From assembly GCA_965248925.1 (NCBI GenBank), contig CBDFLE010000006.1, positions 2,336,001 through 2,400,000 on the forward strand: 64,000 nt of DNA, given 5' to 3'. The stretch is from Candidatus Multivoradales bacterium. GTDB lineage: Bacteria > Acidobacteriota > Thermoanaerobaculia > Multivoradales > J023. The notes under the pieces are model-generated. The model was not told where the DNA came from, did no database searches, and saw only the letters and a program-made list of their open reading frames with translations. Made by a program: the position numbers and the translations under genes. This document shows positions 1 to 64,000 of this stretch, in pieces (within the stretch, counting starts at the first letter, position 1; each line of letters opens with the position of its first letter).

Positions 1-607
1 CCAAGCCGATAACGATCAACCCCAGGGCCTCGAACACAGCTCGGCTATAACCCGGCCGCGAGCTAGTTCGGCAGACCTGCACCAAATCGCGCAAGGCCAT
101 CGCGCCGGCTGGCGACCGAAGATCGTCCAAGCGCCGCCGTGCCAGCGCCAACCCCATGCCGGTGTGCAAGGGCAGCAGCTCACCGGCAGTGGCTATCTCG
201 TTGTCGACCTGGCGCAGCCCGACACCGGCCATGCCGAGCTGAAAACCCAAGCCCTCCAAGACCCAAAGAGCGCGCCACGGGGGCAAGCGCCGGCTCGCCG
301 CCACCTGCCGCGCCAATCCCGAAGTCCCGGCGATGGCCTGCTCGGCAAAACGGAAATCCTCGAAAGCCAGCAGCTTGTTACCGAGTTCGCTCAGATCGAC
401 GGCCGCCCGGCCACCGACCCATGGACCGGCGGCCAGCACCGAACCCCGCAGACCGACCAGAGCCGAGCGCAGCATTCCCCGTGGCAGATCCCCTAGCGCC
501 AGCGGACGGTCGCCACGCAGCGCCGCCAGCATCGAGCTGGTCTGTTCGAGCCCGAGTTTCGACATCGACGCCGAAAATTTAGCCACCGCGGTGAAAAGCT
601 GCTGCAT
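1..607 (-). CDS. Partial hypothetical protein (runs off left edge), paralog of the 2747..4045 protein
   Basis: Absent from the ORF track because no stop lies in the window. Manual translation from ATG 607 gives MQQLFTAVAKFSASMSKLGLEQ...ELGNKLLAFEDFR...PPWRALWVLEGLG...LLPLHTGMGLA...VFEALGLI, which aligns with ELSNKVEVF, PPRRALWLIEGLS, IIHAGLGLA and ALEALGLV in 2747..4045. Confidence 0.8.
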   Translation of the reverse strand, partial: MQQLFTAVAKFSASMSKLGLEQTSSMLAALRGDRPLALGDLPRGMLRSALVGLRGSVLAAGPWVGGRAAVDLSELGNKLLAFEDFRFAEQAIAGTSGLARQVAASRRLPPWRALWVLEGLGFQLGMAGVGLRQVDNEIATAGELLPLHTGMGLALARRRLDDLRSPAGAMALRDLVQVCRTSSRPGYSRAVFEALGLIVIGL

Positions 608-635
608 CAGTTCTTTGCTCGCAAGGTCCAGAATC

Positions 636-1100
636 TCAGTCTTGCTCCGCTGACCAGCGATCGAGAACTTGAAAGCAAACCCGCAGGAACTCTCGGTCCG
701 CCGGCTCGATCTGCTGTTTGCCACCGCGCTGCAAGTAGTCGGCGATACGCCACGCGGCGAAGGCTTCGCGGCTCATGCTGCGGGCCACTAGAAGTTGCTC
801 GCTCTCCAGCACCCGCTCGCGGCCGCTGTGGATCGACACCACCGCATACTCCACCAGCTTGACCATTGAATCGGCGAGATCTTGGGCTGCGCTGACTCCG
901 GAACTGCCAGTGCCAACCGGGATCAGGCCACCCGCCAGCCGGCCCGAGACGGTGTCGTAGCTCTCTCCTGCCAGGCCGTGGAACCCACGGGCCGCTTGGG
1001 CAAACATCTCACTGCCGGCGGCGAAGGCATCCACCGGCATCAGCGCCAGCCGACCACAGCGGCTCAGTATTCGACCAAAACCCGAATTCAGCTCGCTCAT
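636..1100 (-). CDS. Hypothetical protein in the lipid/PKS operon
   Basis: 154 aa ORF, co-oriented in the operon, with GGAG upstream of the ATG. No recognisable family. Confidence 0.7.
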   Translation of the reverse strand: MSELNSGFGRILSRCGRLALMPVDAFAAGSEMFAQAARGFHGLAGESYDTVSGRLAGGLIPVGTGSSGVSAAQDLADSMVKLVEYAVVSIHSGRERVLESEQLLVARSMSREAFAAWRIADYLQRGGKQQIEPADREFLRVCFQVLDRWSAEQD

Positions 1101-1148
1101 CTCGTCTCCAAGGTCACCGGGCCACGGCTGCTCTTGGCCCGGCAGAGT

Positions 1149-2750
1149 TCAATCCGCTACCGCTAACACCCTGAGCAAGAAACCACCCAACAGCAGGAAG
1201 GTCACCGCCGCACCGGTCTCCACCCAACGACTCTCCAAGCCGGCCCGCAGCAGGGCCGGAGTAGCTAGCACCACGGCCAACATCATCGCCCCCAAGGCGC
1301 CGGCTACCGTCCAACGATCACGGTGGCCCTCGGCCACAAGGCCGCGTTCGAGAGGCGGCTGAAAGCCTTCAGGACTCTCACTCAGGTCCAACAGCAGATC
1401 GATTTTCTGCGGTAGATCGAGCAACAAATCCGTACCCTGTTCGAGCATCGGCGCTAGCCGCCGCGGTGAGCTGAGGGTACGAAACTGGCTCCACCCGGCC
1501 AACCATTGCAAGCTGTTGAGCGCTTCGCCCAGAGTGTCTCGCTGCGGATCTAGTCGATGAGCCAAGCTCGCCGACTCCACCAGTCCGCGAAAGAAGACCC
1601 GCAGGTCGGCCCGACCGCGGTAGCCAGCTTCGCGCGCCAACCGCCAATGCAGCATCGCATGCTCGGCCAAGCTGTCGCCACGCCGCGACCACGCCCCATC
1701 ACGAAAAGGAACTGCTTGCCGCAGGCGCAAGCGCAGCTCGGCGGCGGTGCTCGTGCGGCGAGTCGCCACCATCTCGCGCAGCAAGTAGTTGGCGGCCCGC
1801 TCCGGCTGGTGCGCGGCGGCGGCCCGCAGGTAATTCCACAGCCGCACTTGCGAGGTCGCCGGCAGGCTGGCGAAGGTGCCATGACGAATTCCCCAGCGAC
1901 CGTCTGCCAGCACCACCCACTCGGCAGTGACCGGGAAGGCTCGCGCCACCAAAGCTAGTTGCAACCAAACCAGGCTCAAGCGGCGCGACAACTCAGCCTG
2001 CTCGGCAGCACCAAGGTCAGCTTGCGGGTCGTCCCATCGCCGGCCGGCGAGATAAGTCGTCGACAGCACTCGGCTCGAACATAGGGCTGGCAAGACAGCG
2101 GCCACCCGCACCAGGTCGGAGCCCTCGGTGGCGCTAGCCAGAACTTCCAGATGTTCGGCCTGGCGCGCCAGGTCGATCCGCGCTTCCAGGTGACAGCGGA
2201 AATCCTCGACCAGCCGAGAGAAATCAAGCTCCGCCGGCCAACGCACTCGCTCAAGCGGTGCCAACCGCTCGCCGAGAGCGGTCAGCTCGCTGTCGGCACC
2301 GGGACGCACCACCCGCAATACGACCGCGCTACCATCGGCCAACACCCCGCGGTGAGCCTGCAACAGCCAATCGCTGGCCACCGGGTCGGAATCGAGATCG
2401 GCAAAGGCCTCGGCCGCCGCCACTCCCAGCTCATCGCCGAGGCGCTCGCGAATGCTCGCCCAGGAAGCTGGCGGGCAATCCCCGCGAACCGCGCCCAAGC
2501 GCAGGCACTCGCGAGCCGAGAAGTAGTCACCGCGCGAGCCGAGATAGGCGGCAAAGGCCGCCAAGGGCCCACCAAACTCAGCCAACACCGTGGCCAATCC
2601 AGCGACCAAATCTTCTCTCGACAGCCCCTCGCTCGATCGCCGGAGCAGGCGCCGCGGACCGCGCGCCAAGCCCAGCTCGAGCAGCCGCCGCTGCAACTCC
2701 GAGACCCGCAGACGGCGGTGGTCTGAGAACCTGGCCCCGGCCCTGCTCAT
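1149..2750 (-). CDS. ABC1/UbiB (AarF) family pseudokinase with C-terminal TM helices
   Basis: ABC1-like layout (FADLDSDPVAS..QAHRGVLADGSAVVLRVVRP), but KxGQ, the VAVK lysine, HADxHPxN and DFG are absent. Start overlaps the upstream stop (ATGA). Confidence 0.75.
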   Translation of the reverse strand: MSRAGARFSDHRRLRVSELQRRLLELGLARGPRRLLRRSSEGLSREDLVAGLATVLAEFGGPLAAFAAYLGSRGDYFSARECLRLGAVRGDCPPASWASIRERLGDELGVAAAEAFADLDSDPVASDWLLQAHRGVLADGSAVVLRVVRPGADSELTALGERLAPLERVRWPAELDFSRLVEDFRCHLEARIDLARQAEHLEVLASATEGSDLVRVAAVLPALCSSRVLSTTYLAGRRWDDPQADLGAAEQAELSRRLSLVWLQLALVARAFPVTAEWVVLADGRWGIRHGTFASLPATSQVRLWNYLRAAAAHQPERAANYLLREMVATRRTSTAAELRLRLRQAVPFRDGAWSRRGDSLAEHAMLHWRLAREAGYRGRADLRVFFRGLVESASLAHRLDPQRDTLGEALNSLQWLAGWSQFRTLSSPRRLAPMLEQGTDLLLDLPQKIDLLLDLSESPEGFQPPLERGLVAEGHRDRWTVAGALGAMMLAVVLATPALLRAGLESRWVETGAAVTFLLLGGFLLRVLAVAD

Positions 2751-4045
2751 CGATCTTCCCCAGCCAACGTCGCGTAGCGGTCGGCAAGTTGGAGCTGGCC
2801 AGCGAGCGCCCGCTGACCGGGCTGACGGACGGCACGCTGCCAGAGGGCAGCCCGCGCGGCGTCGGCTGGCTGGTGGTCGAGAAAGGCGGCCAAATCGCTG
2901 TCCTCGGGGGTGATCTGCTGACGCATCACAAGCGACGCCAGCAGGCCCTCGTGGAAGGGGCCTTGGGCAAGCTGATCCTCCCCGTGGCAGAGCAATGCTT
3001 CTTCGAGCACCTGCGGTGTTCTTAAGTTGACCAAGGTGAAGGCATAACCGACCCCTGCCAGGGCGGCGGCGGTCTGGGTCCCCGCGGGAGATTCCTCTGC
3101 AACCATCGCCAACGCCTGGCCGAGAGAGCCGTAGCCCGGCACGAAGCTCACCGGCGCAAAGTAGATCGCGCGGCCAACTCCGTGCCAGAAGGTCTGCCGC
3201 AATCTCCCCTCGACGCGCTGTTCAAGCGCCCGATCAAGGCCTCCCAGGAGATCCGGGAAGAAGCAGCGAGCGACCAAACCCAGGGCCTCGAGAGCAGCTT
3301 CAAGATGGGCTTCGAGAGCACTCGCCTGACAAAGTCCCGCGAAGCGCTCGACAACGCTGGCGAACTCTGCCTGCGCCGAGTCTGGCCGCAAGTCAGCGAG
3401 CAAATGCTCAGCCACTGCCAGCCCAAGGCCGGCGTGAATGATCGGCAGCGTGTGGGCGGGCAGCAGATCGAGTTCAGCCGTGGCCAGCAGATCGGCGGTG
3501 GGACGGCGACAAGTCGCCGACTGGCGAACGCCCAGCAGCTCCACCTGGACAAAACCGTGGCTCAGCCCCTCGATCAACCACAGCGCCCGTCGGGGCGGCT
3601 GGCGGAGAGCGATCTCCACCCACCGCGGGAGACTAAAAGGCACCCCCCGCGGTGGCAGTCCGAGTTCGTCGGCAACCCCGCGCACCAACTTGAAGACTTC
3701 CACTTTGTTGCTCAGCTCGCGGCGCCGGGCGGCACCCACGGCGGCGGGACTAACGAAGCGCAGAGTGTCCAGCGAATGCCGCGCCAGCCGCTGCGCGCCT
3801 TGGCGCCAGGCCGCCGGATCCAGAGTATCCCAGGCCAATTCCAAACCCTCGTCCTGCAACGCCCCACCGGCCTGATATGCACCCTGCAACAAATCACCAA
3901 GCTGCCGCTGGGCTGTCCAGGTCAGCGCATCGAGCGACTCCCCAGGTGACATCGTCGCCGGCCGCAGCAGGCCGATAGCTCGCTCCGCGCCATAGAGCGA
4001 CGCCGCCCAGGAAAAACGCAGCATGGATTTGGCCAGGGTTTGCAC
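2747..4045 (-). CDS. Hypothetical helical protein with amphipathic N-terminal domain, possibly a remote DUF1702-like protein
   Basis: 432 aa ORF with repeated Gly-containing helices (LIEGLSHG, HAGLGLA, FWHGVGRAIYF, LAGVGYAF). N-terminus is homologous to 4063..4443. Confidence 0.7.
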   Translation of the reverse strand: MQTLAKSMLRFSWAASLYGAERAIGLLRPATMSPGESLDALTWTAQRQLGDLLQGAYQAGGALQDEGLELAWDTLDPAAWRQGAQRLARHSLDTLRFVSPAAVGAARRRELSNKVEVFKLVRGVADELGLPPRGVPFSLPRWVEIALRQPPRRALWLIEGLSHGFVQVELLGVRQSATCRRPTADLLATAELDLLPAHTLPIIHAGLGLAVAEHLLADLRPDSAQAEFASVVERFAGLCQASALEAHLEAALEALGLVARCFFPDLLGGLDRALEQRVEGRLRQTFWHGVGRAIYFAPVSFVPGYGSLGQALAMVAEESPAGTQTAAALAGVGYAFTLVNLRTPQVLEEALLCHGEDQLAQGPFHEGLLASLVMRQQITPEDSDLAAFLDHQPADAARAALWQRAVRQPGQRALAGQLQLADRYATLAGEDR

Positions 4046-4062
4046 AGCTCAGGATCCAGAAT

Positions 4063-4443
4063 CTAGCTGTCGGCGGCTGCAGCGACTGTTTCGCTCGCCG
4101 CCCCAACTTCGGCCTTGTTGCTCAGCGTACTCCAAGAACGATCCACGGTTTCCCAGCCACGTTTCATCGCCTCCCCCAGAACTTCACCGGGCTTCGACCA
4201 CTCGCCACTAGCCAGGTCGGTGAGGGCGTTGACCATCCCCCCTTGGAACTCGTCGCCCGCCCGGTAGACATTGCGCACCGTCTCGCCCATCTGGCCCTCG
4301 GCGGCGTGGCTGAGGGCATCGAAGGCCGAAGTGGACTTACCCCAGCCTTCACCCGGCAACAGCAGTTGACTCGCCTGGCGTAGGCCGAGCATCGACATCG
4401 CCCAGGAGAAGCGGAACATAGATTTGGTCAGATCGCGCATCAT
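4063..4443 (-). CDS. Small amphipathic-helix protein (phasin-like by character)
   Basis: 126 aa with an AAAGGA RBS. MMRDLTKSMFRFSWAMSMLGLRQ matches the N-terminus of the next gene. Confidence 0.75.
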   Translation of the reverse strand: MMRDLTKSMFRFSWAMSMLGLRQASQLLLPGEGWGKSTSAFDALSHAAEGQMGETVRNVYRAGDEFQGGMVNALTDLASGEWSKPGEVLGEAMKRGWETVDRSWSTLSNKAEVGAASETVAAAADS

Positions 4444-4466
4444 TTTTTCCTTTCGTTGCTAGTTGA

Positions 4467-6188
4467 TCATCTCACCAACACCCACAGGCGGCACAATAAG
4501 ACCACCGCGGCAGCGCCGGCAAAGGTCAGCTGTGCGGTCCACAGATTAGCGCCCAGCGCTGGCGGCGGCGGGCTGAGGGTCAAGGCCAGGGTGGCCAGGA
4601 GCAGCGCCGCGACGAGCCCGGCCACCCGCCATCGCATCGCCGCCCGGTCGGCCGGGGGGCCTGGCTTGGCGCTCAGCGGCAGTTCACCGGCGGTCAGCCG
4701 GTCGAGCAAGCGGCTGGCGCGGCGCGGCCCATGCTCAAACAACTTGCCGCTAGCGGCGGAGAAGTCGAGCAGACGCTGGGCGGTAAAGCGCTCGCGGCGA
4801 CCCTGCCAAACCAGATATCGGGCACAAGACTTGGCCAAATAAGCACCCACCTCGAACGTCGGCTCGAAGCGAGTGATCAAGCCATCGATGGCAATCGCCG
4901 AACGGATGTACTTGACAATTGCCCGCTCCGGTAGCACACCGGTCTTGCGCGACAGGGTAAGCATCTCACCCATGATGCGGGTGAAGTTGGCGTGCAAGCG
5001 CTGCGCTTGGCCGCTGTCGGGCTGGTAGTCCTCGTACCAACCCGCGGCCAGCCGGTCGAGGCCGACGCGAAAACCCTGCAAGTCGGACTTCGGGCCAATG
5101 CTGGTGACTTGCAAGAAGTCATGGTTGAGGCGCTGCATATCGCCTTCGGCCAGGGCCAAGGTCATCGCCACCAGGTGGCGCCGAGAATAGCGACTCATCA
5201 GGCCGGTGATGCCAAAGTCGACATAGCCCACCACGTTGTGGTCGAGAATCAGCAGATTCGCCGGATGCAGGTCGGCATGGTAGATACCGTTCTCAAAAGC
5301 ATCGCCAAGAAAGTTGTCGATGATGTTGGCGGCAAAACGCACCGGCTCGAAGCCGCGCTGAGCCAAGCGCTCGGCCAGCAGCGAGTCTCCCCGTTCGCGG
5401 CCGCGCAGGTATTCGAGCAAGGTGACGCCGTTAAGAAACTCCATCACCAAGATGCGCCGGGTGGTGAACTCCTCCCACACTCGCGGCACATGTTGCACCG
5501 GGTTGTCAGCGGCGTGAATAGCCAACCTCTCAGCGTACCGCGCCTCATTGCGGAAATCGATCTCCTCTTCGGTCCAAGCAATGAATTCGCTGGTTGGTTC
5601 CACCAGCCAATACAGGGGTCGCAAGCGCAACCATTGAATCAGCCGCACCACCGCCACCATCAGGCGAATATCGCTGCCGAAGTCCTGCTCGACATCGGGT
5701 CGCTGGATTTTCACCGCTACTTTTTGGCCGTCCAACCAAGCCACATGGACCTGCCCCACGGAGGCGGTGGCCAGCGGCTGGCGGTCGAAATCAGTAAAAA
5801 CTTCTTCGAGGCCCCGACCGTGTTCGGCGCGGAAGATCTCGTCCGCCAGGGTAAAAGAAAAGGGCTCGATGCGATCAAGCAGATTAAACAGTGCATTGCA
5901 GTATTCGAGCGAGATGATGTCGGGCTGCAGGGCCAGCATCTGACCGAACTTGATAAAGGTGCCGCCGATATCCTCAAGCACTTGACGCAAGCGATCTGGA
6001 GGCGCCAGGTCGCCGGCGGGCAAGCGCCGCGCCAGTCTCGGCCAACGCTCGAGCCGCTGGCCCAGGCCCAGCGACAGACCATGCCGAGCCGCCACCGCAA
6101 CTATGCGCAACAAGCGGCGCCCGCTCGACAACAGCAAACTTCCCCAGCCCAGTCGATCCCAGACTAGCCGGCGCCAGAGGAACTTCAT
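4467..6188 (-). CDS. ABC1/UbiB (AarF) family atypical kinase/ATPase
   Basis: KFGQ (KxGQ), ATASVGQVH, VAVKIQRP, YHADLHPAN and VDFG motifs, plus two C-terminal TM segments. Confidence 0.92.
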   Translation of the reverse strand: MKFLWRRLVWDRLGWGSLLLSSGRRLLRIVAVAARHGLSLGLGQRLERWPRLARRLPAGDLAPPDRLRQVLEDIGGTFIKFGQMLALQPDIISLEYCNALFNLLDRIEPFSFTLADEIFRAEHGRGLEEVFTDFDRQPLATASVGQVHVAWLDGQKVAVKIQRPDVEQDFGSDIRLMVAVVRLIQWLRLRPLYWLVEPTSEFIAWTEEEIDFRNEARYAERLAIHAADNPVQHVPRVWEEFTTRRILVMEFLNGVTLLEYLRGRERGDSLLAERLAQRGFEPVRFAANIIDNFLGDAFENGIYHADLHPANLLILDHNVVGYVDFGITGLMSRYSRRHLVAMTLALAEGDMQRLNHDFLQVTSIGPKSDLQGFRVGLDRLAAGWYEDYQPDSGQAQRLHANFTRIMGEMLTLSRKTGVLPERAIVKYIRSAIAIDGLITRFEPTFEVGAYLAKSCARYLVWQGRRERFTAQRLLDFSAASGKLFEHGPRRASRLLDRLTAGELPLSAKPGPPADRAAMRWRVAGLVAALLLATLALTLSPPPPALGANLWTAQLTFAGAAAVVLLCRLWVLVR

Positions 6189-7849
6189 TCAGCAGGCCCC
6201 GCGGAGTCCCAGAGATTGCCAAAGAAGATCGACCGACGTTGCTCCCTCATCTCGACCAAGGTGCTGGCGATACGCTCCTTGATCTGCCGGCCCACCGCCC
6301 GCACCACTGCCGGATCCTCGGCTGCTTCGGGGCCATATTGGAGTTCGACATGGACCGGTTCGAGAAATTGAGTATGCCACTTGGAAGGCAGCGGCACACT
6401 GCCCATGGTGGGCGTGATCGGCAAGAACGGCCATTCACTGAGACGTTTGAACCAGGCCCATTCGATGCGGCCGAAAATAGGAAAGATCTCCGCCGAACCA
6501 ACAGTCACGAAGGGCACGATCGGCACCTGATGGCGAAGCGCCATCTTGACGTACTCGTGACGCGCAAAACGGCGCAAGGTGTAAGCATCGCGATACATGC
6601 AGAAAGCACCGCGGATGCCCTCTGGGAAGACCCCGATCAGATGACCGCGAGAGAGCGCCCAATCAGCGTTGTCATGCGACGCATGGATGCCGCCGAGCTT
6701 GATGATGTAAGGCGCCAGGAAGGGGAACTTCGCCAACGCCGGGTGGATCAGAAAGCGCGGATAGCGCCCCAGCTGGCGCGCTAGCAGGTGTAGCAGCATC
6801 ACCGCATCCCAGGGCTGATGACCGCGGTGAACCCCCACCAACACCGCCGCTCCCTGCCGTGGTACATGCTTCAGACCCCGATGCTCGATGCGCCACCAGG
6901 CGTCGTGCAAGAAACGAAAGAGAGTGCGCCCGAGACGGTCGATGTAAACCCGGTCCATGCCAAAGGGGTCAAATTCGTCGTCTTGATGCGGAACAACAGT
7001 CGCCGGCAGAGATGTACCCTGAGACTTCGCCGCCGCCAAAGCGCGCAACGCGGCGGCGCTGGTGTATCGAGGCTCGAAGCCGAGCTGCTCAGCGATCTTG
7101 ACCGCTGACACCGTTGCTGGATAGCACCGGCCATCGAGCTGGCCCTTGGGCACTAGCCAGCGCACCAGCCAAGACGGCAGCGGCAAGCGGCGCACCCCCG
7201 CCAGAGCCAACGCGCGCCGCTGCGGCACCACCGCCGAGGGAGCAACATTCAACACGCCGAGCGGGCACTCCTCGAACACTCGCCGCAGAGCCGACGCCAG
7301 ATCATCCGGCGCCAGCACCTGCAGCGACGGATCGAAACCGATGGGCGTTACCGCCACCGCGCCACTGAACAGGCGACTCGCCCCATCCTCACCTCCCGGC
7401 ACCGCGGTAGGCGCCGCCCGCAGCACCGTCAGGCGCTTCTCGCCCACCACCTCGAGCGCCCGAGCCTCAAGCCGACGCCAGCTCGTGGCCATTGGATTTT
7501 CCTGCCGAGAAGTGCCACCGAAAACCTCGTCGACCATTCCAGGATGGTGGTGGCTCGACTGATGAATCGCACTGCTGGCCAGTACGATCAGCCGACATGC
7601 CGACAAGCGGCCGAGGTGATCGAGCAAACTGCCAGCCGCGGCCGCGGCGAGGTCTCCATCGGCATGCTGGGAGGCCGCCCAGACCACCGTATCGACCCCT
7701 TCGCCGGGAGCCAGAAGTTGGTCCAAAGAACGGTCGTCGAGAGACGCTCCGCTACAGCTGGCCACCGCTGGGCTAACGGCCAGAGCAGCCACCAAAAGCT
7801 CACGCAGGGGGGCATGGGGCGCGCAGACCAAGACCTTGGCAGACATCAC
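6185..7849 (-). CDS. Fusion of degenerate NAD-dependent epimerase/SDR-like domain and PlsC/LPLAT acyltransferase
   Basis: The C-terminal half has DPFGMD, VHRGHQPWD, FPEG and LPSKW. The N-terminal half is extended-SDR-like (LTVLRAAP, DPSLQVLAPDDLA, LGFEPRYTS) but lacks GxxGxxG and YxxxK. Confidence 0.85.
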   Translation of the reverse strand: MMSAKVLVCAPHAPLRELLVAALAVSPAVASCSGASLDDRSLDQLLAPGEGVDTVVWAASQHADGDLAAAAAGSLLDHLGRLSACRLIVLASSAIHQSSHHHPGMVDEVFGGTSRQENPMATSWRRLEARALEVVGEKRLTVLRAAPTAVPGGEDGASRLFSGAVAVTPIGFDPSLQVLAPDDLASALRRVFEECPLGVLNVAPSAVVPQRRALALAGVRRLPLPSWLVRWLVPKGQLDGRCYPATVSAVKIAEQLGFEPRYTSAAALRALAAAKSQGTSLPATVVPHQDDEFDPFGMDRVYIDRLGRTLFRFLHDAWWRIEHRGLKHVPRQGAAVLVGVHRGHQPWDAVMLLHLLARQLGRYPRFLIHPALAKFPFLAPYIIKLGGIHASHDNADWALSRGHLIGVFPEGIRGAFCMYRDAYTLRRFARHEYVKMALRHQVPIVPFVTVGSAEIFPIFGRIEWAWFKRLSEWPFLPITPTMGSVPLPSKWHTQFLEPVHVELQYGPEAAEDPAVVRAVGRQIKERIASTLVEMREQRRSIFFGNLWDSAGPAE

Positions 7850-7894
7850 GATCCCCCTACACTAGCGCCATTTTTCAACTCCAGCCGCACCAGT

Positions 7895-9442
7895 TCACCA
7901 GCCGGCGGCTACCGCCGCTCGCCCGGCCACTTCGTCGAGCGGCCAGGGCACTGAAGAGGTCGCACCGGCGACCTCGGCGGCGACCTGTTGGGCGGAGACG
8001 ATCACCGGTGTAATGCCACCTCCCGGCCGGGTCCAATGGCCGACCAGATAGAGATTCTTGATCGGCGATTCGATTCCCGGCCGGCGGCTGCCGAGTTGAT
8101 CGGGCGACATTTCCCAACCCAGCATGGCGCCAAACTTATTGCCGGTAAATCGCCAAGAAGTCAGGGCTGAGGCACTCACTTGGACAACGATCTTGCGCGA
8201 GATCCCCGGCACCAGATCTTCGAGGTGCGAGACCACGTAGTCTTCCACCTCGCGCTTGTGCGCCGGCCAATCGGTGATCTCTCGGTAGTCGAGCTGCTGC
8301 ACTTTTTGCAGGATCACCACCTGCCCGCCAACCGGCGCCATCCGTGGCTCGTAGACCGTCGGCACGAAAACCTTGCAGCGCAAACCCCCGTCGCCCACTT
8401 GATCAGGGTCCCAGGAATTCCAGTAGTAACCCTGCACCGCCTCCAGCACCTCGGGTTCGATATCGCGCAAGCCGATGTGGGTTAAGAAGCAAGGAAAACT
8501 CGGACGCAGGGATCGCACTTGCTTCAGGTAAGCCGGGTCCAGCACCCCGGCGGGTAGCAACCGCTCTAGGGTTTGCAGCATGTCGGCGTTGGAAATCACC
8601 GTTCGCGCCAGTACCCGCCGCTGGCCCTGCAAAGGGCCGCGCAGAGTCTTCAACTCGACACCCTGAGCGCGGCCATCTCGCACCAAGATGTGCTCGGCGC
8701 GGGTACTCATCAGAATGTGGCCACCGCGAGCCTCGAAACAGCGCGCCAGCTCGTCGGCGAAAGCCTGCGATCCCAGTACCGGATAGTAGTTGCCGAGAAA
8801 GTAGGACAACCGCAACATCGAGTCGAAGACAAACGAAGTCCGGGCCGGCGGCGAACCCCAATGCGGACAATCAGCGGTCAACAGCAGCTTCAACTTCCGG
8901 TCGGTGAAATGCCGATCGAGCACCTGGCGCACAGAAAGATCTCGGTAACGCTCCAGACGCGGCGTCTCACGACCCCTGAAATAGGCCAGCAAGCCGAGTA
9001 AGTAGGCCTCGCGAACCTCGCTGAAAAATTTATCGAGGTTGGCCTGCTCGGCGGGGAATGCCTGCTTGACCATGGCCAGGTAGGTGTCGAAATCCCCCGG
9101 TACCTCGAACTTGCTGCCATCGGGAAAGTGAAAAGTATCGACCGGGTCCATTTTCACCCAGCCGGTCTCCACCCCGAGCTCGCCGAGCAACTTGCCAGTC
9201 AAGGTGAGGGGATTGCCCAGCAGCGGATAGAAGTGGGTAGCGGCATCAAAGGTGTAGCCCTTGCGCCGGAAGGTGCTGCAATAGCCACCCACCATGTAGT
9301 GCTGCTCGACCAGCAGCACTTTCAGACCTTCGCGGGCCAGCAAGTTGGCGGTGACCAAGCCGCCGACCCCGGCACCGATGATCACCGTGTCGTAGGCCGG
9401 CTCCGGGGCCTCGCGGCGCAGCCCTCTGAACAAGCGTTTCAC
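7895..9442 (-). CDS. FAD-dependent oxidoreductase, phytoene desaturase/CrtH/retinol saturase (COG1233) family
   Basis: IGAGVGGL...VEQHYMVGG...GYTFDA dinucleotide-binding motif and C-terminal NLYLVGHWTRPGGG. Confidence 0.88.
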   Translation of the reverse strand: MKRLFRGLRREAPEPAYDTVIIGAGVGGLVTANLLAREGLKVLLVEQHYMVGGYCSTFRRKGYTFDAATHFYPLLGNPLTLTGKLLGELGVETGWVKMDPVDTFHFPDGSKFEVPGDFDTYLAMVKQAFPAEQANLDKFFSEVREAYLLGLLAYFRGRETPRLERYRDLSVRQVLDRHFTDRKLKLLLTADCPHWGSPPARTSFVFDSMLRLSYFLGNYYPVLGSQAFADELARCFEARGGHILMSTRAEHILVRDGRAQGVELKTLRGPLQGQRRVLARTVISNADMLQTLERLLPAGVLDPAYLKQVRSLRPSFPCFLTHIGLRDIEPEVLEAVQGYYWNSWDPDQVGDGGLRCKVFVPTVYEPRMAPVGGQVVILQKVQQLDYREITDWPAHKREVEDYVVSHLEDLVPGISRKIVVQVSASALTSWRFTGNKFGAMLGWEMSPDQLGSRRPGIESPIKNLYLVGHWTRPGGGITPVIVSAQQVAAEVAGATSSVPWPLDEVAGRAAVAAGW

Positions 9443-10704
9443 CGCTCTTCCTCGGCCTCCGGCTCGATCTCGGGCTCGGGGGGATTGCGACCATAGGTTT
9501 CGTGCGCGACCACGAACTCGCCGCTGCCGATGGCGCCGCCCATCGACAACTCACCTGCCAGAATCGTCGCAGCGAAAATCTCAGCCAACCGCAGGGCATC
9601 CCCCGTCCCCTCGCAGCCGAGCATCGCCAGGCACTCGCGGCTGGTCCCGAGGCCGGTGCCGCCGCCGACCGTGGCCACCGACAGAGAGGGCAAGGTCACG
9701 CTGGCGTACAACCCGCCGTCGGCAGTGAGTTCGAAATTGGTAATGCCGACCGCCGAGTTGGCGACATTGGCGACGTCTTGACCGCAAGCGATGTAGAGCG
9801 CGGTCAAACCGTTGGCGTAATGGCCGTTGTAGCCTAGAGCACCCGCCTGTAGATGGCCAAGAACGGTGTGATGCCACATATGCACCAGTTGCTCGGGCAA
9901 GAGGTGCAGGACCGATTTCACCACCTGTCGCGGCAACCGCGCTCCGGCCACCACTTTCTTGCCCTTACCCCCCGCCAGTACCGCGCCGCTGGCGCGCTTC
10001 TCCGAGTTGTAGCCGCTAAAAACGTAGTACCGCTCGCTACCGAGGTTGCTGGCAATCCACTGGCAGATCGCTTCCACTGCCTTGACGATCATATTCATGC
10101 CCTGGGCGTCGGCGGTATGAAAACGGCAGTTGACGATCACCTCCCGCCCCACCGGCAGACACTCCAGCGCTAACAAACGACCGTGGGAGGTCGTCGCTTC
10201 GGCCACCTGTCGCAAGTCGTCAAAAGCAGCCTCAACCCGAGCCGCGAAATCGTACGCTTCGGCCACGCCGGCGAGAAAGAAGACTGGTGCGACCCGGTTC
10301 TCGTCCAACCACACCCGGGTTACCGCACCGCCGGCCCGGGTCAGGGCAACCATTCCTCGCTCATAAGAGCGCACCAAGGCCCCTTCGGTGGTTGCCAGCG
10401 GGACGTAGAACTCCCCCTTTGCGTGCTCGCCCCTTAGCCGCAAAGGGCCAGCGACGCCGAGGGGCATCTGGACCGCGCCGATGGGGTTCTCGATATTGCC
10501 GCGAAACTCCTCGCTGGGCAGGCTCGAGCGACCGACATGCGACAGTTGGGTGTCGGTGCGCTGCTCCACCCAAGCCCGGCGGCGAGCCACCAGATCAGCG
10601 CTGTAGCCTTGGTCCTTATAACGTGGTACCAAGCGGATACGCTGCCGCTCAGGCTCTACCAGAACCGGGCGCGCGGGTGCCTCTGTAGGCGAGCTTCTGG
10701 ACAT
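9439..10704 (-). CDS. Class I HMG-CoA reductase-like protein
   Basis: ENPIG, PLATTEGAL, DAQGMNM, ACGQD, TVGGGT and the C-terminal His (VAHE). Start taken at ATG 10704, just after the upstream stop. Confidence 0.9.
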   Translation of the reverse strand: MSRSSPTEAPARPVLVEPERQRIRLVPRYKDQGYSADLVARRRAWVEQRTDTQLSHVGRSSLPSEEFRGNIENPIGAVQMPLGVAGPLRLRGEHAKGEFYVPLATTEGALVRSYERGMVALTRAGGAVTRVWLDENRVAPVFFLAGVAEAYDFAARVEAAFDDLRQVAEATTSHGRLLALECLPVGREVIVNCRFHTADAQGMNMIVKAVEAICQWIASNLGSERYYVFSGYNSEKRASGAVLAGGKGKKVVAGARLPRQVVKSVLHLLPEQLVHMWHHTVLGHLQAGALGYNGHYANGLTALYIACGQDVANVANSAVGITNFELTADGGLYASVTLPSLSVATVGGGTGLGTSRECLAMLGCEGTGDALRLAEIFAATILAGELSMGGAIGSGEFVVAHETYGRNPPEPEIEPEAEEER

Positions 10705-10705
10705 C

Positions 10706-12019
10706 TCAAGAACCCCCGGTAGTAGGTTCCCCGGCCGCCACACGGGCCAAGCCCGCACCACGTTCGAGCACCAAGGCGGCGATGTTGCCATCGAGTCCGA
10801 CAGTATCGACCAAGCCCAATCGCAAGTCGGCCACGGGCGCCGGCGAGGTCAGTGGCGCCAGACACCAGCGAGACAGCTCCTCCTCGAGGCCAGCGATACT
10901 CGGCACCAAACCATCCAGCATGGCGCCCAACAGGGCCACCACTTGCAATGCGCCGGCGGCGCCGAAGGTTTCGCCGAGAATCGACTTGCTGGCCATCACC
11001 GGCAGTTTGCCGGCGTGTTCGCCAAACGCCGCCACCAGTCCCGCGGCCTCGTTCAGGTCGCCCCGCGGACTGCCGTTGGCCGAGGCACTGACTAGGTCAA
11101 TCTGCGCCGGCTCGAGCCCGGCATCGGCCAAGGCAGTGGTGATGGCATAGCATAAAGCGGCGCTGGCGGACTCTGGCTGCTGACCACGGGAGAGGTCATA
11201 ACAACTGGCATGGCCGCGAATCTCAGCCAAGATGGTGGCCCCGCGGCGTTCGGCGAGGGAGGCTTCCTCGAGCATCAGCAGGGCGGCGCCTTCACCAGCG
11301 GCGAAACCGTTGCGACGGCCATCGAAGGGCACGGCACAAGCCGGTTGGCCATTCGTCGCGGCAGCCAACATGCCCGCTTGGTCGAAGCCGCAGAAAGACT
11401 CGAAACACAATTCTTCGGCACCACCGGCGAGCAGCATCTCGGCGCGACCGGAGCGAATCAGGTCGGCACCCTGGGCGATCGCCTGCAAACCCGCCGTGGT
11501 GCCGCCGGTGAAAGTCGAGTTGACCCCGCGCAGACCGTGCCAGATCGCTGCCTGGCCCGCCGCCGCGTTGATCACCGTATTGGCGAACACCAGCGGTTTG
11601 GCATAGTTCGGCCCGGCGGTCTGTGCCCGCACATCGAATTCAGAGATGGTGTGCACACTGCCAAACATCGTCCCCAGCACCAATCCAAGTTCATGCTCGG
11701 CCCGCGCCTCAACGCTCCAACCGCTGGCGGCGAGAGCCAGCTGGGCAGCCACTACGGTCAGTCGCCCGGTACGGTCCAGCGGTCGCAGATTGACCTTGCC
11801 GAGATACTCCAGCGGCGCGAAATCGCGAATCTCGGCACCGAGCGCGGTCGACAAGGACGAGGTATCGAACATCTCCACCGCCGCCAAACCGCTGCACCCC
11901 TGGCGTTGAGCCGCCCACAAGGCCACCGGTGAGTCGCCCACCGCCGACAGCATCCCCACCCCGGTGACCACCACCCGCCGCTCACCTCCTGCCTCCGCTA
12001 GGCCGTTCGCCCTACTCAT
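10706..12019 (-). CDS. Ketosynthase-like chain-length-factor (CLF) type subunit, catalytically inactive
   Basis: KS fold with the catalytic Cys absent (TGGTTAG), HGTGT replaced by SANGS, and GH replaced by GE (KSILGET). Confidence 0.85.
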   Translation of the reverse strand: MSRANGLAEAGGERRVVVTGVGMLSAVGDSPVALWAAQRQGCSGLAAVEMFDTSSLSTALGAEIRDFAPLEYLGKVNLRPLDRTGRLTVVAAQLALAASGWSVEARAEHELGLVLGTMFGSVHTISEFDVRAQTAGPNYAKPLVFANTVINAAAGQAAIWHGLRGVNSTFTGGTTAGLQAIAQGADLIRSGRAEMLLAGGAEELCFESFCGFDQAGMLAAATNGQPACAVPFDGRRNGFAAGEGAALLMLEEASLAERRGATILAEIRGHASCYDLSRGQQPESASAALCYAITTALADAGLEPAQIDLVSASANGSPRGDLNEAAGLVAAFGEHAGKLPVMASKSILGETFGAAGALQVVALLGAMLDGLVPSIAGLEEELSRWCLAPLTSPAPVADLRLGLVDTVGLDGNIAALVLERGAGLARVAAGEPTTGGS

Positions 12020-13233
12020 CCGGCATACCGCCGGAAAAGCACCGAGGCATTGTTGCCACCAAAGGCATAGGCGTTGTTCATCGCCACCTCGACCGCTAGT
12101 TGGCGCGCCTCGTTGGGTACGCAGTCGAGTTCACACTGCGGATCAGGCTCGGAAAAATTCATGGTGGGCGGGATCTCGCTCTGGTCGATCGCCAAACAGC
12201 AGATAGCGCTCTCGATAGCCGAGGCAGCGCCCATGGTGTGGCCGATCATCGATTTCACCGAACTGATCGGCAGCCGCGCGAGGCCATCACCAAAGACTCG
12301 CTGCACCGCCAAAGTTTCGAGGCGGTCGTTGGTCGGTGTGCCAGTACCGTGGGCGCTGACGTAGCTGACCGCCGCCGGCTCGATACCACTAGTCGCCAAA
12401 GCCTGCTCCATGGCGCGGGCGGCACCATCGCCCTCGGGATGGGCAGCGGTCATGTGATGGGCGTCGCAGGAGAGGCCAAAGCCAGCCATCTCAGCGTAGA
12501 TCCGCGCCCCCCGACGCCGCGCGCGGTCGAGAGTCTCGAGCACCAACACCGCCGCCCCCTCGCCCGGGATCATCCCCTTGCGATGGAGGTCAAACGGCTG
12601 GCAGATCTCCGGTGCGATCGCCCCGAGGCGGGCAAAACCGGTGTAGGTGATGCGCGAGAAAGAGTCGGCTCCGCCGGCCAACATGACCTCGGCGCGACCG
12701 GCGCGCAGCGCATCGAAAGCATAGGCCATGGCGTAGTTGCCGGCCGCGCAGGCGGCGGGGATCATCGCATTGATGCCGCCGAAGCCGACTTCGACCGCGA
12801 CCTGGCCGGCGATCACATGACAGGGATAAGCGTGGGCAAACCGAGGGCCGAGCTGATCGAGGCTGTCGGCCATCATGCGATCGTCGAAATGCTCGACCTC
12901 GCGCGGCTCACCCGAAGTAGTGCCCATCACCACACCTGCTCGATGAGGATCCGCGGGGCGCTCCAGGCCGGCATCTTCGACCGCCTCGTGGGCAGCGCAG
13001 ATCGCCAGTTGGGAAGCGCGGCCAACCTGTGTCGGATCCAGTAGTCGCAGGGCCAGCGCAGGGTCAAAACCCTGAATCTCGGCACCCAGCTTGGCCCGAT
13101 GCTTGCTTGTGTCGAACGAGGTCACGGCACTGAAGCCACTGCAGCCAGCGAGCAGCTGGCGCCAGCTCTGATCGCGGTCGGTGCCCACGGGCGTAACCGC
13201 ACCGATGCCGGTGACGACGACCCGTGGCAACAT
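12016..13233 (-). CDS. Beta-ketoacyl-ACP synthase (FabF/type II PKS KS)
   Basis: Intact Cys-His-His triad: PAACAAG, SAHGTGT, KSMIGHT. Also NNAYAFGGNN. Confidence 0.95.
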   Translation of the reverse strand: MLPRVVVTGIGAVTPVGTDRDQSWRQLLAGCSGFSAVTSFDTSKHRAKLGAEIQGFDPALALRLLDPTQVGRASQLAICAAHEAVEDAGLERPADPHRAGVVMGTTSGEPREVEHFDDRMMADSLDQLGPRFAHAYPCHVIAGQVAVEVGFGGINAMIPAACAAGNYAMAYAFDALRAGRAEVMLAGGADSFSRITYTGFARLGAIAPEICQPFDLHRKGMIPGEGAAVLVLETLDRARRRGARIYAEMAGFGLSCDAHHMTAAHPEGDGAARAMEQALATSGIEPAAVSYVSAHGTGTPTNDRLETLAVQRVFGDGLARLPISSVKSMIGHTMGAASAIESAICCLAIDQSEIPPTMNFSEPDPQCELDCVPNEARQLAVEVAMNNAYAFGGNNASVLFRRYAG

Positions 13234-13234
13234 C

Positions 13235-13513
13235 TCAGGCTACTTCCTCGGCGGCGCCCACGTCGAGATGCTCCAGCACCAGGTCGACCGAATCCTGCAC
13301 CGTGCGCAACTCCTGTAAGCGCTCTTCCGGCACCCCGAGCTTGAACTCGAAATCGACGTCGACCCCGATCTCCATCAAGGACAGAGAATCCAATTCCAAA
13401 TCATCGATAAAAGAAGCATTGTCGGCGATCTCCGCCGGCTCGATGCTAGTGACATTGGAGATGATCTCCTTGATCTTGGCCCGAATCTCCGGGATCTTAT
13501 CTGTGACAGCCAT
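13235..13513 (-). CDS. Acyl carrier protein
   Basis: 92 aa acidic protein with the DLELDSLSLMEI phosphopantetheine site. Confidence 0.95.
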   Translation of the reverse strand: MAVTDKIPEIRAKIKEIISNVTSIEPAEIADNASFIDDLELDSLSLMEIGVDVDFEFKLGVPEERLQELRTVQDSVDLVLEHLDVGAAEEVA

Positions 13514-13746
13514 TCCCTACTTCCTCCAGCTTGCGGTGGCGCTGCTCAGTCAGCACGCGACGGTAGGAGGACGGCCGGCAAGGCCGCCTCCCGATCTCTT
13601 CCCCTGATCTCGAGAATCATCGACTCACTCCAGCGCCACGGACGGTCAGAAACTCCGCAGACAACCAAAGTAACTCAGCACAGATGCTATAGCCGGCTCG
13701 GTAGAGCAGCAATGGCTCTGGTGGTGCAAAAAAGATCTAGTGCCTC

Positions 13747-14484
13747 CTACCTTGCCGCCGGCCAACCCGGTAGGGACTGCTCCATCAGACCGAGTGCCAG
13801 AGCGCGCCGAATCGCTCCGCGGCGCTGCCCGACACCGAGCTTGTCGAGGATCTTGTGAACATGATTCTTCACCGTTGGCAGGCTGATCGCCAGCCGTTGA
13901 GCGATTTCCTTGTTGCGCAAACCTCCGCCGATTAGCCTTAGCACCTGATCCTCCCTTGGCGTCAGCCGCACCACCACCTGCTCACGGGATTTCACCGGCA
14001 ACTGCTCAGCCAGCTCAGAGATGCGACTGAGCACGCTAGCCGCCAGTCGCGGCGTACACGGTGGCCGGTTGGCGAGCACATCGGCAATCGCCTGGCGCAA
14101 CTCAGCCAATCCAGCGGCGGCAGGCAAATGCCCACTGGCCCCCTCTTCAATCAGCGCCAGCCCCTCGCGCTCGCCGTCGACGCCCAACACCAGCACTTTG
14201 GCGCGAGGATACTGCCGCCGAGCCCAGCGGGTCGCGACGCGGGTCTGGCCCGCGCCGCCGAGGGCATCGATCAGCACCACCTTCGGCACGTTATTCGGCA
14301 CATTGTTCGGCACAGAATTCGCCGCCGAGCCCGGCTCCGCAACACATCCATCAGCGTCCGGTGCAGCTATTGTCCGCAAGCAGGCGGTGGCGCCAAACGT
14401 GGCCACCAAAGCCTGCGCCACCAAGGGTGAGGGGTGGACGAGCCACACCTCCGGGCGGTGGCCATTGGCGGCCACGTCCCTCAC
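13747..14484 (-). CDS. LuxR/NarL-family regulator with degenerate receiver domain
   Basis: LTPREDQVL...NKEIAQRL.ISLPTVKNHVHKIL HTH. Start assumed at GTG 14484, overlapping the upstream TGA. Confidence 0.85.
   Translation of the reverse strand: MRDVAANGHRPEVWLVHPSPLVAQALVATFGATACLRTIAAPDADGCVAEPGSAANSVPNNVPNNVPKVVLIDALGGAGQTRVATRWARRQYPRAKVLVLGVDGEREGLALIEEGASGHLPAAAGLAELRQAIADVLANRPPCTPRLAASVLSRISELAEQLPVKSREQVVVRLTPREDQVLRLIGGGLRNKEIAQRLAISLPTVKNHVHKILDKLGVGQRRGAIRRALALGLMEQSLPGWPAAR
14282..14320. repeat. Imperfect 12-bp tandem repeat (about 3 copies) encoding VPNN in the LuxR gene
   Basis: ttcggcacgtta ttcggcacattg ttcggcacagaa. Protein reads SVPNNVPNNVPK. Confidence 0.8.
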
Positions 14485-15170
14485 CCGGCCTCCCGCACCA
14501 AGCGATGGCGACGATCCCTGATCCAACCATGACGATAGGCATGGCGCACCGCCGCGCCGCGATCGCCAACCTCGAGCTTCTCGAAAATGTGATGCACATG
14601 GTTCTTGACCGTGTAGACCGAGAGGTTGAGCTGCTCGGCGATCTGCCGGTTGCTCGAATCATCGGCGATCAGCTGCAAGATCTCGATCTCGCGCGGGGTC
14701 AGCTTGAAGACCTCGGCGCGGTCGTGCTCTCGGCGTTGTCGCGCCACGTCGGCCAAGCGGGTGAACAGTGAATCGGCGATATCGGTCGAACAAAGCACCT
14801 CGCCTTGCAGCACCCGGTCGAGGGTGTCCACCAGCTTCCCCCAGTGGTTTTCCTTACCCACGAAAGCGTCTACGCCGGCCTCGACACAACGCAGAATCGC
14901 CCGTTGATGCAGCGGTAAACCAAGGACCACGACCTTCGGTGCCGGCTCCATTTGGCGCGTCTCGCGAACCAGACAGCCGAGGCGCTCCTTGGCTCTGTTG
15001 ATATCGATCAGCAACAAGTCCGGCGGCTCGGCGCGCACCGCGGCCAGCGCAGATTCCGGCCGCTCGGCAACCGCCACCGAGAAGCGAGGGCCCGAAGAAA
15101 GATGAGCTGCCAACGCCTCCCGCGCCACCCCATGACAGCTGTAGAGCAGAATCCGCGACCGTCGGCTCAT
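14481..15170 (-). CDS. LuxR/NarL-family response regulator (atypical receiver)
   Basis: PDLLLID, FVGK and LTPREIEIL...TVKNHVHHIFEKL. Start likely ATG 15170. Confidence 0.9.
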   Translation of the reverse strand: MSRRSRILLYSCHGVAREALAAHLSSGPRFSVAVAERPESALAAVRAEPPDLLLIDINRAKERLGCLVRETRQMEPAPKVVVLGLPLHQRAILRCVEAGVDAFVGKENHWGKLVDTLDRVLQGEVLCSTDIADSLFTRLADVARQRREHDRAEVFKLTPREIEILQLIADDSSNRQIAEQLNLSVYTVKNHVHHIFEKLEVGDRGAAVRHAYRHGWIRDRRHRLVREAG

Positions 15171-15453
15171 CCGCCGTTCTCCCGTCAAACAAGACATCCA
15201 CCCGCCCGGTTCCGCAGCCATCAAGCGGCTCGGGCGGCAGCAAATGTCCCTGCTGCTGAATCTGAATAGCTAAAGCGATCGAGCTGAGATTAGCATATTG
15301 CCGAGCCGGCAAACCAAGCCGCCGAATGGTTTGCACCGACCGGCGCAGGATGACTGAAATTGACCAGCCGCAGAGGTTTCTACCCTCGGCAGCCGACGGC
15401 CAAGAGACTCTGAGCTAGGAACGTCGGCCGTTCTTGTGGTGAGGGCGCAGAGA

Positions 15454-17724
15454 TTACCAGGGGCCGCAATTTGCACCGTCCGCCACCGGTTCGAGAATCA
15501 ACGCCGCGAGCGGCGGCAGATCGATAGGCAGGGTGGCCGGCCACTCATCCCGCGGCTGTTCGCCGGCAATGGGCTCCACTGCGGTGGCATAGCCGCTGCC
15601 GCCATAGCGCTCGTCGTCTGAAGACAGCAGCAACCGGTAGGGTCCAGGGTGGGGCACTCCCAGGCTATAGCCGGGGCGTGGCACCGGCGTCAGGTTGAGC
15701 ACCACTAGTACCGAGTCTTCGGCAGAGCGGCGTTGATAGGCGATGACCGACCGCTGCCGATCGTCGCAACTCAACCAACGAAAACCTTCGGGATCGGGAT
15801 CGCTTTGCCACAGACAGGGGCGCGATTGATAAAGCTTTCCGAGATCGCAGAGCAAGTTGTAGATGCCCTGGTGGTCGGCGTCTTCGAGCAGCTGCCAATC
15901 GAGTTCGCCCTGCCACGCCCACTCTTTGCGGGGTGCCAACTCACTGCCCATGAACAGTAACTTCTTGCCCGGTCGGCTGAGCTGATAAGCGTAAAGCAAA
16001 CGCAGATTGGCCAGCTGCTGCCACGGGTCGCCGTACATCTTGGCTTGCAACGAGCCTTTACCATGCACTACTTCATCATGGGACAACGGATTCAAAAAAC
16101 ACTCGCTGTATTCATAGACCATGGCGAAGGTGAGCTGGTCGTGGCAGCCCGAGCGAAACAAGGGGTCGACTGCCAGATAGCTCAGGGTGTCGTGCATCCA
16201 GCCCAGGTTCCATTTCAGGTCGAAACCCAACCCGCCCTCCGTGGGAGACTTTGTGACCCCTGGCCACGAGGTGCTTTCTTCAGCTAGGGTAAAGCATCCA
16301 GGGAATTCTTCGTGGACCCGCTGGTTGACCGCCTGTAAAAAACTGATCGCTTCGAGGTTCTCGCGCCCTCCCCGCTCATTGGCCAACCACTCCCCTTCTT
16401 TGCGGCTGTAGTCGAGATAGAGCATCGAAGCCACCGCGTCGACCCGCAAGCCGTCGATGTGCATCACGTCGAGCCAGTAAAGGGCGTTGGCAATGAGAAA
16501 GTTGCGCACTTCGTAGCGCCCCAAATTGAAGATCAGGGTGCCCCAATCCGGATGCAGGCCACGGCGTGGATCGGCGTGCTCGTAGAGGGCCGTGCCATCG
16601 AACTTCGCCAGCCCGTGGGCATCGGTGACAAAGTGGCCAGGGACCCAGTCGAGAATCACCCCAATGCCATGCTGATGGCAGTGATCGACAAAAAAGCGGA
16701 AGTCGTCGGGGTCGCCGTGGCGGGAGGTCGGTGCGTAGTAGCCAGTGACTTGATAACCCCAAGAACCGCCGTAGGGATGCTCGCTGATCGGCAACAGTTC
16801 GAGATAGTTGAAACCCAGAGGCAGCAGGTGTTCGACCAGCAGTGGCGCTAACTCGCGATAGCTCAACAGCTGACCGTCGCGATGCCGCCAAGAAGCCAGG
16901 TGTACCTCGTAGATGTGCATTGGCGCCCGCCCGGGCTGCAATTCGCGCCGCGCTGTCAGCCAAGCTTGGTCAGACCAGCTGTAGGCCGAACTGAAAGTCC
17001 GCGAAGCGGTCTCGGGTGGCTGCTCGGCCCAAACCGCCAACGGATCGGCTTTGAGCCGCACTTCGCCGTCGGCGCCGAGGATCTCAAACTTGTAGAGTTC
17101 TCCCGTCTCTAGCTCCGGGATGAAGATCTCAAACACGCCACTGTTGCCCAAACGGCGCATCGGGTAGCGCCGTCCGTCCCAATTGCAAAAGTCCCCCACC
17201 AGACTGACCCGTTGGGCGTTGGCAGCCCAGACGGCGACCGCGAACCCAGCGACCCCCAAGAGGGTACGAGGACGGGCGCCGAGACTCTCCCACAACCGCC
17301 AATGGGTTCCCTCGCCCAGCAAGTAGAGATCGACCTCGCCCAAGCTGGGTGGGAAGCGGTAGGGATCTTCGATCTGGCGCGCCTCCCCTCCCACTTGCTC
17401 GACGACCTGTAGACGATAGGCCAGCTCGGCTTGCTCAGCCGGCAGCCAGGCGGCCCACAGGCCGCGCGGGTCGATTTGTTCGAGGGCCAGCGAATCACCG
17501 CTCGGCAACACTACGGCCACGGACTCCACCGCCGGAAATTGCACTCGCAAGACGACCCCTGACTCACCGTCGAGAGTCGCCGCGTGCGGACCGAGCAGGC
17601 GGTGCGGATCGGCGTGTTGCCCGTCGAGCAGGGCTTGGCAATCGGCCAAGTCGCCGGCCAGCAACTGGCGTCGTGGATCGCCGGGCTTGGAATTACCGCG
17701 TTCAGAAGTACTGTTTGCAGACAT
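15454..17724 (-). CDS. glgB: 1,4-alpha-glucan branching enzyme
   Basis: IYEVHLASW, SWGYQVTGYYAP, LDWVPGHF, DGLRVDAVASM, AEEST, KWNLGWMHD, LSHDEVVHGK. Confidence 0.97.
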   Translation of the reverse strand: MSANSTSERGNSKPGDPRRQLLAGDLADCQALLDGQHADPHRLLGPHAATLDGESGVVLRVQFPAVESVAVVLPSGDSLALEQIDPRGLWAAWLPAEQAELAYRLQVVEQVGGEARQIEDPYRFPPSLGEVDLYLLGEGTHWRLWESLGARPRTLLGVAGFAVAVWAANAQRVSLVGDFCNWDGRRYPMRRLGNSGVFEIFIPELETGELYKFEILGADGEVRLKADPLAVWAEQPPETASRTFSSAYSWSDQAWLTARRELQPGRAPMHIYEVHLASWRHRDGQLLSYRELAPLLVEHLLPLGFNYLELLPISEHPYGGSWGYQVTGYYAPTSRHGDPDDFRFFVDHCHQHGIGVILDWVPGHFVTDAHGLAKFDGTALYEHADPRRGLHPDWGTLIFNLGRYEVRNFLIANALYWLDVMHIDGLRVDAVASMLYLDYSRKEGEWLANERGGRENLEAISFLQAVNQRVHEEFPGCFTLAEESTSWPGVTKSPTEGGLGFDLKWNLGWMHDTLSYLAVDPLFRSGCHDQLTFAMVYEYSECFLNPLSHDEVVHGKGSLQAKMYGDPWQQLANLRLLYAYQLSRPGKKLLFMGSELAPRKEWAWQGELDWQLLEDADHQGIYNLLCDLGKLYQSRPCLWQSDPDPEGFRWLSCDDRQRSVIAYQRRSAEDSVLVVLNLTPVPRPGYSLGVPHPGPYRLLLSSDDERYGGSGYATAVEPIAGEQPRDEWPATLPIDLPPLAALILEPVADGANCGPW

Positions 17725-17743
17725 GGGGGCTTGGCTAACCAGT

Positions 17744-18517
17744 CTACACCGTGAAGGGCGAGTCAACGGCCGCCCACCTCGGTGTCTCGTCCAATTCGGG
17801 CCGTCCGGCGAGGATCTCGTGCGGCTGATAGCGGGCTTTGTAGCGCATGCTCTGGTTACCCTCGACCCAATAACCCAGGTAGAGGTTTTCTACTCCCCGA
17901 GTCTTGGCCAAGAGCAGCTGCTGCAGCACCGAGAAGACCCCTAGGCCGCGCTGGCGCAAGTCGGGATCGTAGTAGCAATAGACCGCTGATACCGCCTTGG
18001 GCAGCAGGTCCACCAACGCCACCCCGACCAAATTGCCATCGAGCACAAATAGCAGTTCGTGGCCAAAGTCGTGCTGGCCGTCGACAAAGGTGAAGAAGTA
18101 TTCCTCGGCAGTGATCGCTTTTTCTTTCCAACCGCGACGGTGATGCATGTCGCGGTGATAGCGCTGGTAGAGATCGAGATGGGCGGCCGTGACGCAGGGG
18201 CGGCCGAGCAAGGTGTGGAGATCTTGATTGCGCTTGCCAGTGCGCCGCATCGAGCGGTTGGGGGCAAAGCTGTCGACCGCCACCCGCAGGCTGCGGCACT
18301 GCTGGCAATTGGCACAGACCGGGCGAAAAAACGCCCGGCCAAAACGTCGCCAGCCGCGCCCGAGCAAGCGCTGATAGTCCTCTGCGGGACAAGCGCCGAT
18401 GACCCGGTAGGCCATTTGCGAGGTCAGGTCAGGGAGGTAAGGGCAGGGCTCGCCCGCGCTGAGTTCCTCGGTGATCGAGCCGAGCACCGTGAGGCTACCC
18501 GCCGCCGGGTCTCTCAT
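17744..18517 (-). CDS. bpt: Bacterial ATE1-like aspartate/glutamate leucyltransferase (arginyltransferase family)
   Basis: CPYL, GWRRFG, RPVCANCQQC, SAVYCYYDPD, YLGYWV..SMRYK. Confidence 0.92.
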   Translation of the reverse strand: MRDPAAGSLTVLGSITEELSAGEPCPYLPDLTSQMAYRVIGACPAEDYQRLLGRGWRRFGRAFFRPVCANCQQCRSLRVAVDSFAPNRSMRRTGKRNQDLHTLLGRPCVTAAHLDLYQRYHRDMHHRRGWKEKAITAEEYFFTFVDGQHDFGHELLFVLDGNLVGVALVDLLPKAVSAVYCYYDPDLRQRGLGVFSVLQQLLLAKTRGVENLYLGYWVEGNQSMRYKARYQPHEILAGRPELDETPRWAAVDSPFTV

Positions 18518-20604
18518 CGCCTGGCCCCAGGCTCAGATACCACCCCGGCCAAAGCTACGGCCGGACCCGCCAGCGGGTAGCTTGGCGGCAGCGGTCGCGG
18601 TCGTTGTTCGGCGGCGGAGGTATCGAGCAACAACCGCCAACTGCCGCTGAGCGCCATCGCCTCGACGGCGAAGGGTACCGTCCGCGAGTGGCCGTTGACC
18701 ATGATTAGCACTTGCTTGAGTTCTCCTGGTGGCACCACGCCGCCACTCAGCCAGACGGCAAAGGCGCCGCGATTTGATTCACTGCCGGGCGAGCCCGCCA
18801 GCGGCTGGCCAGCGGCAAGAAACCAGCGAATGGCCGCGCCCGGCGGCAGCTCATCAGCCTGCCAAGGGCCGAGAACTACCTCGGGCAAGCGGCGGCGCAG
18901 CCGCAGCAGGTAGCGAACGAAATCCAGGCCGGCCCGGCCCGCCGGGTCTAGCCGCCAACTGATCCAGCTGAACTCGTTATCTTGACAGTAGGCGTTGTTG
19001 TTGCCCTCTTGGCTGTGCCCCAGCTCGTCGCCGGCAGCCAGCATCGGCACCGCGCTCGACAGCAGCAAGGTGGCTAGCAGATTGCGCCGAGCCCGTTCGC
19101 GAGCTTGGCGGATCGCCGGATCCTCAGTGGGGCCTTCATGACCCCAATTGCGACTCAGGTTGTGCTGGCTGCCATCGCGGCCGTGCTCGCCGTTGGCAAA
19201 GTTGTGCCGCTGCTCGTAGCTCACCAGGTCGGCCAGGGTGAAGCCATCGTGGCAGGTGATGAAGTTGATTCCGCGGGCGGCCCGCTTGCGCTGCCGCGGC
19301 AGGAGATCGCGGCTACCGCTGAGGCGGCGGCAAAGCTCAGCTCCGGTTTCGATCTCGCCGCGCCAGAAGCGCCGGACAGCATCGCGGTAACGATCGTTCC
19401 ATTCGCCCCAATGGGCGGGAAACGCCCCCAGGCGATAACCGTCCGGGCCCAGATCCCAGGGTTCAGCGATCATCTTGACCTCGGCCAGCAGCGGATCTTC
19501 GGCCAACCGGCGCAACAACGGCGCCGCGGCGTCGAATAGGTCGCCATCGCGGCCCAACACGGTTGCCAGATCGAAGCGAAAGCCATCGACCCCCATCTCC
19601 TGCACCCAATAGCGCAGGCTCTCGACAATCAAGTGTTGCACTGCCTCGCTGGCGGCGTCGAGGCTGTTGCCGCAGCCGCTGTAGTCGGCAAAACGGCGCC
19701 GGTTGCGCGGCCGCAAGCGGTAGTAAGAGAGGTTATCGAAACCCCTTAACGACAGGGTCGGGCCGCGATGGTCTCCCTCCGCCGTGTGGTTGTAAACCAC
19801 ATCGAGAATCACTTCGATACCGGCCCGGTGCAGCTGCCGCACCATGGTGCGGAATTCGTCGACCTGCTGGCCGGCCACGCCGCCACTGGCATAACCGGCG
19901 TGCGGCGCGAAATAGCCCAGCGTGCTGTAACCCCAATAGTTGCGCAGGCCACGCTGCTGCAAGTGTTGTTCGCTGGCAATTTGCTGCACCGGCAGCAGCT
20001 CTAGGGCGGTCACTCCGAGGGCTTGTAGATGCTCGATCACCGCCGGATGCGCTAGTCCGAGGTAGGTTCCTCGCAGCGGCTCGGGCACCTCGGGATGCAG
20101 CCGGGTGAGCCCGCCGACGTGGCATTCGTAGATCACGCTGTGGCGCCAGGGAGTGCGGGGGCGCTCGACCCCCTGCCAATCGAAGGCTGGGTCGACCACT
20201 ACCGAACGCGGCATCCAGGGGGCGCTATCCAGAGAGCTGAAGGAAGACTCGCCACGCCGCGGATCGTGCGCCAACAGGGCCTCGTGCCAACGCGGCTCGC
20301 CGGTGATCGCCCGCGCCCAGGGATCGACCAGCAGTTTGCCGGCATTGAAGCGATGCCCCCGCTGCGGCTGGTAGGGACCCGCGACCCGATAACCGTAGAG
20401 CTGCCCCGGCCCGAGACCTGCAACAAAGATACTCCACAGCCCATCAGCCCCACGCCGCAGCTGCAAGCGACGGTTCTCGTAGCCTTGGCGCAGATCGTCG
20501 AACAAGCACAGCGAAACTGCCTCGGCATGGCGCGAGAACACCGCGAAGCGCACCCCTCGGCCAGTCCAGCAGGCCCCCAAGGGATACTCGGCGGTAGGAC
20601 TCAC
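18514..20604 (-). CDS. glgX: Glycogen debranching enzyme
   Basis: YPLGA, NYWGY, LDVVYNHTAEG, DGFRFDLA, AEPWD, TCHDGFTL, GNNNAYCQDN. Start assumed at GTG 20604. Confidence 0.96.
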   Translation of the reverse strand: MSPTAEYPLGACWTGRGVRFAVFSRHAEAVSLCLFDDLRQGYENRRLQLRRGADGLWSIFVAGLGPGQLYGYRVAGPYQPQRGHRFNAGKLLVDPWARAITGEPRWHEALLAHDPRRGESSFSSLDSAPWMPRSVVVDPAFDWQGVERPRTPWRHSVIYECHVGGLTRLHPEVPEPLRGTYLGLAHPAVIEHLQALGVTALELLPVQQIASEQHLQQRGLRNYWGYSTLGYFAPHAGYASGGVAGQQVDEFRTMVRQLHRAGIEVILDVVYNHTAEGDHRGPTLSLRGFDNLSYYRLRPRNRRRFADYSGCGNSLDAASEAVQHLIVESLRYWVQEMGVDGFRFDLATVLGRDGDLFDAAAPLLRRLAEDPLLAEVKMIAEPWDLGPDGYRLGAFPAHWGEWNDRYRDAVRRFWRGEIETGAELCRRLSGSRDLLPRQRKRAARGINFITCHDGFTLADLVSYEQRHNFANGEHGRDGSQHNLSRNWGHEGPTEDPAIRQARERARRNLLATLLLSSAVPMLAAGDELGHSQEGNNNAYCQDNEFSWISWRLDPAGRAGLDFVRYLLRLRRRLPEVVLGPWQADELPPGAAIRWFLAAGQPLAGSPGSESNRGAFAVWLSGGVVPPGELKQVLIMVNGHSRTVPFAVEAMALSGSWRLLLDTSAAEQRPRPLPPSYPLAGPAVALAGVVSEPGARR

Positions 20605-20633
20605 AGTGTTCGGATCCTGAGTCTTGTAGCCGT

Positions 20634-21851
20634 TCAGCGAGCGCGTACCTGGACCGTCTCGCCAATGGCGTCGAGCATTTCCCGCAGACGATCGTAGTCT
20701 GGATGCTTGACCCGCACCCAGGCATTGGCCATGTAGCCCGCCTCGACCGGTTGGGTCTGACTGCCCACCGGCGGCAGGTGGGTGTCGATGATCCACGGAG
20801 CGATCTGCTCGAGCAAGTGCAGACCCTTGTAAGCGACGATGCGGCCGTCGCAGTCGGGACGCAGGTTGATCAAGCCGGCGGAGTAGCGCTTCGACGGCTC
20901 GGCGCCGGGCTTACCGTGCGCCAAGGCCATTGCCCATTCGCGGTAGACATCCATCTCATGCGCCGCGCAGTAGAGATCCCAGGCCCCGACCCCCGGTGGC
21001 CGGCAGCCGATCTCGGAAAACTTCAGCCCCTTGGGGCCAAAGAACCACTCCATGTGGGTGGCCGAAGTGCCAATGCCGAGCACTTCGATCACCTTCTTGC
21101 CCAGCTCCCGCACTTCGTCGTAGCCTTCGGCATTGAGCCGGTTGGTGGTGATGAACTGGGGCGAGATCCAGCGGGTGCGCATCGCTTCAAGCACTCCCGG
21201 GTAGTAGTGGGTGACGAATTCATGCATCACCTCACCCTCGACACAGAGGGTGTCGTAGAAGCCTTCGTGGCCTTCGATAAACTCCTCGACCGCTACTCCC
21301 GCCCCCTGGCCAACACCCGACTCTTCGATCGCCTGCTCCAGCTGCTCATCGTCGTCAACCCGCCAGGTATTGGCGGCACCAGCGGCATCGCGGGGTTTGA
21401 TGATCAGTGGAAAACCCACTTGGCGGGCGAATTGCCGCACCTCTTCAGGATCGCTGGTGCCGGTGCTTTGGGCAGTGGGTACCCCGGCCTGGCGCAGCGC
21501 TTCCTTCATCGCCGGCTTGTCGCGACACAGATAGGAGGTCTTGACGCTAGTGCCGGGAATGCCGCAAGTCTCGCGCACCCGCGCCGCGGCCATGATGTGG
21601 GCCTCGATCGTGGCCTCCAGCCGATCGACCCAGCCCCGCGCCTGAACCTTTTTCACCGCCGCCAGCAAGGACGGCTCGTGGACCACGCTGGGTACCTGCT
21701 CGTAAGCGTGCAACCACTGTCGCACATCACTCGGCAGAGCTGAGGCCGGAAGCTCACCAATGCCGGTAACCTGAGCACCGACGGCACGCAGAGCGCGAAC
21801 AAACTGCTTCTGATTGTAGGGAAAACAAGGCTCGACAAATATGACGTGCAT
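20634..21851 (-). CDS. ATP-grasp domain protein (MxVIFVEPxFP family)
   Basis: RDKPAMK, GFPLIIKP, VEEFIEG, THMEWF, SEIGCRPPG. Confidence 0.88.
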   Translation of the reverse strand: MHVIFVEPCFPYNQKQFVRALRAVGAQVTGIGELPASALPSDVRQWLHAYEQVPSVVHEPSLLAAVKKVQARGWVDRLEATIEAHIMAAARVRETCGIPGTSVKTSYLCRDKPAMKEALRQAGVPTAQSTGTSDPEEVRQFARQVGFPLIIKPRDAAGAANTWRVDDDEQLEQAIEESGVGQGAGVAVEEFIEGHEGFYDTLCVEGEVMHEFVTHYYPGVLEAMRTRWISPQFITTNRLNAEGYDEVRELGKKVIEVLGIGTSATHMEWFFGPKGLKFSEIGCRPPGVGAWDLYCAAHEMDVYREWAMALAHGKPGAEPSKRYSAGLINLRPDCDGRIVAYKGLHLLEQIAPWIIDTHLPPVGSQTQPVEAGYMANAWVRVKHPDYDRLREMLDAIGETVQVRAR

Positions 21852-21942
21852 GGCTCGCCTCGCAGACGGTAGGCCGACAAAGGCCGGGACGAATCCCGGT
21901 GCGAAAGGAGCCACGATACTAACACCTAGACAACGGCCGAGC

Positions 21943-21968
21943 GGCCCGGATCGGGAGATCTCCGGGCC
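21943..21968. terminator. GC-rich hairpin downstream of the DUF4097 gene, possible terminator
   Basis: ggcccgga-N10-tccgggcc, with no clear U-tract on the minus strand. Confidence 0.35.
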
Positions 21969-21998
21969 TCTCTTGACCGTTGCGCGAGGATTTCTGAG

Positions 21999-22865
21999 TC
22001 AGATCCGATCGAGATGAATTCGGCCGTTGGTGGCGCGCAGGCTGATCAGCGGCCCACCTCCGTTGAGATCGAAACTGACCCGCTTGTGCCGGCTGTGGTG
22101 GCGCTTGTGGTTGGCGGGGCGCTCGACCAAGTCGCCATCGATCGTGCCATTCTGAGTGCGAGCCTCTATCGAAGCCGCCAGACTAGCGTCCACCGCCAGC
22201 TCGATCGAACCGTTGGTGGTCGATAGCTCAATATCTTCGCTCAGCGAATTGGCAAGCATCTCAGCGCTAATGCTGCCATTGGTCGAAGAAGCATCGACCC
22301 GGCCGCCGATGCGCCGCGCACGGATACCGCCATTGGTAGTCGATGCTTCGAGATCGCCACCGATGTCAACCGCCTCGATACCGCCGTTGACAGTGTGCAG
22401 CGAGACCTCTCCCCCCACCCCCTCGGCCGAGACACCGCCGTTGGCCGAGTGGACATCGACGGCGATGTCGCGGGGCACCATGATCTCGTAGTCGACCTTA
22501 TAGTGGACCCCTCGATTCCAGCTCTCGCGACCCGGCACCAGGGTTTCGATCGCGACCCGGCCCGCGGTCTCGCGGATGTCGACTTCGATCTGCTGTAGCA
22601 ACTCGGCGGCGTTGCCGTTCTTGGAACGCACTTTCTTCTGCGCCGTGATGCCAACCTGGGTCCGATCCCAAGCCTTAATGGTAATGCTGCCATTGATGCT
22701 TTCGATCACCAACGCACCGCCGGCGCCAAGCTCTACCGTGCGCTCAATAACCTCTTTCTCCCAGTCGCCACGACTGCCCCTATCCGCGGCCGCGGTGGCC
22801 ACCCAAAACATCGACAGCAAGATCGACAGCGATAGGGCCACGGTTGAAAAGACCCATTTCTTCAT
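21999..22865 (-). CDS. DUF4097 beta-strand repeat protein, secreted
   Basis: Signal peptide plus repeated (S/T)xNG(G/S)I motifs. Confidence 0.9.
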   Translation of the reverse strand: MKKWVFSTVALSLSILLSMFWVATAAADRGSRGDWEKEVIERTVELGAGGALVIESINGSITIKAWDRTQVGITAQKKVRSKNGNAAELLQQIEVDIRETAGRVAIETLVPGRESWNRGVHYKVDYEIMVPRDIAVDVHSANGGVSAEGVGGEVSLHTVNGGIEAVDIGGDLEASTTNGGIRARRIGGRVDASSTNGSISAEMLANSLSEDIELSTTNGSIELAVDASLAASIEARTQNGTIDGDLVERPANHKRHHSRHKRVSFDLNGGGPLISLRATNGRIHLDRI

Positions 22866-22916
22866 GCGTTTCACCTCCACAGGGCGTTGTTGTATTGCTT
22901 GACTCTCTGCTCCATA

Positions 22917-22943
22917 GACGCCGGTCCGAGGCGAAAGGTTTGA
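22917..22943 (-). promoter_or_regulatory. Putative ECF-sigma promoter of the DUF4097 gene
   Basis: Minus strand reads TCAAAC-N17-CGTC, about 50 bp upstream of the ATG. Confidence 0.45.
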
Positions 22944-23059
22944 GCCCGGTTTGAGTCCCGCTTGAGCCGTTGGCGATCAGAGCGTATCGTCCATGCTGCG
23001 GCTTAGACCTCCTGGTAGGCTAGCTTTACTCCCAACTGTCTAGCCGATAGGAACCGCCG

Positions 23060-23887
23060 ATGCGCCGATACCGACCCGCCCGAACTCTTGTCAGCCTCAC
23101 CCTCTTGCTCACTCTGGCCACCGCTTGCGGCGACGATCGACTCCAGCTGGTCGGCACGGTCGAGCGCAAGACCCTGGAGTTGGCGGTGCCGATTTCCGAG
23201 GTGATCACCGAGATCCCGGTGGCGGTGGGCAGCCGCATCGAGGCCGAGGAGGTGGTGGTTCAGCTGGACACCGAGGTGGCGGCCGCCGAATTGCGGGCCG
23301 CCGAGGCAGCCCGCGATGCGGCACAAGCAGGGGTCATCGAGACTCGCGGCGTGTTCAGCCGCGTCGAGCGGCTGCGGCGCTCAGGGGTCAAACCGCAGCA
23401 GGCCCTCGACGTGGCTCGGCGCCAGCGAGACGAAGCCCTGGCCCAGTTGGCTTCCTGCGAAGCGCGGATCGTCCAGGCCAGCCATCACCTGGCAGATTTG
23501 ACTGTCCGCACTCTGTCCGCCGGCATTGTCGACCAACTGCCCTACGAGATCGGCGAGCGAGCCCCCGCTGGCGGCGTGGTGGCGGTGGTGCTAGCCGACA
23601 CCAAACCCTGGGTGCGGGTGTGGCTGCCGGCCCGGGTGGTGGCACGGTTGACTCCAGGGCACGCCGCCCAGGTCAGCATTGAAGGGCTCGACAAAGCCCT
23701 GGTGGGGCGCCTGCTCGACATTGCTCGCGAGCCCGAATTCACTCCCCACTATGCCCTCACCGAACGGGAGTCCGCCCACCTGGTGTACGAGGCCCGAATA
23801 GAATTGCAAGACGCCCCCGCCGACTTGCCTCCCGGCCTGCCAGCACGGATCACGCTGCATGCCGACGCACAGGAAACAGCGGGTTGA
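23060..23887 (+). CDS. HlyD-family membrane fusion lipoprotein
   Basis: LATAC lipobox-like signal, coiled region, EPEFTPHY motif. Upstream of an ABC exporter. Confidence 0.88.
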   Translation: MRRYRPARTLVSLTLLLTLATACGDDRLQLVGTVERKTLELAVPISEVITEIPVAVGSRIEAEEVVVQLDTEVAAAELRAAEAARDAAQAGVIETRGVFSRVERLRRSGVKPQQALDVARRQRDEALAQLASCEARIVQASHHLADLTVRTLSAGIVDQLPYEIGERAPAGGVVAVVLADTKPWVRVWLPARVVARLTPGHAAQVSIEGLDKALVGRLLDIAREPEFTPHYALTERESAHLVYEARIELQDAPADLPPGLPARITLHADAQETAG

Positions 23888-24840
23888 GCGACGCTGAGCT
23901 GGTGATCGACGCCCGCGGCCTGGTGCGTCGCTTTGGCGATCGGGTGGCGGTGGACGGAGTCGACCTCGAGGTTCGCCGCGGCGAGGTGTTCGGTTTTCTG
24001 GGTCCCAACGGCGCCGGCAAATCGACCCTGATTCGGATGCTGGTCGGCCTGCTCTCGCCGAGCGCCGGCAATGCCGAAGTTCTGGGGCTCGAGATCCCCG
24101 CCCAAGCGGAGCAGCTGCGCTCCAGACTTGGCTACATGACCCAGAAATTCTCCCTCTACGACGATCTGTCAATCGAGGAGAATCTCCGCTTCGCCGCCGA
24201 GATCTTCGGCATGCATGGCGAGGAGGCCACGCAGCGGGTCGAAACTCAGCTGGCCGAATATGGCCTTGCCGAACGCCGCCAGCAGCGCCCAGCAACTTTG
24301 TCCGGTGGCTGGAAACAGCGCCTGGCCCTGGCGGTAGCGACCGTCCACCGGCCCGAGCTGCTCTTCCTCGACGAGCCCACCGCCGGCGTTGACCCCGACA
24401 GCCGGCGCGAGTTCTGGGAGAAGCTGTTCGAGCTCGCGGCGGCTGGCACCACCTTGCTGGTGTCGACCCACTACATGGACGAGGCGGTGCGCTGCCACCG
24501 CATCGGCATTCTCAAGAGTGGTCGCTGGATGGCAATCGCTCGGCCGATGGAGCTCACCGAACACCTAGCTGGCCGCGTTGTAGAGCTACGCGCCGAGCCT
24601 ATCGAGCGGGCGCTGGCCGAGCTGCGCCGGTTGCCGCAAGTGCTCAGCGTCACCCAACTCGGCTACCGGGTGCATGTGCTGCTCACCGAAGACGCGCCGC
24701 CAGCGGCCGAAGCCGCGGCAGGCCTGGCCGCCGCGCTCGAAGCCCGCGGCTTGCGCTCCTTCGAAGCGATGGCTGAAGAACCCAATCTGGAGGATGTCTT
24801 CGTCGCCCTGACCCAAGAGCCGGCGGGGATCGAGGCGTGA
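23884..24840 (+). CDS. ABC transporter ATP-binding protein
   Basis: GPNGAGKST, LSGGWKQR, LFLDEPT, STHYMDE. Confidence 0.96.
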   Translation: MSDAELVIDARGLVRRFGDRVAVDGVDLEVRRGEVFGFLGPNGAGKSTLIRMLVGLLSPSAGNAEVLGLEIPAQAEQLRSRLGYMTQKFSLYDDLSIEENLRFAAEIFGMHGEEATQRVETQLAEYGLAERRQQRPATLSGGWKQRLALAVATVHRPELLFLDEPTAGVDPDSRREFWEKLFELAAAGTTLLVSTHYMDEAVRCHRIGILKSGRWMAIARPMELTEHLAGRVVELRAEPIERALAELRRLPQVLSVTQLGYRVHVLLTEDAPPAAEAAAGLAAALEARGLRSFEAMAEEPNLEDVFVALTQEPAGIEA

Positions 24841-26051
24841 GCCACCGCGGCAGTTGGCGCCAGGGCTGGCTAGCAAGTTGGCGGCGGGTGCGCTCGGTGG
24901 CGGTCAAGGAACTCCGCCAACTGATCAGAGACCCCTTCACCCTCGGCTTCGCGGTCGGGGTGCCAGCGGCGCAGCTCCTGCTCTTTGGCTACGCCATCAA
25001 CCAGGACATCCGCCAAGTACCCACGGCGGTGGTCGATCAGGCCAACAGCACCGTTTCGCGGCGCCTGGTGGGCCAGATGGAAGCCAGCCAGACTTTCGAA
25101 ATCAAGTTCCGGCCCACCAACGAGCAGCGTGCCCGGCGGCTACTCCAGCAAGGCAAGGCCAAGGTCGTGGTGGTGATTCCGGCCGACTTCAGCCGCGCCG
25201 TCTATCGCGGTCGCGGCGCCGAGGTCTCGGTATTGGTCGACGCCTCCGATCCCACCGTGGCGCGGGCCGTACGGACCACCGCCAACGGCATGATGGAGCG
25301 CCACAACAAACGCTTGCAGCACTTTCAGCTGGGGCCGAACCAGGGTTCGCAGCGGGTCTCGCGCCAGCGTTCGCAATTCGGCAGCGAAAAGCGACTGGTG
25401 GGTAGTCAGTTCCTGCGCTTCGCGGTACTCAATTATTACAATCCGGAGCTACGAACACCCGTCTTCGTGGTCCCGGCCCTGCTCGGCGTGATTCTGACCA
25501 CAACGATGATTTTGATGACCGCCCTGGCCATCGTGCGCGAGCGCGAGCGCGGTACCTTCGAATTCCTGATCGCCACTCCGATCCGCCGGGTCGAGCTGAT
25601 GGCGGGCAAGATCCTGCCCTATGTCGGCATCGGAGTGATGCAGATCTTCATCGTCTTGATCACCGGCCTGGTGCTCTTCCGAGTGCCTATCGAGGGGCGG
25701 GTGCTCGACCTGCTGGCCGCCTCGCTGGTGTTTATCGCCGCCAATCTGGTGCTCGGCTTGGTCATTTCATCAGTGACCTCGACCCAATTTCAGGCCACCC
25801 AATTGTCGTTCTTCTTCTTCCTTCCCTCGGTGCTGCTGTCGGGTTTCATGTTCCCCTTCGAAGCGATGCCGATTCCAGCGCAGTGGTTGGGCGAGATGCT
25901 GCCCCTGACCCACTTCATCCGCATCACCCGCAGTATCCTCTTGCGTGGCACCTCGCTGTTCGACCTCGGCGGCGAGGTCGGTGCCATGCTGCTGTTCACC
26001 GTGGTCGGCTTCATCGCCGCCACGCGGTTGTTCACCAAGAAGCTCGACTGA
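24837..26051 (+). CDS. ABC-2 type permease (YbhR/YbhS-like)
   Basis: LFGYAIN, YNPEL, RERERGTFE, LSGFMFP, multiple TM segments. Confidence 0.94.
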   Translation: MSHRGSWRQGWLASWRRVRSVAVKELRQLIRDPFTLGFAVGVPAAQLLLFGYAINQDIRQVPTAVVDQANSTVSRRLVGQMEASQTFEIKFRPTNEQRARRLLQQGKAKVVVVIPADFSRAVYRGRGAEVSVLVDASDPTVARAVRTTANGMMERHNKRLQHFQLGPNQGSQRVSRQRSQFGSEKRLVGSQFLRFAVLNYYNPELRTPVFVVPALLGVILTTTMILMTALAIVRERERGTFEFLIATPIRRVELMAGKILPYVGIGVMQIFIVLITGLVLFRVPIEGRVLDLLAASLVFIAANLVLGLVISSVTSTQFQATQLSFFFFLPSVLLSGFMFPFEAMPIPAQWLGEMLPLTHFIRITRSILLRGTSLFDLGGEVGAMLLFTVVGFIAATRLFTKKLD

Positions 26052-26076
26052 GAGCTACCAACGAAGGAGGGGGGAG

Positions 26077-26664
26077 ATGCCCCGCAAACCGCACCCGACC
26101 GCTCTGCGACCACGCCTGCTCAGGACTCTTCATGCCGCCACCGTAGTCGTTTGTTTGATGGCCAGCTTGGCGGCCTGCGCGGTGGCCGGAGGATCGTCCT
26201 TGACCCTTGGCGAACCAATGCCGGCGTTTGAACTGGCTAATCTGGCCGGCGGCACCCTGGCGAGCGAAGACTTGCGGGGCGCGGTGACAGTGATCAACTT
26301 CTGGGCGACTTGGTGTGGCCCCTGCCGGCGTGAGATTCCGGCACTGCGGGAAATCGGCCAAGTCGCTCGGGTGATAGGGATCAGCCTCGACGACGCCGGC
26401 GAGCAAGGGGCGGTGCGCCAGTTCATCGCCGGCGAAAATATCGACTACACCGTGCTCCAAGGCACCAGGGCACTGACCAGCCAATTCGGTATTCGCAGCA
26501 TTCCCTTCACCCTGATCCTCGATCCGCAGCTCAACGTCACCGCCACTTATCGCGGAGTAGTCCGCCAACGTCGTTTGCGCAAGGCGATCCAAAGAGCATC
26601 TCGGGCTGGCCTCGGCAAGCTCGAGCCGGCCCACTCGGACAGCCGCGAAGGAAGTCCGACATGA
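26077..26664 (+). CDS. TlpA-family thiol-disulfide oxidoreductase (lipoprotein)
   Basis: NFWATWCGPC and LAAC lipobox. ATG 26077 follows GGAGGGGGGAG. Confidence 0.9.
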   Translation: MPRKPHPTALRPRLLRTLHAATVVVCLMASLAACAVAGGSSLTLGEPMPAFELANLAGGTLASEDLRGAVTVINFWATWCGPCRREIPALREIGQVARVIGISLDDAGEQGAVRQFIAGENIDYTVLQGTRALTSQFGIRSIPFTLILDPQLNVTATYRGVVRQRRLRKAIQRASRAGLGKLEPAHSDSREGSPT

Positions 26665-27395
26665 TCGCCCACAACCGTCCCATTTGGCAGCCGTGGCTGC
26701 TAACTCTAGGCCTCGGACTGCTGCTGGCGACCAGCGCTTTCGCCGAGGAGGTTTGGTTCATCGCCGGCAGCGAGCAACAGCTGACCCAGACCGAGGCCCG
26801 CGAGCTGATCCTCGACGGCAAGTACAAGATGACCAAGGTGACCGAAGGCGAGCTCACCCGCGCGATCCTCTACAACAGCACTGACGAGCTGACCCCTTAC
26901 CTGCCGGCAGCCGCCATCGAGCGCATGAACCGGCCAGTGGAGTGGATCGATCCCCTTATGGCGTGGAGTGGCAAGAAATACCCTGACTTCGAATTCACCG
27001 GCCTCGACGGCTCGCGGCTGCGCTCGGCCGATCTGGCGGGGCGAGTGGCGGTGTTGAACTTCTGGTTCATCGCCTGCTTGCCCTGCGTCGAAGAGCTGCC
27101 AGTGCTCAACCAGCTGGTCGAACACTATGCCGAGAGCGAAGTAAACTTCGTCGCCGCCACCTTCGACCCAGCCGAGAAAGTGACCGCCTTCCTGGCCAAG
27201 AGGCCTTTCGACTACCAGCAAACCACCCTCGACCACTCTCTGCTGCAGAAACTCAGCATCGGCGCTTTTCCCACCCACGTCATCCTCGGCCGCGACGGCA
27301 AGATGCGCGCTTTCGTAACCGGCCTCGCCGGTGGCTCAAACAGCCTCCGCGATGAACTCAGCAAAGAGATTGACGCGGCGTTGGCAGGGGACTAG
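26661..27395 (+). CDS. TlpA-family thiol-disulfide oxidoreductase, secreted
   Basis: Signal peptide, NFWFIACLPC and the cis-Pro motif AFPT. Confidence 0.88.
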   Translation: MIAHNRPIWQPWLLTLGLGLLLATSAFAEEVWFIAGSEQQLTQTEARELILDGKYKMTKVTEGELTRAILYNSTDELTPYLPAAAIERMNRPVEWIDPLMAWSGKKYPDFEFTGLDGSRLRSADLAGRVAVLNFWFIACLPCVEELPVLNQLVEHYAESEVNFVAATFDPAEKVTAFLAKRPFDYQQTTLDHSLLQKLSIGAFPTHVILGRDGKMRAFVTGLAGGSNSLRDELSKEIDAALAGD

Positions 27396-27463
27396 GCGCT
27401 GAGCCAAAGCACGGCAGCCAACTCCACACGCCATCACGGTCGCAGGTCCACCGCTTAGGCGAG

Positions 27464-27492
27464 TTGACAGCAAGATAGCTCCATAATAGAGT
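27464..27492 (+). promoter_or_regulatory. Sigma70-type promoter
   Basis: TTGACA (27464-27469)-N17-TAGAGT (27487-27492), 150 bp upstream of 27642. Confidence 0.55.
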
Positions 27493-27641
27493 GCTCACGC
27501 GGTTACCGTCTACACGAATCGCATTCAACTCCAGCAAAGTTCTGGCGCGATGCCTGCCGGGTTGGCAAGCACACGTTTGAGTTGTTCCGCCCAATACTCA
27601 TATGATAACACTGAGACAAAGGTCTCCAAAAGTAACAGAAT

Positions 27642-28667
27642 ATGGAAAAAACACCCAAGAAACCAATCAAGTTGCGAATGAATGTTGACTTTGAATCTTT
27701 TGACAAGAAAAGGAAGGAATCATTCCTAGAAGATCTCTCAAGGCTATCGGGTGTTCCTCGGGAAGAGATTACGAAAATCTCTTTCAGGCAAGGATGTGTA
27801 ATATTTGAAGCCAGCTTGGACCGTGAAGCGGCAGAAAGACTTGCTGAACTATTCCTTCATCGCAATGACACACAGAACTCTGAAGAACTGGTGGCACTCA
27901 GGGCATTTGTCAAGAAGTACGGTGTCCACTCGCTCACAGACGACCTGTCCTACCGCATTCAAATCGTGACATCGAGAAAAGCAGCCGAGATCACTCATGT
28001 TGTTTTTGTGCATGGATGGCGAGGAGACGAATTATCATTTGGAAAGATGCCAGAGTTGCTGAATGCTGTTTCTGGCTTGGAATCGCTTGTCTACCCTTAC
28101 CCGACGGGAGTTTGGAAGTCGTCGCCATCGATTCAATACATTGCGAGAAATCTCGAAAATTGGATAAGGAATAGAGTTCGAGGAAATGGAAAGCTGGCCT
28201 TGATTGCTCATAGCATGGGCGGAGTTATCTCGCGACAATTCATCGTCTCTCAGATATGGCGAGATCGCCCAATCAGCAAAGCCATCAAGCTGATTACTCT
28301 GATTGCTTCCCCGCACCACGGTATGGCCTTGGCAGACATCGCGAGGCTATTGCCGGCTGTCAGCGACGAACAGCTGAGAGACCTTTCTCCAAACTCACCA
28401 TTTCTCGTTGAACTAAATCAGCAATGGGCGAAATGGAGCTCTCAGAATGTCCCAGAGAGTTGTCGCGTTCGCTGCATTTACGGGACGAAAGATAAAGTTG
28501 TGCCTACTGCGAGCGCATCTGCATTGGATTCGGAAGCGGTTCCAATGCTCAATGCGACTCACCGTGGGATAGTAAAAATAGGATCTAGAGAAGACGAAGT
28601 ACTCGTGACCTTCACGCGCTTCCTTGAAGAGGCCGGCCTCTTGAAACAGCGCTTACTAGAGCAATAA
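27642..28667 (+). CDS. Alpha/beta hydrolase (PGAP1/DUF676-like lipase/esterase) with N-terminal TRADD-N/SEA-like domain
   Basis: VFVHGW, AHSMGG nucleophile elbow, ASPHHG, DKVV and ATH. Visibly more AT-rich than the flanks. Confidence 0.82.
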   Translation: MEKTPKKPIKLRMNVDFESFDKKRKESFLEDLSRLSGVPREEITKISFRQGCVIFEASLDREAAERLAELFLHRNDTQNSEELVALRAFVKKYGVHSLTDDLSYRIQIVTSRKAAEITHVVFVHGWRGDELSFGKMPELLNAVSGLESLVYPYPTGVWKSSPSIQYIARNLENWIRNRVRGNGKLALIAHSMGGVISRQFIVSQIWRDRPISKAIKLITLIASPHHGMALADIARLLPAVSDEQLRDLSPNSPFLVELNQQWAKWSSQNVPESCRVRCIYGTKDKVVPTASASALDSEAVPMLNATHRGIVKIGSREDEVLVTFTRFLEEAGLLKQRLLEQ

Positions 28668-28762
28668 TAAGCAGGAGATCCGCAGCCGACTTCAAGATCG
28701 AATTGAGTGCAAATAACAAACGCCTCATCGTCAGTTACTCTTCGAGTCGGCGTCTGCCCTCC

Positions 28763-30637
28763 CTACTGCAAGTACCCCAACGCCCGTAGTTGCTCGCGTT
28801 CTTCTTCGCTCAACACCAGTTCTTCGGCCTCGGCCCCTACACGCTGCGCTAGCCAGCGGTCGAGCAAGGCCGCCAAGCGCTGCTCCTCGGCCAAGCCTTG
28901 GCCGGCTAGGTTGACCCGTTCTGCGGGGTCTGCTTGCAGATCGTAGAGGTAAGCCGGCTCGGGAACTTGTGGGTTGTCGTGACTGCGAAAGTACTTGAAA
29001 CGGGCGGTCCGCACCATCGCTCCGCGGTTGTTGGCGTGTTCGGTGAACACCACCGGGCGGCCTGGGTGTTCACGGGCGGCCAGCTCGAGCAGATCGCGAC
29101 CGTCCCGACCCGGCGGTTCGACACCGGCAGCGCGCAGCAGGGTGGGAAAAAGATCGAGGCTCTGCACCAGGCCCTCGAGGCGACGGCCGACGCGCACCTC
29201 TCCCGGCCAGCGAATCATCAGCGGCACATGGGTGGTGGTTTCCCAAAGGCCGGCATGACCATAGAGGATGTCGTGATCTTCGAGATTTTCACCGTGATCG
29301 GCAATGAACACCAAGATCGTGTTGCGGAACAGGCCGCGACTATCCAAGAAGTCCATCAAGCGATCGATCTGGCGATCTAGGTAAGCCACCTCCCCCGCGT
29401 AGAGGTCTTTCTCACCTCCGTGCAGGGTGTTGACGAACTGGCGCGGTCCCGGCTCGCGGAAAGGTTGCCATTCCGCCACCGGGTTGAGGCCGTAGCGCCG
29501 GGCGGGACGGTAGCCCTCCGCATAGGGCCGCGGCGGAGTGTGGGGAGTATGCACGTCATAGAGATGCATGAAGAGAAAGAAGGGCGGCTGGCGACCGTCT
29601 ATCCAGTTCATCGCCAGATCGATCGGTAGCTCGCCTTTGAAGGACCGATCGGGATAGGCAACTTCGCCGAAACCCTGGTGGATTCTGGCGCCGTGAAGGT
29701 GGCGGGCTGAGAGGATCGCGGAGCTGACGTAGCCGGCCTCGGCCAACAACGCAGCGATGGTAGCGTGCTCTTCAGGCAGACGCTGGTTGTTGGCGTAGAC
29801 CCCATGGTTCTTGCCGTAGAGCCCGGTCATCATCGAAGTGAAGCTGGGATTGGTGTTGTTGAAGGCGGTGTAAGCCTGCAACCACACGTCGCTCTCGGCC
29901 GCCAATTGATCGAGGGCCGGGGTGATCGACGGCTGCTGGCGCCAGGGGCCGAGGGCATCGGCGCGCAGAGTATCGACACCGATCCAAATGATGTTGGGAC
30001 GCTCATCGGCTAGTGGCGCTGGCTCGGCCAGTGGCGGCTGGCGACTGTAGACCGCGGCGCTGGCCCACAGCGCCCGGCGCCCCCCAGCCATACCCGGCTG
30101 CTCCTCGAGACCGAGCACCAAGTCGACCGCCTGGCCGGCAAAATCTTGCAGATCAATAGTCTGCCGCGGCGGCGGTGGACGCAACTCCAAAACCGCCGGC
30201 ACCGAGGCCAGCGGGTGCTCTACCCCAGCCGCATCACGCACCGCCACCTGGTAGACACACTGACAAGGCTCCGCCTCGACCGGCAGAGGAATAAATGAGA
30301 AGTAGGCCTGCTCACCCAATTGCAAAGGCTTGACCAACCGCGAGCCGACGTTGTGCTCCAGAACATTGACGCTGGGCGCCGACAGAGGGCGCTTACCTCG
30401 GCGCGACTCAGGGACCATGGCGCGCACTTCGGCGGCACCAAAGGGCGCCTTGACGTGCCGTACCTGATGCGGCAGACGCTCGCCCGCGAGATTCTCGACA
30501 TAGGGTCGATCAAACCACAGATCGACCCGCTGCCAAGCGCCGACGGGTGCCTCCCGGGGGGCGCAAGCAAGCACTCCGAGAAGGAGCACAAGAACCGTGG
30601 CGGCTATTCTCGACAAGCTGACTGCAACCCTCTTCAC
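28763..30637 (-). CDS. Sulfatase-like hydrolase/transferase lipoprotein
   Basis: VLAC lipobox, NIIWIGVDTLRAD, HLYDVHTP, ADHGE, HVPL. TNPSF stands in place of the CxPSR motif. Confidence 0.88.
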   Translation of the reverse strand: MKRVAVSLSRIAATVLVLLLGVLACAPREAPVGAWQRVDLWFDRPYVENLAGERLPHQVRHVKAPFGAAEVRAMVPESRRGKRPLSAPSVNVLEHNVGSRLVKPLQLGEQAYFSFIPLPVEAEPCQCVYQVAVRDAAGVEHPLASVPAVLELRPPPPRQTIDLQDFAGQAVDLVLGLEEQPGMAGGRRALWASAAVYSRQPPLAEPAPLADERPNIIWIGVDTLRADALGPWRQQPSITPALDQLAAESDVWLQAYTAFNNTNPSFTSMMTGLYGKNHGVYANNQRLPEEHATIAALLAEAGYVSSAILSARHLHGARIHQGFGEVAYPDRSFKGELPIDLAMNWIDGRQPPFFLFMHLYDVHTPHTPPRPYAEGYRPARRYGLNPVAEWQPFREPGPRQFVNTLHGGEKDLYAGEVAYLDRQIDRLMDFLDSRGLFRNTILVFIADHGENLEDHDILYGHAGLWETTTHVPLMIRWPGEVRVGRRLEGLVQSLDLFPTLLRAAGVEPPGRDGRDLLELAAREHPGRPVVFTEHANNRGAMVRTARFKYFRSHDNPQVPEPAYLYDLQADPAERVNLAGQGLAEEQRLAALLDRWLAQRVGAEAEELVLSEEEREQLRALGYLQ

Positions 30638-30640
30638 CGT

Positions 30641-30674
30641 GTTACTTTCTCCACCGCGTTACTTTCTCCACCGC
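30641..30674. repeat. Perfect 17-bp tandem duplication
   Basis: gttactttctccaccgc twice, between the divergent sulfatase and glgP starts. Confidence 0.95.
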
Positions 30675-30713
30675 TCGGGGCCTGCTGCCCCGCATCCTTC
30701 GGAGACCCTTGCC

Positions 30714-32882
30714 ATGACTGCCGTTCTGCCGCCAAAGATCCCCTGTCTGCACGTTGGTGACATCGAGTTGCCGCGCGAGTTCGAAAAACTCTACGAGCTG
30801 GCCTACAACCTGTGGTGGACCTGGTCACCGCCAGCGCGCGACCTGTTCGCGGCGATCGATTCAGCGCATTGGCAACTCTACGGTAATCCGGTTCAGGTGC
30901 TGATCAATGTCGAGCCCCAACGCTGGCATGTGCTGCTCGAGGACGAGGGCTTTATCGCCCGCTACCGGCAGGTGATCGGCGACTACGAACGCTACCTGCA
31001 CGGCGCCGAGGATACCTGGTTCCGGCAACACCACGGCAGCGAGTTGCAAGGCCCGGTGGCCTATTTTTCGATGGAATACGGCCTGCACCATTCCTTGGCG
31101 GTCTACTCCGGCGGTCTCGGAGTGCTTTCCGGCGACCACTGCAAGAGCGCCAGCGACCTGGGGCTACCCTTTGTCGCCGTCGGCCTGCTCTACCGCCAGG
31201 GCTATTTTCAGCAGTCGATCTCTGCCGAGGGTCTGCAGCAGCACACCTACCCGCGCTACGACTTCACTCGCCTGCCACTGCGACCGGTGGCCACCGCCAG
31301 TGGCCAGGAAGTGGTCGTGCAAGTGCCGCTGCCCGGCCGCGACGTGGCCGCCAAGGTGTGGCTGGCCCAGGTGGGCCGGGTGCCGCTGCTGTTGCTCGAC
31401 ACCGATCTCGACCAGAACCATCCGGCAGACCGACCGATCACCAACATCCTTTATGTCGCCGGCCGCGAGATGCGCTTGGTGCAGGAGTTAACACTTGGCC
31501 TAGGAGGCGCGAAGGTGATCCAGGCCCTCGGCATCGAGCCGGCGGTCTGGCACCTCAACGAAGGCCATTCGGTCTTCTTACAGCTCGAACGGCTGCGCTG
31601 GCGAGTCGCCGCCGGTGAGCAGCCGGCGAGGGCGCTAGAGAACATGCGCCGTGACACCGTCTTTACCACCCACACTCCGGTACCCGCCGGCAACGAGCAG
31701 TTCGACCCGCCCTTAATCCACAAATACCTCGGTAGCTTGACCGAGCAACTCGGTTTGTCGATGGATCAGCTGCTCGCCCTCGGCCGGGCCCACGACAGCG
31801 ACAGGTCGTTCAACTTGACCGCCCTGGCAATCCGCACCGCTAGCTTCCACAACGGCGTCAGCCGGCTCAACGCCCGAGTCACTAGCCGCATGTGGCGCCA
31901 CCTGTTCAGCGACGCGGAACCCACCGAGCAAGTGATCCAGCCGATCACCAACGGCATTCACTCCGCCACTTGGTTGGGCCTGGAGATTCGCCAGCTGCTC
32001 GCTCGCCACTTGGGCGAAGACTGGCAGGACATGCTTCTCGGCCCCGAAGGCTGGGAGCAGGTGATGGCGATCCCCGATAGTGAAGTCTGGGAAGCACATC
32101 TGGCACAGAAAGAACGCCTTGGCCGCTTCACCCGCGCCCGGCTGCGCGATCACCTGGCCCGACATGGTAGCTCGCCTGACGAGCTGCGCGAGGTCGACGC
32201 CCTGTTCGATCCGGCGGCCCTGACCGTCGGCTTCGCCCGCCGTTTCGCTACCTACAAGCGGGCCAACCTGGTGTTCAGCGACCTGCACCGCCTGCGCAAC
32301 CTGCTCTCGGACCAAGACCGGCCGATGCAGATCCTCTTCGCCGGCAAAGCCCATCCCGCCGACCAACCGGGCCAGGAGCTGATCCAGCACATCTTCCAGC
32401 TCAGCCGCAGCGAGAGCTTGGCGGGCAAGGTCTTCTTTCTCGAAAACTACGACATGCTGCTCGGTCGTCGCCTGGTGCAGGGAGTCGACATCTGGCTCAA
32501 CACACCTCGCCGACCGCTAGAAGCCAGCGGCACCAGCGGCCAAAAAGCCGCCGCCAACGGAGCCCTCAACCTGAGTATTCCCGACGGTTGGTGGCCCGAG
32601 GGTTACAACGGCACTAACGGCTGGGTGATCGGCCACGAAGAAGCCTACGACGACCAAGACCACCAAGATCGCGAAGACGCCCAATCTCTCTATGAGACCC
32701 TCGAATCGGTCGCCCTACCGCTCTACTACCAGCGCCAAGACGACCTCCCCCGGCAGTGGATCCAGCGGATGAAAGACTCCATCGCCACCCTGACTTGGAA
32801 ATTCTCCGCCAGCCGCATGGTCCACGACTACACCGTCGAAGCCTACCTCCCCGCCGCCCGCCGGGGCAGCGAGGAAGGCTGA
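30714..32882 (+). CDS. glgP: Alpha-glucan (glycogen) phosphorylase
   Basis: LAYNLWWTW, YSGGLG, HLNEGH, FARRFATYKR, EASGTSGQK (PLP lysine). Start ATG 30714. Confidence 0.96.
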   Translation: MTAVLPPKIPCLHVGDIELPREFEKLYELAYNLWWTWSPPARDLFAAIDSAHWQLYGNPVQVLINVEPQRWHVLLEDEGFIARYRQVIGDYERYLHGAEDTWFRQHHGSELQGPVAYFSMEYGLHHSLAVYSGGLGVLSGDHCKSASDLGLPFVAVGLLYRQGYFQQSISAEGLQQHTYPRYDFTRLPLRPVATASGQEVVVQVPLPGRDVAAKVWLAQVGRVPLLLLDTDLDQNHPADRPITNILYVAGREMRLVQELTLGLGGAKVIQALGIEPAVWHLNEGHSVFLQLERLRWRVAAGEQPARALENMRRDTVFTTHTPVPAGNEQFDPPLIHKYLGSLTEQLGLSMDQLLALGRAHDSDRSFNLTALAIRTASFHNGVSRLNARVTSRMWRHLFSDAEPTEQVIQPITNGIHSATWLGLEIRQLLARHLGEDWQDMLLGPEGWEQVMAIPDSEVWEAHLAQKERLGRFTRARLRDHLARHGSSPDELREVDALFDPAALTVGFARRFATYKRANLVFSDLHRLRNLLSDQDRPMQILFAGKAHPADQPGQELIQHIFQLSRSESLAGKVFFLENYDMLLGRRLVQGVDIWLNTPRRPLEASGTSGQKAAANGALNLSIPDGWWPEGYNGTNGWVIGHEEAYDDQDHQDREDAQSLYETLESVALPLYYQRQDDLPRQWIQRMKDSIATLTWKFSASRMVHDYTVEAYLPAARRGSEEG

Positions 32883-33059
32883 CGCTAGGATTCCTGATCT
32901 GCCTGCCTGGCTCTCTGAAGGGCGGCTAATTTCAGAGCTGGTCGCTACCGTACACATGGTACGGGGAGGTTAGCGTGCCTGGCGTGTGGCCAGAGCCAGG
33001 CTGTTTCAGACTCTGGGCAGTTGCCCCGAATCTGACGCTACCGGAGGTTTGTAGGCGTG

Positions 33060-33518
33060 ATGAGTAGTGAATTGATACTAGCCATTGTCGTTAGCTTGGC
33101 AACCACCCTCATTGGCACAGCGACAGTGTGTATTGCCTGGCAGCAGTGGCAGACCCATCGGCGCAAGGTCGCAATGGACTTGTTCGATCGAAGATTCAAG
33201 GTCTATTCGAAGGTCGAAGCTTTCATTTTCGAGGTTCTCGGGGGTGTGCACCCGTCTTTTGAAGAATCGATATACAAATTCATGATCTCAACCAAATCTG
33301 CGCTATTCCTGTTCGGCCCTGAGATCCCAGAATTTATCGAGGAGATTCGAGTTCGTGCTATCGAGCTTCTAGACCTGAAGAAGAAGCTCGATAGCAACGC
33401 CTTCCAAACGGATCAAGAGGTGCTGTTAAGGCGACAACTCGCTGTGAAGGAGTGGTTCCAGGAGCAAATCGACATTGCCTGTCGATTCAAGAAGTATCTG
33501 GATCTCAGCAAGATCTAG
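33060..33518 (+). CDS. Hypothetical protein with N-terminal TM helix, AT-richer insert
   Basis: IAWQQWQTHRRKVAMDLFDRRFKVY follows a hydrophobic N-terminus. Composition differs from the flanks. Confidence 0.7.
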   Translation: MSSELILAIVVSLATTLIGTATVCIAWQQWQTHRRKVAMDLFDRRFKVYSKVEAFIFEVLGGVHPSFEESIYKFMISTKSALFLFGPEIPEFIEEIRVRAIELLDLKKKLDSNAFQTDQEVLLRRQLAVKEWFQEQIDIACRFKKYLDLSKI

Positions 33519-33675
33519 CGTCGATCAACAGACGTTGGGTCGGCCCATCGCCCTCGTCTTGGATCTCACGATGGCAATTACCCTGGCGCCGTGACCTATG
33601 TCAAACGGCCAGGACGGCGCAATGGCAGCAGGCAGACAATGAGGAGAGATCGGGGAGCGCACGGCGTGGCAGCCG

Positions 33676-34193
33676 CTACTCATCCTCCTGCGTCGCCGCG
33701 AAACCGATCGGGTGCTTCTGCGGTGGTTCAGCTGGAGCCAGCAACGCCTTGACATGCGCGAATAACGTGTCAATCTCCTGATCATGCTGGGCCACTTTGC
33801 GCGCCAGTTCTTCGCTGCTCGCCAGAACTTGACGGAGCCGGACGAAGGTACGCATGATCGCTATGTTCACCTCGGCGGCACGCGCACTGCGCAGAACCGA
33901 GGAGAGCATGGCTACACCCTGCTCAGTGAAGACTCGGGGAGCATAGCGACGGCCTCCACTTCCTTGGTTTGAGGTCACAGTTCGTGACCTCAAACCCTCG
34001 AACTCTCTCTTCGAGAGCCGAAACACGAAGTCATCCGGGAAGCGGGCCTTATTCCTCGTCACTGCCTGGTTCAGCGCCTTCGTGGGCACCCATACAGCGC
34101 AGCCAGATCGGAGTCGAGCATCACCTTCTCGCCGCGGATCAGAAAGACCTGGGCAGCGATGCGCTCGATCGGTACTAGGGAAGTCTTCGGCAT
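33676..34193 (-). pseudogene. ORF6N-domain DNA-binding protein split by a 1-nt frameshift
   Basis: MPKTSLVPIERIAAQVFLIRGEKVMLDSDLAALYG is in one frame and VPTKALNQAVTRNKARFPDDF...FTEQGVAMLSSVL in another. The junction TATGGG-TGCCC at about 34089 lacks one G. Confidence 0.85.
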
Positions 34194-34515
34194 CCGGCGA
34201 TGGTGCCCATGGGATCGTCCAGTGTCAAGCACCAATGGGCTGCTACTAGGACGATGAACAAATGGCAGGGAGTGAGAACGAAGAAAGGGCAAGCCGGCGG
34301 TCACCATGTGCCCATGGGGAGTGGTGCCCGAATAGGGTGCCACCCGCTTCGGGAAACAGAAATGGAGTGCCGCCTAACTCCCGGTCACCCACCGCGGCAA
34401 CTTGCCGGCCCGATCCCAGCTGGTAAGCCGACGCCGGCCGCCCACCGCCGAGATGCTATAAATAGCCCTTCGACCGTCGTCGAACCGCCATCGAGAAGAG
34501 AGAGGGGCGGAGCGT

Positions 34516-35946
34516 GTGCCTGAGTCCCATCGGGAGCCGAGCTTGTACCAGAAACCGAAGAAACGTCACCTCGGCGCTAGAGTGCCGTGGTTGGTAGCCC
34601 TGGCGGCGATTGTGCTGCTGGCCTTGAACCTGCTACGGGTGGGGGTAGCGCCGGAACTCACCCTGGAACCCGAGCTGCCCGGCATTGGCCCACGCACCGC
34701 GGTGAAGATTACCGCTCGAGCTCCGGGTCGCGGCCTGGGCCGTATCGAAGTCTATGCCGAGCAAGGATCGCGACGCGAGCTACTGCTGGAGCGCGATTAC
34801 CAGCCGCGACCCTTTTGGGCCTTTTGGGGTCCTCGAATCACCACTGAAGAAATCGACTTGGAGGTCGGCCACGAAACCTTGGAAGGGCTCGAAGAAGGGC
34901 AGCTGTCTCTACGGGTTAGCGCCGCGCGTGCCCCCACCTGGCTGCGCCGGCCAGCCGCGGCCGAGCTCACTCGGGAGCTGCCGGTACGACTTCGACCGCC
35001 GACCCTGGAGATCCTCTCGCGACCGGTGAGAATAGAGCAAGGGGGCGCTTCGGTGGTGGTCTACCGCCGCGGTGAGGGCACGGTGCGCGACGGAGTCGAG
35101 AATGGTGAGTGGTTTTTTCCCGGCTTCGCTCTACCCGGCGGCGCCAAAGGCGAGCGCTTCGCCTTGTTTGGCGCCCCCCACGACCAGCCGACCAGCGACG
35201 GCATGCGTCTGGTGGCCGCCGATGCGCTGGGAAATGTGGCCGCTCGCGGCTTCATCGACAACTACAAGAGGAAGCCCCAGCGCTACGACACCATCGCCCT
35301 ATCGCAGAAATTCATGGAACGGGTGGTGCCGGTAATTCAGGACCAAACCCCGAGCCTCGACCGCAAGGGCGATCTGCTGCAGCAGTACTTGCGGATCAAC
35401 CGCGAACTACGCCGCGGCAACGCCGCCGAGTTGCATCGACTGGCAAGCAGCTCCCGCGCCGAGCTGCTGTGGACCCGGCCTTTTATGCAGATGCCTTCAG
35501 CCCGCGCCATGGCCTCGTTCGCCGATCGGCGGACCTACACTTACCAGGGCAAGAATGTCGATCAGCAGGACCATCTGGGCTACGACCTCGCCTCGGTGCG
35601 GCGCGCCCCGGTACCGGCTGCCAACGACGGCGTGGTAGCCCTGGCGCGTTATTTCGGCATTTACGGCAACACGGTAGTGATCGATCACGGCTTCGGCCTG
35701 ATGAGCCTCTACTCGCACCTCTCGGAGATCGCGGTCGAGGAAGGGCAGCTTATGGTGCGTGGAGAAACCCTCGGCCGGACCGGCCAGACCGGCCTAGCTG
35801 GCGGTGACCATCTGCATTTCTCGATGCTGCTACACGGACTCCAGGTCAATCCTCTCGAATGGTGGGATGGCCACTGGATCCGCGACCGGATCGCCGCCCC
35901 CTTGGGTCCGGCGCTGAATTTTGACACTCCGGATCGCAACCGATGA
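34516..35946 (+). CDS. M23 family metallopeptidase
   Basis: HLGYD (HxxxD), YSHL, GDHLHF, and an N-terminal TM segment. Confidence 0.94.
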   Translation: MPESHREPSLYQKPKKRHLGARVPWLVALAAIVLLALNLLRVGVAPELTLEPELPGIGPRTAVKITARAPGRGLGRIEVYAEQGSRRELLLERDYQPRPFWAFWGPRITTEEIDLEVGHETLEGLEEGQLSLRVSAARAPTWLRRPAAAELTRELPVRLRPPTLEILSRPVRIEQGGASVVVYRRGEGTVRDGVENGEWFFPGFALPGGAKGERFALFGAPHDQPTSDGMRLVAADALGNVAARGFIDNYKRKPQRYDTIALSQKFMERVVPVIQDQTPSLDRKGDLLQQYLRINRELRRGNAAELHRLASSSRAELLWTRPFMQMPSARAMASFADRRTYTYQGKNVDQQDHLGYDLASVRRAPVPAANDGVVALARYFGIYGNTVVIDHGFGLMSLYSHLSEIAVEEGQLMVRGETLGRTGQTGLAGGDHLHFSMLLHGLQVNPLEWWDGHWIRDRIAAPLGPALNFDTPDRNR

Positions 35947-37472
35947 GCCATCAGCCGTCTGCGACCACTTCCCAGGCTTTGCTTGCCTGGGAAGTGGTCG
36001 CCATCGCCGTTGCCGTCCTGCTGGTTCTGCTGCCGATGTGCTCCAGCTTCTTGCGAGGAAGCGAGGAACACGCCGCCGAAACGCAGGCCGAGGCCAGCGA
36101 CACCAGCAAACATCATCCAGACTCTGCTTTACAACCCAACGCTGCGCTACCACCCGGCTGGTGGGTGGGCACTCTGCCTTTCATCGCCATCCTTCTGTGC
36201 ATTGCTTTACTGCCGTTATTTTCCTTCTCGCACATCTGGTGGGAGGAGAACACCCATCGTCTGGTGGTGTCTCTAGTCTGCGGACTCTGTACTCTGGCCT
36301 ACTATCTGGTGGTGCGCGGCCCAGGCGGCGTGATGCCGGTGCTGGAACACGCCATCGTCGCCGAGTACGTGCCGTTTATCGTCCTGCTCTTTTCTCTCTA
36401 CGTAATCAGCGGTGGTATCTCGCTGAGCGGCGATCTTGCCGCCCACCCCTCCACCAACACCGCTTTTCTGGCGATCGGCGCCGCCCTGGCCAGCTTTATC
36501 GGCACCACCGGCGCCAGCATGCTGTTGATCCGGCCGCTGCTGCAAACCAATTCGGAACGCCGCCACCGCGTGCATACGGTGGTGTTCTTCATCTTCCTGG
36601 TCAGCAACATCGGCGGCACCCTACTGCCGGTGGGCGACCCGCCCTTATTTCTGGGCTACCTCAAAGGGGTGGACTTCTTCTGGACCCTGGGGCTATGGCG
36701 AGAGTGGCTGGTCTGTTGCGGGGTACTGTTGGTGGTCTACTTCTGCCTCGACAGCTACTGGTACCGGCGCGAGACCGCACGGGACATTCGCCTCGACGAG
36801 CAGCAACAGATTCCCTTGAAGTTCTCCGGCATGATCAACCTGCTGTGGTTGGCCGGCGTGGTTTTGGCAGTGGCTTTCGTGGTGCCCGGAAAGAAGCTGC
36901 CAGGGTTGCAATTCGAGGCATTCGTCTACTTGCGCGAGCTGTTGATGCTCGCTTTCGTCGGTCTTTCCTTGCTGAGCACCCCGCGGGGCGTGCGCGAGCG
37001 CAATCGCTTCAACTATGCCGCGATCCTCGAAGTAGCGGCCCTCTTCCTGGGTATCTTCATCTGCATGCAGGTGCCGGTAGAGGTGTTGCGTGGTGCCGGT
37101 GCTTCCCTGGGGCTCACCCAGGACTGGCAGTACTTCTGGGCCACCGGTGGGCTGTCGGCGGTGCTGGACAACGCCCCCACCTACGTGGTCTTCTTCGAGA
37201 CGGCCAATGCCCTGACTACCCATTCCGGGCCAAATATCGTTGAACTCGGCAACGGTGGCGGTTTCATCCGCGCCGACCTGCTGACCGGCGTCAGCCTGGG
37301 GGCGGTGTTCATGGGGGCGATGACCTACATCGGCAACGGCCCCAACTTCATGGTCAAGGCCATCGCCGAACAATCCGGGGTCCGCATGCCCAGCTTTCCT
37401 GGCTATTTTTTCAAGTACAGTCTGCCCATTCTGGTACCGCTCTTCGCCATAGTGGTCTATCTGGTCTGGTGA
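35943..37472 (+). CDS. Putative sodium:proton antiporter (DUF1504-type, ion transporter superfamily)
   Basis: GTTGASMLLIRP, SNIGG..GDPPLFLG, LDNAPTY, TYIGNGPNFMVK. Confidence 0.9.
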   Translation: MSHQPSATTSQALLAWEVVAIAVAVLLVLLPMCSSFLRGSEEHAAETQAEASDTSKHHPDSALQPNAALPPGWWVGTLPFIAILLCIALLPLFSFSHIWWEENTHRLVVSLVCGLCTLAYYLVVRGPGGVMPVLEHAIVAEYVPFIVLLFSLYVISGGISLSGDLAAHPSTNTAFLAIGAALASFIGTTGASMLLIRPLLQTNSERRHRVHTVVFFIFLVSNIGGTLLPVGDPPLFLGYLKGVDFFWTLGLWREWLVCCGVLLVVYFCLDSYWYRRETARDIRLDEQQQIPLKFSGMINLLWLAGVVLAVAFVVPGKKLPGLQFEAFVYLRELLMLAFVGLSLLSTPRGVRERNRFNYAAILEVAALFLGIFICMQVPVEVLRGAGASLGLTQDWQYFWATGGLSAVLDNAPTYVVFFETANALTTHSGPNIVELGNGGGFIRADLLTGVSLGAVFMGAMTYIGNGPNFMVKAIAEQSGVRMPSFPGYFFKYSLPILVPLFAIVVYLVW

Positions 37473-37501
37473 TTTCAATACTCTCCCAACGGATTATCGT
37501 C

Positions 37502-38329
37502 ATGCTCAAACGAATCCTGGTCGCTCTCGGCGGCACCCCCTACTCGCGCACCGCGATGCGCCGCGCAGTCGAGTTGGCCCAGAGTCACCACGCTACTGTC
37601 ACTTGCGTCACGGTCATCGACCAGGCGCGGATCGAGAAGGTCGGCAGCGTCCCGGCGGGCGGCGCCGCGGCAGCCAAAGAGCTGCGACTGCATCGCCGTC
37701 AGCGGGTCGAAGCGTCGATCGAGCAAGAGTTGGAACGCGCGGCTGAACTCTGCCAGCAAGCAAATATCGAATATCGCGAGGTGCGCGAGACCGGCAACAC
37801 CTTCAACGAGATGCGCTGCCTGTGGCGCTACCATGACCTAACCCTGATCGGTTTGCGCGGCCTATTCGACTATGGCGTGGTCAGCAACCCAGACGACGCG
37901 GTAGTCGAGTTGATAGCCAAAGGGGTGCGGCCGATTTTGGCGGTGGCCGAGAACTACCGCCCAGTGCATCGCGTCCTGGTGGCCTACAACGGCAGTATCG
38001 CATCCGCCCAGGCGATGAAGAGTTTCGTCCAAAAACGCCTTTGGCCCGACATCGAACTGCGCATCGTGGCTTTCCGCGGCGCGCGCAAGGAAGCCCCCCA
38101 GTTACTTGCCGACGCCGCCGCCTACTGCCGCGATCATGGTTACCACGTAGAAACCGACGTCATCGACCGCTCCGCCCGCGAGCACTTGGCAACCTACGCC
38201 GCCGGCTGGGACACCGACCTGATCGTAATGGGCTCCACCAGCCGCGCCCGCCTGTTCAAGCAAGTCCTCGGCGACACTGCCCTACGCATGCTACAAACTG
38301 CTGAGATCCCGCTCTTCCTGGCCCAGTGA
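37502..38329 (+). CDS. Universal stress protein, tandem USP domains
   Basis: MLKRILVAL..., RVLVAYNGS, DLIVMG...LGDT. Confidence 0.9.
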   Translation: MLKRILVALGGTPYSRTAMRRAVELAQSHHATVTCVTVIDQARIEKVGSVPAGGAAAAKELRLHRRQRVEASIEQELERAAELCQQANIEYREVRETGNTFNEMRCLWRYHDLTLIGLRGLFDYGVVSNPDDAVVELIAKGVRPILAVAENYRPVHRVLVAYNGSIASAQAMKSFVQKRLWPDIELRIVAFRGARKEAPQLLADAAAYCRDHGYHVETDVIDRSAREHLATYAAGWDTDLIVMGSTSRARLFKQVLGDTALRMLQTAEIPLFLAQ

Positions 38330-38423
38330 AGGTGAACCGACTCGAAGACTTGGTGCACGCCGAAAACGGCCGCGCTGAGGAGACTGAGCGCCTACTGTGC
38401 GATTGGCCCCTCTGACCGGCCGC

Positions 38424-39539
38424 TTATTGATCGATCGAGATCAACTCGACCTCGGCCTCATGCGGTTGCTCGCCGAGCAACATCGACAAGCGCACTCGAG
38501 TTCCGATCCCGGCCTTCTCGAAGGCGTAAATCAGGTCGTCTACGGTGTTGACCGGCTGGTCGTTGATGGCGACGATCTGATCGAAACTGCGGACGTAACC
38601 ACGGCGGCTGAGACGCAGTCCCTGCAAGCCCGCCGCGGCGGCCGGACTGCCCCGGTTGACCTCTTGAATCACCACCCCTTTGGCCCGCAACCGTCGTGCG
38701 GTAGCGTCTGGCAAGGCGATGAATCCAATGCCTGCCCCCACCGGCCGGCCTCGCTCGATGAGCTGCGGCACCAGCCGCTTGATGGTGTCCACCGGCACCG
38801 TGAAGCTGATCCCCGCCGACGCCCCGCTGGGGCTGTAAATCGCCGTATTGACGCCGATCAGGCGTCCCATGGAATCGAGCAAAGGGCCGCCTGAATTACC
38901 CGGATTGATCGCCGCGTCGGTTTGGATAACATCGCGGATCAGGCGGCCGCCGGGCGAACGCAGCTCGCGGCCGAGAGCGCTCACCACGCCGATGGTGAGA
39001 CTCTGATCGAGGCCAAATGGATTGCCAATCGCCAACACCCGCTGACCCACCAGCAAGGCGGACGAGGAGCCGATCTGCACCGGTCGTAAATGCTCCGCCG
39101 GCGCCTCGATGCGCAGCACCGCCAGATCTTTGTTGGGGGCTACCCCGACCAATTTGGCGTCCCATTCACTTTGGTCGGCCAAGATCACCGAAACCCGGTC
39201 AGCCTGACCGATCACATGGTAGTTGGTGACGATGTGTCCGGCAGTGTCCCAGACGAATCCGCTGCCGCTGCCGCGCGGGATCTCGAAGACGTTGAGTGAG
39301 AACCTGTCACGCCGCAAGGAGCTGGTGGTGATGTAGACCACGGAAGGTGCCACCTCACTGAAAACCTCGATGTCGCGACGCTCGCCAGCGCTCAAGTCGG
39401 TGGGCAGAGAGGCCTCGCCGGCATGGGCCGTTTGCTGGCTGATCGCCTCGCCATCTCCCCAGCCCAACAGCAACAAGGCACTCAACGACCCGGCTAAGAA
39501 AACCAGGGCCACTAGGATCAGGTTCGATAGCCTGCTCAT
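38424..39539 (-). CDS. HtrA/DegP-like S1C serine protease with one PDZ domain
   Basis: GSGF, TNYHV, DLAVL, QTDAAINPGNSGGPL. Confidence 0.95.
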   Translation of the reverse strand: MSRLSNLILVALVFLAGSLSALLLLGWGDGEAISQQTAHAGEASLPTDLSAGERRDIEVFSEVAPSVVYITTSSLRRDRFSLNVFEIPRGSGSGFVWDTAGHIVTNYHVIGQADRVSVILADQSEWDAKLVGVAPNKDLAVLRIEAPAEHLRPVQIGSSSALLVGQRVLAIGNPFGLDQSLTIGVVSALGRELRSPGGRLIRDVIQTDAAINPGNSGGPLLDSMGRLIGVNTAIYSPSGASAGISFTVPVDTIKRLVPQLIERGRPVGAGIGFIALPDATARRLRAKGVVIQEVNRGSPAAAAGLQGLRLSRRGYVRSFDQIVAINDQPVNTVDDLIYAFEKAGIGTRVRLSMLLGEQPHEAEVELISIDQ

Positions 39540-39558
39540 CAAAAGATGCTCCTCAAGA

Positions 39559-42500
39559 TCATTCTGGCAAATGCGACACCGCGCTGCTCAGCTGAGCGAC
39601 CGAGGCGTAGCGATCGGCCGGTTTCTTTGCTAACAAACGGCTGATGACTTCGACCCAGGGCGGCGGCAACTCGGGCCGAAAACCTAGGATGTCGGGCGGC
39701 TCTTCGTGCAGGTGCTTGAGCACCACCGCCGTCGTGCTGTCGCCCAGGAAGGGCTCGCGACCAGCGACCAGGGTGTAAGCGATCACCCCGAGAGCGTAGA
39801 GGTCGCTTGAACCACTGAGCGGGAGTCCTTGGATCTGCTCGGGAGACATGTACATCGGTGAGCCGACCACCTGGCCGGTACGGGTGAGGTTGGAGGGCCC
39901 CTCGCCCATCCGCGCGATTCCGAAATCCATCACTTTGGCACGGCCGTGGTGCAGAATCACGTTGCCGGGCTTGAGATCGCGATGCACCACTTCTAGTCGG
40001 TGGGCCTCGCCTAGAGCAGCACTAATCTCCAGCAAGAGGGCTTTGATGCGCCCCAAAGGCAGTGGCGCTTCGTCGCGTATCACCTGGTCCAGGCCGGGAC
40101 CGGCCAGCAGCTCCATGATGACGAACACACCGCCGGGAAAACGGCCGAAATCGTGGACTCGCACGAGGTTGGGGTGAGACAACTTGCGGCAGATTTGAAC
40201 TTCTCGCAGCAAGCGATCTTCGTCCGCTGAGCGACCGAAGGCCGGCGACAAGACGGTCTTGATCGCCACTTCTTCGTCGAGTTCACGATCGCGGGCTCGG
40301 TAGACCCGGCTCATGCCACCGCGACCGAGTTCACCGACAATCTCGTAACGGTCGGCCAGCACCTGGCCGGGCACCAAACCCACCGAGGACAACTCGGCCT
40401 TGAGCTGCTCGGCCGACGGGCGGCGCAGCGGATCGCCGGCCAGGCATTGGATCAGCACCCGGCGCAGGGCCGCGGGCGCCAGCTCTTCGACCTGCGGTGG
40501 CCAGCCCACCGTCTTGGGATCGAGCCGCTTCATCTCCAACCAACCAGCCGGCAGCTGGGCACGCAGCAACTCGGCACCGAGCAGCCCGAGGCTGAACATA
40601 TCGGTCGCCGGCCCGGCGGGAGCCTGATCTCGGGCCTCGGGCGCCAGGTAAGCCTGACCCGTGGTGTCGCGCGCGGAGAAAATCTCGGCCAAGCCAAAAC
40701 CCACTAATTTGCCGCGGCTGGCACTGTTGATCAAGATGGTGTTGGGCGACAGCCAATTGTGGGTTACCCCCATCCTGTGCGCTGCCGACAGTCCGTCTGA
40801 AAGCTGCACCAGCAGATTCAGCGCCGCCACTGGCGACAGCTTGCGGGTCGCCAGCACCCGGCTCAATGGCTTGCCCGGGAAAGGCTCGAAGAGCAGCAAA
40901 ACTCGATCCTCGGTAATCACCGTCTCCTCGAGCTTGAGGATTGTTGGCAATCTTAGCGCGCTGATCCGCGACATCTCCCGGCGGAAAGCGTCACGCTGAC
41001 CGAGGGACAACTCGGCGAGAGCGAAACTCAGCAGATGAATATGCTTCTGAGAACGCTGGTCGAGGGCCTTCGAAACCTCGATGCCGGGCCACCAAGCAGG
41101 CTGGGACTTTTCAATCTCAAAAGGCAAGGAGCCGGTCCCGGCACGCAGGGTGGTGCTCGACATGGAGGCCGTGGACTGCGGCCGGCTCGGCGCCTCATTC
41201 AAAGCCATCAGCTCGACTGCCTGCGCCATCAGCTCGTCCGCCGATACCACCGGTACCTCCAAGGTGTCGCGCAACGAGCCGGTGCGGGTCTCATCGAGCT
41301 GACGTTTAACCGCCTTCAGCCGCCGCGAGACATCGCGGAAACCAGGTTGCATGCGGGCAGCTTTTTCGAGCAGTTCACGGGCCTGTTCCCAATGCTCCTG
41401 GCGATCTTCAATGCGAGCTCGCCAGTAGACGCATTCGATCCGCGGCACGTCAGCGATCGAATCGCTGGCCTCGGCTGCCTCCAGGCGCTCAGCCGCGGCG
41501 GCAGCTTCGTCAGCATGCAGCAGGAGGGGAATCAACAGCACACAGGCTTTGGCGTAGTTGGCACTGTGCGCACCCACACACTCAAGAGCACCGCGGGCCG
41601 ACGGTCGCACACCGGCCTTGAGATAGCGCTCGGCAGCTTTGAGGAAGAACTGCGAATTGGCCAACGAATCGGCCGCGGCTTGGTAGGCATTGCCCGCCTC
41701 TTCATGGTCACCCGCCTGAGTGAAGGCTTCCGCCGCCCCTTCGTGCTGACCGGCCATCGCCAGACAGCGGGCTGCATCGCGGTAGCGCCTGAGCCGCAAG
41801 TAGAGATCGGCGGCGCGGTCGAGCACTTCGGCCCGTTCCCAGATAGCGGCGGCCTTGGCCCACTGCTCGGCGGCTTCGAAAGCTTCTGCAGCTTCCGGCA
41901 GGCTTTCAGCGACAAGCAACAGCTCGCCAGCATCTTGGTAGCGGCCAGAGCGGCGCAGAATCCGCGCGTGCAAGTCCGTGTCAAGGTCTTTGGCGCGCTC
42001 GGCGGCATGCAAGGCTGTCTCGGCTTCGCCGGCTTCGAGAAAAGCCGCGGCCGCTTCTGCAAAACGGCCGGCGCGCTCGAACGCCAGGCCGGCCCGTTTC
42101 GCTAAACCACACTCGCGCAGCAACTCACCGGCTTCGCCGTGGCGACCGAATTTGCGCAGTAGATCAACCCGGTGCAGGTCTAAACGGCGGATTTCGGCCA
42201 CCTGGGCCCGGTCCCTGGCTCCAGTCTTGGCTTTGAGTTCGGTGGATTGGCGCTCCCAGGCGCGCAGCGCTCGCTCCATGTCGCCCGCGCTGGCGAAGCA
42301 CTCGGCAGCCCGACCGTGGATACCCGCCTGCTCGTAAAGACGCCCAGCTCGCAATGGCTGCTGCGCCTGCAGGCAGGCGTCGGCCGCTTGTCGATAAGCG
42401 CCGGCGGTCTCGAAGCTGGTACTGGCCTCGCGGTGTTTGCCTTGGGTCACCAACAGCTCACCGGCTTCGAGATTCATCCCGGCATCGGCAAACACCGCCA

Positions 42501-42672
42501 GGGCCTTGGCGGTTCTTCCCAGTTGTTGGTAGATCTTGGCGCTCTGATGGAAGTGACCGCCCTTGCGATAGAGCTCGGCCGCCTTCTCTAGCTGACCACG
42601 CTGAAAGCACAGGTCCGCGGAGCGCTCGTAATCGCGACCGAACAACGAGCCCAAGATAGATTTAGAGGCCAC
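39559..42672 (-). CDS. Cytoplasmic Ser/Thr protein kinase: TPR/SNAP-like repeats, pseudokinase, then kinase
   Basis: N-terminal AA(E/D)x(Y/F)xxAG repeats. Domain 1 has HNWLSPN and GFG. Domain 2 has GRGGMSRV, VAIK, HRDLKPGN, DFG and YMSPE. Confidence 0.92.
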   Translation of the reverse strand: MASKSILGSLFGRDYERSADLCFQRGQLEKAAELYRKGGHFHQSAKIYQQLGRTAKALAVFADAGMNLEAGELLVTQGKHREASTSFETAGAYRQAADACLQAQQPLRAGRLYEQAGIHGRAAECFASAGDMERALRAWERQSTELKAKTGARDRAQVAEIRRLDLHRVDLLRKFGRHGEAGELLRECGLAKRAGLAFERAGRFAEAAAAFLEAGEAETALHAAERAKDLDTDLHARILRRSGRYQDAGELLLVAESLPEAAEAFEAAEQWAKAAAIWERAEVLDRAADLYLRLRRYRDAARCLAMAGQHEGAAEAFTQAGDHEEAGNAYQAAADSLANSQFFLKAAERYLKAGVRPSARGALECVGAHSANYAKACVLLIPLLLHADEAAAAAERLEAAEASDSIADVPRIECVYWRARIEDRQEHWEQARELLEKAARMQPGFRDVSRRLKAVKRQLDETRTGSLRDTLEVPVVSADELMAQAVELMALNEAPSRPQSTASMSSTTLRAGTGSLPFEIEKSQPAWWPGIEVSKALDQRSQKHIHLLSFALAELSLGQRDAFRREMSRISALRLPTILKLEETVITEDRVLLLFEPFPGKPLSRVLATRKLSPVAALNLLVQLSDGLSAAHRMGVTHNWLSPNTILINSASRGKLVGFGLAEIFSARDTTGQAYLAPEARDQAPAGPATDMFSLGLLGAELLRAQLPAGWLEMKRLDPKTVGWPPQVEELAPAALRRVLIQCLAGDPLRRPSAEQLKAELSSVGLVPGQVLADRYEIVGELGRGGMSRVYRARDRELDEEVAIKTVLSPAFGRSADEDRLLREVQICRKLSHPNLVRVHDFGRFPGGVFVIMELLAGPGLDQVIRDEAPLPLGRIKALLLEISAALGEAHRLEVVHRDLKPGNVILHHGRAKVMDFGIARMGEGPSNLTRTGQVVGSPMYMSPEQIQGLPLSGSSDLYALGVIAYTLVAGREPFLGDSTTAVVLKHLHEEPPDILGFRPELPPPWVEVISRLLAKKPADRYASVAQLSSAVSHLPE

Positions 42673-42754
42673 GGAGTTATTTTACTAGACAATGCAGCCA
42701 CCCTGGGGAAGGTGGCCGCGAGGAAATGACCCAGCAATTTGCAGGCCGCAAGGA

Positions 42755-43858
42755 TCAACGCGAACGACGGTAGGCCATCGCTTCGGACACCCGCTGCTTG
42801 GCCAACGACAGAGCCGCTTCGGCAGGGATCTGGCTGTGCGCCTTGGCCAGCTCTAGAACCTCTGCGGTATTCTCCTTGATCTTCTCTTCGATGGTCTCGA
42901 AAGCCTGCTTCTGAGTGCCTCCCCGATACTCGACCGAAGCACAGATCACGCCGCCGGCATTGGCCACCACGTCCGGCACCGAGAGAATGCCGCGGTCGTG
43001 CAAGATACGATCTGCACGCGGCGTCACCGGAATGTTAGCGCCTTGCAGAATCACCTTCGTGTTGAGCCGCGGCGCGACCGTTTCGTCGACCACGTCGGGA
43101 CGGGCTGCTGGTACGAAGATGTCGCAAGGCAGATCGATCCAAGCATCGATCGCCAGCTTCTTACCGCCTTCGTATTCGGTCACCCGGCCGGTTTCGGCCT
43201 TGCTCTCGATCAGCCGTTCGACATCCAGTCCGGCGGGATCATAGATCGTCCCATCCAAGTCGCTAGCAGCGACCAAGACAGCTCCACGCTGCGCCAGATA
43301 GCGCGCCGCGTGGGTGCCCACGTTGCCGAACCCCTGGACGATCACCCGAGCGCCCTCGAGGGTCAGGTCAGCAAAATGCTCCACCACCTCGGCACAGATC
43401 GCCAAGCCAAAACCAGTGGCGCCGATCTGATCCAGAGGAATGCCCCCGAGCACCTTCGACAGGCCCACCGAGCGGCCGATCTCGTCACGCACCCAAGCCA
43501 TGGAAACCTCGTCGGTACCCATGTCGGGACCCGGAATATAGCCCTCGAGGCGCTCGATGGCCCGAGCGAACTGACGGATCAAGGTCTCTTTGTTGGGGGC
43601 CGACGGGTGTGCCAGTATTCCCGATTTGCCGCCACCGTGGGGAATTCCCGCCAAAGCGTTCTTCCAAGTCATCGCCCGAGCCAAGCGAAAGACTTCGTCA
43701 ACCGATACATCCGGCGCCATGCGAATACCGCCAATCGCCGGACCCGCGGAGACGTTGTCGATAACGACGATCCCCTTCAATCCACTGCGGGGCTCGTAGA
43801 TGTGGACTATTTTTTCCGGACCGTATTCGTCCGCAAACCGATCAAATGCATCGAGCAT
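42755..43858 (-). CDS. Glu/Leu/Phe/Val dehydrogenase
   Basis: GGIR, MTWK, GGGKS, PGPDMGT, GFGNVG, GAN, PDVVANAGGV. ATG 43858 follows GGGAG. Confidence 0.94.
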   Translation of the reverse strand: MLDAFDRFADEYGPEKIVHIYEPRSGLKGIVVIDNVSAGPAIGGIRMAPDVSVDEVFRLARAMTWKNALAGIPHGGGKSGILAHPSAPNKETLIRQFARAIERLEGYIPGPDMGTDEVSMAWVRDEIGRSVGLSKVLGGIPLDQIGATGFGLAICAEVVEHFADLTLEGARVIVQGFGNVGTHAARYLAQRGAVLVAASDLDGTIYDPAGLDVERLIESKAETGRVTEYEGGKKLAIDAWIDLPCDIFVPAARPDVVDETVAPRLNTKVILQGANIPVTPRADRILHDRGILSVPDVVANAGGVICASVEYRGGTQKQAFETIEEKIKENTAEVLELAKAHSQIPAEAALSLAKQRVSEAMAYRRSR

Positions 43859-44046
43859 GTCGAGGTCTCCCTCTAGTCTTACCTGAGCCACCCCTGAAAA
43901 TGAGGTGGCCCGCAGCTCAGATCCCCCTCCGGGGCCCGGACGCAGGGATCGAAATCAAGTGATATCGCGATGGACGGCCGCGCTCCTCAACCTCTGTGCG
44001 CGGCCGCTGAGGGCCGGCACCGGTTGCAGCAAGGCTTGGTTGTCCG

Positions 44047-44084
44047 CTCTAGTGTTGCCGTAGAACTCTAGTGTTGCCGTAGAA
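44047..44084. repeat. Perfect 19-bp tandem duplication
   Basis: ctctagtgttgccgtagaa twice, in a divergent intergenic region. Confidence 0.95.
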
Positions 44085-44302
44085 ACAGCGTGGCCCGCAA
44101 CGACCGAACCCTGGGGCCCCTCGATCCACACCGCCGACTTGCTCTCTTACCAATCTTTCGGTCGACGTCAAACCGGGCGCTGATCTGTGCTCGACCGGCC
44201 GCTCACAGTAACAGCTTTACGGGCGCCGCGCGGCCCTGGCCGTGCTCTGAGTTGTGGTACAAGAAGCAAGCCACTCCATCTGACGCCCGACGAGGAGAGC
44301 CG

Positions 44303-44962
44303 ATGCCCAGAACCCGACTGCTCGACCGCCTGGAGATTCGCATCCTGGGGGCGCTGCTCGAGAAAGAGCAAACCACTCCGGACTACTACCCGCTGACCCT
44401 GAAAGCGCTGCGGGCGGCCTGCAACCAGAAGAGCAACCGCGAGCCGGTGATGGAGCTTAGCGAAAACGAGCTTCGCGACAGCGTCGAAGGTCTACAGCAG
44501 GACGTGCTGGTGTGGCGTAGTGCCGGCGCCCGCTCGGCCCGTTTCCAACATTCCCTCGATCGGCGCTGGGACTTGCAGCCGGCCTCCAAAGCGGTGATCA
44601 CCCTACTTCTGTTGCGCGGCCCGCAAACCGCTGGCGAGCTGCGCGCCCGCAGTGAGCGTCTGCACCCATTCGCCAATGTCGACGAAGTAGAACAAACCCT
44701 GGCGGTAATGGCCGGCGGCTTCGATGCTCTGGTGCGCGAGTTGCCCCGCCAAGCCGGCAAACGCGAGATCCGCTGGATCCACTTGCTAGCCGACGACGAA
44801 GCAGCCGCCGAAATCGCGGCCGCCACACCCGCGGCGTCGACCTCCCCCGGCCCGAGCCGCGGCGCCAGCAGCTCGCGCCTCGACCTCTTGGAAACCACCG
44901 TCGAGGAACTGCGCGCCGAAGTCGCCGAATTGCGCGGCCGCTTGGACGAACTCGGCGGCTAG
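44303..44962 (+). CDS. yceH: YceH (DUF480/UPF0502) family protein
   Basis: EKEQTTPDYYPLTL, ACNQKSNREPVM, LLLRGPQTAGELR, C-terminal coiled coil. GGAG RBS before ATG 44303. Confidence 0.92.
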   Translation: MPRTRLLDRLEIRILGALLEKEQTTPDYYPLTLKALRAACNQKSNREPVMELSENELRDSVEGLQQDVLVWRSAGARSARFQHSLDRRWDLQPASKAVITLLLLRGPQTAGELRARSERLHPFANVDEVEQTLAVMAGGFDALVRELPRQAGKREIRWIHLLADDEAAAEIAAATPAASTSPGPSRGASSSRLDLLETTVEELRAEVAELRGRLDELGG

Positions 44963-45357
44963 CCGCCTTCTCTCGCCAAGTTTCGACCGGACCGTCAAGC
45001 CTCCCGGCTCCTTCGCTAGTCGGGCCGGACTTGGGCCATCTATGCGGTTCGCCAAGGCTCGGCGCCCGTGTCCACCGCCGGCGCCGGCCAGGGCCAAACA
45101 AGGTTGGTGTACACGCATGGAGTCAACTGCTCCAGAGCCGCCACACCGCACAGACAGACTGACAATCTGCTGAGCGAAATGCACATGCAAGCTGCACATC
45201 CAAGCGTAGCGAAAGGACCGCGGGCCAGAGCAGCCAAAGAGAAGCCACACACCTAGGCGAAAAGGCTAATTGTTCTGCTAAAGTTGGCCGCGAAGTCGGC
45301 AAGCCATTGCAATTCAGGGGAGGGTCACCTTAAAGCTCGACCAGCACCATTCCATGC

Positions 45358-46425
45358 TTGAGAAAGCCGCGCAGGGGAGCCGGAAGCCGGCAGAAGATCC
45401 GGCGCGACAAGAAGAAGCTCAACAGCAAGCTCAAGCCGCTGCTAGAGCGTCTAGAGAAAGAGCTTTTTGTGCCCGGCCTGGACGCCGCTCAGCTGCGGCT
45501 GGCCTGCGGTATCAAGGATCGCACGGTAGGCAGCGAGTTTGGCCGCGCGGTGGGGGTGCCGCTGAGGGCCTATATGGAAGACTGCCGGTTGGAGACTGCT
45601 GTTCAGCTACTGCGTCACCAAGATCTTCAGATCTGTGAGATCAGCGAGCTGCTGGGCTACGCCAGAGTGTCGTCCTTTAGCCGCGCCTTCAAGCGTTGGA
45701 GCAGTTTGCAGCCAGGCGACTTCCGGCGTCTGCTGCAAGCCGACTCACCACTGGCGAGCGTGCCTGGCGACGAGCTGCTGACCAGCCCGTTCTGGTACGC
45801 AGCGATGCTCGGCGAACTCGATACGGAGCAAAGGTATCATTTCTGCCGCCATGTGCAGGCGCTCTACCCGCAGTTCCTGCAGCTAGCCACCAGGGTGCCG
45901 GAAAACGACTCTGAGCCACCACCAGAGCGCATTGACGGGCGCCAGTACGAGCGCTTCAAGGCCGCGGAGAAGTGGCAAGAGATCGCCGATCTACCCCAGA
46001 AAGAGCAGCGCCTGCGCGTGCTGGGGGTGCAATTTCGCACGCCGGAGTTCTTCGACCTTCTGCTGCGCAAGAGCCGTGAGGAAGGGCGGAAAGACCGACA
46101 GCGAGGGGTCGAGATCGCCCTCCTGGCCCTCGACACCGTCGACGCCAGCACCGGTCTGCTAGAAGGCGACACGGCGGAGTTGCACGCCAGGGCCTGGGCC
46201 TGGGTAGGCAACGCCCACCGCCTGGCGCTCAATTTTTCCGGCGCCGAACAAGCCTTCGACCGCGCGGAACTCGACTTGGCGGCGCGATTCGCCGGCCAAT
46301 CGCTCTTCGCCAAGGCCGAGATCTCCCTCTGCCGCGCCGGCCTCCGCCTCGATCAGCGACGGTTCGAGGAGGCCGGTCATAAGGTGCCTGGTACTTCTTC
46401 TCGGCACTTCTTCTCGGGTGCATGA
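45358..46425 (+). CDS. AraC-type HTH plus TPR-like protein, apparently 3'-truncated by a repeat
   Basis: EISELLGY...FSRAFKRW HTH and TPR-like ARAWAWVGNAHR..AEQAF. The final residues GHKVPGTSSRHFFS are translated repeat DNA. Confidence 0.75.
   Translation: MRKPRRGAGSRQKIRRDKKKLNSKLKPLLERLEKELFVPGLDAAQLRLACGIKDRTVGSEFGRAVGVPLRAYMEDCRLETAVQLLRHQDLQICEISELLGYARVSSFSRAFKRWSSLQPGDFRRLLQADSPLASVPGDELLTSPFWYAAMLGELDTEQRYHFCRHVQALYPQFLQLATRVPENDSEPPPERIDGRQYERFKAAEKWQEIADLPQKEQRLRVLGVQFRTPEFFDLLLRKSREEGRKDRQRGVEIALLALDTVDASTGLLEGDTAELHARAWAWVGNAHRLALNFSGAEQAFDRAELDLAARFAGQSLFAKAEISLCRAGLRLDQRRFEEAGHKVPGTSSRHFFSGA
46371..46417 (+). repeat. Dispersed repeat copy R1
   Basis: ggccggtcataaggtgcctggtacttcttctcggcacttcttctcgg. 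Confidence 0.95.
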
Positions 46426-46489
46426 CCCGGCTGCCCTCTTGGATTTTGGGGAACCTTAGCGAGAATCCGGCCTTTTGCACATGCGAAAT

Positions 46490-46523
46490 GGCCGGTCATA
46501 AGGTGCCTGGCACTTCTTCTTGG
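46490..46523 (+). repeat. Dispersed repeat copy R2
   Basis: ggccggtcataaggtgcctggcacttcttcttgg. Confidence 0.95.
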
Positions 46524-46532
46524 GGCGGATTG

Positions 46533-46568
46533 AGCAGAAGACCAATTTGACAATTCTTCTGCTAGAAT
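46533..46568 (+). promoter_or_regulatory. Extended -10 promoter overlapped by a 9-bp inverted repeat
   Basis: AGCAGAAGA-N13-TCTTCTGCT (46533-46563) and TGcTAGAAT (46560-46568), upstream of 46650. Confidence 0.45.
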
Positions 46569-46649
46569 CGCCCTCAGAAAGGCGAGTAGGCTCGCCCAAT
46601 CGCCGACTGGGAATCGACGAATGAAGGTAACCAGGGAGGAATCAAGAAA

Positions 46650-47843
46650 ATGAAGTACAAGACCCTCACTCTGCCAGCGCTGGTCTGGGCACTGACCCTG
46701 CCGGCGAGCTGGGCACAGACGGACGTATCCGAATCGCCAGGCGTGGTGGTTCACAAAGACGACAAACGCCAGATTACACGGATCGAGAAAGCCAACGATA
46801 TTACTGATTTCACTTACGACATCGCTGGAACTCTGCTCCAGAAAAACAGCACAAGATTTGGCATTACAGACTTCACCTACGTTCCAAGTAAGTCGACCGG
46901 CCCTTTTGCCCGCCGCCGAACTTCGAAGCAGACCAGTGAGCTTGGAACCTGGGAACGAACTTCAGTCTATGACCAAGAGGGCCAAAAGGCTCTCAACCTC
47001 GAAGGCTTCGACAGCACTACGTTGTCCCTTGTCGCAGATCGCCTACAGCCATACTGGTGGCCGGCCGGGCTTCGAGCAACAGACATCGAGAGTATGGACC
47101 CGATTCAAGGGGAGGATTTTGCGTCTATCTCTTTCTCCGAGGACGAAGATGGCACTGAGGTTCAGCGCATCAGGGTTTTCGATCAACAAATGGAGATCAG
47201 AGCGCGCTGGCTCGACAAAGATCGCCAGCGCCGGGAAGTCCGTGACGATGCTGGCGGCAAGCGAGTTGAGATCTGGTCTAACAACCGCACTTTGTTGAAA
47301 GCATACGACGATTTCGGCCCCCTCATCGAGGCCGAACTAGATGGCCACGGACGGCCTTATCGGGTGATCATTGGGGGCAACACAGTCCTGCGGTTTGAGT
47401 TTGAGAAAGGCAGCAGAGAATGGAAGGTAAGGCATGTCACCGACTTGATCGATGGTGAACTTGTAGGTACGTGGCGAAGACCGGACGATTTCGACAGTCT
47501 TGGCGATGCCCAGCTACCTGGAAGAAGAGCCCTGGCCTTTCTTCCAGGGTCGATACCCATCGCTGAATGGGACAGTGACCTGTGGGCTGAAGGCGCCATC
47601 CAGATCCGCCGCGACGGCGCGCCGTATGCGCTGATCCCCTTTGATGGACACGGAGAACTCTGGAGATCGATCTCAACAATGTTCAAAGGAGTTATCGATC
47701 GAGATCGCATCGACTACACAGATTCGCAAATCCGCATCCTGCTCTCACTGGGCACGTCATCCATCGCTGCCGGGAGCGAAGTGGTCATCCTGCTTGAGCG
47801 GGAGCGCCAACTCTCCCCACCGACCGAAGCAGCAGGCCAGTGA
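46650..47843 (+). CDS. Secreted YD/RHS-repeat-like protein
   Basis: Signal peptide (ASWA-Q) and YD-like repeats (TDFTYDIAG, SVYDQEGQ, AYDDFG, LDGHGR). GGAGG RBS. Confidence 0.7.
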   Translation: MKYKTLTLPALVWALTLPASWAQTDVSESPGVVVHKDDKRQITRIEKANDITDFTYDIAGTLLQKNSTRFGITDFTYVPSKSTGPFARRRTSKQTSELGTWERTSVYDQEGQKALNLEGFDSTTLSLVADRLQPYWWPAGLRATDIESMDPIQGEDFASISFSEDEDGTEVQRIRVFDQQMEIRARWLDKDRQRREVRDDAGGKRVEIWSNNRTLLKAYDDFGPLIEAELDGHGRPYRVIIGGNTVLRFEFEKGSREWKVRHVTDLIDGELVGTWRRPDDFDSLGDAQLPGRRALAFLPGSIPIAEWDSDLWAEGAIQIRRDGAPYALIPFDGHGELWRSISTMFKGVIDRDRIDYTDSQIRILLSLGTSSIAAGSEVVILLERERQLSPPTEAAGQ

Positions 47844-48502
47844 GTAGCAAGCGGCGCACCCGCCTGCTACGCATCTGTTTCATTGTCCTTCCAGCCCTTG
47901 CCGCATCGCTAGCGGAGGCTGGCTGCTACTTCGTGCAGAATCAGACTACAGTCTGTTCTACCGATTTCTCCGGGACCACTTGCGAGACCAACACTTACCA
48001 CGACCTCATCTGCTCTGGCGGCGGTGGCGGTGGTGGTGGCGGCAGTGGCAGTGGCAGTGGCAGTGGCAGTGGCAGTGGCGGTGGCAGTAGTTTGACTTCA
48101 GCTCAGCAAGTTGCGATCGGGAATGCGATGGAAGTCGCAATGGGTCGTCTTTCATCCCTGAATTCATGCGCGACCATGTATGACTATCAAACTCTGAGTC
48201 CCACGAATGGCAATTCAATTCTGATGAACACGACCTACGTGAACGACTCGTTCTCCCCCACATGCAATCTCTACCCGAAGGCTATGTGGACATACAACGG
48301 CCCTCCATACAACAACGGCCCCCCTTATGTTGTGAGGGTTTGTCAGGGTATCAATAGTGGTTTTCGAACCATCGACATCGCCATGCTCATGCTTCACGAG
48401 TCTCTCCATTCGGCCGGCCAGCTCGAGGCGCCAGGCAATCCCGGGGCGCCAACTTCAGCTGACCTAAGCGGCTTTGTGCGCGACCGCTGCAACCTCGACT
48501 GA
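47840..48502 (+). CDS. Secreted Cys-rich protein with Gly/Ser linker and HExxH zincin motif
   Basis: Signal peptide (LAEA-G), CSGGGGGGGGGSGSGSGSGSG linker and MLHESLHSAG. GTGA overlap with the upstream gene. Confidence 0.75.
   Translation: MSSKRRTRLLRICFIVLPALAASLAEAGCYFVQNQTTVCSTDFSGTTCETNTYHDLICSGGGGGGGGGSGSGSGSGSGSGGGSSLTSAQQVAIGNAMEVAMGRLSSLNSCATMYDYQTLSPTNGNSILMNTTYVNDSFSPTCNLYPKAMWTYNGPPYNNGPPYVVRVCQGINSGFRTIDIAMLMLHESLHSAGQLEAPGNPGAPTSADLSGFVRDRCNLD
48041..48076 (+). repeat. (GGCAGT)6 in-frame microsatellite
   Basis: Six exact copies encoding the GS linker. Confidence 0.9.
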
Positions 48503-48529
48503 GGCGACGCCTTGGAGTTTCGCGCTTCT

Positions 48530-48575
48530 GCCGGTCATAAGGTGCCTGGCACTTCTTCTCGGCACTTCTTCTCGG
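48530..48575 (+). repeat. Dispersed repeat copy R3
   Basis: gccggtcataaggtgcctggcacttcttctcggcacttcttctcgg. Confidence 0.95.
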
Positions 48576-48926
48576 TTGCGTGGCCCACAAACCGCTGGCG
48601 AGCTGCGCGCCCGCAGTGAGCGTCTGCACCCATTCGCCAATGTCGACGAAGTCGAACAAATCCTGGGGGAGATGGCCGGCGGCTTCGATGCTCTGGTGCG
48701 CGAGCTGCCCCGCCAAGCCGGCAAACGTGAGATCCGCTGGATCCACCTGCTAGCCGACGAAGAAGCCGCTGCCGAACTCGCGGCCGCCACACCCGCGGCG
48801 TCGACCTCCCTCGGCCCGAGCCGCATCGCCAACAGCTCGCGCCTCGACCTCTTGGAAACCACCGTCGAGGAACTACGCGCCGAAATCGCCGAATTGCGCG
48901 GCCGCTTGGACGAACTCGGCGTCTAA
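48575..48926 (+). pseudogene. yceH: Headless second copy of the yceH 3' half
   Basis: Colinear with 44611..44962, with about 22 mismatches in 352 bp by manual count and no indels. Begins directly after R3. Confidence 0.92.
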
Positions 48927-48944
48927 CCGCCCAGCCAGTGACCT

Positions 48945-49667
48945 TCAGAGAGCTGGTTTCAACCCAGCCGACGCTCCAGCAGCGGCTGCCAAGCGGAAGC
49001 CATAGTCGCGGTAGCGCAGCCGCGGCGGGATCGAGCTGCGGGCGGCGCAGCGGCTGGCCTTGATGGCGTGGCGCCAAGAGCCACCGCGCGAAGCTCGCCG
49101 ATGGCCGCTGGCGGGTCCCCGCGGGTCGTGCTGCGGCGAACTGGCGTAGTAATCGGCTGCATACCAATCAGCACACCATTCATGGACGTTCTCGCCCAGG
49201 CCGAGAAAGCCCCACGGATGCAGCGAAGGGTAGGCATCTACCGCCTCCGGACCCTCCGACCAGCGTGACGCGTAGTCCGGCAACTGCTCGGGCGGCTCGT
49301 CGCCCCACGGATAGAGCACCTCGCGCCCAGCTTTGGCGGCGTACTCCCACTCTGATTCGGTGGGCAGTCGCAGAGGGTCCTGCAACTGCTCGCCGCGCCA
49401 CCGACAGTAGGCCACGGCATCTTCCCAAGACGGCCCGACGGCCGGCAGACGCGGGCCGACAAAGGCGGGCTCATCCCAGAACGGTGGTGGAGGATGACCG
49501 CTGGCATCGAGAAAGTGCTGGTATTCAGACCTGGTGAGGGACGCCCGCGCCAAGCGAAACGGTCCTAGCCGCACCCGATGCCGAGGGTTCTCGTTGTCCC
49601 GCAGGCCGCCGCCCATCCAAAACTCGCCAGCGGATACTTCGATCCAGTAGTTCTTTTCGTTCTGCAA
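48945..49667 (-). CDS. FGE-sulfatase (SUMF1/EgtB/PvdO) domain protein
   Basis: GEFWMG, RLPTESEWEYAA, YPWG, ENVHEWCADWY, RGGSW, GFR. Start TTG 49667 is assumed. Confidence 0.88.
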   Translation of the reverse strand: MQNEKNYWIEVSAGEFWMGGGLRDNENPRHRVRLGPFRLARASLTRSEYQHFLDASGHPPPPFWDEPAFVGPRLPAVGPSWEDAVAYCRWRGEQLQDPLRLPTESEWEYAAKAGREVLYPWGDEPPEQLPDYASRWSEGPEAVDAYPSLHPWGFLGLGENVHEWCADWYAADYYASSPQHDPRGPASGHRRASRGGSWRHAIKASRCAARSSIPPRLRYRDYGFRLAAAAGASAGLKPAL

Positions 49668-49684
49668 CTTGGCTCCCGGCCTGC

Positions 49685-52600
49685 TCAGGCGAGCTCTTCG
49701 ACCGTCTCCGCCGACGTGGCTGGCGGACTCGAGGGATTCGAGTGCCGCCACAGCCCACTCATCCAACCCCCCACGACTTCGAAACGGACGCTGATCCAAG
49801 GCAGCACCAAGAGGGTCAGCAAAGCCGAGCTGATCAACCCGCCCATCACCGTCAGGGCCAGTGGGTAGTAGAGCAGGTCAGCAACACTGGAGCCACCGAG
49901 GGCCAGCGGCAGCAGACCGATGATGGTGGTCGAAGCGGTCATCAAGATCGGCCGCAAGCGATCGCGCCCTGCCTCCAAGATAGCCTCTTCCCGCCCCATT
50001 CCAGCTTGCCGCAAGCGGTTGACGTGGTCGAGCAGGACAATACCGTTGTTGACCACGATTCCCATCAGGATCAGCAAGCCGATCTGTGCCATCAGGTTGA
50101 ACGGCGAGTCGGTGAGCGCCAGCAGCCAGAGCGCCCCGGGCAGCGCGAAGGGGATCGACCAGAGAATGGCCAGCGGCTGTGACAGCGATTCGAAGAGCGA
50201 CGCCATCACCAGATAGACCAGGGCTAGAGCGAGCAGGAAGTTGATCCCCATCTGGGCGTTCTGGGTGTCCTGTTCGAGCATCCGCGCGCCCCACGACCAG
50301 GAGTAGCCACTCGGCAGATCGAAGGCGTCCATCAGCGCGGCGATCTGCTGGCGGGTGTCTTGCCAATCCTCACCTTCATAGGTGGCAGCCAAACGCAGCC
50401 GCACTTTGCGGTTCTCGCGGCGGATTTGCTGCGGTTTCTCGATCACCTCGAAAGTGGCGATATCCCCCAGGGTGACCGGGCGGCCAGCGACCTCGCGGAA
50501 CTGTAGGGCACTGAGGTCGGCCAAGCTGGCGCGATCTTCGAGGCGCAACGCCAACCATGTCTCGACTTCCCGATCGGCGGCCCTGAAGCGGGGCAAACGT
50601 AGCCCACCAAGGGTAAAGCCGAAGACCTGCGACACTTCCTCGGCGGTCAGTCCCAACCGCGCCGCCTTGTCGCGGTCGATCCGCACCTGGATCTCCTGCT
50701 GGCCACGGCGGTGGCTGCTCGATAGGTCGACCACCCCGGCGACCGTCTCTAGCCGGCGCTCGGCTTCTTCCGCCAGGGTAGTCAGCAGTGCCGAGTCCTG
50801 GCCGTAGAAATTGACCGAGAAGAAGGTGCTGCCGCCGCCAGAGTCCTCGTCCTCGTTGAAACGCAGATCGACGCCGGCGATCTCGGGCAAAAGCTCGCGA
50901 ATGCGACCGCGCAGCCGCTTGAACTGCTTGGCGGAGAGGCTCTGTTGATCGTCCAGGCTGAGGGTGGTCTGCGCCCGGTTGGAGGCGAAGAAGCTGTACA
51001 TCGACGACAGGCCGAGGTCTTCCAGCCGCGGTCCCAGCACCGCCTCGACTTCTTCTACTGCCTGCTTGGCCGCGGACTTGTAGGTAAAGCCGGAGAAATC
51101 GTAGACCAGAAAATAACGATCGTTGACCCTCGCCGAGAACATCCCGGTCTCCACCATGCCGGTAAAGAGGGGCAGCAGGCCCATCGCCAACGCCAGCAGT
51201 AGCAGCAGCGCGGTCCACCCATTTCGCCGCAGGGTCCAGCGCAGGGCCGCGACATAGAGTCGCTCCAGGCGAACCAAGCTCTTCGGCGGCGCGGCTGCCG
51301 GGCCGCGCAAGAACCTGGAACTGACCAAGGGAATCAAGGTAAGCGAGGCGAACAACGAGCAGACCAGAGCCAGCGAGATGGTCAGGCCCACTTCGCCCAA
51401 CCAGGTGGTGAGGTCGCTCTTCGAGCCGATGATCAGCGGCAAGAAAACGATCAGCGAAGTCAGGGTCGAAGCGCTGACCGCCAACCACACCTGGCTGGCG
51501 CCGACCTCGGCAGCACGCTTCGCATCGCCATCTTCACGGCGCCGACGGTCGATCGATTCCAACACCACGATGGCGTTGTCCACCAGCATGCCCACGCCGA
51601 GCATCAAACCCATCATCGACAGCACATTGAGGGTCTTGCCAAGGAAGTACATCACGCCGCCGGCAGCGACAATCGAGAACGGAATCGACAGCGAGACGAT
51701 CAGCGTCGGCCCCAGACGGCGGAAGAAAAGATAGAGCACCACAATGGCCAGCAAGGCACCCAGCAGCCCCGCTCGAGTGAGGCCATTGAGGGCGCTGGTG
51801 ATCTGCTCGGCCTGGTCGTCGAAAACAAATAGGTCGATGCCCTGCAACAACGGATCGGTGTTGATGTCGTTGTGGATCACCGCCATCACCCGGTGGACGA
51901 CCTCGACGGTGTTGGCGGTCGACTCTTTGAACACCGTCACCGCCACCGCGTCCTTGCGATTGAGATGCCGGCTGTAGGCGATCGCCGGTTCCTCGAAACG
52001 CACCCTGGCGACGTCGCGCAGGCGTAGGCCGCGCGGATCGATCACCAGCTCTTCGAGGTCGGCTATGGAGTTGAGTTCGCTGACCGCACGGGCGGTGTAC
52101 CGCATGCCGCCGGCGCTGACCTCGCCCAACACCAGATTGGAAGTGGTGCCAAACATGCGGTCGATCAGGTCGCCGATATCGACCCCGTGGCGTTTGATGT
52201 CGTCGAGCACCAGCTCGATGTAGATCTCCTTTGGCGCCACCCCATCGAGATCGACCCGCGCCACCCCTGGCACCCGCCGCAGACGATTCTGCACCCGCGC
52301 TTCGAGCAGCTCATAGCTCGCCGAGAGGTCCACCCCGTCGGCCGACAGGCGGGCCTCGACCACTGGAATGTCGTTGGTGTTGAACGAGGCAATGAGAATC
52401 TCGCCAATGCCCGTGGGTAGTTCGGAACGCACCTGCTCCATCTTCTCGGAGACCTGCATGCGCACGATATCGATCTCGTGTCCCCAGTCGAACTCGAGCT
52501 GAAATTGGGCCTGGTCGGCGCTGGCGTCCGAGCGCATGCGTTTGACCCCGGAGAGGGTCGCCAACACTTCCTCGACCGGCTTGACGACCTCGCGCTCGAT

Positions 52601-52804
52601 CTGCCCCGGACTGGAACTCGGATAGGGGATCTGGATCGAGATGAAGGGGATATCCACCGTCGGCAAAAAGGCCAACTTGAGGCGGCCGAAGGCGATACCA
52701 CCGAAAAGCAGCACGCTGAGCAACACCATGCAGGTGGTGATCGGCCGGCGTACCGCCAGGCGCGGCAGCTCGAGCCCGCCGCGGCCTTTCTCGACCGTAC
52801 TCAC
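49685..52804 (-). CDS. RND efflux permease (AcrB family)
   Basis: GMLVDNAIVVLESI, GIVVNNGIVLLD, RLRPILMT. 1039 aa. Confidence 0.96.
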   Translation of the reverse strand: MSTVEKGRGGLELPRLAVRRPITTCMVLLSVLLFGGIAFGRLKLAFLPTVDIPFISIQIPYPSSSPGQIEREVVKPVEEVLATLSGVKRMRSDASADQAQFQLEFDWGHEIDIVRMQVSEKMEQVRSELPTGIGEILIASFNTNDIPVVEARLSADGVDLSASYELLEARVQNRLRRVPGVARVDLDGVAPKEIYIELVLDDIKRHGVDIGDLIDRMFGTTSNLVLGEVSAGGMRYTARAVSELNSIADLEELVIDPRGLRLRDVARVRFEEPAIAYSRHLNRKDAVAVTVFKESTANTVEVVHRVMAVIHNDINTDPLLQGIDLFVFDDQAEQITSALNGLTRAGLLGALLAIVVLYLFFRRLGPTLIVSLSIPFSIVAAGGVMYFLGKTLNVLSMMGLMLGVGMLVDNAIVVLESIDRRRREDGDAKRAAEVGASQVWLAVSASTLTSLIVFLPLIIGSKSDLTTWLGEVGLTISLALVCSLFASLTLIPLVSSRFLRGPAAAPPKSLVRLERLYVAALRWTLRRNGWTALLLLLALAMGLLPLFTGMVETGMFSARVNDRYFLVYDFSGFTYKSAAKQAVEEVEAVLGPRLEDLGLSSMYSFFASNRAQTTLSLDDQQSLSAKQFKRLRGRIRELLPEIAGVDLRFNEDEDSGGGSTFFSVNFYGQDSALLTTLAEEAERRLETVAGVVDLSSSHRRGQQEIQVRIDRDKAARLGLTAEEVSQVFGFTLGGLRLPRFRAADREVETWLALRLEDRASLADLSALQFREVAGRPVTLGDIATFEVIEKPQQIRRENRKVRLRLAATYEGEDWQDTRQQIAALMDAFDLPSGYSWSWGARMLEQDTQNAQMGINFLLALALVYLVMASLFESLSQPLAILWSIPFALPGALWLLALTDSPFNLMAQIGLLILMGIVVNNGIVLLDHVNRLRQAGMGREEAILEAGRDRLRPILMTASTTIIGLLPLALGGSSVADLLYYPLALTVMGGLISSALLTLLVLPWISVRFEVVGGWMSGLWRHSNPSSPPATSAETVEELA

Positions 52805-55800
52805 GAAGCCACCTCCGGCGCCGCCGCCAACTCACCAGCCGAGTCCGGCGCCGCCACCGGCGCTCGCCGCGGCGAACGCGATTGCAGCAACGAACAGACC
52901 ACCGGAATCACCACCAGGGTCAGCACCGTCGCCACCGCTAGGCCGCCGATGACAGTGATCGCCAGCGGCGCCCGCAGCTCGGCACCCTCACCCAGGCCCA
53001 GCGCCATCGGCAGCAAACCGAAGATGGTGGTCGCCGAGGTCATCAAGATCGGCCGCAGCCGCTGGCGACCAGCCTCGATCAAGGCGGCGTGCAGCTCCAG
53101 GCCCTGGTCGCGGCGCAGGCGGTTGACGGCATCGACCAAGACGATGGCGTTGTTGACCACGATGCCAGCCAGCATCACCGCGCCGATTAGGGCCACTACA
53201 TTGACCGTCCGGCCGCTGAGTGCCAGCGCACCGATCACCCCGATGGCCCCCAACGGCAAGGTGAAGATGATCACCAACGGTTGCACGAACGACTCGAATT
53301 GCGACGCCATCACCAGATAAACCAGGAAGACCGCCAAGGCGAGGGCAAAGAGCAGGGAATTCAACGAACGCTCCATCTCCTGCTGCTGGCCACCCAGGTC
53401 GGCGGTGACCCCGGCAGGCAGCGGGGCTTTGGCTATCAGCCGCCGCAGGTCAGCCGCCACGGCGCCCATGTCGCGGCCCGCCAGGTCGGCTGAGATCAGT
53501 GCCGCGCGCTTCTGTCCAAGGCGGCGAATCTCGGCCGGCCCTTCCGCCAGCCGTAGATCGGCCACCGCCTTGAGCCGAATCGGCACCCCATCACGTTCGG
53601 CCAAGATCAGATTGCCGACATCGTCGAGGGTCGCTTCTCCCAGCTGCACCGAGCGCACCAGGATGTCGATCTCGCGCTCACCTCGGGTCAGGCGGGTGGC
53701 GACATCGCCCTGCACCTTGTTGCGCACTGTCGCGGCCACCGCCGCAAGATCCAAACCGAGACGGGCGAGTTGGTCGCGGCGAAAACCGACCTGCAACTCG
53801 GGATTGCCCAGCTCGGCCGAGGATTTGACATCGACCAGGCCGGCGACCTCTCCGAGCTCGCCTTTGATCAACTCCGCGGCAGCGTGCAGTTCCTCCAGCC
53901 GGTCGCCGTATAGTTCAATCTCGACCGGCGTTCGAAAACTAAATACCGATGGGCGCTCGAGTTCGAAGCGCGCTTGCTCAACCTTCTCCAGATTTTGACG
54001 CAGCTGCGCAATCACCGCCGCCTCGTCTTCCTGAGAGGTGCCTGAGGCCATGCGGACCTGGAGACGGCCCACGTTCTCGCCCTCGGTACCGGTATTCGAC
54101 AACGCCAGGCCCGCTCCGCCGGCGGTGGAGGCAAAAGTCTGGATTCGAGAATCGTCTGCAAGCCCACTTTGTAGTTCCGCCAAATAGCGATCGGTCACCG
54201 CCAGCGGCGTGCCCTCGGGTAGCTCGACCCGGAAGGCGAACTCACCCTGGGAAATGGTCGGAATCAGATCAAGTCCCAGTCGCGGCACCAACCACAAGGC
54301 TCCGGCAAGCAGCACCAGGGCGGTCAGCATGACCACCGCGCGCGCTCCCAGAGCACGTTGCAGGAGGCGGGGATAGGCTGCGCTCACGGTGCCCAGCAAT
54401 TGATCGAAGACCCAGCCAAACGGCCGCAGGAGACGACTCAGCAAGTAGCCCAAACCGCCCACCAGCCGCCTCGTCCCGAGCAGCAGGAAAGTCGGCAGGC
54501 GGACGGTGAAAAGATGAGCCCCACGGCGCCAACGGCCGGCCGTCGCCGCGAGCGGCGGGACCGCCACCCTCCCGCTCTCACCGCCGGCCAGCGCTGCCAA
54601 CATTGGAATGACGGTCAGCGACACGGCCAGTGACGCGATCAGTGAGAACGATACGGTGAGAGCCTGATCGCGAAACAGCTGTGCCGCCACCCCTTCGAGA
54701 AAAACCACCGGCAAGAACACCGCCACTGTGGTCAAGGTGGAAGCCGCCACTGCCCGGCCGACTTCGGAGGCACCCTGACGCGCCGCGGCGAAGGCTTCCT
54801 CGCCCGCTTCGCGACGCCGGTGGATAGCCTCTAGCACGACGATGGCGTTATCCACCAGCATGCCGACCCCGAGAGCTAAACCACCCAAAGACATGATGTT
54901 GAGACTAGTGCCGGTGCGGTACATGAGAAAGAAGGTAGCGATGATAGACAGAGGGATCGACAGGCCGATGATCAAGGTCGAGCGCAGATCCTTGAGGAAG
55001 AGCAAGAGCACCAAGATGGCGATCAAACCGCCGACCAGGGCATTGCTGAGCACCTCGCGGATCGAGGCTTCGATGAAATGCGATTGATCGACACCAGTGG
55101 CCAGTTCGACTTCCGCGGGCAGCTCGTCGCTCAGTTTTTCGAGCCGCGCGCGCACCGCTCGGGCCATCGCCACGGTGTTGGCATCGCCCTCCTTGTAGAG
55201 CGCCAGCTCGACCGCCTCGCGACCGCCGAAGCGGGTCACCACCTGACGCCGCCGGTGACCGCGGCGAACGGTGGCGACATCGGCCAGGGTCACCAGGCGA
55301 TCGCCCTCGGCGCGCACCACGGTGGCTCGAATGTCGTCGAGGTTCTCGAATTCGTTGCGGGCGCGCACCAGATAGCGCGCTTCTTTCTCGTACAAGCTAC
55401 CGCCAGCGCGGTTGACATTCTCCCGCGCCAGGCGATCGCGCACCTCTTCGATGCTCAATCCCAACAGCGCCAGCTGATCCTGGTCGACCTCGACTTGGAT
55501 CTCTTCCTCGAAGCCACCCAGTACCTTGACTGCCGCCAGACCAGGGGTCGATTCGAGGTCCTTCTTCAACACCTCTTCAGCCAAGTAGCGCAGCTGATAG
55601 AGGTCTTCGCTGCCACCCTCTTCTTGGTTGTTGCTGAGGTAGAGCCGCAGCACCGGATCGTTAGCGGGATCGAAGCGCAGCAACACCGGCTTGGAGGATT
55701 CGCGCGGCAGGCGCACCAGATCGAGCTTCTGCCGCACATCGAGGGCGGCAAAGTCCATCTGCCGGCCCCAGCCGAACTCCAGAGACACTTGCGACAGGCC

Positions 55801-56058
55801 GGGACGGGACACTGAGGTCAGCCTTTCGACCCCGCTGACCACCCCAGCCGCCTCCTCGATCGGTCGGGTCAGCAGCGCCTCAACCTCGGCCGGCGCGGCC
55901 CCGGGCAGGCGAGTCTCCACGGTCAGGCTGGGATAGGTAAGATCGGGTAGCAGATGAACCGGCAGACGGGAGAAGGCCACGCCGCCGAACATCATCAGGG
56001 CAAGCGCCACCATGGCGACGGTCACCCGACGCCGGAGAGAGAACTCGACGATACCCAT
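52801..56058 (-). CDS. RND efflux permease (AcrB family)
   Basis: GMLVDNAIVVLEAI, GIVVNNAIVLVD, RLRPILMT. 1085 aa. Confidence 0.96.
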   Translation of the reverse strand: MGIVEFSLRRRVTVAMVALALMMFGGVAFSRLPVHLLPDLTYPSLTVETRLPGAAPAEVEALLTRPIEEAAGVVSGVERLTSVSRPGLSQVSLEFGWGRQMDFAALDVRQKLDLVRLPRESSKPVLLRFDPANDPVLRLYLSNNQEEGGSEDLYQLRYLAEEVLKKDLESTPGLAAVKVLGGFEEEIQVEVDQDQLALLGLSIEEVRDRLARENVNRAGGSLYEKEARYLVRARNEFENLDDIRATVVRAEGDRLVTLADVATVRRGHRRRQVVTRFGGREAVELALYKEGDANTVAMARAVRARLEKLSDELPAEVELATGVDQSHFIEASIREVLSNALVGGLIAILVLLLFLKDLRSTLIIGLSIPLSIIATFFLMYRTGTSLNIMSLGGLALGVGMLVDNAIVVLEAIHRRREAGEEAFAAARQGASEVGRAVAASTLTTVAVFLPVVFLEGVAAQLFRDQALTVSFSLIASLAVSLTVIPMLAALAGGESGRVAVPPLAATAGRWRRGAHLFTVRLPTFLLLGTRRLVGGLGYLLSRLLRPFGWVFDQLLGTVSAAYPRLLQRALGARAVVMLTALVLLAGALWLVPRLGLDLIPTISQGEFAFRVELPEGTPLAVTDRYLAELQSGLADDSRIQTFASTAGGAGLALSNTGTEGENVGRLQVRMASGTSQEDEAAVIAQLRQNLEKVEQARFELERPSVFSFRTPVEIELYGDRLEELHAAAELIKGELGEVAGLVDVKSSAELGNPELQVGFRRDQLARLGLDLAAVAATVRNKVQGDVATRLTRGEREIDILVRSVQLGEATLDDVGNLILAERDGVPIRLKAVADLRLAEGPAEIRRLGQKRAALISADLAGRDMGAVAADLRRLIAKAPLPAGVTADLGGQQQEMERSLNSLLFALALAVFLVYLVMASQFESFVQPLVIIFTLPLGAIGVIGALALSGRTVNVVALIGAVMLAGIVVNNAIVLVDAVNRLRRDQGLELHAALIEAGRQRLRPILMTSATTIFGLLPMALGLGEGAELRAPLAITVIGGLAVATVLTLVVIPVVCSLLQSRSPRRAPVAAPDSAGELAAAPEVAS

Positions 56059-56061
56059 GGC

Positions 56062-57198
56062 TTAGCCGACCACTACCGGGTTGGCAGGTGGGGAGGCGGC
56101 GGAGTCCGCATCGAGTTGCTTGACCGTGCTGCCGTCCTCCAGGCCGCCCTGGCCGGCGACGATGATCTGCTCGCCAGCAGCGACGCCACTGAGCGCCTCG
56201 ACCTGGTCCCCTTCCTCGATCCCCAGAGTCACCAAACGGCGTTCGGCTTGGCCATCCCGGTAGACGAAGATGAAGGCTTTTTGCAGTTCGCGAACCACCG
56301 CACCACGGGGGATCAAAGCGACTTCGGTACGGGTTTCGCGAACGATGTCGACCCGCACAAAAGCACCGGGGCGAACCTCTGCCGGCGGTGAACCCACCTC
56401 GATGGTGACTTTGACCGTGCCGGTGGCGGTGTCCACCACCGGGCTGATCTGCCGCACCCGGCCGACAAACTCGGTCGCCTCGTTGGCTTTGAGCGCCAAC
56501 CGCACCCGCCGTCCGAGGTCGAGCGCCAGCACGTCGCGCTCGGGAAGGTAGATGCGCGCCACCAGCGGATCAAAATCCGCCACGGTGAAGAGTTCGTCAC
56601 CGATCCGCACATGCTGTCCGGGCTGCACCATGCGCTGGGTAACACGGCCAGCAAAGGGAGCGCGGATCTGCGTCTTGGTCAGCCGCCAGCGAGCTTCGGC
56701 AAGTTCCTGGCGCGCGATCTCGCTCTCCAGTCGGGTTCGCTCGAAAGCTTCCGGGCTGAGCAGCTCTTGCTCGTGGAGGTGAGTGGCCCGAGTGTAGACA
56801 TGCTGCTGAGTCTCGGCTTTGATCCGCGCCTTCTCGACCGCGATTTCTCCGTCTTCGGGGGCCAGCAGGGCAAGAAGCGCCCCCTTCTTGACCCAATCGC
56901 CTTCCTCGACCCGCAGCTCGGTCAGCCGTCCCTGCCACTCGGCCAACACCTTGACTTCGTTCTCGGGCACGAGGTTGGCGGTGGTCGAAATGTAGGACGA
57001 GACAGCGCCAGTGCCGACCGCGGTGGTGCGCACTGGAATGGCGACCGTGGCCGGCGTCGCCTCCTCGACCGGCGACGATCCAACGGCAGGGTTAGAGCCG
57101 GCGCTAGCCGCGTTGACCAGGTAGAAAACGGATATGACGATTACTAAACCACCGAGCGCCGCGGACAGCATCGGTAGATTCTTGCGAGTTTTGACCAT
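56062..57198 (-). CDS. RND periplasmic adaptor (membrane fusion protein)
   Basis: VEEGDWVKKG, IRAPFAG, ISPVVDTATGT, and an N-terminal TM segment. Confidence 0.94.
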   Translation of the reverse strand: MVKTRKNLPMLSAALGGLVIVISVFYLVNAASAGSNPAVGSSPVEEATPATVAIPVRTTAVGTGAVSSYISTTANLVPENEVKVLAEWQGRLTELRVEEGDWVKKGALLALLAPEDGEIAVEKARIKAETQQHVYTRATHLHEQELLSPEAFERTRLESEIARQELAEARWRLTKTQIRAPFAGRVTQRMVQPGQHVRIGDELFTVADFDPLVARIYLPERDVLALDLGRRVRLALKANEATEFVGRVRQISPVVDTATGTVKVTIEVGSPPAEVRPGAFVRVDIVRETRTEVALIPRGAVVRELQKAFIFVYRDGQAERRLVTLGIEEGDQVEALSGVAAGEQIIVAGQGGLEDGSTVKQLDADSAASPPANPVVVG

Positions 57199-57306
57199 GA
57201 CATCTCCCTCGGTGGGCCTGAGACCGGGGTGAACAAGCAGTTGCGAGTGCGGTGTAAGAAGGCAGTGTAAGAAGAGCGAGCGTTAGAAGTCGCTCTGCTA
57301 AGACAC

Positions 57307-57332
57307 TACGCCGCCATTCGGCAATTGTTACC
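57307..57332 (-). promoter_or_regulatory. Putative ECF-sigma promoter of the RND operon
   Basis: Minus strand reads GGTAAC-N16-CGTA. Confidence 0.45.
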
Positions 57333-57565
57333 AGCGCTCTTCACCAAGATAGACGCTGGTGGGCGGCTGAAAGTTCCCGGGCCAGCTGCGCTGCGCCTTC
57401 AGCGGTTTGGTCTCGACGTCTCGACGGCAGGCCGGCGCGCTTGCTATCCTGCCGCGAAGTCATGCACCGGATCAGCAAACGGCGGCAGCCGAGCGCTGCC
57501 CACCTGGAATCCAGAACGTGAAACCCAGACTGTGCAACCCGTGAGTTGTACGAGGAGCCCAAGCG

Positions 57566-58039
57566 ATGAAGATCAAGACTTGCCTCGCCTTTGCGACGAT
57601 CGCAGCCGTGCTACTGACGGCTGCACCGGTACTAGCGGCGGGTGGCGACGACATCCTCGGCATCTGGGTGACCCCGGAAGGCCGCACGCACGTCGAGATC
57701 TATAAAGACGGCGAGACCTATTCCGGCAAGATAATCTGGCTCGGCGAGCCCGATTACCCCGCCGACGATGACCGCGACATGGCCGGCAAACCCAAGGTCG
57801 ACCGCGAAAATCCAGACCAGAAACTGCGCGATCAACCGCTGGTCGGCCTGCAATTACTGCGCAACCTGCAAGCCTCGGGAAGCTCGTGGAAAAACGGCTC
57901 GATCTACGATCCGAAAGAGGGCAAGACTTACAAATGCAAGGCTTCGCTCAAGGGCGACACCCTGCACCTGCGCGGCTACATCGGCTTCTCCCTGATCGGC
58001 CGCACCTCGCTGTGGACACGGCTACAAGAGGACGGCTGA
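57566..58039 (+). CDS. DUF2147 domain secreted protein
   Basis: ILGIW, GKIIW, WKNGSIYDPKEGKTY, LRGYIG...GRTSLWTR. Confidence 0.92.
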   Translation: MKIKTCLAFATIAAVLLTAAPVLAAGGDDILGIWVTPEGRTHVEIYKDGETYSGKIIWLGEPDYPADDDRDMAGKPKVDRENPDQKLRDQPLVGLQLLRNLQASGSSWKNGSIYDPKEGKTYKCKASLKGDTLHLRGYIGFSLIGRTSLWTRLQEDG

Positions 58040-58057
58040 CGGCTGCACAGGAAACGT

Positions 58058-58096
58058 AAATGGCGGTTCCCCTGCTGCGGGGAAGCGCCATTTTTC
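58058..58096. terminator. Intrinsic terminator between convergent genes, probably bidirectional
   Basis: aaatggcg-g-ttcccc loop ggggaa-g-cgccattttt. Confidence 0.8.
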
Positions 58097-58111
58097 TGCT
58101 TTGCATCCTGG

Positions 58112-59443
58112 CTAGAGGCGTCTAGAGGCGCTGGCCGTTGATGGCCGGGTCACCCGCCGATTGCGTGGGTTGAAACTCGGATCGCCGAACACGCCACGGA
58201 AGTTCGGGTTATCGAGCCGCTGGGTGAGGATCTCGGTGAGGATGTCGCGGTAGTCGATAGTGATCTGCAGGTCCTGGCCGTCGTAGAGTTCGTCATTCTC
58301 CAACCCCGGCCAATCAGTCAACACCCGGCCACCCCGAATCCCGTCCCCCAGCACCAACATCAGGCCGCCATGACCGTGGTCGGTGCCGGCGCTACCGTTC
58401 TCGAAGGCGTTGCGGCCGAATTCAGAGGTCGTGATCGTGGTGACGTTGTTGACCGAATCGCCCTCTAAGTCGGCATGGAAGGCACCGAGTGAGCGGGCAA
58501 ACCCCTGCATCAGGGCGTTCATCCTACCGTCGGTGGGACCTTGGTTGTCGTGGGTATCCCAGCCGCCGATGTCGATGGCGATCGCCTCGACTCCGAGCTG
58601 CGCCTTGATCAGCGCCGCGGTGGTGCGCAGAGCGTAGCCAAAGGCATTCTCCGGGTACTCCGCGCCAGCGGCCGGCTGATAACCGTCGAAACCGATTCTA
58701 TTGAGCAGATTGATGGTGTCGAAAGTGGTGCGCGCAGCGGTCTTCAGTGGCTCGTCGAAGCGCCGGTACATATTCGACAGGGCGAGCCGGCGCTCACTTT
58801 CGGTTGAACCATTTCCTTCCAAGCCGAAATTGGCTAGATCGCTGATTGGCAAGGTCTTGGGCGCACCCGCCAGCGAGCGTTGCAGGCCAAAGCCCAGGCC
58901 CACCGCCCGCAGTACGCCACTTTCGGCGGTCGGCGCGGTGACCTGTAGATGACGTCCCAACCAACCGGAGAAGAGGTTGGCCGGTGGCTCGTCTTGGCCA
59001 ACCTCCATGTTGTGCATGGCCGCGAAATGAGAACGGGTGCTGGAAGGCAGGCCGCAGGCGTGCACCACCAGTAAGTCATCGTTGTTGTAGGCCGCCATCA
59101 GCGGCTCGAAGGCGGGCGGAAAACCGAAGCGCCCGTTCAACCGCAGTGCCCGGTTGGGGTCGCTCGAATCCGGCGGCGGAATGGCGATGGTGGGACGAAG
59201 GCGGTAGTAATTCGGCTCTGCATAGGGCACACACAACGACAACGAGTCGGCGCCGCCGCGCATGAAAATCGCCACCAGCACGTCGCGCGAGCTGTTCTCA
59301 CTATCGGCCAGCACCACTCGCGGCAGCCAGGCCGGCACCGCGGCGGCGGCGGCCAGGCCGGCACCCATGCCAACGAAGTTGCGGCGGGTGAGCTGCCGAG
59401 ACAGCTGGTCGTATTCGCGGCATCCGCGGCATTCATCGGACAT
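58112..59443 (-). CDS. DUF1501 domain protein, Tat-exported
   Basis: TRRNFV Tat motif, FMRGGAD, RSHF, GWLGR, GGWDTH, SEFGR, GTDHG. Confidence 0.92.
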   Translation of the reverse strand: MSDECRGCREYDQLSRQLTRRNFVGMGAGLAAAAAVPAWLPRVVLADSENSSRDVLVAIFMRGGADSLSLCVPYAEPNYYRLRPTIAIPPPDSSDPNRALRLNGRFGFPPAFEPLMAAYNNDDLLVVHACGLPSSTRSHFAAMHNMEVGQDEPPANLFSGWLGRHLQVTAPTAESGVLRAVGLGFGLQRSLAGAPKTLPISDLANFGLEGNGSTESERRLALSNMYRRFDEPLKTAARTTFDTINLLNRIGFDGYQPAAGAEYPENAFGYALRTTAALIKAQLGVEAIAIDIGGWDTHDNQGPTDGRMNALMQGFARSLGAFHADLEGDSVNNVTTITTSEFGRNAFENGSAGTDHGHGGLMLVLGDGIRGGRVLTDWPGLENDELYDGQDLQITIDYRDILTEILTQRLDNPNFRGVFGDPSFNPRNRRVTRPSTASASRRL

Positions 59444-59509
59444 CTGAAAACTCCTCAGTCAACGGCTGGTGATGCTGGTGATCAACGTCTGAGGTTTGCG
59501 GCAACATGC

Positions 59510-61045
59510 TCAATACCTCTGGAAATCGGGAGAGGCCAGCGCCAGACCCATCGCCTCGCGGACCCGACCTTCATCAATCGGCCGACGCTCGAGGAACATT
59601 CGCAATTCGGCCCGAGTGGGCTGTGACATGGTCTCGTCAAGGAGCAGGATGTCGAGCCGCCGGGCCAACTGGCCAGCGTTCAGTTCAGGACGCAGGAAAG
59701 GCCCTTGGGAGACGTCGACACCGCTCTGTTGCTGGTGCGGCAAAACGGCGGAGAAGTTCCACCGCGGAGTAATGTAGCCCGACCAATAACCTTCGCTGTC
59801 GGGGAAGCCGTTGGGCGGACGCCAGGTGAAAGGCAAGTGGCCAGCGGCAAAGAGCGAGTCGAGGGTAAATTGCGGCGATTCGATGCGCGCTTCGAGAGCC
59901 CGCAGTGACGACACTGCGAGGTGGAATGGCCTCTTCAGCTTGGGCTCGCTGCGCTCGATCCGGCCCCGCTTGAGAACTTCTCTGACCACCGCCTGGATGT
60001 CGCCATCGCTGGAGCGAAACACCGACGCCACCTGGTCGACCAAGCCTTGGCCAGGATCGTAGCGGATAAAGAAGCGCAGCAATTTGCGGCAGACAAAATC
60101 CGCGGTCAGCGGATGATCCGCCAAGATGCGCAGCACCCGCTGGCCATCGCGTTGGCCACCACCGGCAGCGATTTCTCGGCCAAGCACCACTTTGCGGCCA
60201 AAATCATGCTGCGATTCGTCGAAGATAAACTCGCCCAGCGCCTCGCCATCACTGCGATACGCCACCCGCCAACCGGTGAAGCAACGCGCCACTTCGCGCA
60301 CGTCTACCTCGGTGTAACCACGGTCGGCGCCCAAGGTGTGCAGCTCCATCAGCTCACGGGCGTAGTTCTCGTTCGGATGCTCCTTGGTGTTGCTGTTGTT
60401 GGTCAGGTAGGTGAGCATGGCGGGGCTGTGGGCACTGGCCCGCAGCAGCTCTAAGAAGTTGCCCAGCGCATGCTTCCGGATCACTTCGCGATCATCCACC
60501 GGCTTGAGGAACTCGACCCCGCCGGCGGCAAAAAAATCTATATTAAAGTGATCGGTCCAAAACACCACCATGCGCTCAAACAGCTGCCGCGGGCTGTAAA
60601 CCGCCCGTAAGAGAGTCGCGTACCACAGCTCCACCGCTATCTGGAATGGCTCGCCTTGGTAGTTCTGAAACAGTTGCGCGGCGCTCATCGACAGAGTCGG
60701 GAAAGCACTTTGCAACAAAGTTTCGAGTTCACTGTCGTCGTAGAAGCGGTAGTTGAGCAAACGATTCAAATAGCGGTTGTAACCGAGCTCTTCGGCCCGC
60801 GCCGCCTCGGCCCGGGTCCAACCCATCGTGGCCCGCTGAATAAGCCGCCGCTGCGCTGCGAGCTCGCCGGCGTCTTTCGCCGAGGCTGCTCCCCCGGCCA
60901 AGGTCTTGGCGGGGGTTGGCTCAATCCACGACTGGGGAATCGCGGGTCGCAACAGCCCTGCCGGCAATCGGGGCAGCACTCTCGCCCCTAGCGCCGGATT
61001 CTGTGGACCGGAGAAGCCAAAGGAAGGAGTTGAGGCAAGTGCCAT
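59510..61045 (-). CDS. DUF1800 domain protein
   Basis: ERMVVFWTDHF, PNENYARELMELHTLG, ARCFTGW. Usual partner of DUF1501. Confidence 0.93.
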   Translation of the reverse strand: MALASTPSFGFSGPQNPALGARVLPRLPAGLLRPAIPQSWIEPTPAKTLAGGAASAKDAGELAAQRRLIQRATMGWTRAEAARAEELGYNRYLNRLLNYRFYDDSELETLLQSAFPTLSMSAAQLFQNYQGEPFQIAVELWYATLLRAVYSPRQLFERMVVFWTDHFNIDFFAAGGVEFLKPVDDREVIRKHALGNFLELLRASAHSPAMLTYLTNNSNTKEHPNENYARELMELHTLGADRGYTEVDVREVARCFTGWRVAYRSDGEALGEFIFDESQHDFGRKVVLGREIAAGGGQRDGQRVLRILADHPLTADFVCRKLLRFFIRYDPGQGLVDQVASVFRSSDGDIQAVVREVLKRGRIERSEPKLKRPFHLAVSSLRALEARIESPQFTLDSLFAAGHLPFTWRPPNGFPDSEGYWSGYITPRWNFSAVLPHQQQSGVDVSQGPFLRPELNAGQLARRLDILLLDETMSQPTRAELRMFLERRPIDEGRVREAMGLALASPDFQRY

Positions 61046-61309
61046 GATCGAATCCCCTTTCACGGGTGGGTGTCTGCATGGGCTGGGCCGTTTCCGCCAG
61101 CGGCTAGCGGCAGCGATTCAGCAACTCCACACTATCTATGCTCGCCAGGCATCCATCGGTTGACAAAACTCTGCCAGCAAACCGTTCTAGCGCCAACATG
61201 TGCCGCGGCCGCGATCAAAACATTACAACATCTCTATTTATAGACCAGATTCATTCCCGAGTAAAGTAGCCATCCGACCGATTCACCCGTCTGCCGCGAG
61301 GAGCTGCCG

Positions 61310-62290
61310 ATGTCTCTATCGAACCGTCACACCGTATTGCCCTTGTTTAGAGTTCTGATCCTGCTGGGGGTTGTTCTCGGCCTCTGCGGCCCGCTCGCAG
61401 CCGAACCGACAGCGCCCTCGATCCACAACGCAAGCCAGCCCGAGGAGGGTCTAATGGCCGCGGGTCAACCCACCGCCGAGCAACTCGGCGCCCTCGCCGA
61501 GGCGGGATTTCGCAGCGTGATCGACATGCGCACGGCGGCCGAGGATCGCGGCTTTGACGAAGCCGCGGAGAGCGCCCGTCTGGGCCTCGCCTACCGGTCG
61601 ATTCCGATCGGCAGGGAGCTGGCCAGTGAGCAGCTGAGTGAAGTGTTCGACGCTCTTGATCAAGCCGAACGTCCCCTGCTGGTGCATTGCGCCAGCTCCA
61701 ACCGGGTTGGCGCCCTCTACTACGCCTATTTGGTGGAGCGAGGCGGCGTGGATATGGCGGTCGCCAGCCAGCGTGCAACTGCTGCTGGCCTGCGCAGCGC
61801 CGCCTTGCGGCAGCAGGTGGAAAGGTTGCTCGAACAGCGCAGCACCACCACCGTGATCCTGGTACGACACGCCGAGAAAACCTCCCCCCACGGTGACCCG
61901 CCGCTGAGCGCCGCTGGCCAGCAGCGCGCAGCGGCCCTGGCCACCCTGCTGCGAGACGCCGAGGTGAGGGCAATCTACGCCACCCAATTCGCCCGCACCC
62001 AGCAGACCGCGGCGCCGCTGGCCACCGTCCTGGGTGTAGAAGTGACGGTGGTGGCGGCTGGCGATTCCTTCGCACCACGGATGGCCAAGCTGCTCAGCCA
62101 GCGGCATGGCGGCGAAGTAGTGGTCAGTATCAGCCACAGCAACACCGTGCCGGCGATCCTGGCCGAACTCGGCATCGCGGACCCACCGCCAATCGCGGAC
62201 CACCAATACGACGGTTTCTACATGGTGACCTTGAGCCGCGCCAAACCCGCCCGTCTAATGACCCTGCGCTACGGAGCGCCAACTCCCTGA
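61310..62290 (+). CDS. Secreted fusion of Cys-based phosphatase-like (DUF442/BLH-type) and histidine phosphatase domains
   Basis: Signal peptide, GQP...VIDMR...HCASSNR (CX5R), then LVRHAEK, RTQQTA and SHSN. Confidence 0.85.
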   Translation: MSLSNRHTVLPLFRVLILLGVVLGLCGPLAAEPTAPSIHNASQPEEGLMAAGQPTAEQLGALAEAGFRSVIDMRTAAEDRGFDEAAESARLGLAYRSIPIGRELASEQLSEVFDALDQAERPLLVHCASSNRVGALYYAYLVERGGVDMAVASQRATAAGLRSAALRQQVERLLEQRSTTTVILVRHAEKTSPHGDPPLSAAGQQRAAALATLLRDAEVRAIYATQFARTQQTAAPLATVLGVEVTVVAAGDSFAPRMAKLLSQRHGGEVVVSISHSNTVPAILAELGIADPPPIADHQYDGFYMVTLSRAKPARLMTLRYGAPTP

Positions 62291-62414
62291 GTCTGAACCC
62301 AGCTCTTCTTCGGAGGGGCGGGTGACCCCCCTCTTGGACTGCCAGAACCGGAACCGCCTAGAGCACAGTGATCCATGACCCGGTGAGCCATAAGACACTC
62401 TGTCGCATAGTTTG

Positions 62415-63572
62415 CTAGCTCCTCAAAGGGGTGAATTTCTCGCCACCCAGCGCCTGGCGAAGACGCTCGCTGAGTGGGCTAGTCTCACCTTCTCTGCGGC
62501 AGCGCGCACGCTGCCAAGTCTGATCGTCGATCTGCAACACGATCGCCGCAACTTTGGGATCGAACTGCTTTCCGGACTGGCGCGCAATCTCAGCCCGAGT
62601 GGTTTCCAAGCTCAGCGCCGGGCGATAGGGGCGATCCGAAGTCATCGCATCGAAGGTATCGACCGCGGCAAAGATCCGTGCCGGTAGGGGAATCGCTTCA
62701 CCTTCGAGCCCGTTGGGATAGCCGTTGCCATCCCAACGCTCGTGATGGGAAAGAACGATGTCGAGGCCGATTCTTGAGATCGACGACATGTGTTGCAACA
62801 TGCGGTGGCCCATCTCGGGATGCTTGCGCATGACTGCCTTCTCCGCCTCGTCAAGCCCCCCGCGCTTGCCCAGGATGGCATCTGGAACCCCGATCTTGCC
62901 AACATCGTGCAGCACCGCGCCCCAGCAAATAGCGCTAAGGTCGGGCTCGACAAATCCCATCCTTCGAGCGACATTGACCGCGTATTCGGCCACCCGCCAT
63001 GAGTGACCTTGGGTCTCGTTGTCGCGCAGGTCTAGAGCGGTGACCAGAGCTTCCAACGCCTCTTCAAACGACCCCTGGAGCTGGACATAAAGATCGCGGA
63101 TCTCTTCATTCTTGGTCACTAGCTCCCGGGTGCGCTCGTCGACCAACAGTTCAAGCTCCTGTCGATAGGCTCGATTCTCGCGCAGCAGACGGCGCTTCTC
63201 GAGCGCCCGCGCGACGATGATCTCGACTTGCTCTAGATCGAATGGCTTGGTGATGTAGTCGGTGGCCCCTTGACGGATCGCGCCAAGAGCAACGTGGGTG
63301 TCGACCACGCCGGTGACCATCACTACGTCAAGATCCAAATCGCGCGCGGCCACCCAACACAGAAGATCGAGCCCGCTTCCATCGGGAAGGTCGATGTCGA
63401 CCAAGACCAGGTCGAGGCGTTCTTGCAGCAGGCTTTGCTTCGCTTCCGCGACCGAGCCCGCTTCGCACACCTCGTGCCCGGCAACACGCATCATTTCACC
63501 CATCAGAGTGACCACCGTCGGTTCATCGTCGACGATCAAGATTCGGCTGGAAATGGCAGCTGGCGAACTCAT
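62415..63572 (-). CDS. Response regulator with HD-GYP cyclic-di-GMP phosphodiesterase domain (RpfG-like)
   Basis: ILIVDD..LVD..KPF receiver, then HDVGK, HHERWDGNGYP and RPYR. Confidence 0.95.
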   Translation of the reverse strand: MSSPAAISSRILIVDDEPTVVTLMGEMMRVAGHEVCEAGSVAEAKQSLLQERLDLVLVDIDLPDGSGLDLLCWVAARDLDLDVVMVTGVVDTHVALGAIRQGATDYITKPFDLEQVEIIVARALEKRRLLRENRAYRQELELLVDERTRELVTKNEEIRDLYVQLQGSFEEALEALVTALDLRDNETQGHSWRVAEYAVNVARRMGFVEPDLSAICWGAVLHDVGKIGVPDAILGKRGGLDEAEKAVMRKHPEMGHRMLQHMSSISRIGLDIVLSHHERWDGNGYPNGLEGEAIPLPARIFAAVDTFDAMTSDRPYRPALSLETTRAEIARQSGKQFDPKVAAIVLQIDDQTWQRARCRREGETSPLSERLRQALGGEKFTPLRS

Positions 63573-63644
63573 TCAACGACGATCCTACATCAGCCGGAAA
63601 TCGCCCTGGCAGAATCCTAGCGAAGCCTGACAAATGACCGCCAC

Positions 63645-64000
63645 TCACCCCTCTCGGCCGCTGGTGGGCTGCTCTCGTTGCAGTGCAGGTGGCACATCCA
63701 ACACTCGCAGAATCGGCAGCAGACCCACTGTATCGTCCCAGAAAACGGTTCGTTGGTACCACCACGCCCAGCGAGCAAACGGGTCGGCGGCGAAATCCTC
63801 GTCGGCCAGTGCTTGTTGCCAGGCCTGACGCTGCTCCGGCTGACCTAGCAAATCATCGACCAGACCCTCCAGGACTCGACTCTCGATGTACTCCTTGCGC
63901 TCGAAGACTGACGACAGAAAACCCCAAGCAAGCAGCGAGTCGGGTGCCTCAGGCTCGAGCAACTGCACGGCTACCTCGAAGTCCGGTTGGTCCGCCGGCA
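63645..64000 (-). CDS. C-terminal part of a probable M14-family peptidase (partial)
   Basis: PADQPDFEVAVQLLEPEAPDSLLAWGF..FERKEY. Frame is open to the window edge and the catalytic region is not visible. Confidence 0.6.
   Translation of the reverse strand, partial: PADQPDFEVAVQLLEPEAPDSLLAWGFLSSVFERKEYIESRVLEGLVDDLLGQPEQRQAWQQALADEDFAADPFARWAWWYQRTVFWDDTVGLLPILRVLDVPPALQREQPTSGREG

Follow-up and report, generated by a model that had tools for sequence, protein, structure and literature searches.

A 64,000-nucleotide stretch of the genome of a Candidatus Multivoradales bacterium (hereafter the window) carries an operon with a gene for a class I HMG-CoA reductase (HMGR) homolog that is not the cell's HMGR. 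The protein probably releases an acyl-ACP by four-electron reduction, yielding a fatty alcohol that goes into a lipid. The original prediction had proposed such a repurposing, with mevalonate supply as an alternative. Its first part, conversion of an acyl thioester to an alcohol in a ketosynthase (KS)- and ACP-dependent lipid pathway, is supported because the gene is a paralog of a canonical HMGR, its product has lost the binders of the HMG carboxylate with the catalytic tetrad kept, synteny and CLF-HMGR fusions tie it to the KS module, it passes a co-fold with the ACP, and FcrA offers a precedent (PMC11948995); the mevalonate-supply alternative was not borne out.

The HMGR-like gene and its operon

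The HMGR-like gene is intact. Counted from the first ATG, the open reading frame listing places it at 9439..10791, and an ATG at 10704, one base past the stop codon of the upstream CLF gene (TGA-g-ATG), gives the 421-aa protein whose limits had been predicted. These limits are confirmed, and the protein matches PF00368, its sole Pfam domain, over the full length (353.6 bits, profile positions 2-368 of 368); the claim that the gene abuts the CLF gene is likewise correct. The catalytic residues named in the original prediction were all found, as Glu107 in ATTEG, Lys236 in NSEKR, Asp310 in CGQD, and His401 in VVAHE (421-aa numbering), and DAMGMN does read DAQGMN, at residues 199-204. The top Foldseek match of an AlphaFold monomer was the HMGR of M. 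thermolithotrophicus (6hr7_A, E 2.7e-32), followed by human HMGR. Because the active-site loops of this model are unreliable (pLDDT below 50 at residues 60-79 and 230-246, 74.2 for the monomer), it was used for fold assignment only and kept out of the pocket analysis.

As shown in Table 1, the HMGR-like gene is surrounded by genes on the same strand that overlap by 4 nt or are separated by 1 to 48 nt; the 4-nt overlaps include those of the CLF start with the KS stop and of the CrtI-like start with the HMGR-like stop. The operon structure rests on this spacing, because a scan of positions 1-15500 gave counts of promoter-like and terminator-like sites (2 and 13) that did not exceed those in shuffled sequences (2.1 and 13.0). 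The Asp42, Ser43, and Leu44 residues of the ACP are invariant in 20 orthologs. The CrtI-like protein matched CrtI 4dgk over its full length (4.2e-25) and scored 158.6 bits with the crtI_fam model, against a cutoff of 238.1. In the acyltransferase, the N-terminal ∼300 residues adopt an extended-SDR fold (model pLDDT 77.6; Foldseek matches to epimerase/reductase folds, E 2e-11, probability 1.00) that lacks the Gly-rich and YxxxK motifs, and the C-terminal part is PlsC-like. Pfam searches detected no ketoreductase (KR), dehydratase (DH), or enoyl reductase (ER) in the operon, and neither an HMG-CoA synthase nor a prenyltransferase is encoded there. The 432-, 126-, and 154-aa proteins matched no Pfam family even at E ≤ 5 and none in NCBIfam. 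The LuxR-type pair may regulate the operon; relatives were seen upstream at 12 of the best 80 of 409 loci.

Table 1. Genes of the HMGR-like operon and its upstream region, with positions in the window
Feature	Position	Strand	Evidence
HMGR-like acyl-thioester reductase, candidate (clade A, 421 aa)	9439..10704	-	PF00368 1.6e-105
Dedicated acyl carrier protein, 92 aa, Ser43 in LDSL	13235..13513	-	PF00550 2.2e-10
Active ketosynthase, FabF-like, Cys162/His295/His332	12016..13233	-	triad; best PDB match 9s5h_B
Catalytically dead KS partner (CLF-like), Thr/Ser/Glu at triad	10706..12019	-	best PDB match 9s5h_C
CrtI-family FAD oxidoreductase, 515 aa, candidate acyl-chain desaturase	7895..9442	-	PF01593 4.9e-21
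Two-domain acyltransferase, 554 aa	6185..7849	-	PF01553 1.1e-11, residues 320-448
ABC1/UbiB-family atypical kinase, 573 aa	4467..6188	-	PF03109 4.8e-55
Small conserved protein, 126 aa	4063..4443	-	same operon position in 14/80 loci
Conserved protein, 432 aa	2747..4045	-	Atlas: hypothetical Acidobacteriota clusters only
Second, divergent ABC1-like protein, 533 aa	1149..2750	-	PF03109 9.1e-19
Small protein, 154 aa, possibly last operon gene	636..1100	-	weak relatives in 6/80 loci
Two LuxR-type regulators upstream, one with receiver domain	13747..15224	-	GerE 3.3e-16, 1.4e-18; Response_reg 1.9e-07

The ketosynthase-pair context was as predicted, with an active KS and a dead partner directly upstream of the HMGR-like gene. 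The label CLF is correct because Thr, Ser, and Glu replace the Cys/His/His triad in the adjoining FabF homolog. The KS triad is kept in 61 of 61 orthologs, and the Cys is missing from all 66 CLF orthologs, whose second His is replaced by Glu in 64 and Asp in 2. In the PDB, the best matches of the two proteins were the two chains of one entry: 9s5h_B for the KS (454.2 bits; the next, a FabF, 311.3) and 9s5h_C for the CLF (229.7 bits; the next, 199). This entry is probably the Brocadia pair and would fit the pair of the anammox "ladderane cluster." In the window KS, Cys and His1 are 133 apart, the same spacing as for Cys165/His298 given in a preprint (10.64898/2026.05.19.726425).

Species-representative genomes gave 409 loci, and in the best 80 of them we compared the neighborhoods of the HMGR homologs, counting a gene only where the locus has room for it. 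A KS adjoined in 56 of 64 loci, a CLF in 63/74, and an upstream ACP in 54/60, with a CrtI-like gene in 65/71, the acyltransferase in 47/57, and an ABC1 kinase in 29/53. The clade order is ACP, KS, CLF, HMGR-like reductase, CrtI-like flavoenzyme, SDR-like/PlsC-like acyltransferase, and ABC1 kinases. The operon is spread over Acidobacteriota and several other phyla, including metagenome-assembled genomes (MAGs) labelled Latescibacterota, Poribacteria, Nitrospinota, and Zixibacteria. The best 80 loci all come from MAGs, with no cultured carrier among them, and our literature search turned up no report of this operon. The window protein is 60% and 62% identical to two in-frame fusions of CLF and HMGR. 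An apparent HMGR-CrtI fusion at locus L055 (genome G033) was rejected: a stop-free frame spans both genes, yet it reflects a 1-nt assembly frameshift, and a different frame encodes the normal HMGR C terminus, with its catalytic His and stop. Eight of the 64 loci with room have no adjoining KS, and an orthologous KS (538 to 587 bits) was found elsewhere in the genome in 5 of 5 genomes of this kind. Strict co-occurrence of module and reductase does not hold, as two of five reductase-free genomes (G001 and G011) still have the ACP-KS-CLF module, followed by other genes; in G011 an RPE65-family oxygenase lies alongside.

Divergence from mevalonate-pathway HMGRs

Whole-genome searches found two HMGR homologs. 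The other copy, 41% identical to the window copy (163/398), keeps every HMG-binding residue and lies in an operon of the order IDI2-HMGR-MVK-MDD-IPK, with an HMG-CoA synthase gene elsewhere in the genome; no Dxr was found in the genome, which is 96.9% complete. With the NCBIfam model TIGR00533 the window protein scored 321.3 bits and the paralog 439.9, and here the 118-bit gap is informative rather than the cutoff of 441.8, because the canonical paralog also scores below it. The claim that the window encodes no HMG-CoA synthase, thiolase, or mevalonate kinase agrees with both searches: Pfam scans of 35 large window open reading frames detected no mevalonate genes, and all above-cutoff matches to these three enzymes in the genome lie outside C6:2336001-2400000. 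Within the window, the thiolase search gave two weak matches, which correspond to the KS and the CLF. Mevalonate genes did not neighbor the HMGR homolog at any of 20 fetched loci of window orthologs. Dependence of a mevalonate pathway on the window gene, which the original prediction had named as evidence against repurposing, was not found, because the pathway has its own HMGR. The window gene is thus not the cell's HMGR and is very unlikely to supply mevalonate, for a hybrid isoprenoid product or otherwise.

The original prediction had asked whether KS-linked HMGRs form a clade. Our homolog search scored 8,000 candidates, 7,473 of them at E ≤ 0.001, and trees of 42 and 46 rows were built in which the window orthologs (clade A, 21 rows), a middle group (clade B, 9 rows), and the HMGRs of mevalonate operons (clade C, 12 rows) each occupy one side of a branch (SH-aLRT 99/100/100 in the 42-row tree; UFboot/aLRT 100/100 in the 46-row tree). 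The window orthologs do form a clade, at SH-aLRT 99 and UFboot/aLRT 100/100. The HMGR of a Streptomyces mevalonate cluster joins clade C at 100/98, and IDI2 adjoins HMGR in 12 of 12 clade-C loci. In a tree without a class II outgroup, the window protein is set apart from canonical HMGRs at 100/98-100, and one unresolved node gives rise to clade A, clade B, and the Vibrio/Sinorhizobium homologs. Clade A is a clade of its own, separate from mevalonate-linked HMGRs and apparently also from FcrA.

The catalytic residues, Glu559, Lys691, Asp767, and His866 in human numbering (PMC11948995), are unchanged in all three groups, with the exception of one clade-A row from a frameshifted assembly that has a gap at the His column (E107, K236, and D310 in 21/21 rows, H401 in 20/21). 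Human Lys735 forms a salt bridge with the HMG carboxylate (PMC9500038). Its column holds Lys in 12 of 12 mevalonate-linked rows and in Streptomyces, and varies in clade A (H10/D4/L2/R2 and others), with His279 in the window protein. The column that we take to be that of human Arg590 holds Val, Ile, or Leu in 21/21 clade-A rows (V138 in the window protein) and Arg in 12/12 canonical rows. At the Ser684 column, an assignment cross-checked by FcrA's Glu in clade B, 18 of 21 clade-A rows have Phe (F229) and all 12 canonical rows Ser, and at the Asp690 column the corresponding residues are Glu in 21/21 (E235) and Asp in 12/12. Arg replaces Ala564 and Glu replaces Asn567 in every clade-A row. Among the three groups, the changes at the Arg590, Ser684, Asp690, Ala564, and Asn567 columns are seen in clade A alone. 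The Lys692 column holds R237 in the window protein and Lys in 12/12 canonical rows; R116, at the human Arg568 column, is kept. The clade-specific residues of the window protein are R112, E115, V138, F229, E235, R237, W277, and H284. Clade B has all three FcrA signature residues (E 9/9, V/I 9/9, W 9/9), the Trp being at the Leu862 column, where clade A has Phe in 14 rows (Phe397 in the window protein), Leu in 5, Met in 1, and one gap. The FcrA N-terminal domain PF25653 was present in the two clade-B members scanned and absent from the window protein, and a search of the whole genome did not detect it either.

Predicted docking of the operon ACP

Co-folding with the ACP had been proposed as a check of the original prediction. 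The HMGR-like dimer and the operon ACP reached a score of 0.68, against 0.14 for the best of three controls, and thus passed. Of 80 solved complexes, 58 reach this mark, as do 2 of 110 mismatched pairs; these counts apply only roughly here, because the fold had three chains and relied on our own alignments. Agreement between runs covered at least 91% of contacts, with a partner pLDDT of at least 83. In the modeled interface, ACP residues 42-44, including Ser43, lie against R112, E115, R116, and V119, and the other subunit contributes a further contact with the ACP through its conserved N-terminal segment (residues 22-32). The phosphopantetheine serine is therefore predicted by the model to sit on the clade-specific R112/E115 pair. 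We know of no solved HMGR-ACP complex, and passing a co-fold is not equal to binding.

Proposed function and relation to known systems

Taken together, these data suggest a neofunctionalized class I HMGR that would no longer act on HMG-CoA and would convert a fatty acyl thioester to a primary alcohol by unchanged HMGR chemistry, that is, by two NADPH-dependent hydride transfers at the Glu/Lys/Asp/His tetrad via a bound thiohemiacetal/aldehyde. We infer the substrate, its attachment to ACP rather than CoA, the order of the steps, and the final product as follows. Most likely, the substrate would be an acyl chain on the ACP encoded in the operon; the KS/CLF heterodimer, aided by housekeeping FabG/Z/I, would prime or elongate this chain, and the adjoining CrtI-like flavoenzyme might desaturate it. 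The HMGR-like reductase would be the chain-release step, and the SDR-like/PlsC-like acyltransferase would then use the alcohol to form an ester- or ether-type lipid.

FcrA is a class I HMGR-derived fatty acyl-CoA reductase (Grossi et al. 2025, ISME J, PMC11948995). Like the window protein, FcrA has the HMGR fold, keeps the Glu/Lys/Asp/His tetrad, has lost the HMG-carboxylate lysine, occurs as a second copy beside a canonical HMGR, and is linked to PlsC-like acyltransferases; ACP-fused forms are also reported, and the N-terminal Lad domain (PF25653) is described in only certain FcrA proteins. The same report describes the characterized FcrA as acting on acyl-CoA, not acyl-ACP, which stands against release from ACP and favors an ordinary FcrA-type reductase that would turn the free acyl-CoA pool into fatty alcohols for wax-ester synthases, with the KS/ACP neighborhood reflecting co-regulation rather than channeling. 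That R116 is kept, that the genome has two WS/DGAT genes above cutoff, and that it has no FcrA with an N-terminal PF25653 domain fit this alternative. However, the WS/DGAT genes lie far from the operon, the reductase gene is translationally coupled to CLF and CLF-HMGR fusions exist, and the clade-specific R112/E115 pair lies in the modeled ACP interface. In contrast to FcrA, the window protein lacks the Lad domain, has Phe rather than Glu at the Ser684 column and clade A mainly Phe or Leu rather than Trp at the Leu862 column, has lost the Arg590-column Arg that FcrA keeps, is set in an ACP-KS-CLF operon, and is predicted by the model to dock ACP. We therefore regard an FcrA-type reductase as unlikely. 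Against the main reading, we note that the genome has other possible alcohol-forming reductases, with 12 NAD_binding_4 matches.

Because clade A lacks FcrA's Glu, Trp, and Arg590-column Arg, the substrate may differ from a plain fatty acyl chain. The enzyme might act on an unusual thioester, either a 3-hydroxy- or 3-oxo-acyl-ACP from the KS/CLF, which would give a 1,3-diol, or a polyenoyl-ACP, or it might stop at the aldehyde for the flavoenzyme. Besides the pocket unlike that of FcrA, the operon lacks KR, DH, and ER, and the surroundings of the HMG 3-hydroxyl are conservative, with Glu at the Asp690 column, Lys691 kept, and Arg at the Lys692 column. Carotenoid-type tailoring enzymes also accompany the KS/CLF module, a CrtI-like protein here and the RPE65-family oxygenase in G011, and the CrtI-like partner in anammox and Desulfotalea clusters was proposed as an acyl desaturase (PMC2649909). 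Housekeeping fatty acid synthesis enzymes could nevertheless provide the missing steps, and all four catalytic residues for both hydride transfers are kept, and we consider an unusual substrate or product quite improbable. That the protein is a true HMGR giving mevalonate, for instance for a hybrid polyketide-isoprenoid product, fits the intact fold and tetrad and the isoprenoid flavor of the CrtI-like and ABC1/UbiB genes but is extremely unlikely, given a separate copy with all HMG binders in the mevalonate operon, the altered Lys735, Arg590, and Ser684 columns, an operon without HMG-CoA synthase or prenyltransferase, and the finding that FcrA, which has likewise lost Lys735, is inactive in reducing HMG-CoA (PMC11948995).

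Other known systems can also be compared with this proposed release of an alcohol. Canonical class I HMGRs (6hr7, human 1dq8/1dq9, and the paralog) match the window protein in fold, tetrad, and length, with 38 to 40% identity to 6hr7 and 41% to the paralog, and differ in their HMG binders, mevalonate neighbors, and TIGR00533 score (440 bits for the paralog and 321 for the window protein). The anammox "ladderane Cluster I," kuste3603-3608, is described as amxACP, amxFabZ, amxFabF2, amxFabF-mut, a phytoene-desaturase homolog, and a B12 radical-SAM enzyme (PMC2649909, PMC4790861). It shares with the window operon a dedicated ACP, an active FabF, an adjoining dead-triad FabF with the second His replaced by Glu, and a CrtI-family flavoenzyme; the window operon has neither FabZ nor the radical-SAM gene and adds the HMGR-like reductase, the acyltransferase, and the ABC1 kinases. 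For the window ACP, 9s5i_E (36.8 bits) is no better a match than other ACPs are.

The myxobacterial ether-lipid proteins ElbD/MXAN_1675 combine the same activities, a carrier-bound acyl chain, a four-electron reductase, and a PlsC/GNPAT-like acyltransferase, according to a review (PMC9131029). MXAN_1675 has a FAR-like (SDR) domain fused to an acyltransferase, and by this description its domain order is that of the window acyltransferase. Unlike the window system, as described there, the reductase is a FAR of the SDR family rather than an HMGR and loading is by an acyl-CoA synthetase domain rather than KS/CLF; cofactor and catalytic motifs are absent from the SDR-like domain of the window protein. 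FAAL/AMP-binding-ACP-HMGR-like fusions of Riflebacteria and others also have an HMGR-like domain serving an acyl chain tethered to a carrier, but they are single polypeptides loaded by adenylation, fall on another branch, and are ∼40 to 46% identical to the window protein. We tentatively propose a previously undescribed lipid pathway in which a general module of ACP, KS/dead-KS, and CrtI-like protein, not specific to ladderanes, might make an unusual, probably polyunsaturated acyl-ACP; an ACP-docking HMGR derivative might release it, and the acyltransferase might convert it to an alcohol-derived membrane or storage lipid, possibly an ether lipid.

Genes of this clade are annotated everywhere as "hydroxymethylglutaryl-CoA reductase," a reading that wrongly predicts a mevalonate function across many soil and marine genomes. 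The clade would extend FcrA, described in 2025, from a CoA-dependent enzyme to a carrier-protein-dependent chain-release enzyme, and its predicted docking surface, R112/E115 and the N-terminal LVPR motif, is open to testing. The findings also link the anammox "ladderane" cluster, through its KS/CLF/flavoenzyme module, with an operon that is very common in Acidobacteriota and so provide comparison systems for an unsolved pathway. Ether-lipid and brGDGT biosynthesis in Acidobacteriota has been explained only in part, and the operon points to an alcohol-derived lipid in this phylum, whose membrane lipids serve as palaeoclimate proxies.

The reductase gene, its operon and the mevalonate route of the genome

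The HMGR homolog lies in a minus-strand reading frame listed at 9439..10791 among the ORFs of the window. An ATG at 10704 is positioned one base past the TGA of the upstream gene (TGA-g-ATG), and this spacing makes 9439-10704, encoding 421 aa, the likely gene, in agreement with the original prediction. The protein matched Pfam PF00368 with an E value of 1.6e-105 over profile positions 2-368 of 368, and every motif named beforehand was found in the translation: Glu107 (ATTEG), Lys236 (NSEKR), Asp310 (CGQD), His401 near the C terminus, and DAQGMN at 199-204. By sequence, the closest solved structure was 6hr7 (3.6e-83), and the AlphaFold model (mean pLDDT, 74.2) returned M. thermolithotrophicus HMGR (E 2.7e-32) and human HMGR (4e-28) as its top Foldseek matches.

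The gene belongs to an operon (636-13513) of eleven minus-strand genes that are tightly spaced, neighbors overlapping by 4 nt or lying 1-48 nt apart. Its acyltransferase has two domains, of which residues ~320-450 are PlsC-like. The first ~300 residues adopt an extended SDR/epimerase fold (model pLDDT, 77.6; Foldseek E 2e-11, probability 1.00, TM to target 0.60-0.70), and in 19 orthologs this part has no glycine-rich motif and carries an invariant Trp...Glu at the site where we take YxxxK to be expected. The SDR-like domain is probably noncatalytic; it may be what remains of a FAR-type reductase whose place the HMGR-like enzyme has taken, or it may serve as a lipid-binding module. Elsewhere, the window holds glycogen genes at 15454-20796 and 30597-32882 (a GlgB-like branching enzyme, a second CBM48/alpha-amylase protein, and a glycogen phosphorylase-like protein), which flank an arginyl-tRNA-protein transferase homolog (17744-18517), as well as two adjoining RND pumps accompanied by a membrane-fusion protein (49685-57198) and a 1037-aa protein containing two stretches of kinase domain (39559-42672). 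All of these genes look ordinary.

Features of the window operon and of the mevalonate operon in the same genome (window positions unless prefixed)
Feature	Coordinates	Strand	Remarks
ACP	13235-13513	-	
KS, FabF-like	12016-13233	-	Cys162/His295/His332
CLF, second FabF homolog	10706-12019	-	Thr/Ser/Glu at KS triad positions
HMGR homolog	9439-10704	-	PF00368
CrtI-family flavoenzyme	7895-9442	-	full-length match to CrtI 4dgk, 4.2e-25; score under crtI_fam cut-off
Acyltransferase, 554 aa	6185-7849	-	PlsC-like (PF01553) + SDR-like domain
ABC1/UbiB kinase	4467-6188	-	
126-aa and 432-aa proteins		-	no family found
Second ABC1-like protein		-	
154-aa protein		-	
Two LuxR-type regulators	upstream of operon		
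Mevalonate operon	L007:5322-12878 = G000:C6:811321-818877		

The original prediction had noted that mevalonate genes are missing from the window and that the rest of the genome should be checked for them. Pfam scans of 35 large window ORFs detected none, and in whole-genome searches the genes for HMG-CoA synthase and mevalonate kinase, like all four genuine thiolase genes, fell outside C6:2336001-2400000. Exactly two matches to PF00368 occur in the genome, which spans 7.98 Mb and is 96.9% complete. The second copy sits in an operon in the order type-2 IPP isomerase, HMGR, mevalonate kinase, (phospho/diphospho)mevalonate decarboxylase, and isopentenyl phosphate kinase, with HMG-CoA synthase apart from it. 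The two copies are 41% identical (163/398), and with TIGR00533 (cut-off, 441.8 bits) the mevalonate-operon copy scored 439.9 bits versus 321.3 bits for the window copy, which is a paralog and not the cell's HMGR. Dxr was not found in this 96.9% complete genome, so the mevalonate route is the sole IPP route found there. The decarboxylase (TIGR01240, 213.7 bits) is paired with isopentenyl phosphate kinase and the type-2 isomerase, a combination suggesting that the genome's only IPP source is a mevalonate route of archaeal style or mixed type.

Three clades of HMGR homologs and their substrate-site residues

Searched against 41 genomes from its family and order, the window protein scored 388 bits or higher at 33 places in 31 genomes (50-100% identity), about 288-334 bits at 18 places, and about 212-270 bits at the remainder. 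These score bands, set ahead of any tree, defined groups A (window orthologs), B (the middle group), and C (HMGRs of mevalonate operons). Regions of 20 kb were retrieved for 20 members of A (those on longer contigs), 9 of B, and 11 of C, and the window and its own paralog were added. In the resulting unrooted 42-row tree, each group formed one side of a branch (SH-aLRT 99/100/100), and an unrooted 46-row tree gave the same split (support 100/100). The tree proposed with the original prediction places the window orthologs in a clade of their own, with SH-aLRT values of 99 (42 rows) and 100 (46 rows). In the 46-row tree, a Streptomyces mevalonate-cluster HMGR grouped with C (100/98) and an Alteromonas plasmid homolog with B (100/99), while A, B, and a Vibrio+Sinorhizobium pair met at one node without resolution of their order. 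Group C genes adjoin IDI2 in 12/12 cases and MDD in 11/12. Group B homologs have an ABC1-like neighbor in 3/9 and neither mevalonate nor KS genes in any of the nine loci. In group A, the CrtI-like gene adjoins the reductase in 16/20 loci, KS and CLF lie upstream in 11/20 (ACP alone in 1), and the acyltransferase is found in 11/20.

The catalytic Glu, Lys, Asp, and His were invariant in all three groups. Human residue numbers used here are those of PMC11948995 and PMC9500038; in the latter, Lys735 forms the salt bridge to the HMG carboxylate. In this column, K was present in 12/12 of C and in Streptomyces, whereas A has H10/D4/L2/R2 and others, B has V7/I2, and the Alteromonas, Sinorhizobium, and Vibrio homologs have Y, A, and M, respectively. 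Specific to clade A are F18 plus L/Y/M at the Ser684 column, Glu at Asp690 (21/21), R19/H2 at Lys692, W277 (21/21), and H284 (19/21), and the first Met of DAMGMN is replaced by Q12/H6/S2/G1. At the columns that we take to be Arg590, Ala564, and Asn567, clade A has V16/I4/L1, Arg (21/21), and Glu (21/21), respectively; the arginine of the Arg590 column is kept by clade B and lost in clade A.

An HMGR-derived reductase type was published in 2025: Grossi et al. (PMC11948995) describe the class-I HMGR homolog FcrA as using NADPH to reduce acyl-CoA with chains of at least C14 to alcohols, as inactive on HMG-CoA, and as not inhibited by simvastatin. According to that account, a lipid-binding domain is present at the N terminus of some FcrA proteins and a fused ACP in some of those from bacteria, and FcrA genes are often close to PlsC-like genes and may feed ether-lipid synthesis. 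The FcrA signature reported there is Ser684 to Glu, Leu862 to Trp, and a small residue for the HMG-binding lysine, printed as Lys795 and read here as Lys735. Clade B matched all three (E 9/9, W 9/9, V/I 9/9), and the PF25653 N-terminal domain was found in both members scanned. Because of this fit, which also validates the column mapping, we take clade B to be FcrA. Clade A differs: its Ser684 column holds Phe, its Leu862 column holds F14/L5, and the N-terminal domain is absent. The substrate of FcrA is acyl-CoA, whereas a carrier-bound chain is proposed for clade A; since the clade A pocket is unlike that of FcrA, the chain may be unusual.

Other HMGR homologs were also noted. Many relatives have a third copy (L060:9021-10559 (+), L061:9394-10950 (-), and seven more within L059-L067) with the FcrA Glu/Trp/small residues in 9/9, and that of L060 comes after the haem genes hemA-hemC-hemD; the genome of the window has no FcrA-type homolog. 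In other lineages, HMGR-like domains (P0126-P0243) are fused to AMP-binding/FAAL domains with or without ACP (Riflebacteria and others), to APH/EcKinase phosphotransferase domains (Myxococcota, Actinomycetes), and to GHMP-kinase, DUF3419, or PilZ domains, a wide and largely unexplored diversification. Two plasmid homologs without the HMG-binding lysine, one in Sinorhizobium amid acyl-CoA carboxylase subunits and an MmgE/PrpD protein (L165:4540-9279) and one in Alteromonas near an AMP-binding protein and an SDR (L164:1175-7203), probably represent other nonmevalonate uses.

Distribution of clade A and its link to a ketosynthase module

Homologs of the window protein numbered 7473 of 8000 scored candidates at E ≤ 0.001, and the 120 listed were 66-96% identical and mostly from Acidobacteriota by source name. 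One 89% identical protein (P0003), filed in nr under the fish Nerophis lumbriciformis, almost certainly reflects bacterial sequence contaminating the fish assembly. A search of species-representative genomes confirmed 409 loci. The top-ranked 80 of these, about nine of which are the same places as in the 41-genome search, were all in MAGs and were labelled Thermoanaerobaculia, Pyrinomonadaceae/Blastocatellia, Terriglobia (Ca. Angelobacter, Ca. Solibacter, Bryobacteraceae), Vicinamibacteria, and Holophagales, with a few labelled Latescibacterota, Poribacteria, Nitrospinota, Zixibacteria, and others. Counted among these 80 only over loci with enough flank, the neighbors were KS (56/64), CLF (63/74), ACP (54/60), the CrtI-like gene (65/71), the acyltransferase (47/57), and ABC1 (29/53). 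The KS triad was intact in 61/61 orthologs, and the CLF lacked Cys in 66/66, its second His being Glu in 64 and Asp in 2. Two proteins, each known from one contig, join CLF and HMGR in frame through linkers that look natural (P0124, 869 aa, 60% identical; P0125, 787 aa, 62%). Where the reductase is not beside a KS, an orthologous KS was found elsewhere in the genome in 5/5 cases (538-587 bits; other FabFs, 276-330). Among five genomes without a clade A reductase, three lacked the orthologous KS and two had it (558 and 603 bits), which counts against strict coupling.

In one genome without a clade A reductase, G011, the genes after the orthologous ACP-KS-CLF encode an FAD-dependent protein, with a weak match to Trp_halogenase, and a carotenoid-cleavage-type oxygenase of the RPE65 family (341 bits; L176:8420-14529, G011:C9). 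Here the shared module carries another set of tailoring enzymes, which hints at an unsaturated chain. In many Blastocatellia/Thermoanaerobaculia loci, one or two pairs of FG-GAP/VCBS-repeat and UnbV_ASPIC proteins lie between the CrtI-like gene and the acyltransferase (L091:12836-17899, L083:12482-14683); in Ca. Angelobacter loci, a sigma-70-region-4/LuxR-like gene separates the reductase from the CrtI-like gene instead (L125:11273-12277).

Compared with solved structures, the KS of the window best matched 9s5h_B (454.2 bits; next FabF, 311.3) and the CLF 9s5h_C (229.7 bits; E. coli FabF, 199.1); the sister entry 9s5i also contains an ACP chain. A preprint (10.64898/2026.05.19.726425) describes the Brocadia fulgida amxFabF2/amxFabF-mut heterodimer and its ACP complex, and the Cys-to-His1 spacing of the window KS, 133, is the same as that of Cys165/His298 given there. 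The main text of the preprint contains no PDB codes; because chain composition and this spacing fit its description, we infer that 9s5h/9s5i are the Brocadia pair and its ACP complex. The pair belongs to kuste3603-3608, listed in PMC4790861 as ACP, FabZ, FabF, a noncanonical FabF, a phytoene-desaturase homolog, and a radical-SAM enzyme. In the dead FabF of that cluster, too, Glu replaces the second His (PMC2649909, Table 2). The CrtI homolog is reported to make no lycopene (PMC4790861) and has been proposed as an acyl-chain desaturase (PMC2649909), the latter source also noting similar clusters in Desulfotalea, a maker of polyunsaturated hydrocarbons. The window operon shares with the anammox cluster the module of ACP, KS, dead KS, and CrtI-like enzyme, but has the HMGR-like reductase and acyltransferase in place of FabZ and radical SAM.

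Predicted carrier-protein docking and a proposed route

A co-fold with the ACP had been suggested as a check of the original prediction. Two reductase copies and the operon ACP, modelled with our own alignments (A2 and A3), scored 0.68 versus 0.14 for the best of three controls, judged by a mark reached by 58/80 solved complexes and 2/110 mismatched pairs that is a rough guide for a three-chain model with such alignments. The runs shared at least 91% of contacts, with partner pLDDT of at least 83. In the confident modelled interface, the ACP contributes residues 21-25, 28, 40-45, 47-48, and others, its invariant serine lying within D42-S43-L44. One reductase subunit contributes R112, E115, R116, V119, and 260-267, and the other residues 22-32 and 41-45. 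R112 and E115 are the two clade A-specific substitutions next to the Arg that is conserved in the CoA site, and P27 and R28 are invariant in clade A. To our knowledge, there is no solved HMGR-ACP complex; the model supports binding of the reductase to the ACP.

Clade A is a distinct clade in which the HMGR catalytic machine is intact and the HMG binders are lost. Its operon membership is conserved, CLF fusions exist, and the ACP co-fold passes its controls. The core idea of the original prediction, reductive acyl-thioester release by a repurposed HMGR, probably holds in its essentials, supported by the paralogy, the lost HMG binders, the synteny, the fusions, the co-fold, and the FcrA precedent. 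Our literature search found no paper on clade A or the operon; the "putative FcrA" proteins of PMC11948995 may include such sequences. Clade A, its predicted ACP docking, its operon, and its apparent kinship with the anammox KS/CLF/flavoenzyme module appear to be undescribed.

A parallel set of carrier, four-electron reductase, and PlsC-like acyltransferase with an SDR-like domain is described for myxobacterial ElbD/MXAN_1675 (PMC9131029), although the reductases are nonhomologous. Wax esters are a possible alternative product, and the genome has two WS/DGAT genes, unlinked to the operon. In the route that we propose, a chain carried by the dedicated ACP would be built or extended by KS/CLF and perhaps desaturated by the CrtI-like enzyme, the HMGR-like enzyme would reduce the thioester twice and free a primary alcohol, and the SDR-like/PlsC-like acyltransferase would put this alcohol into a lipid.
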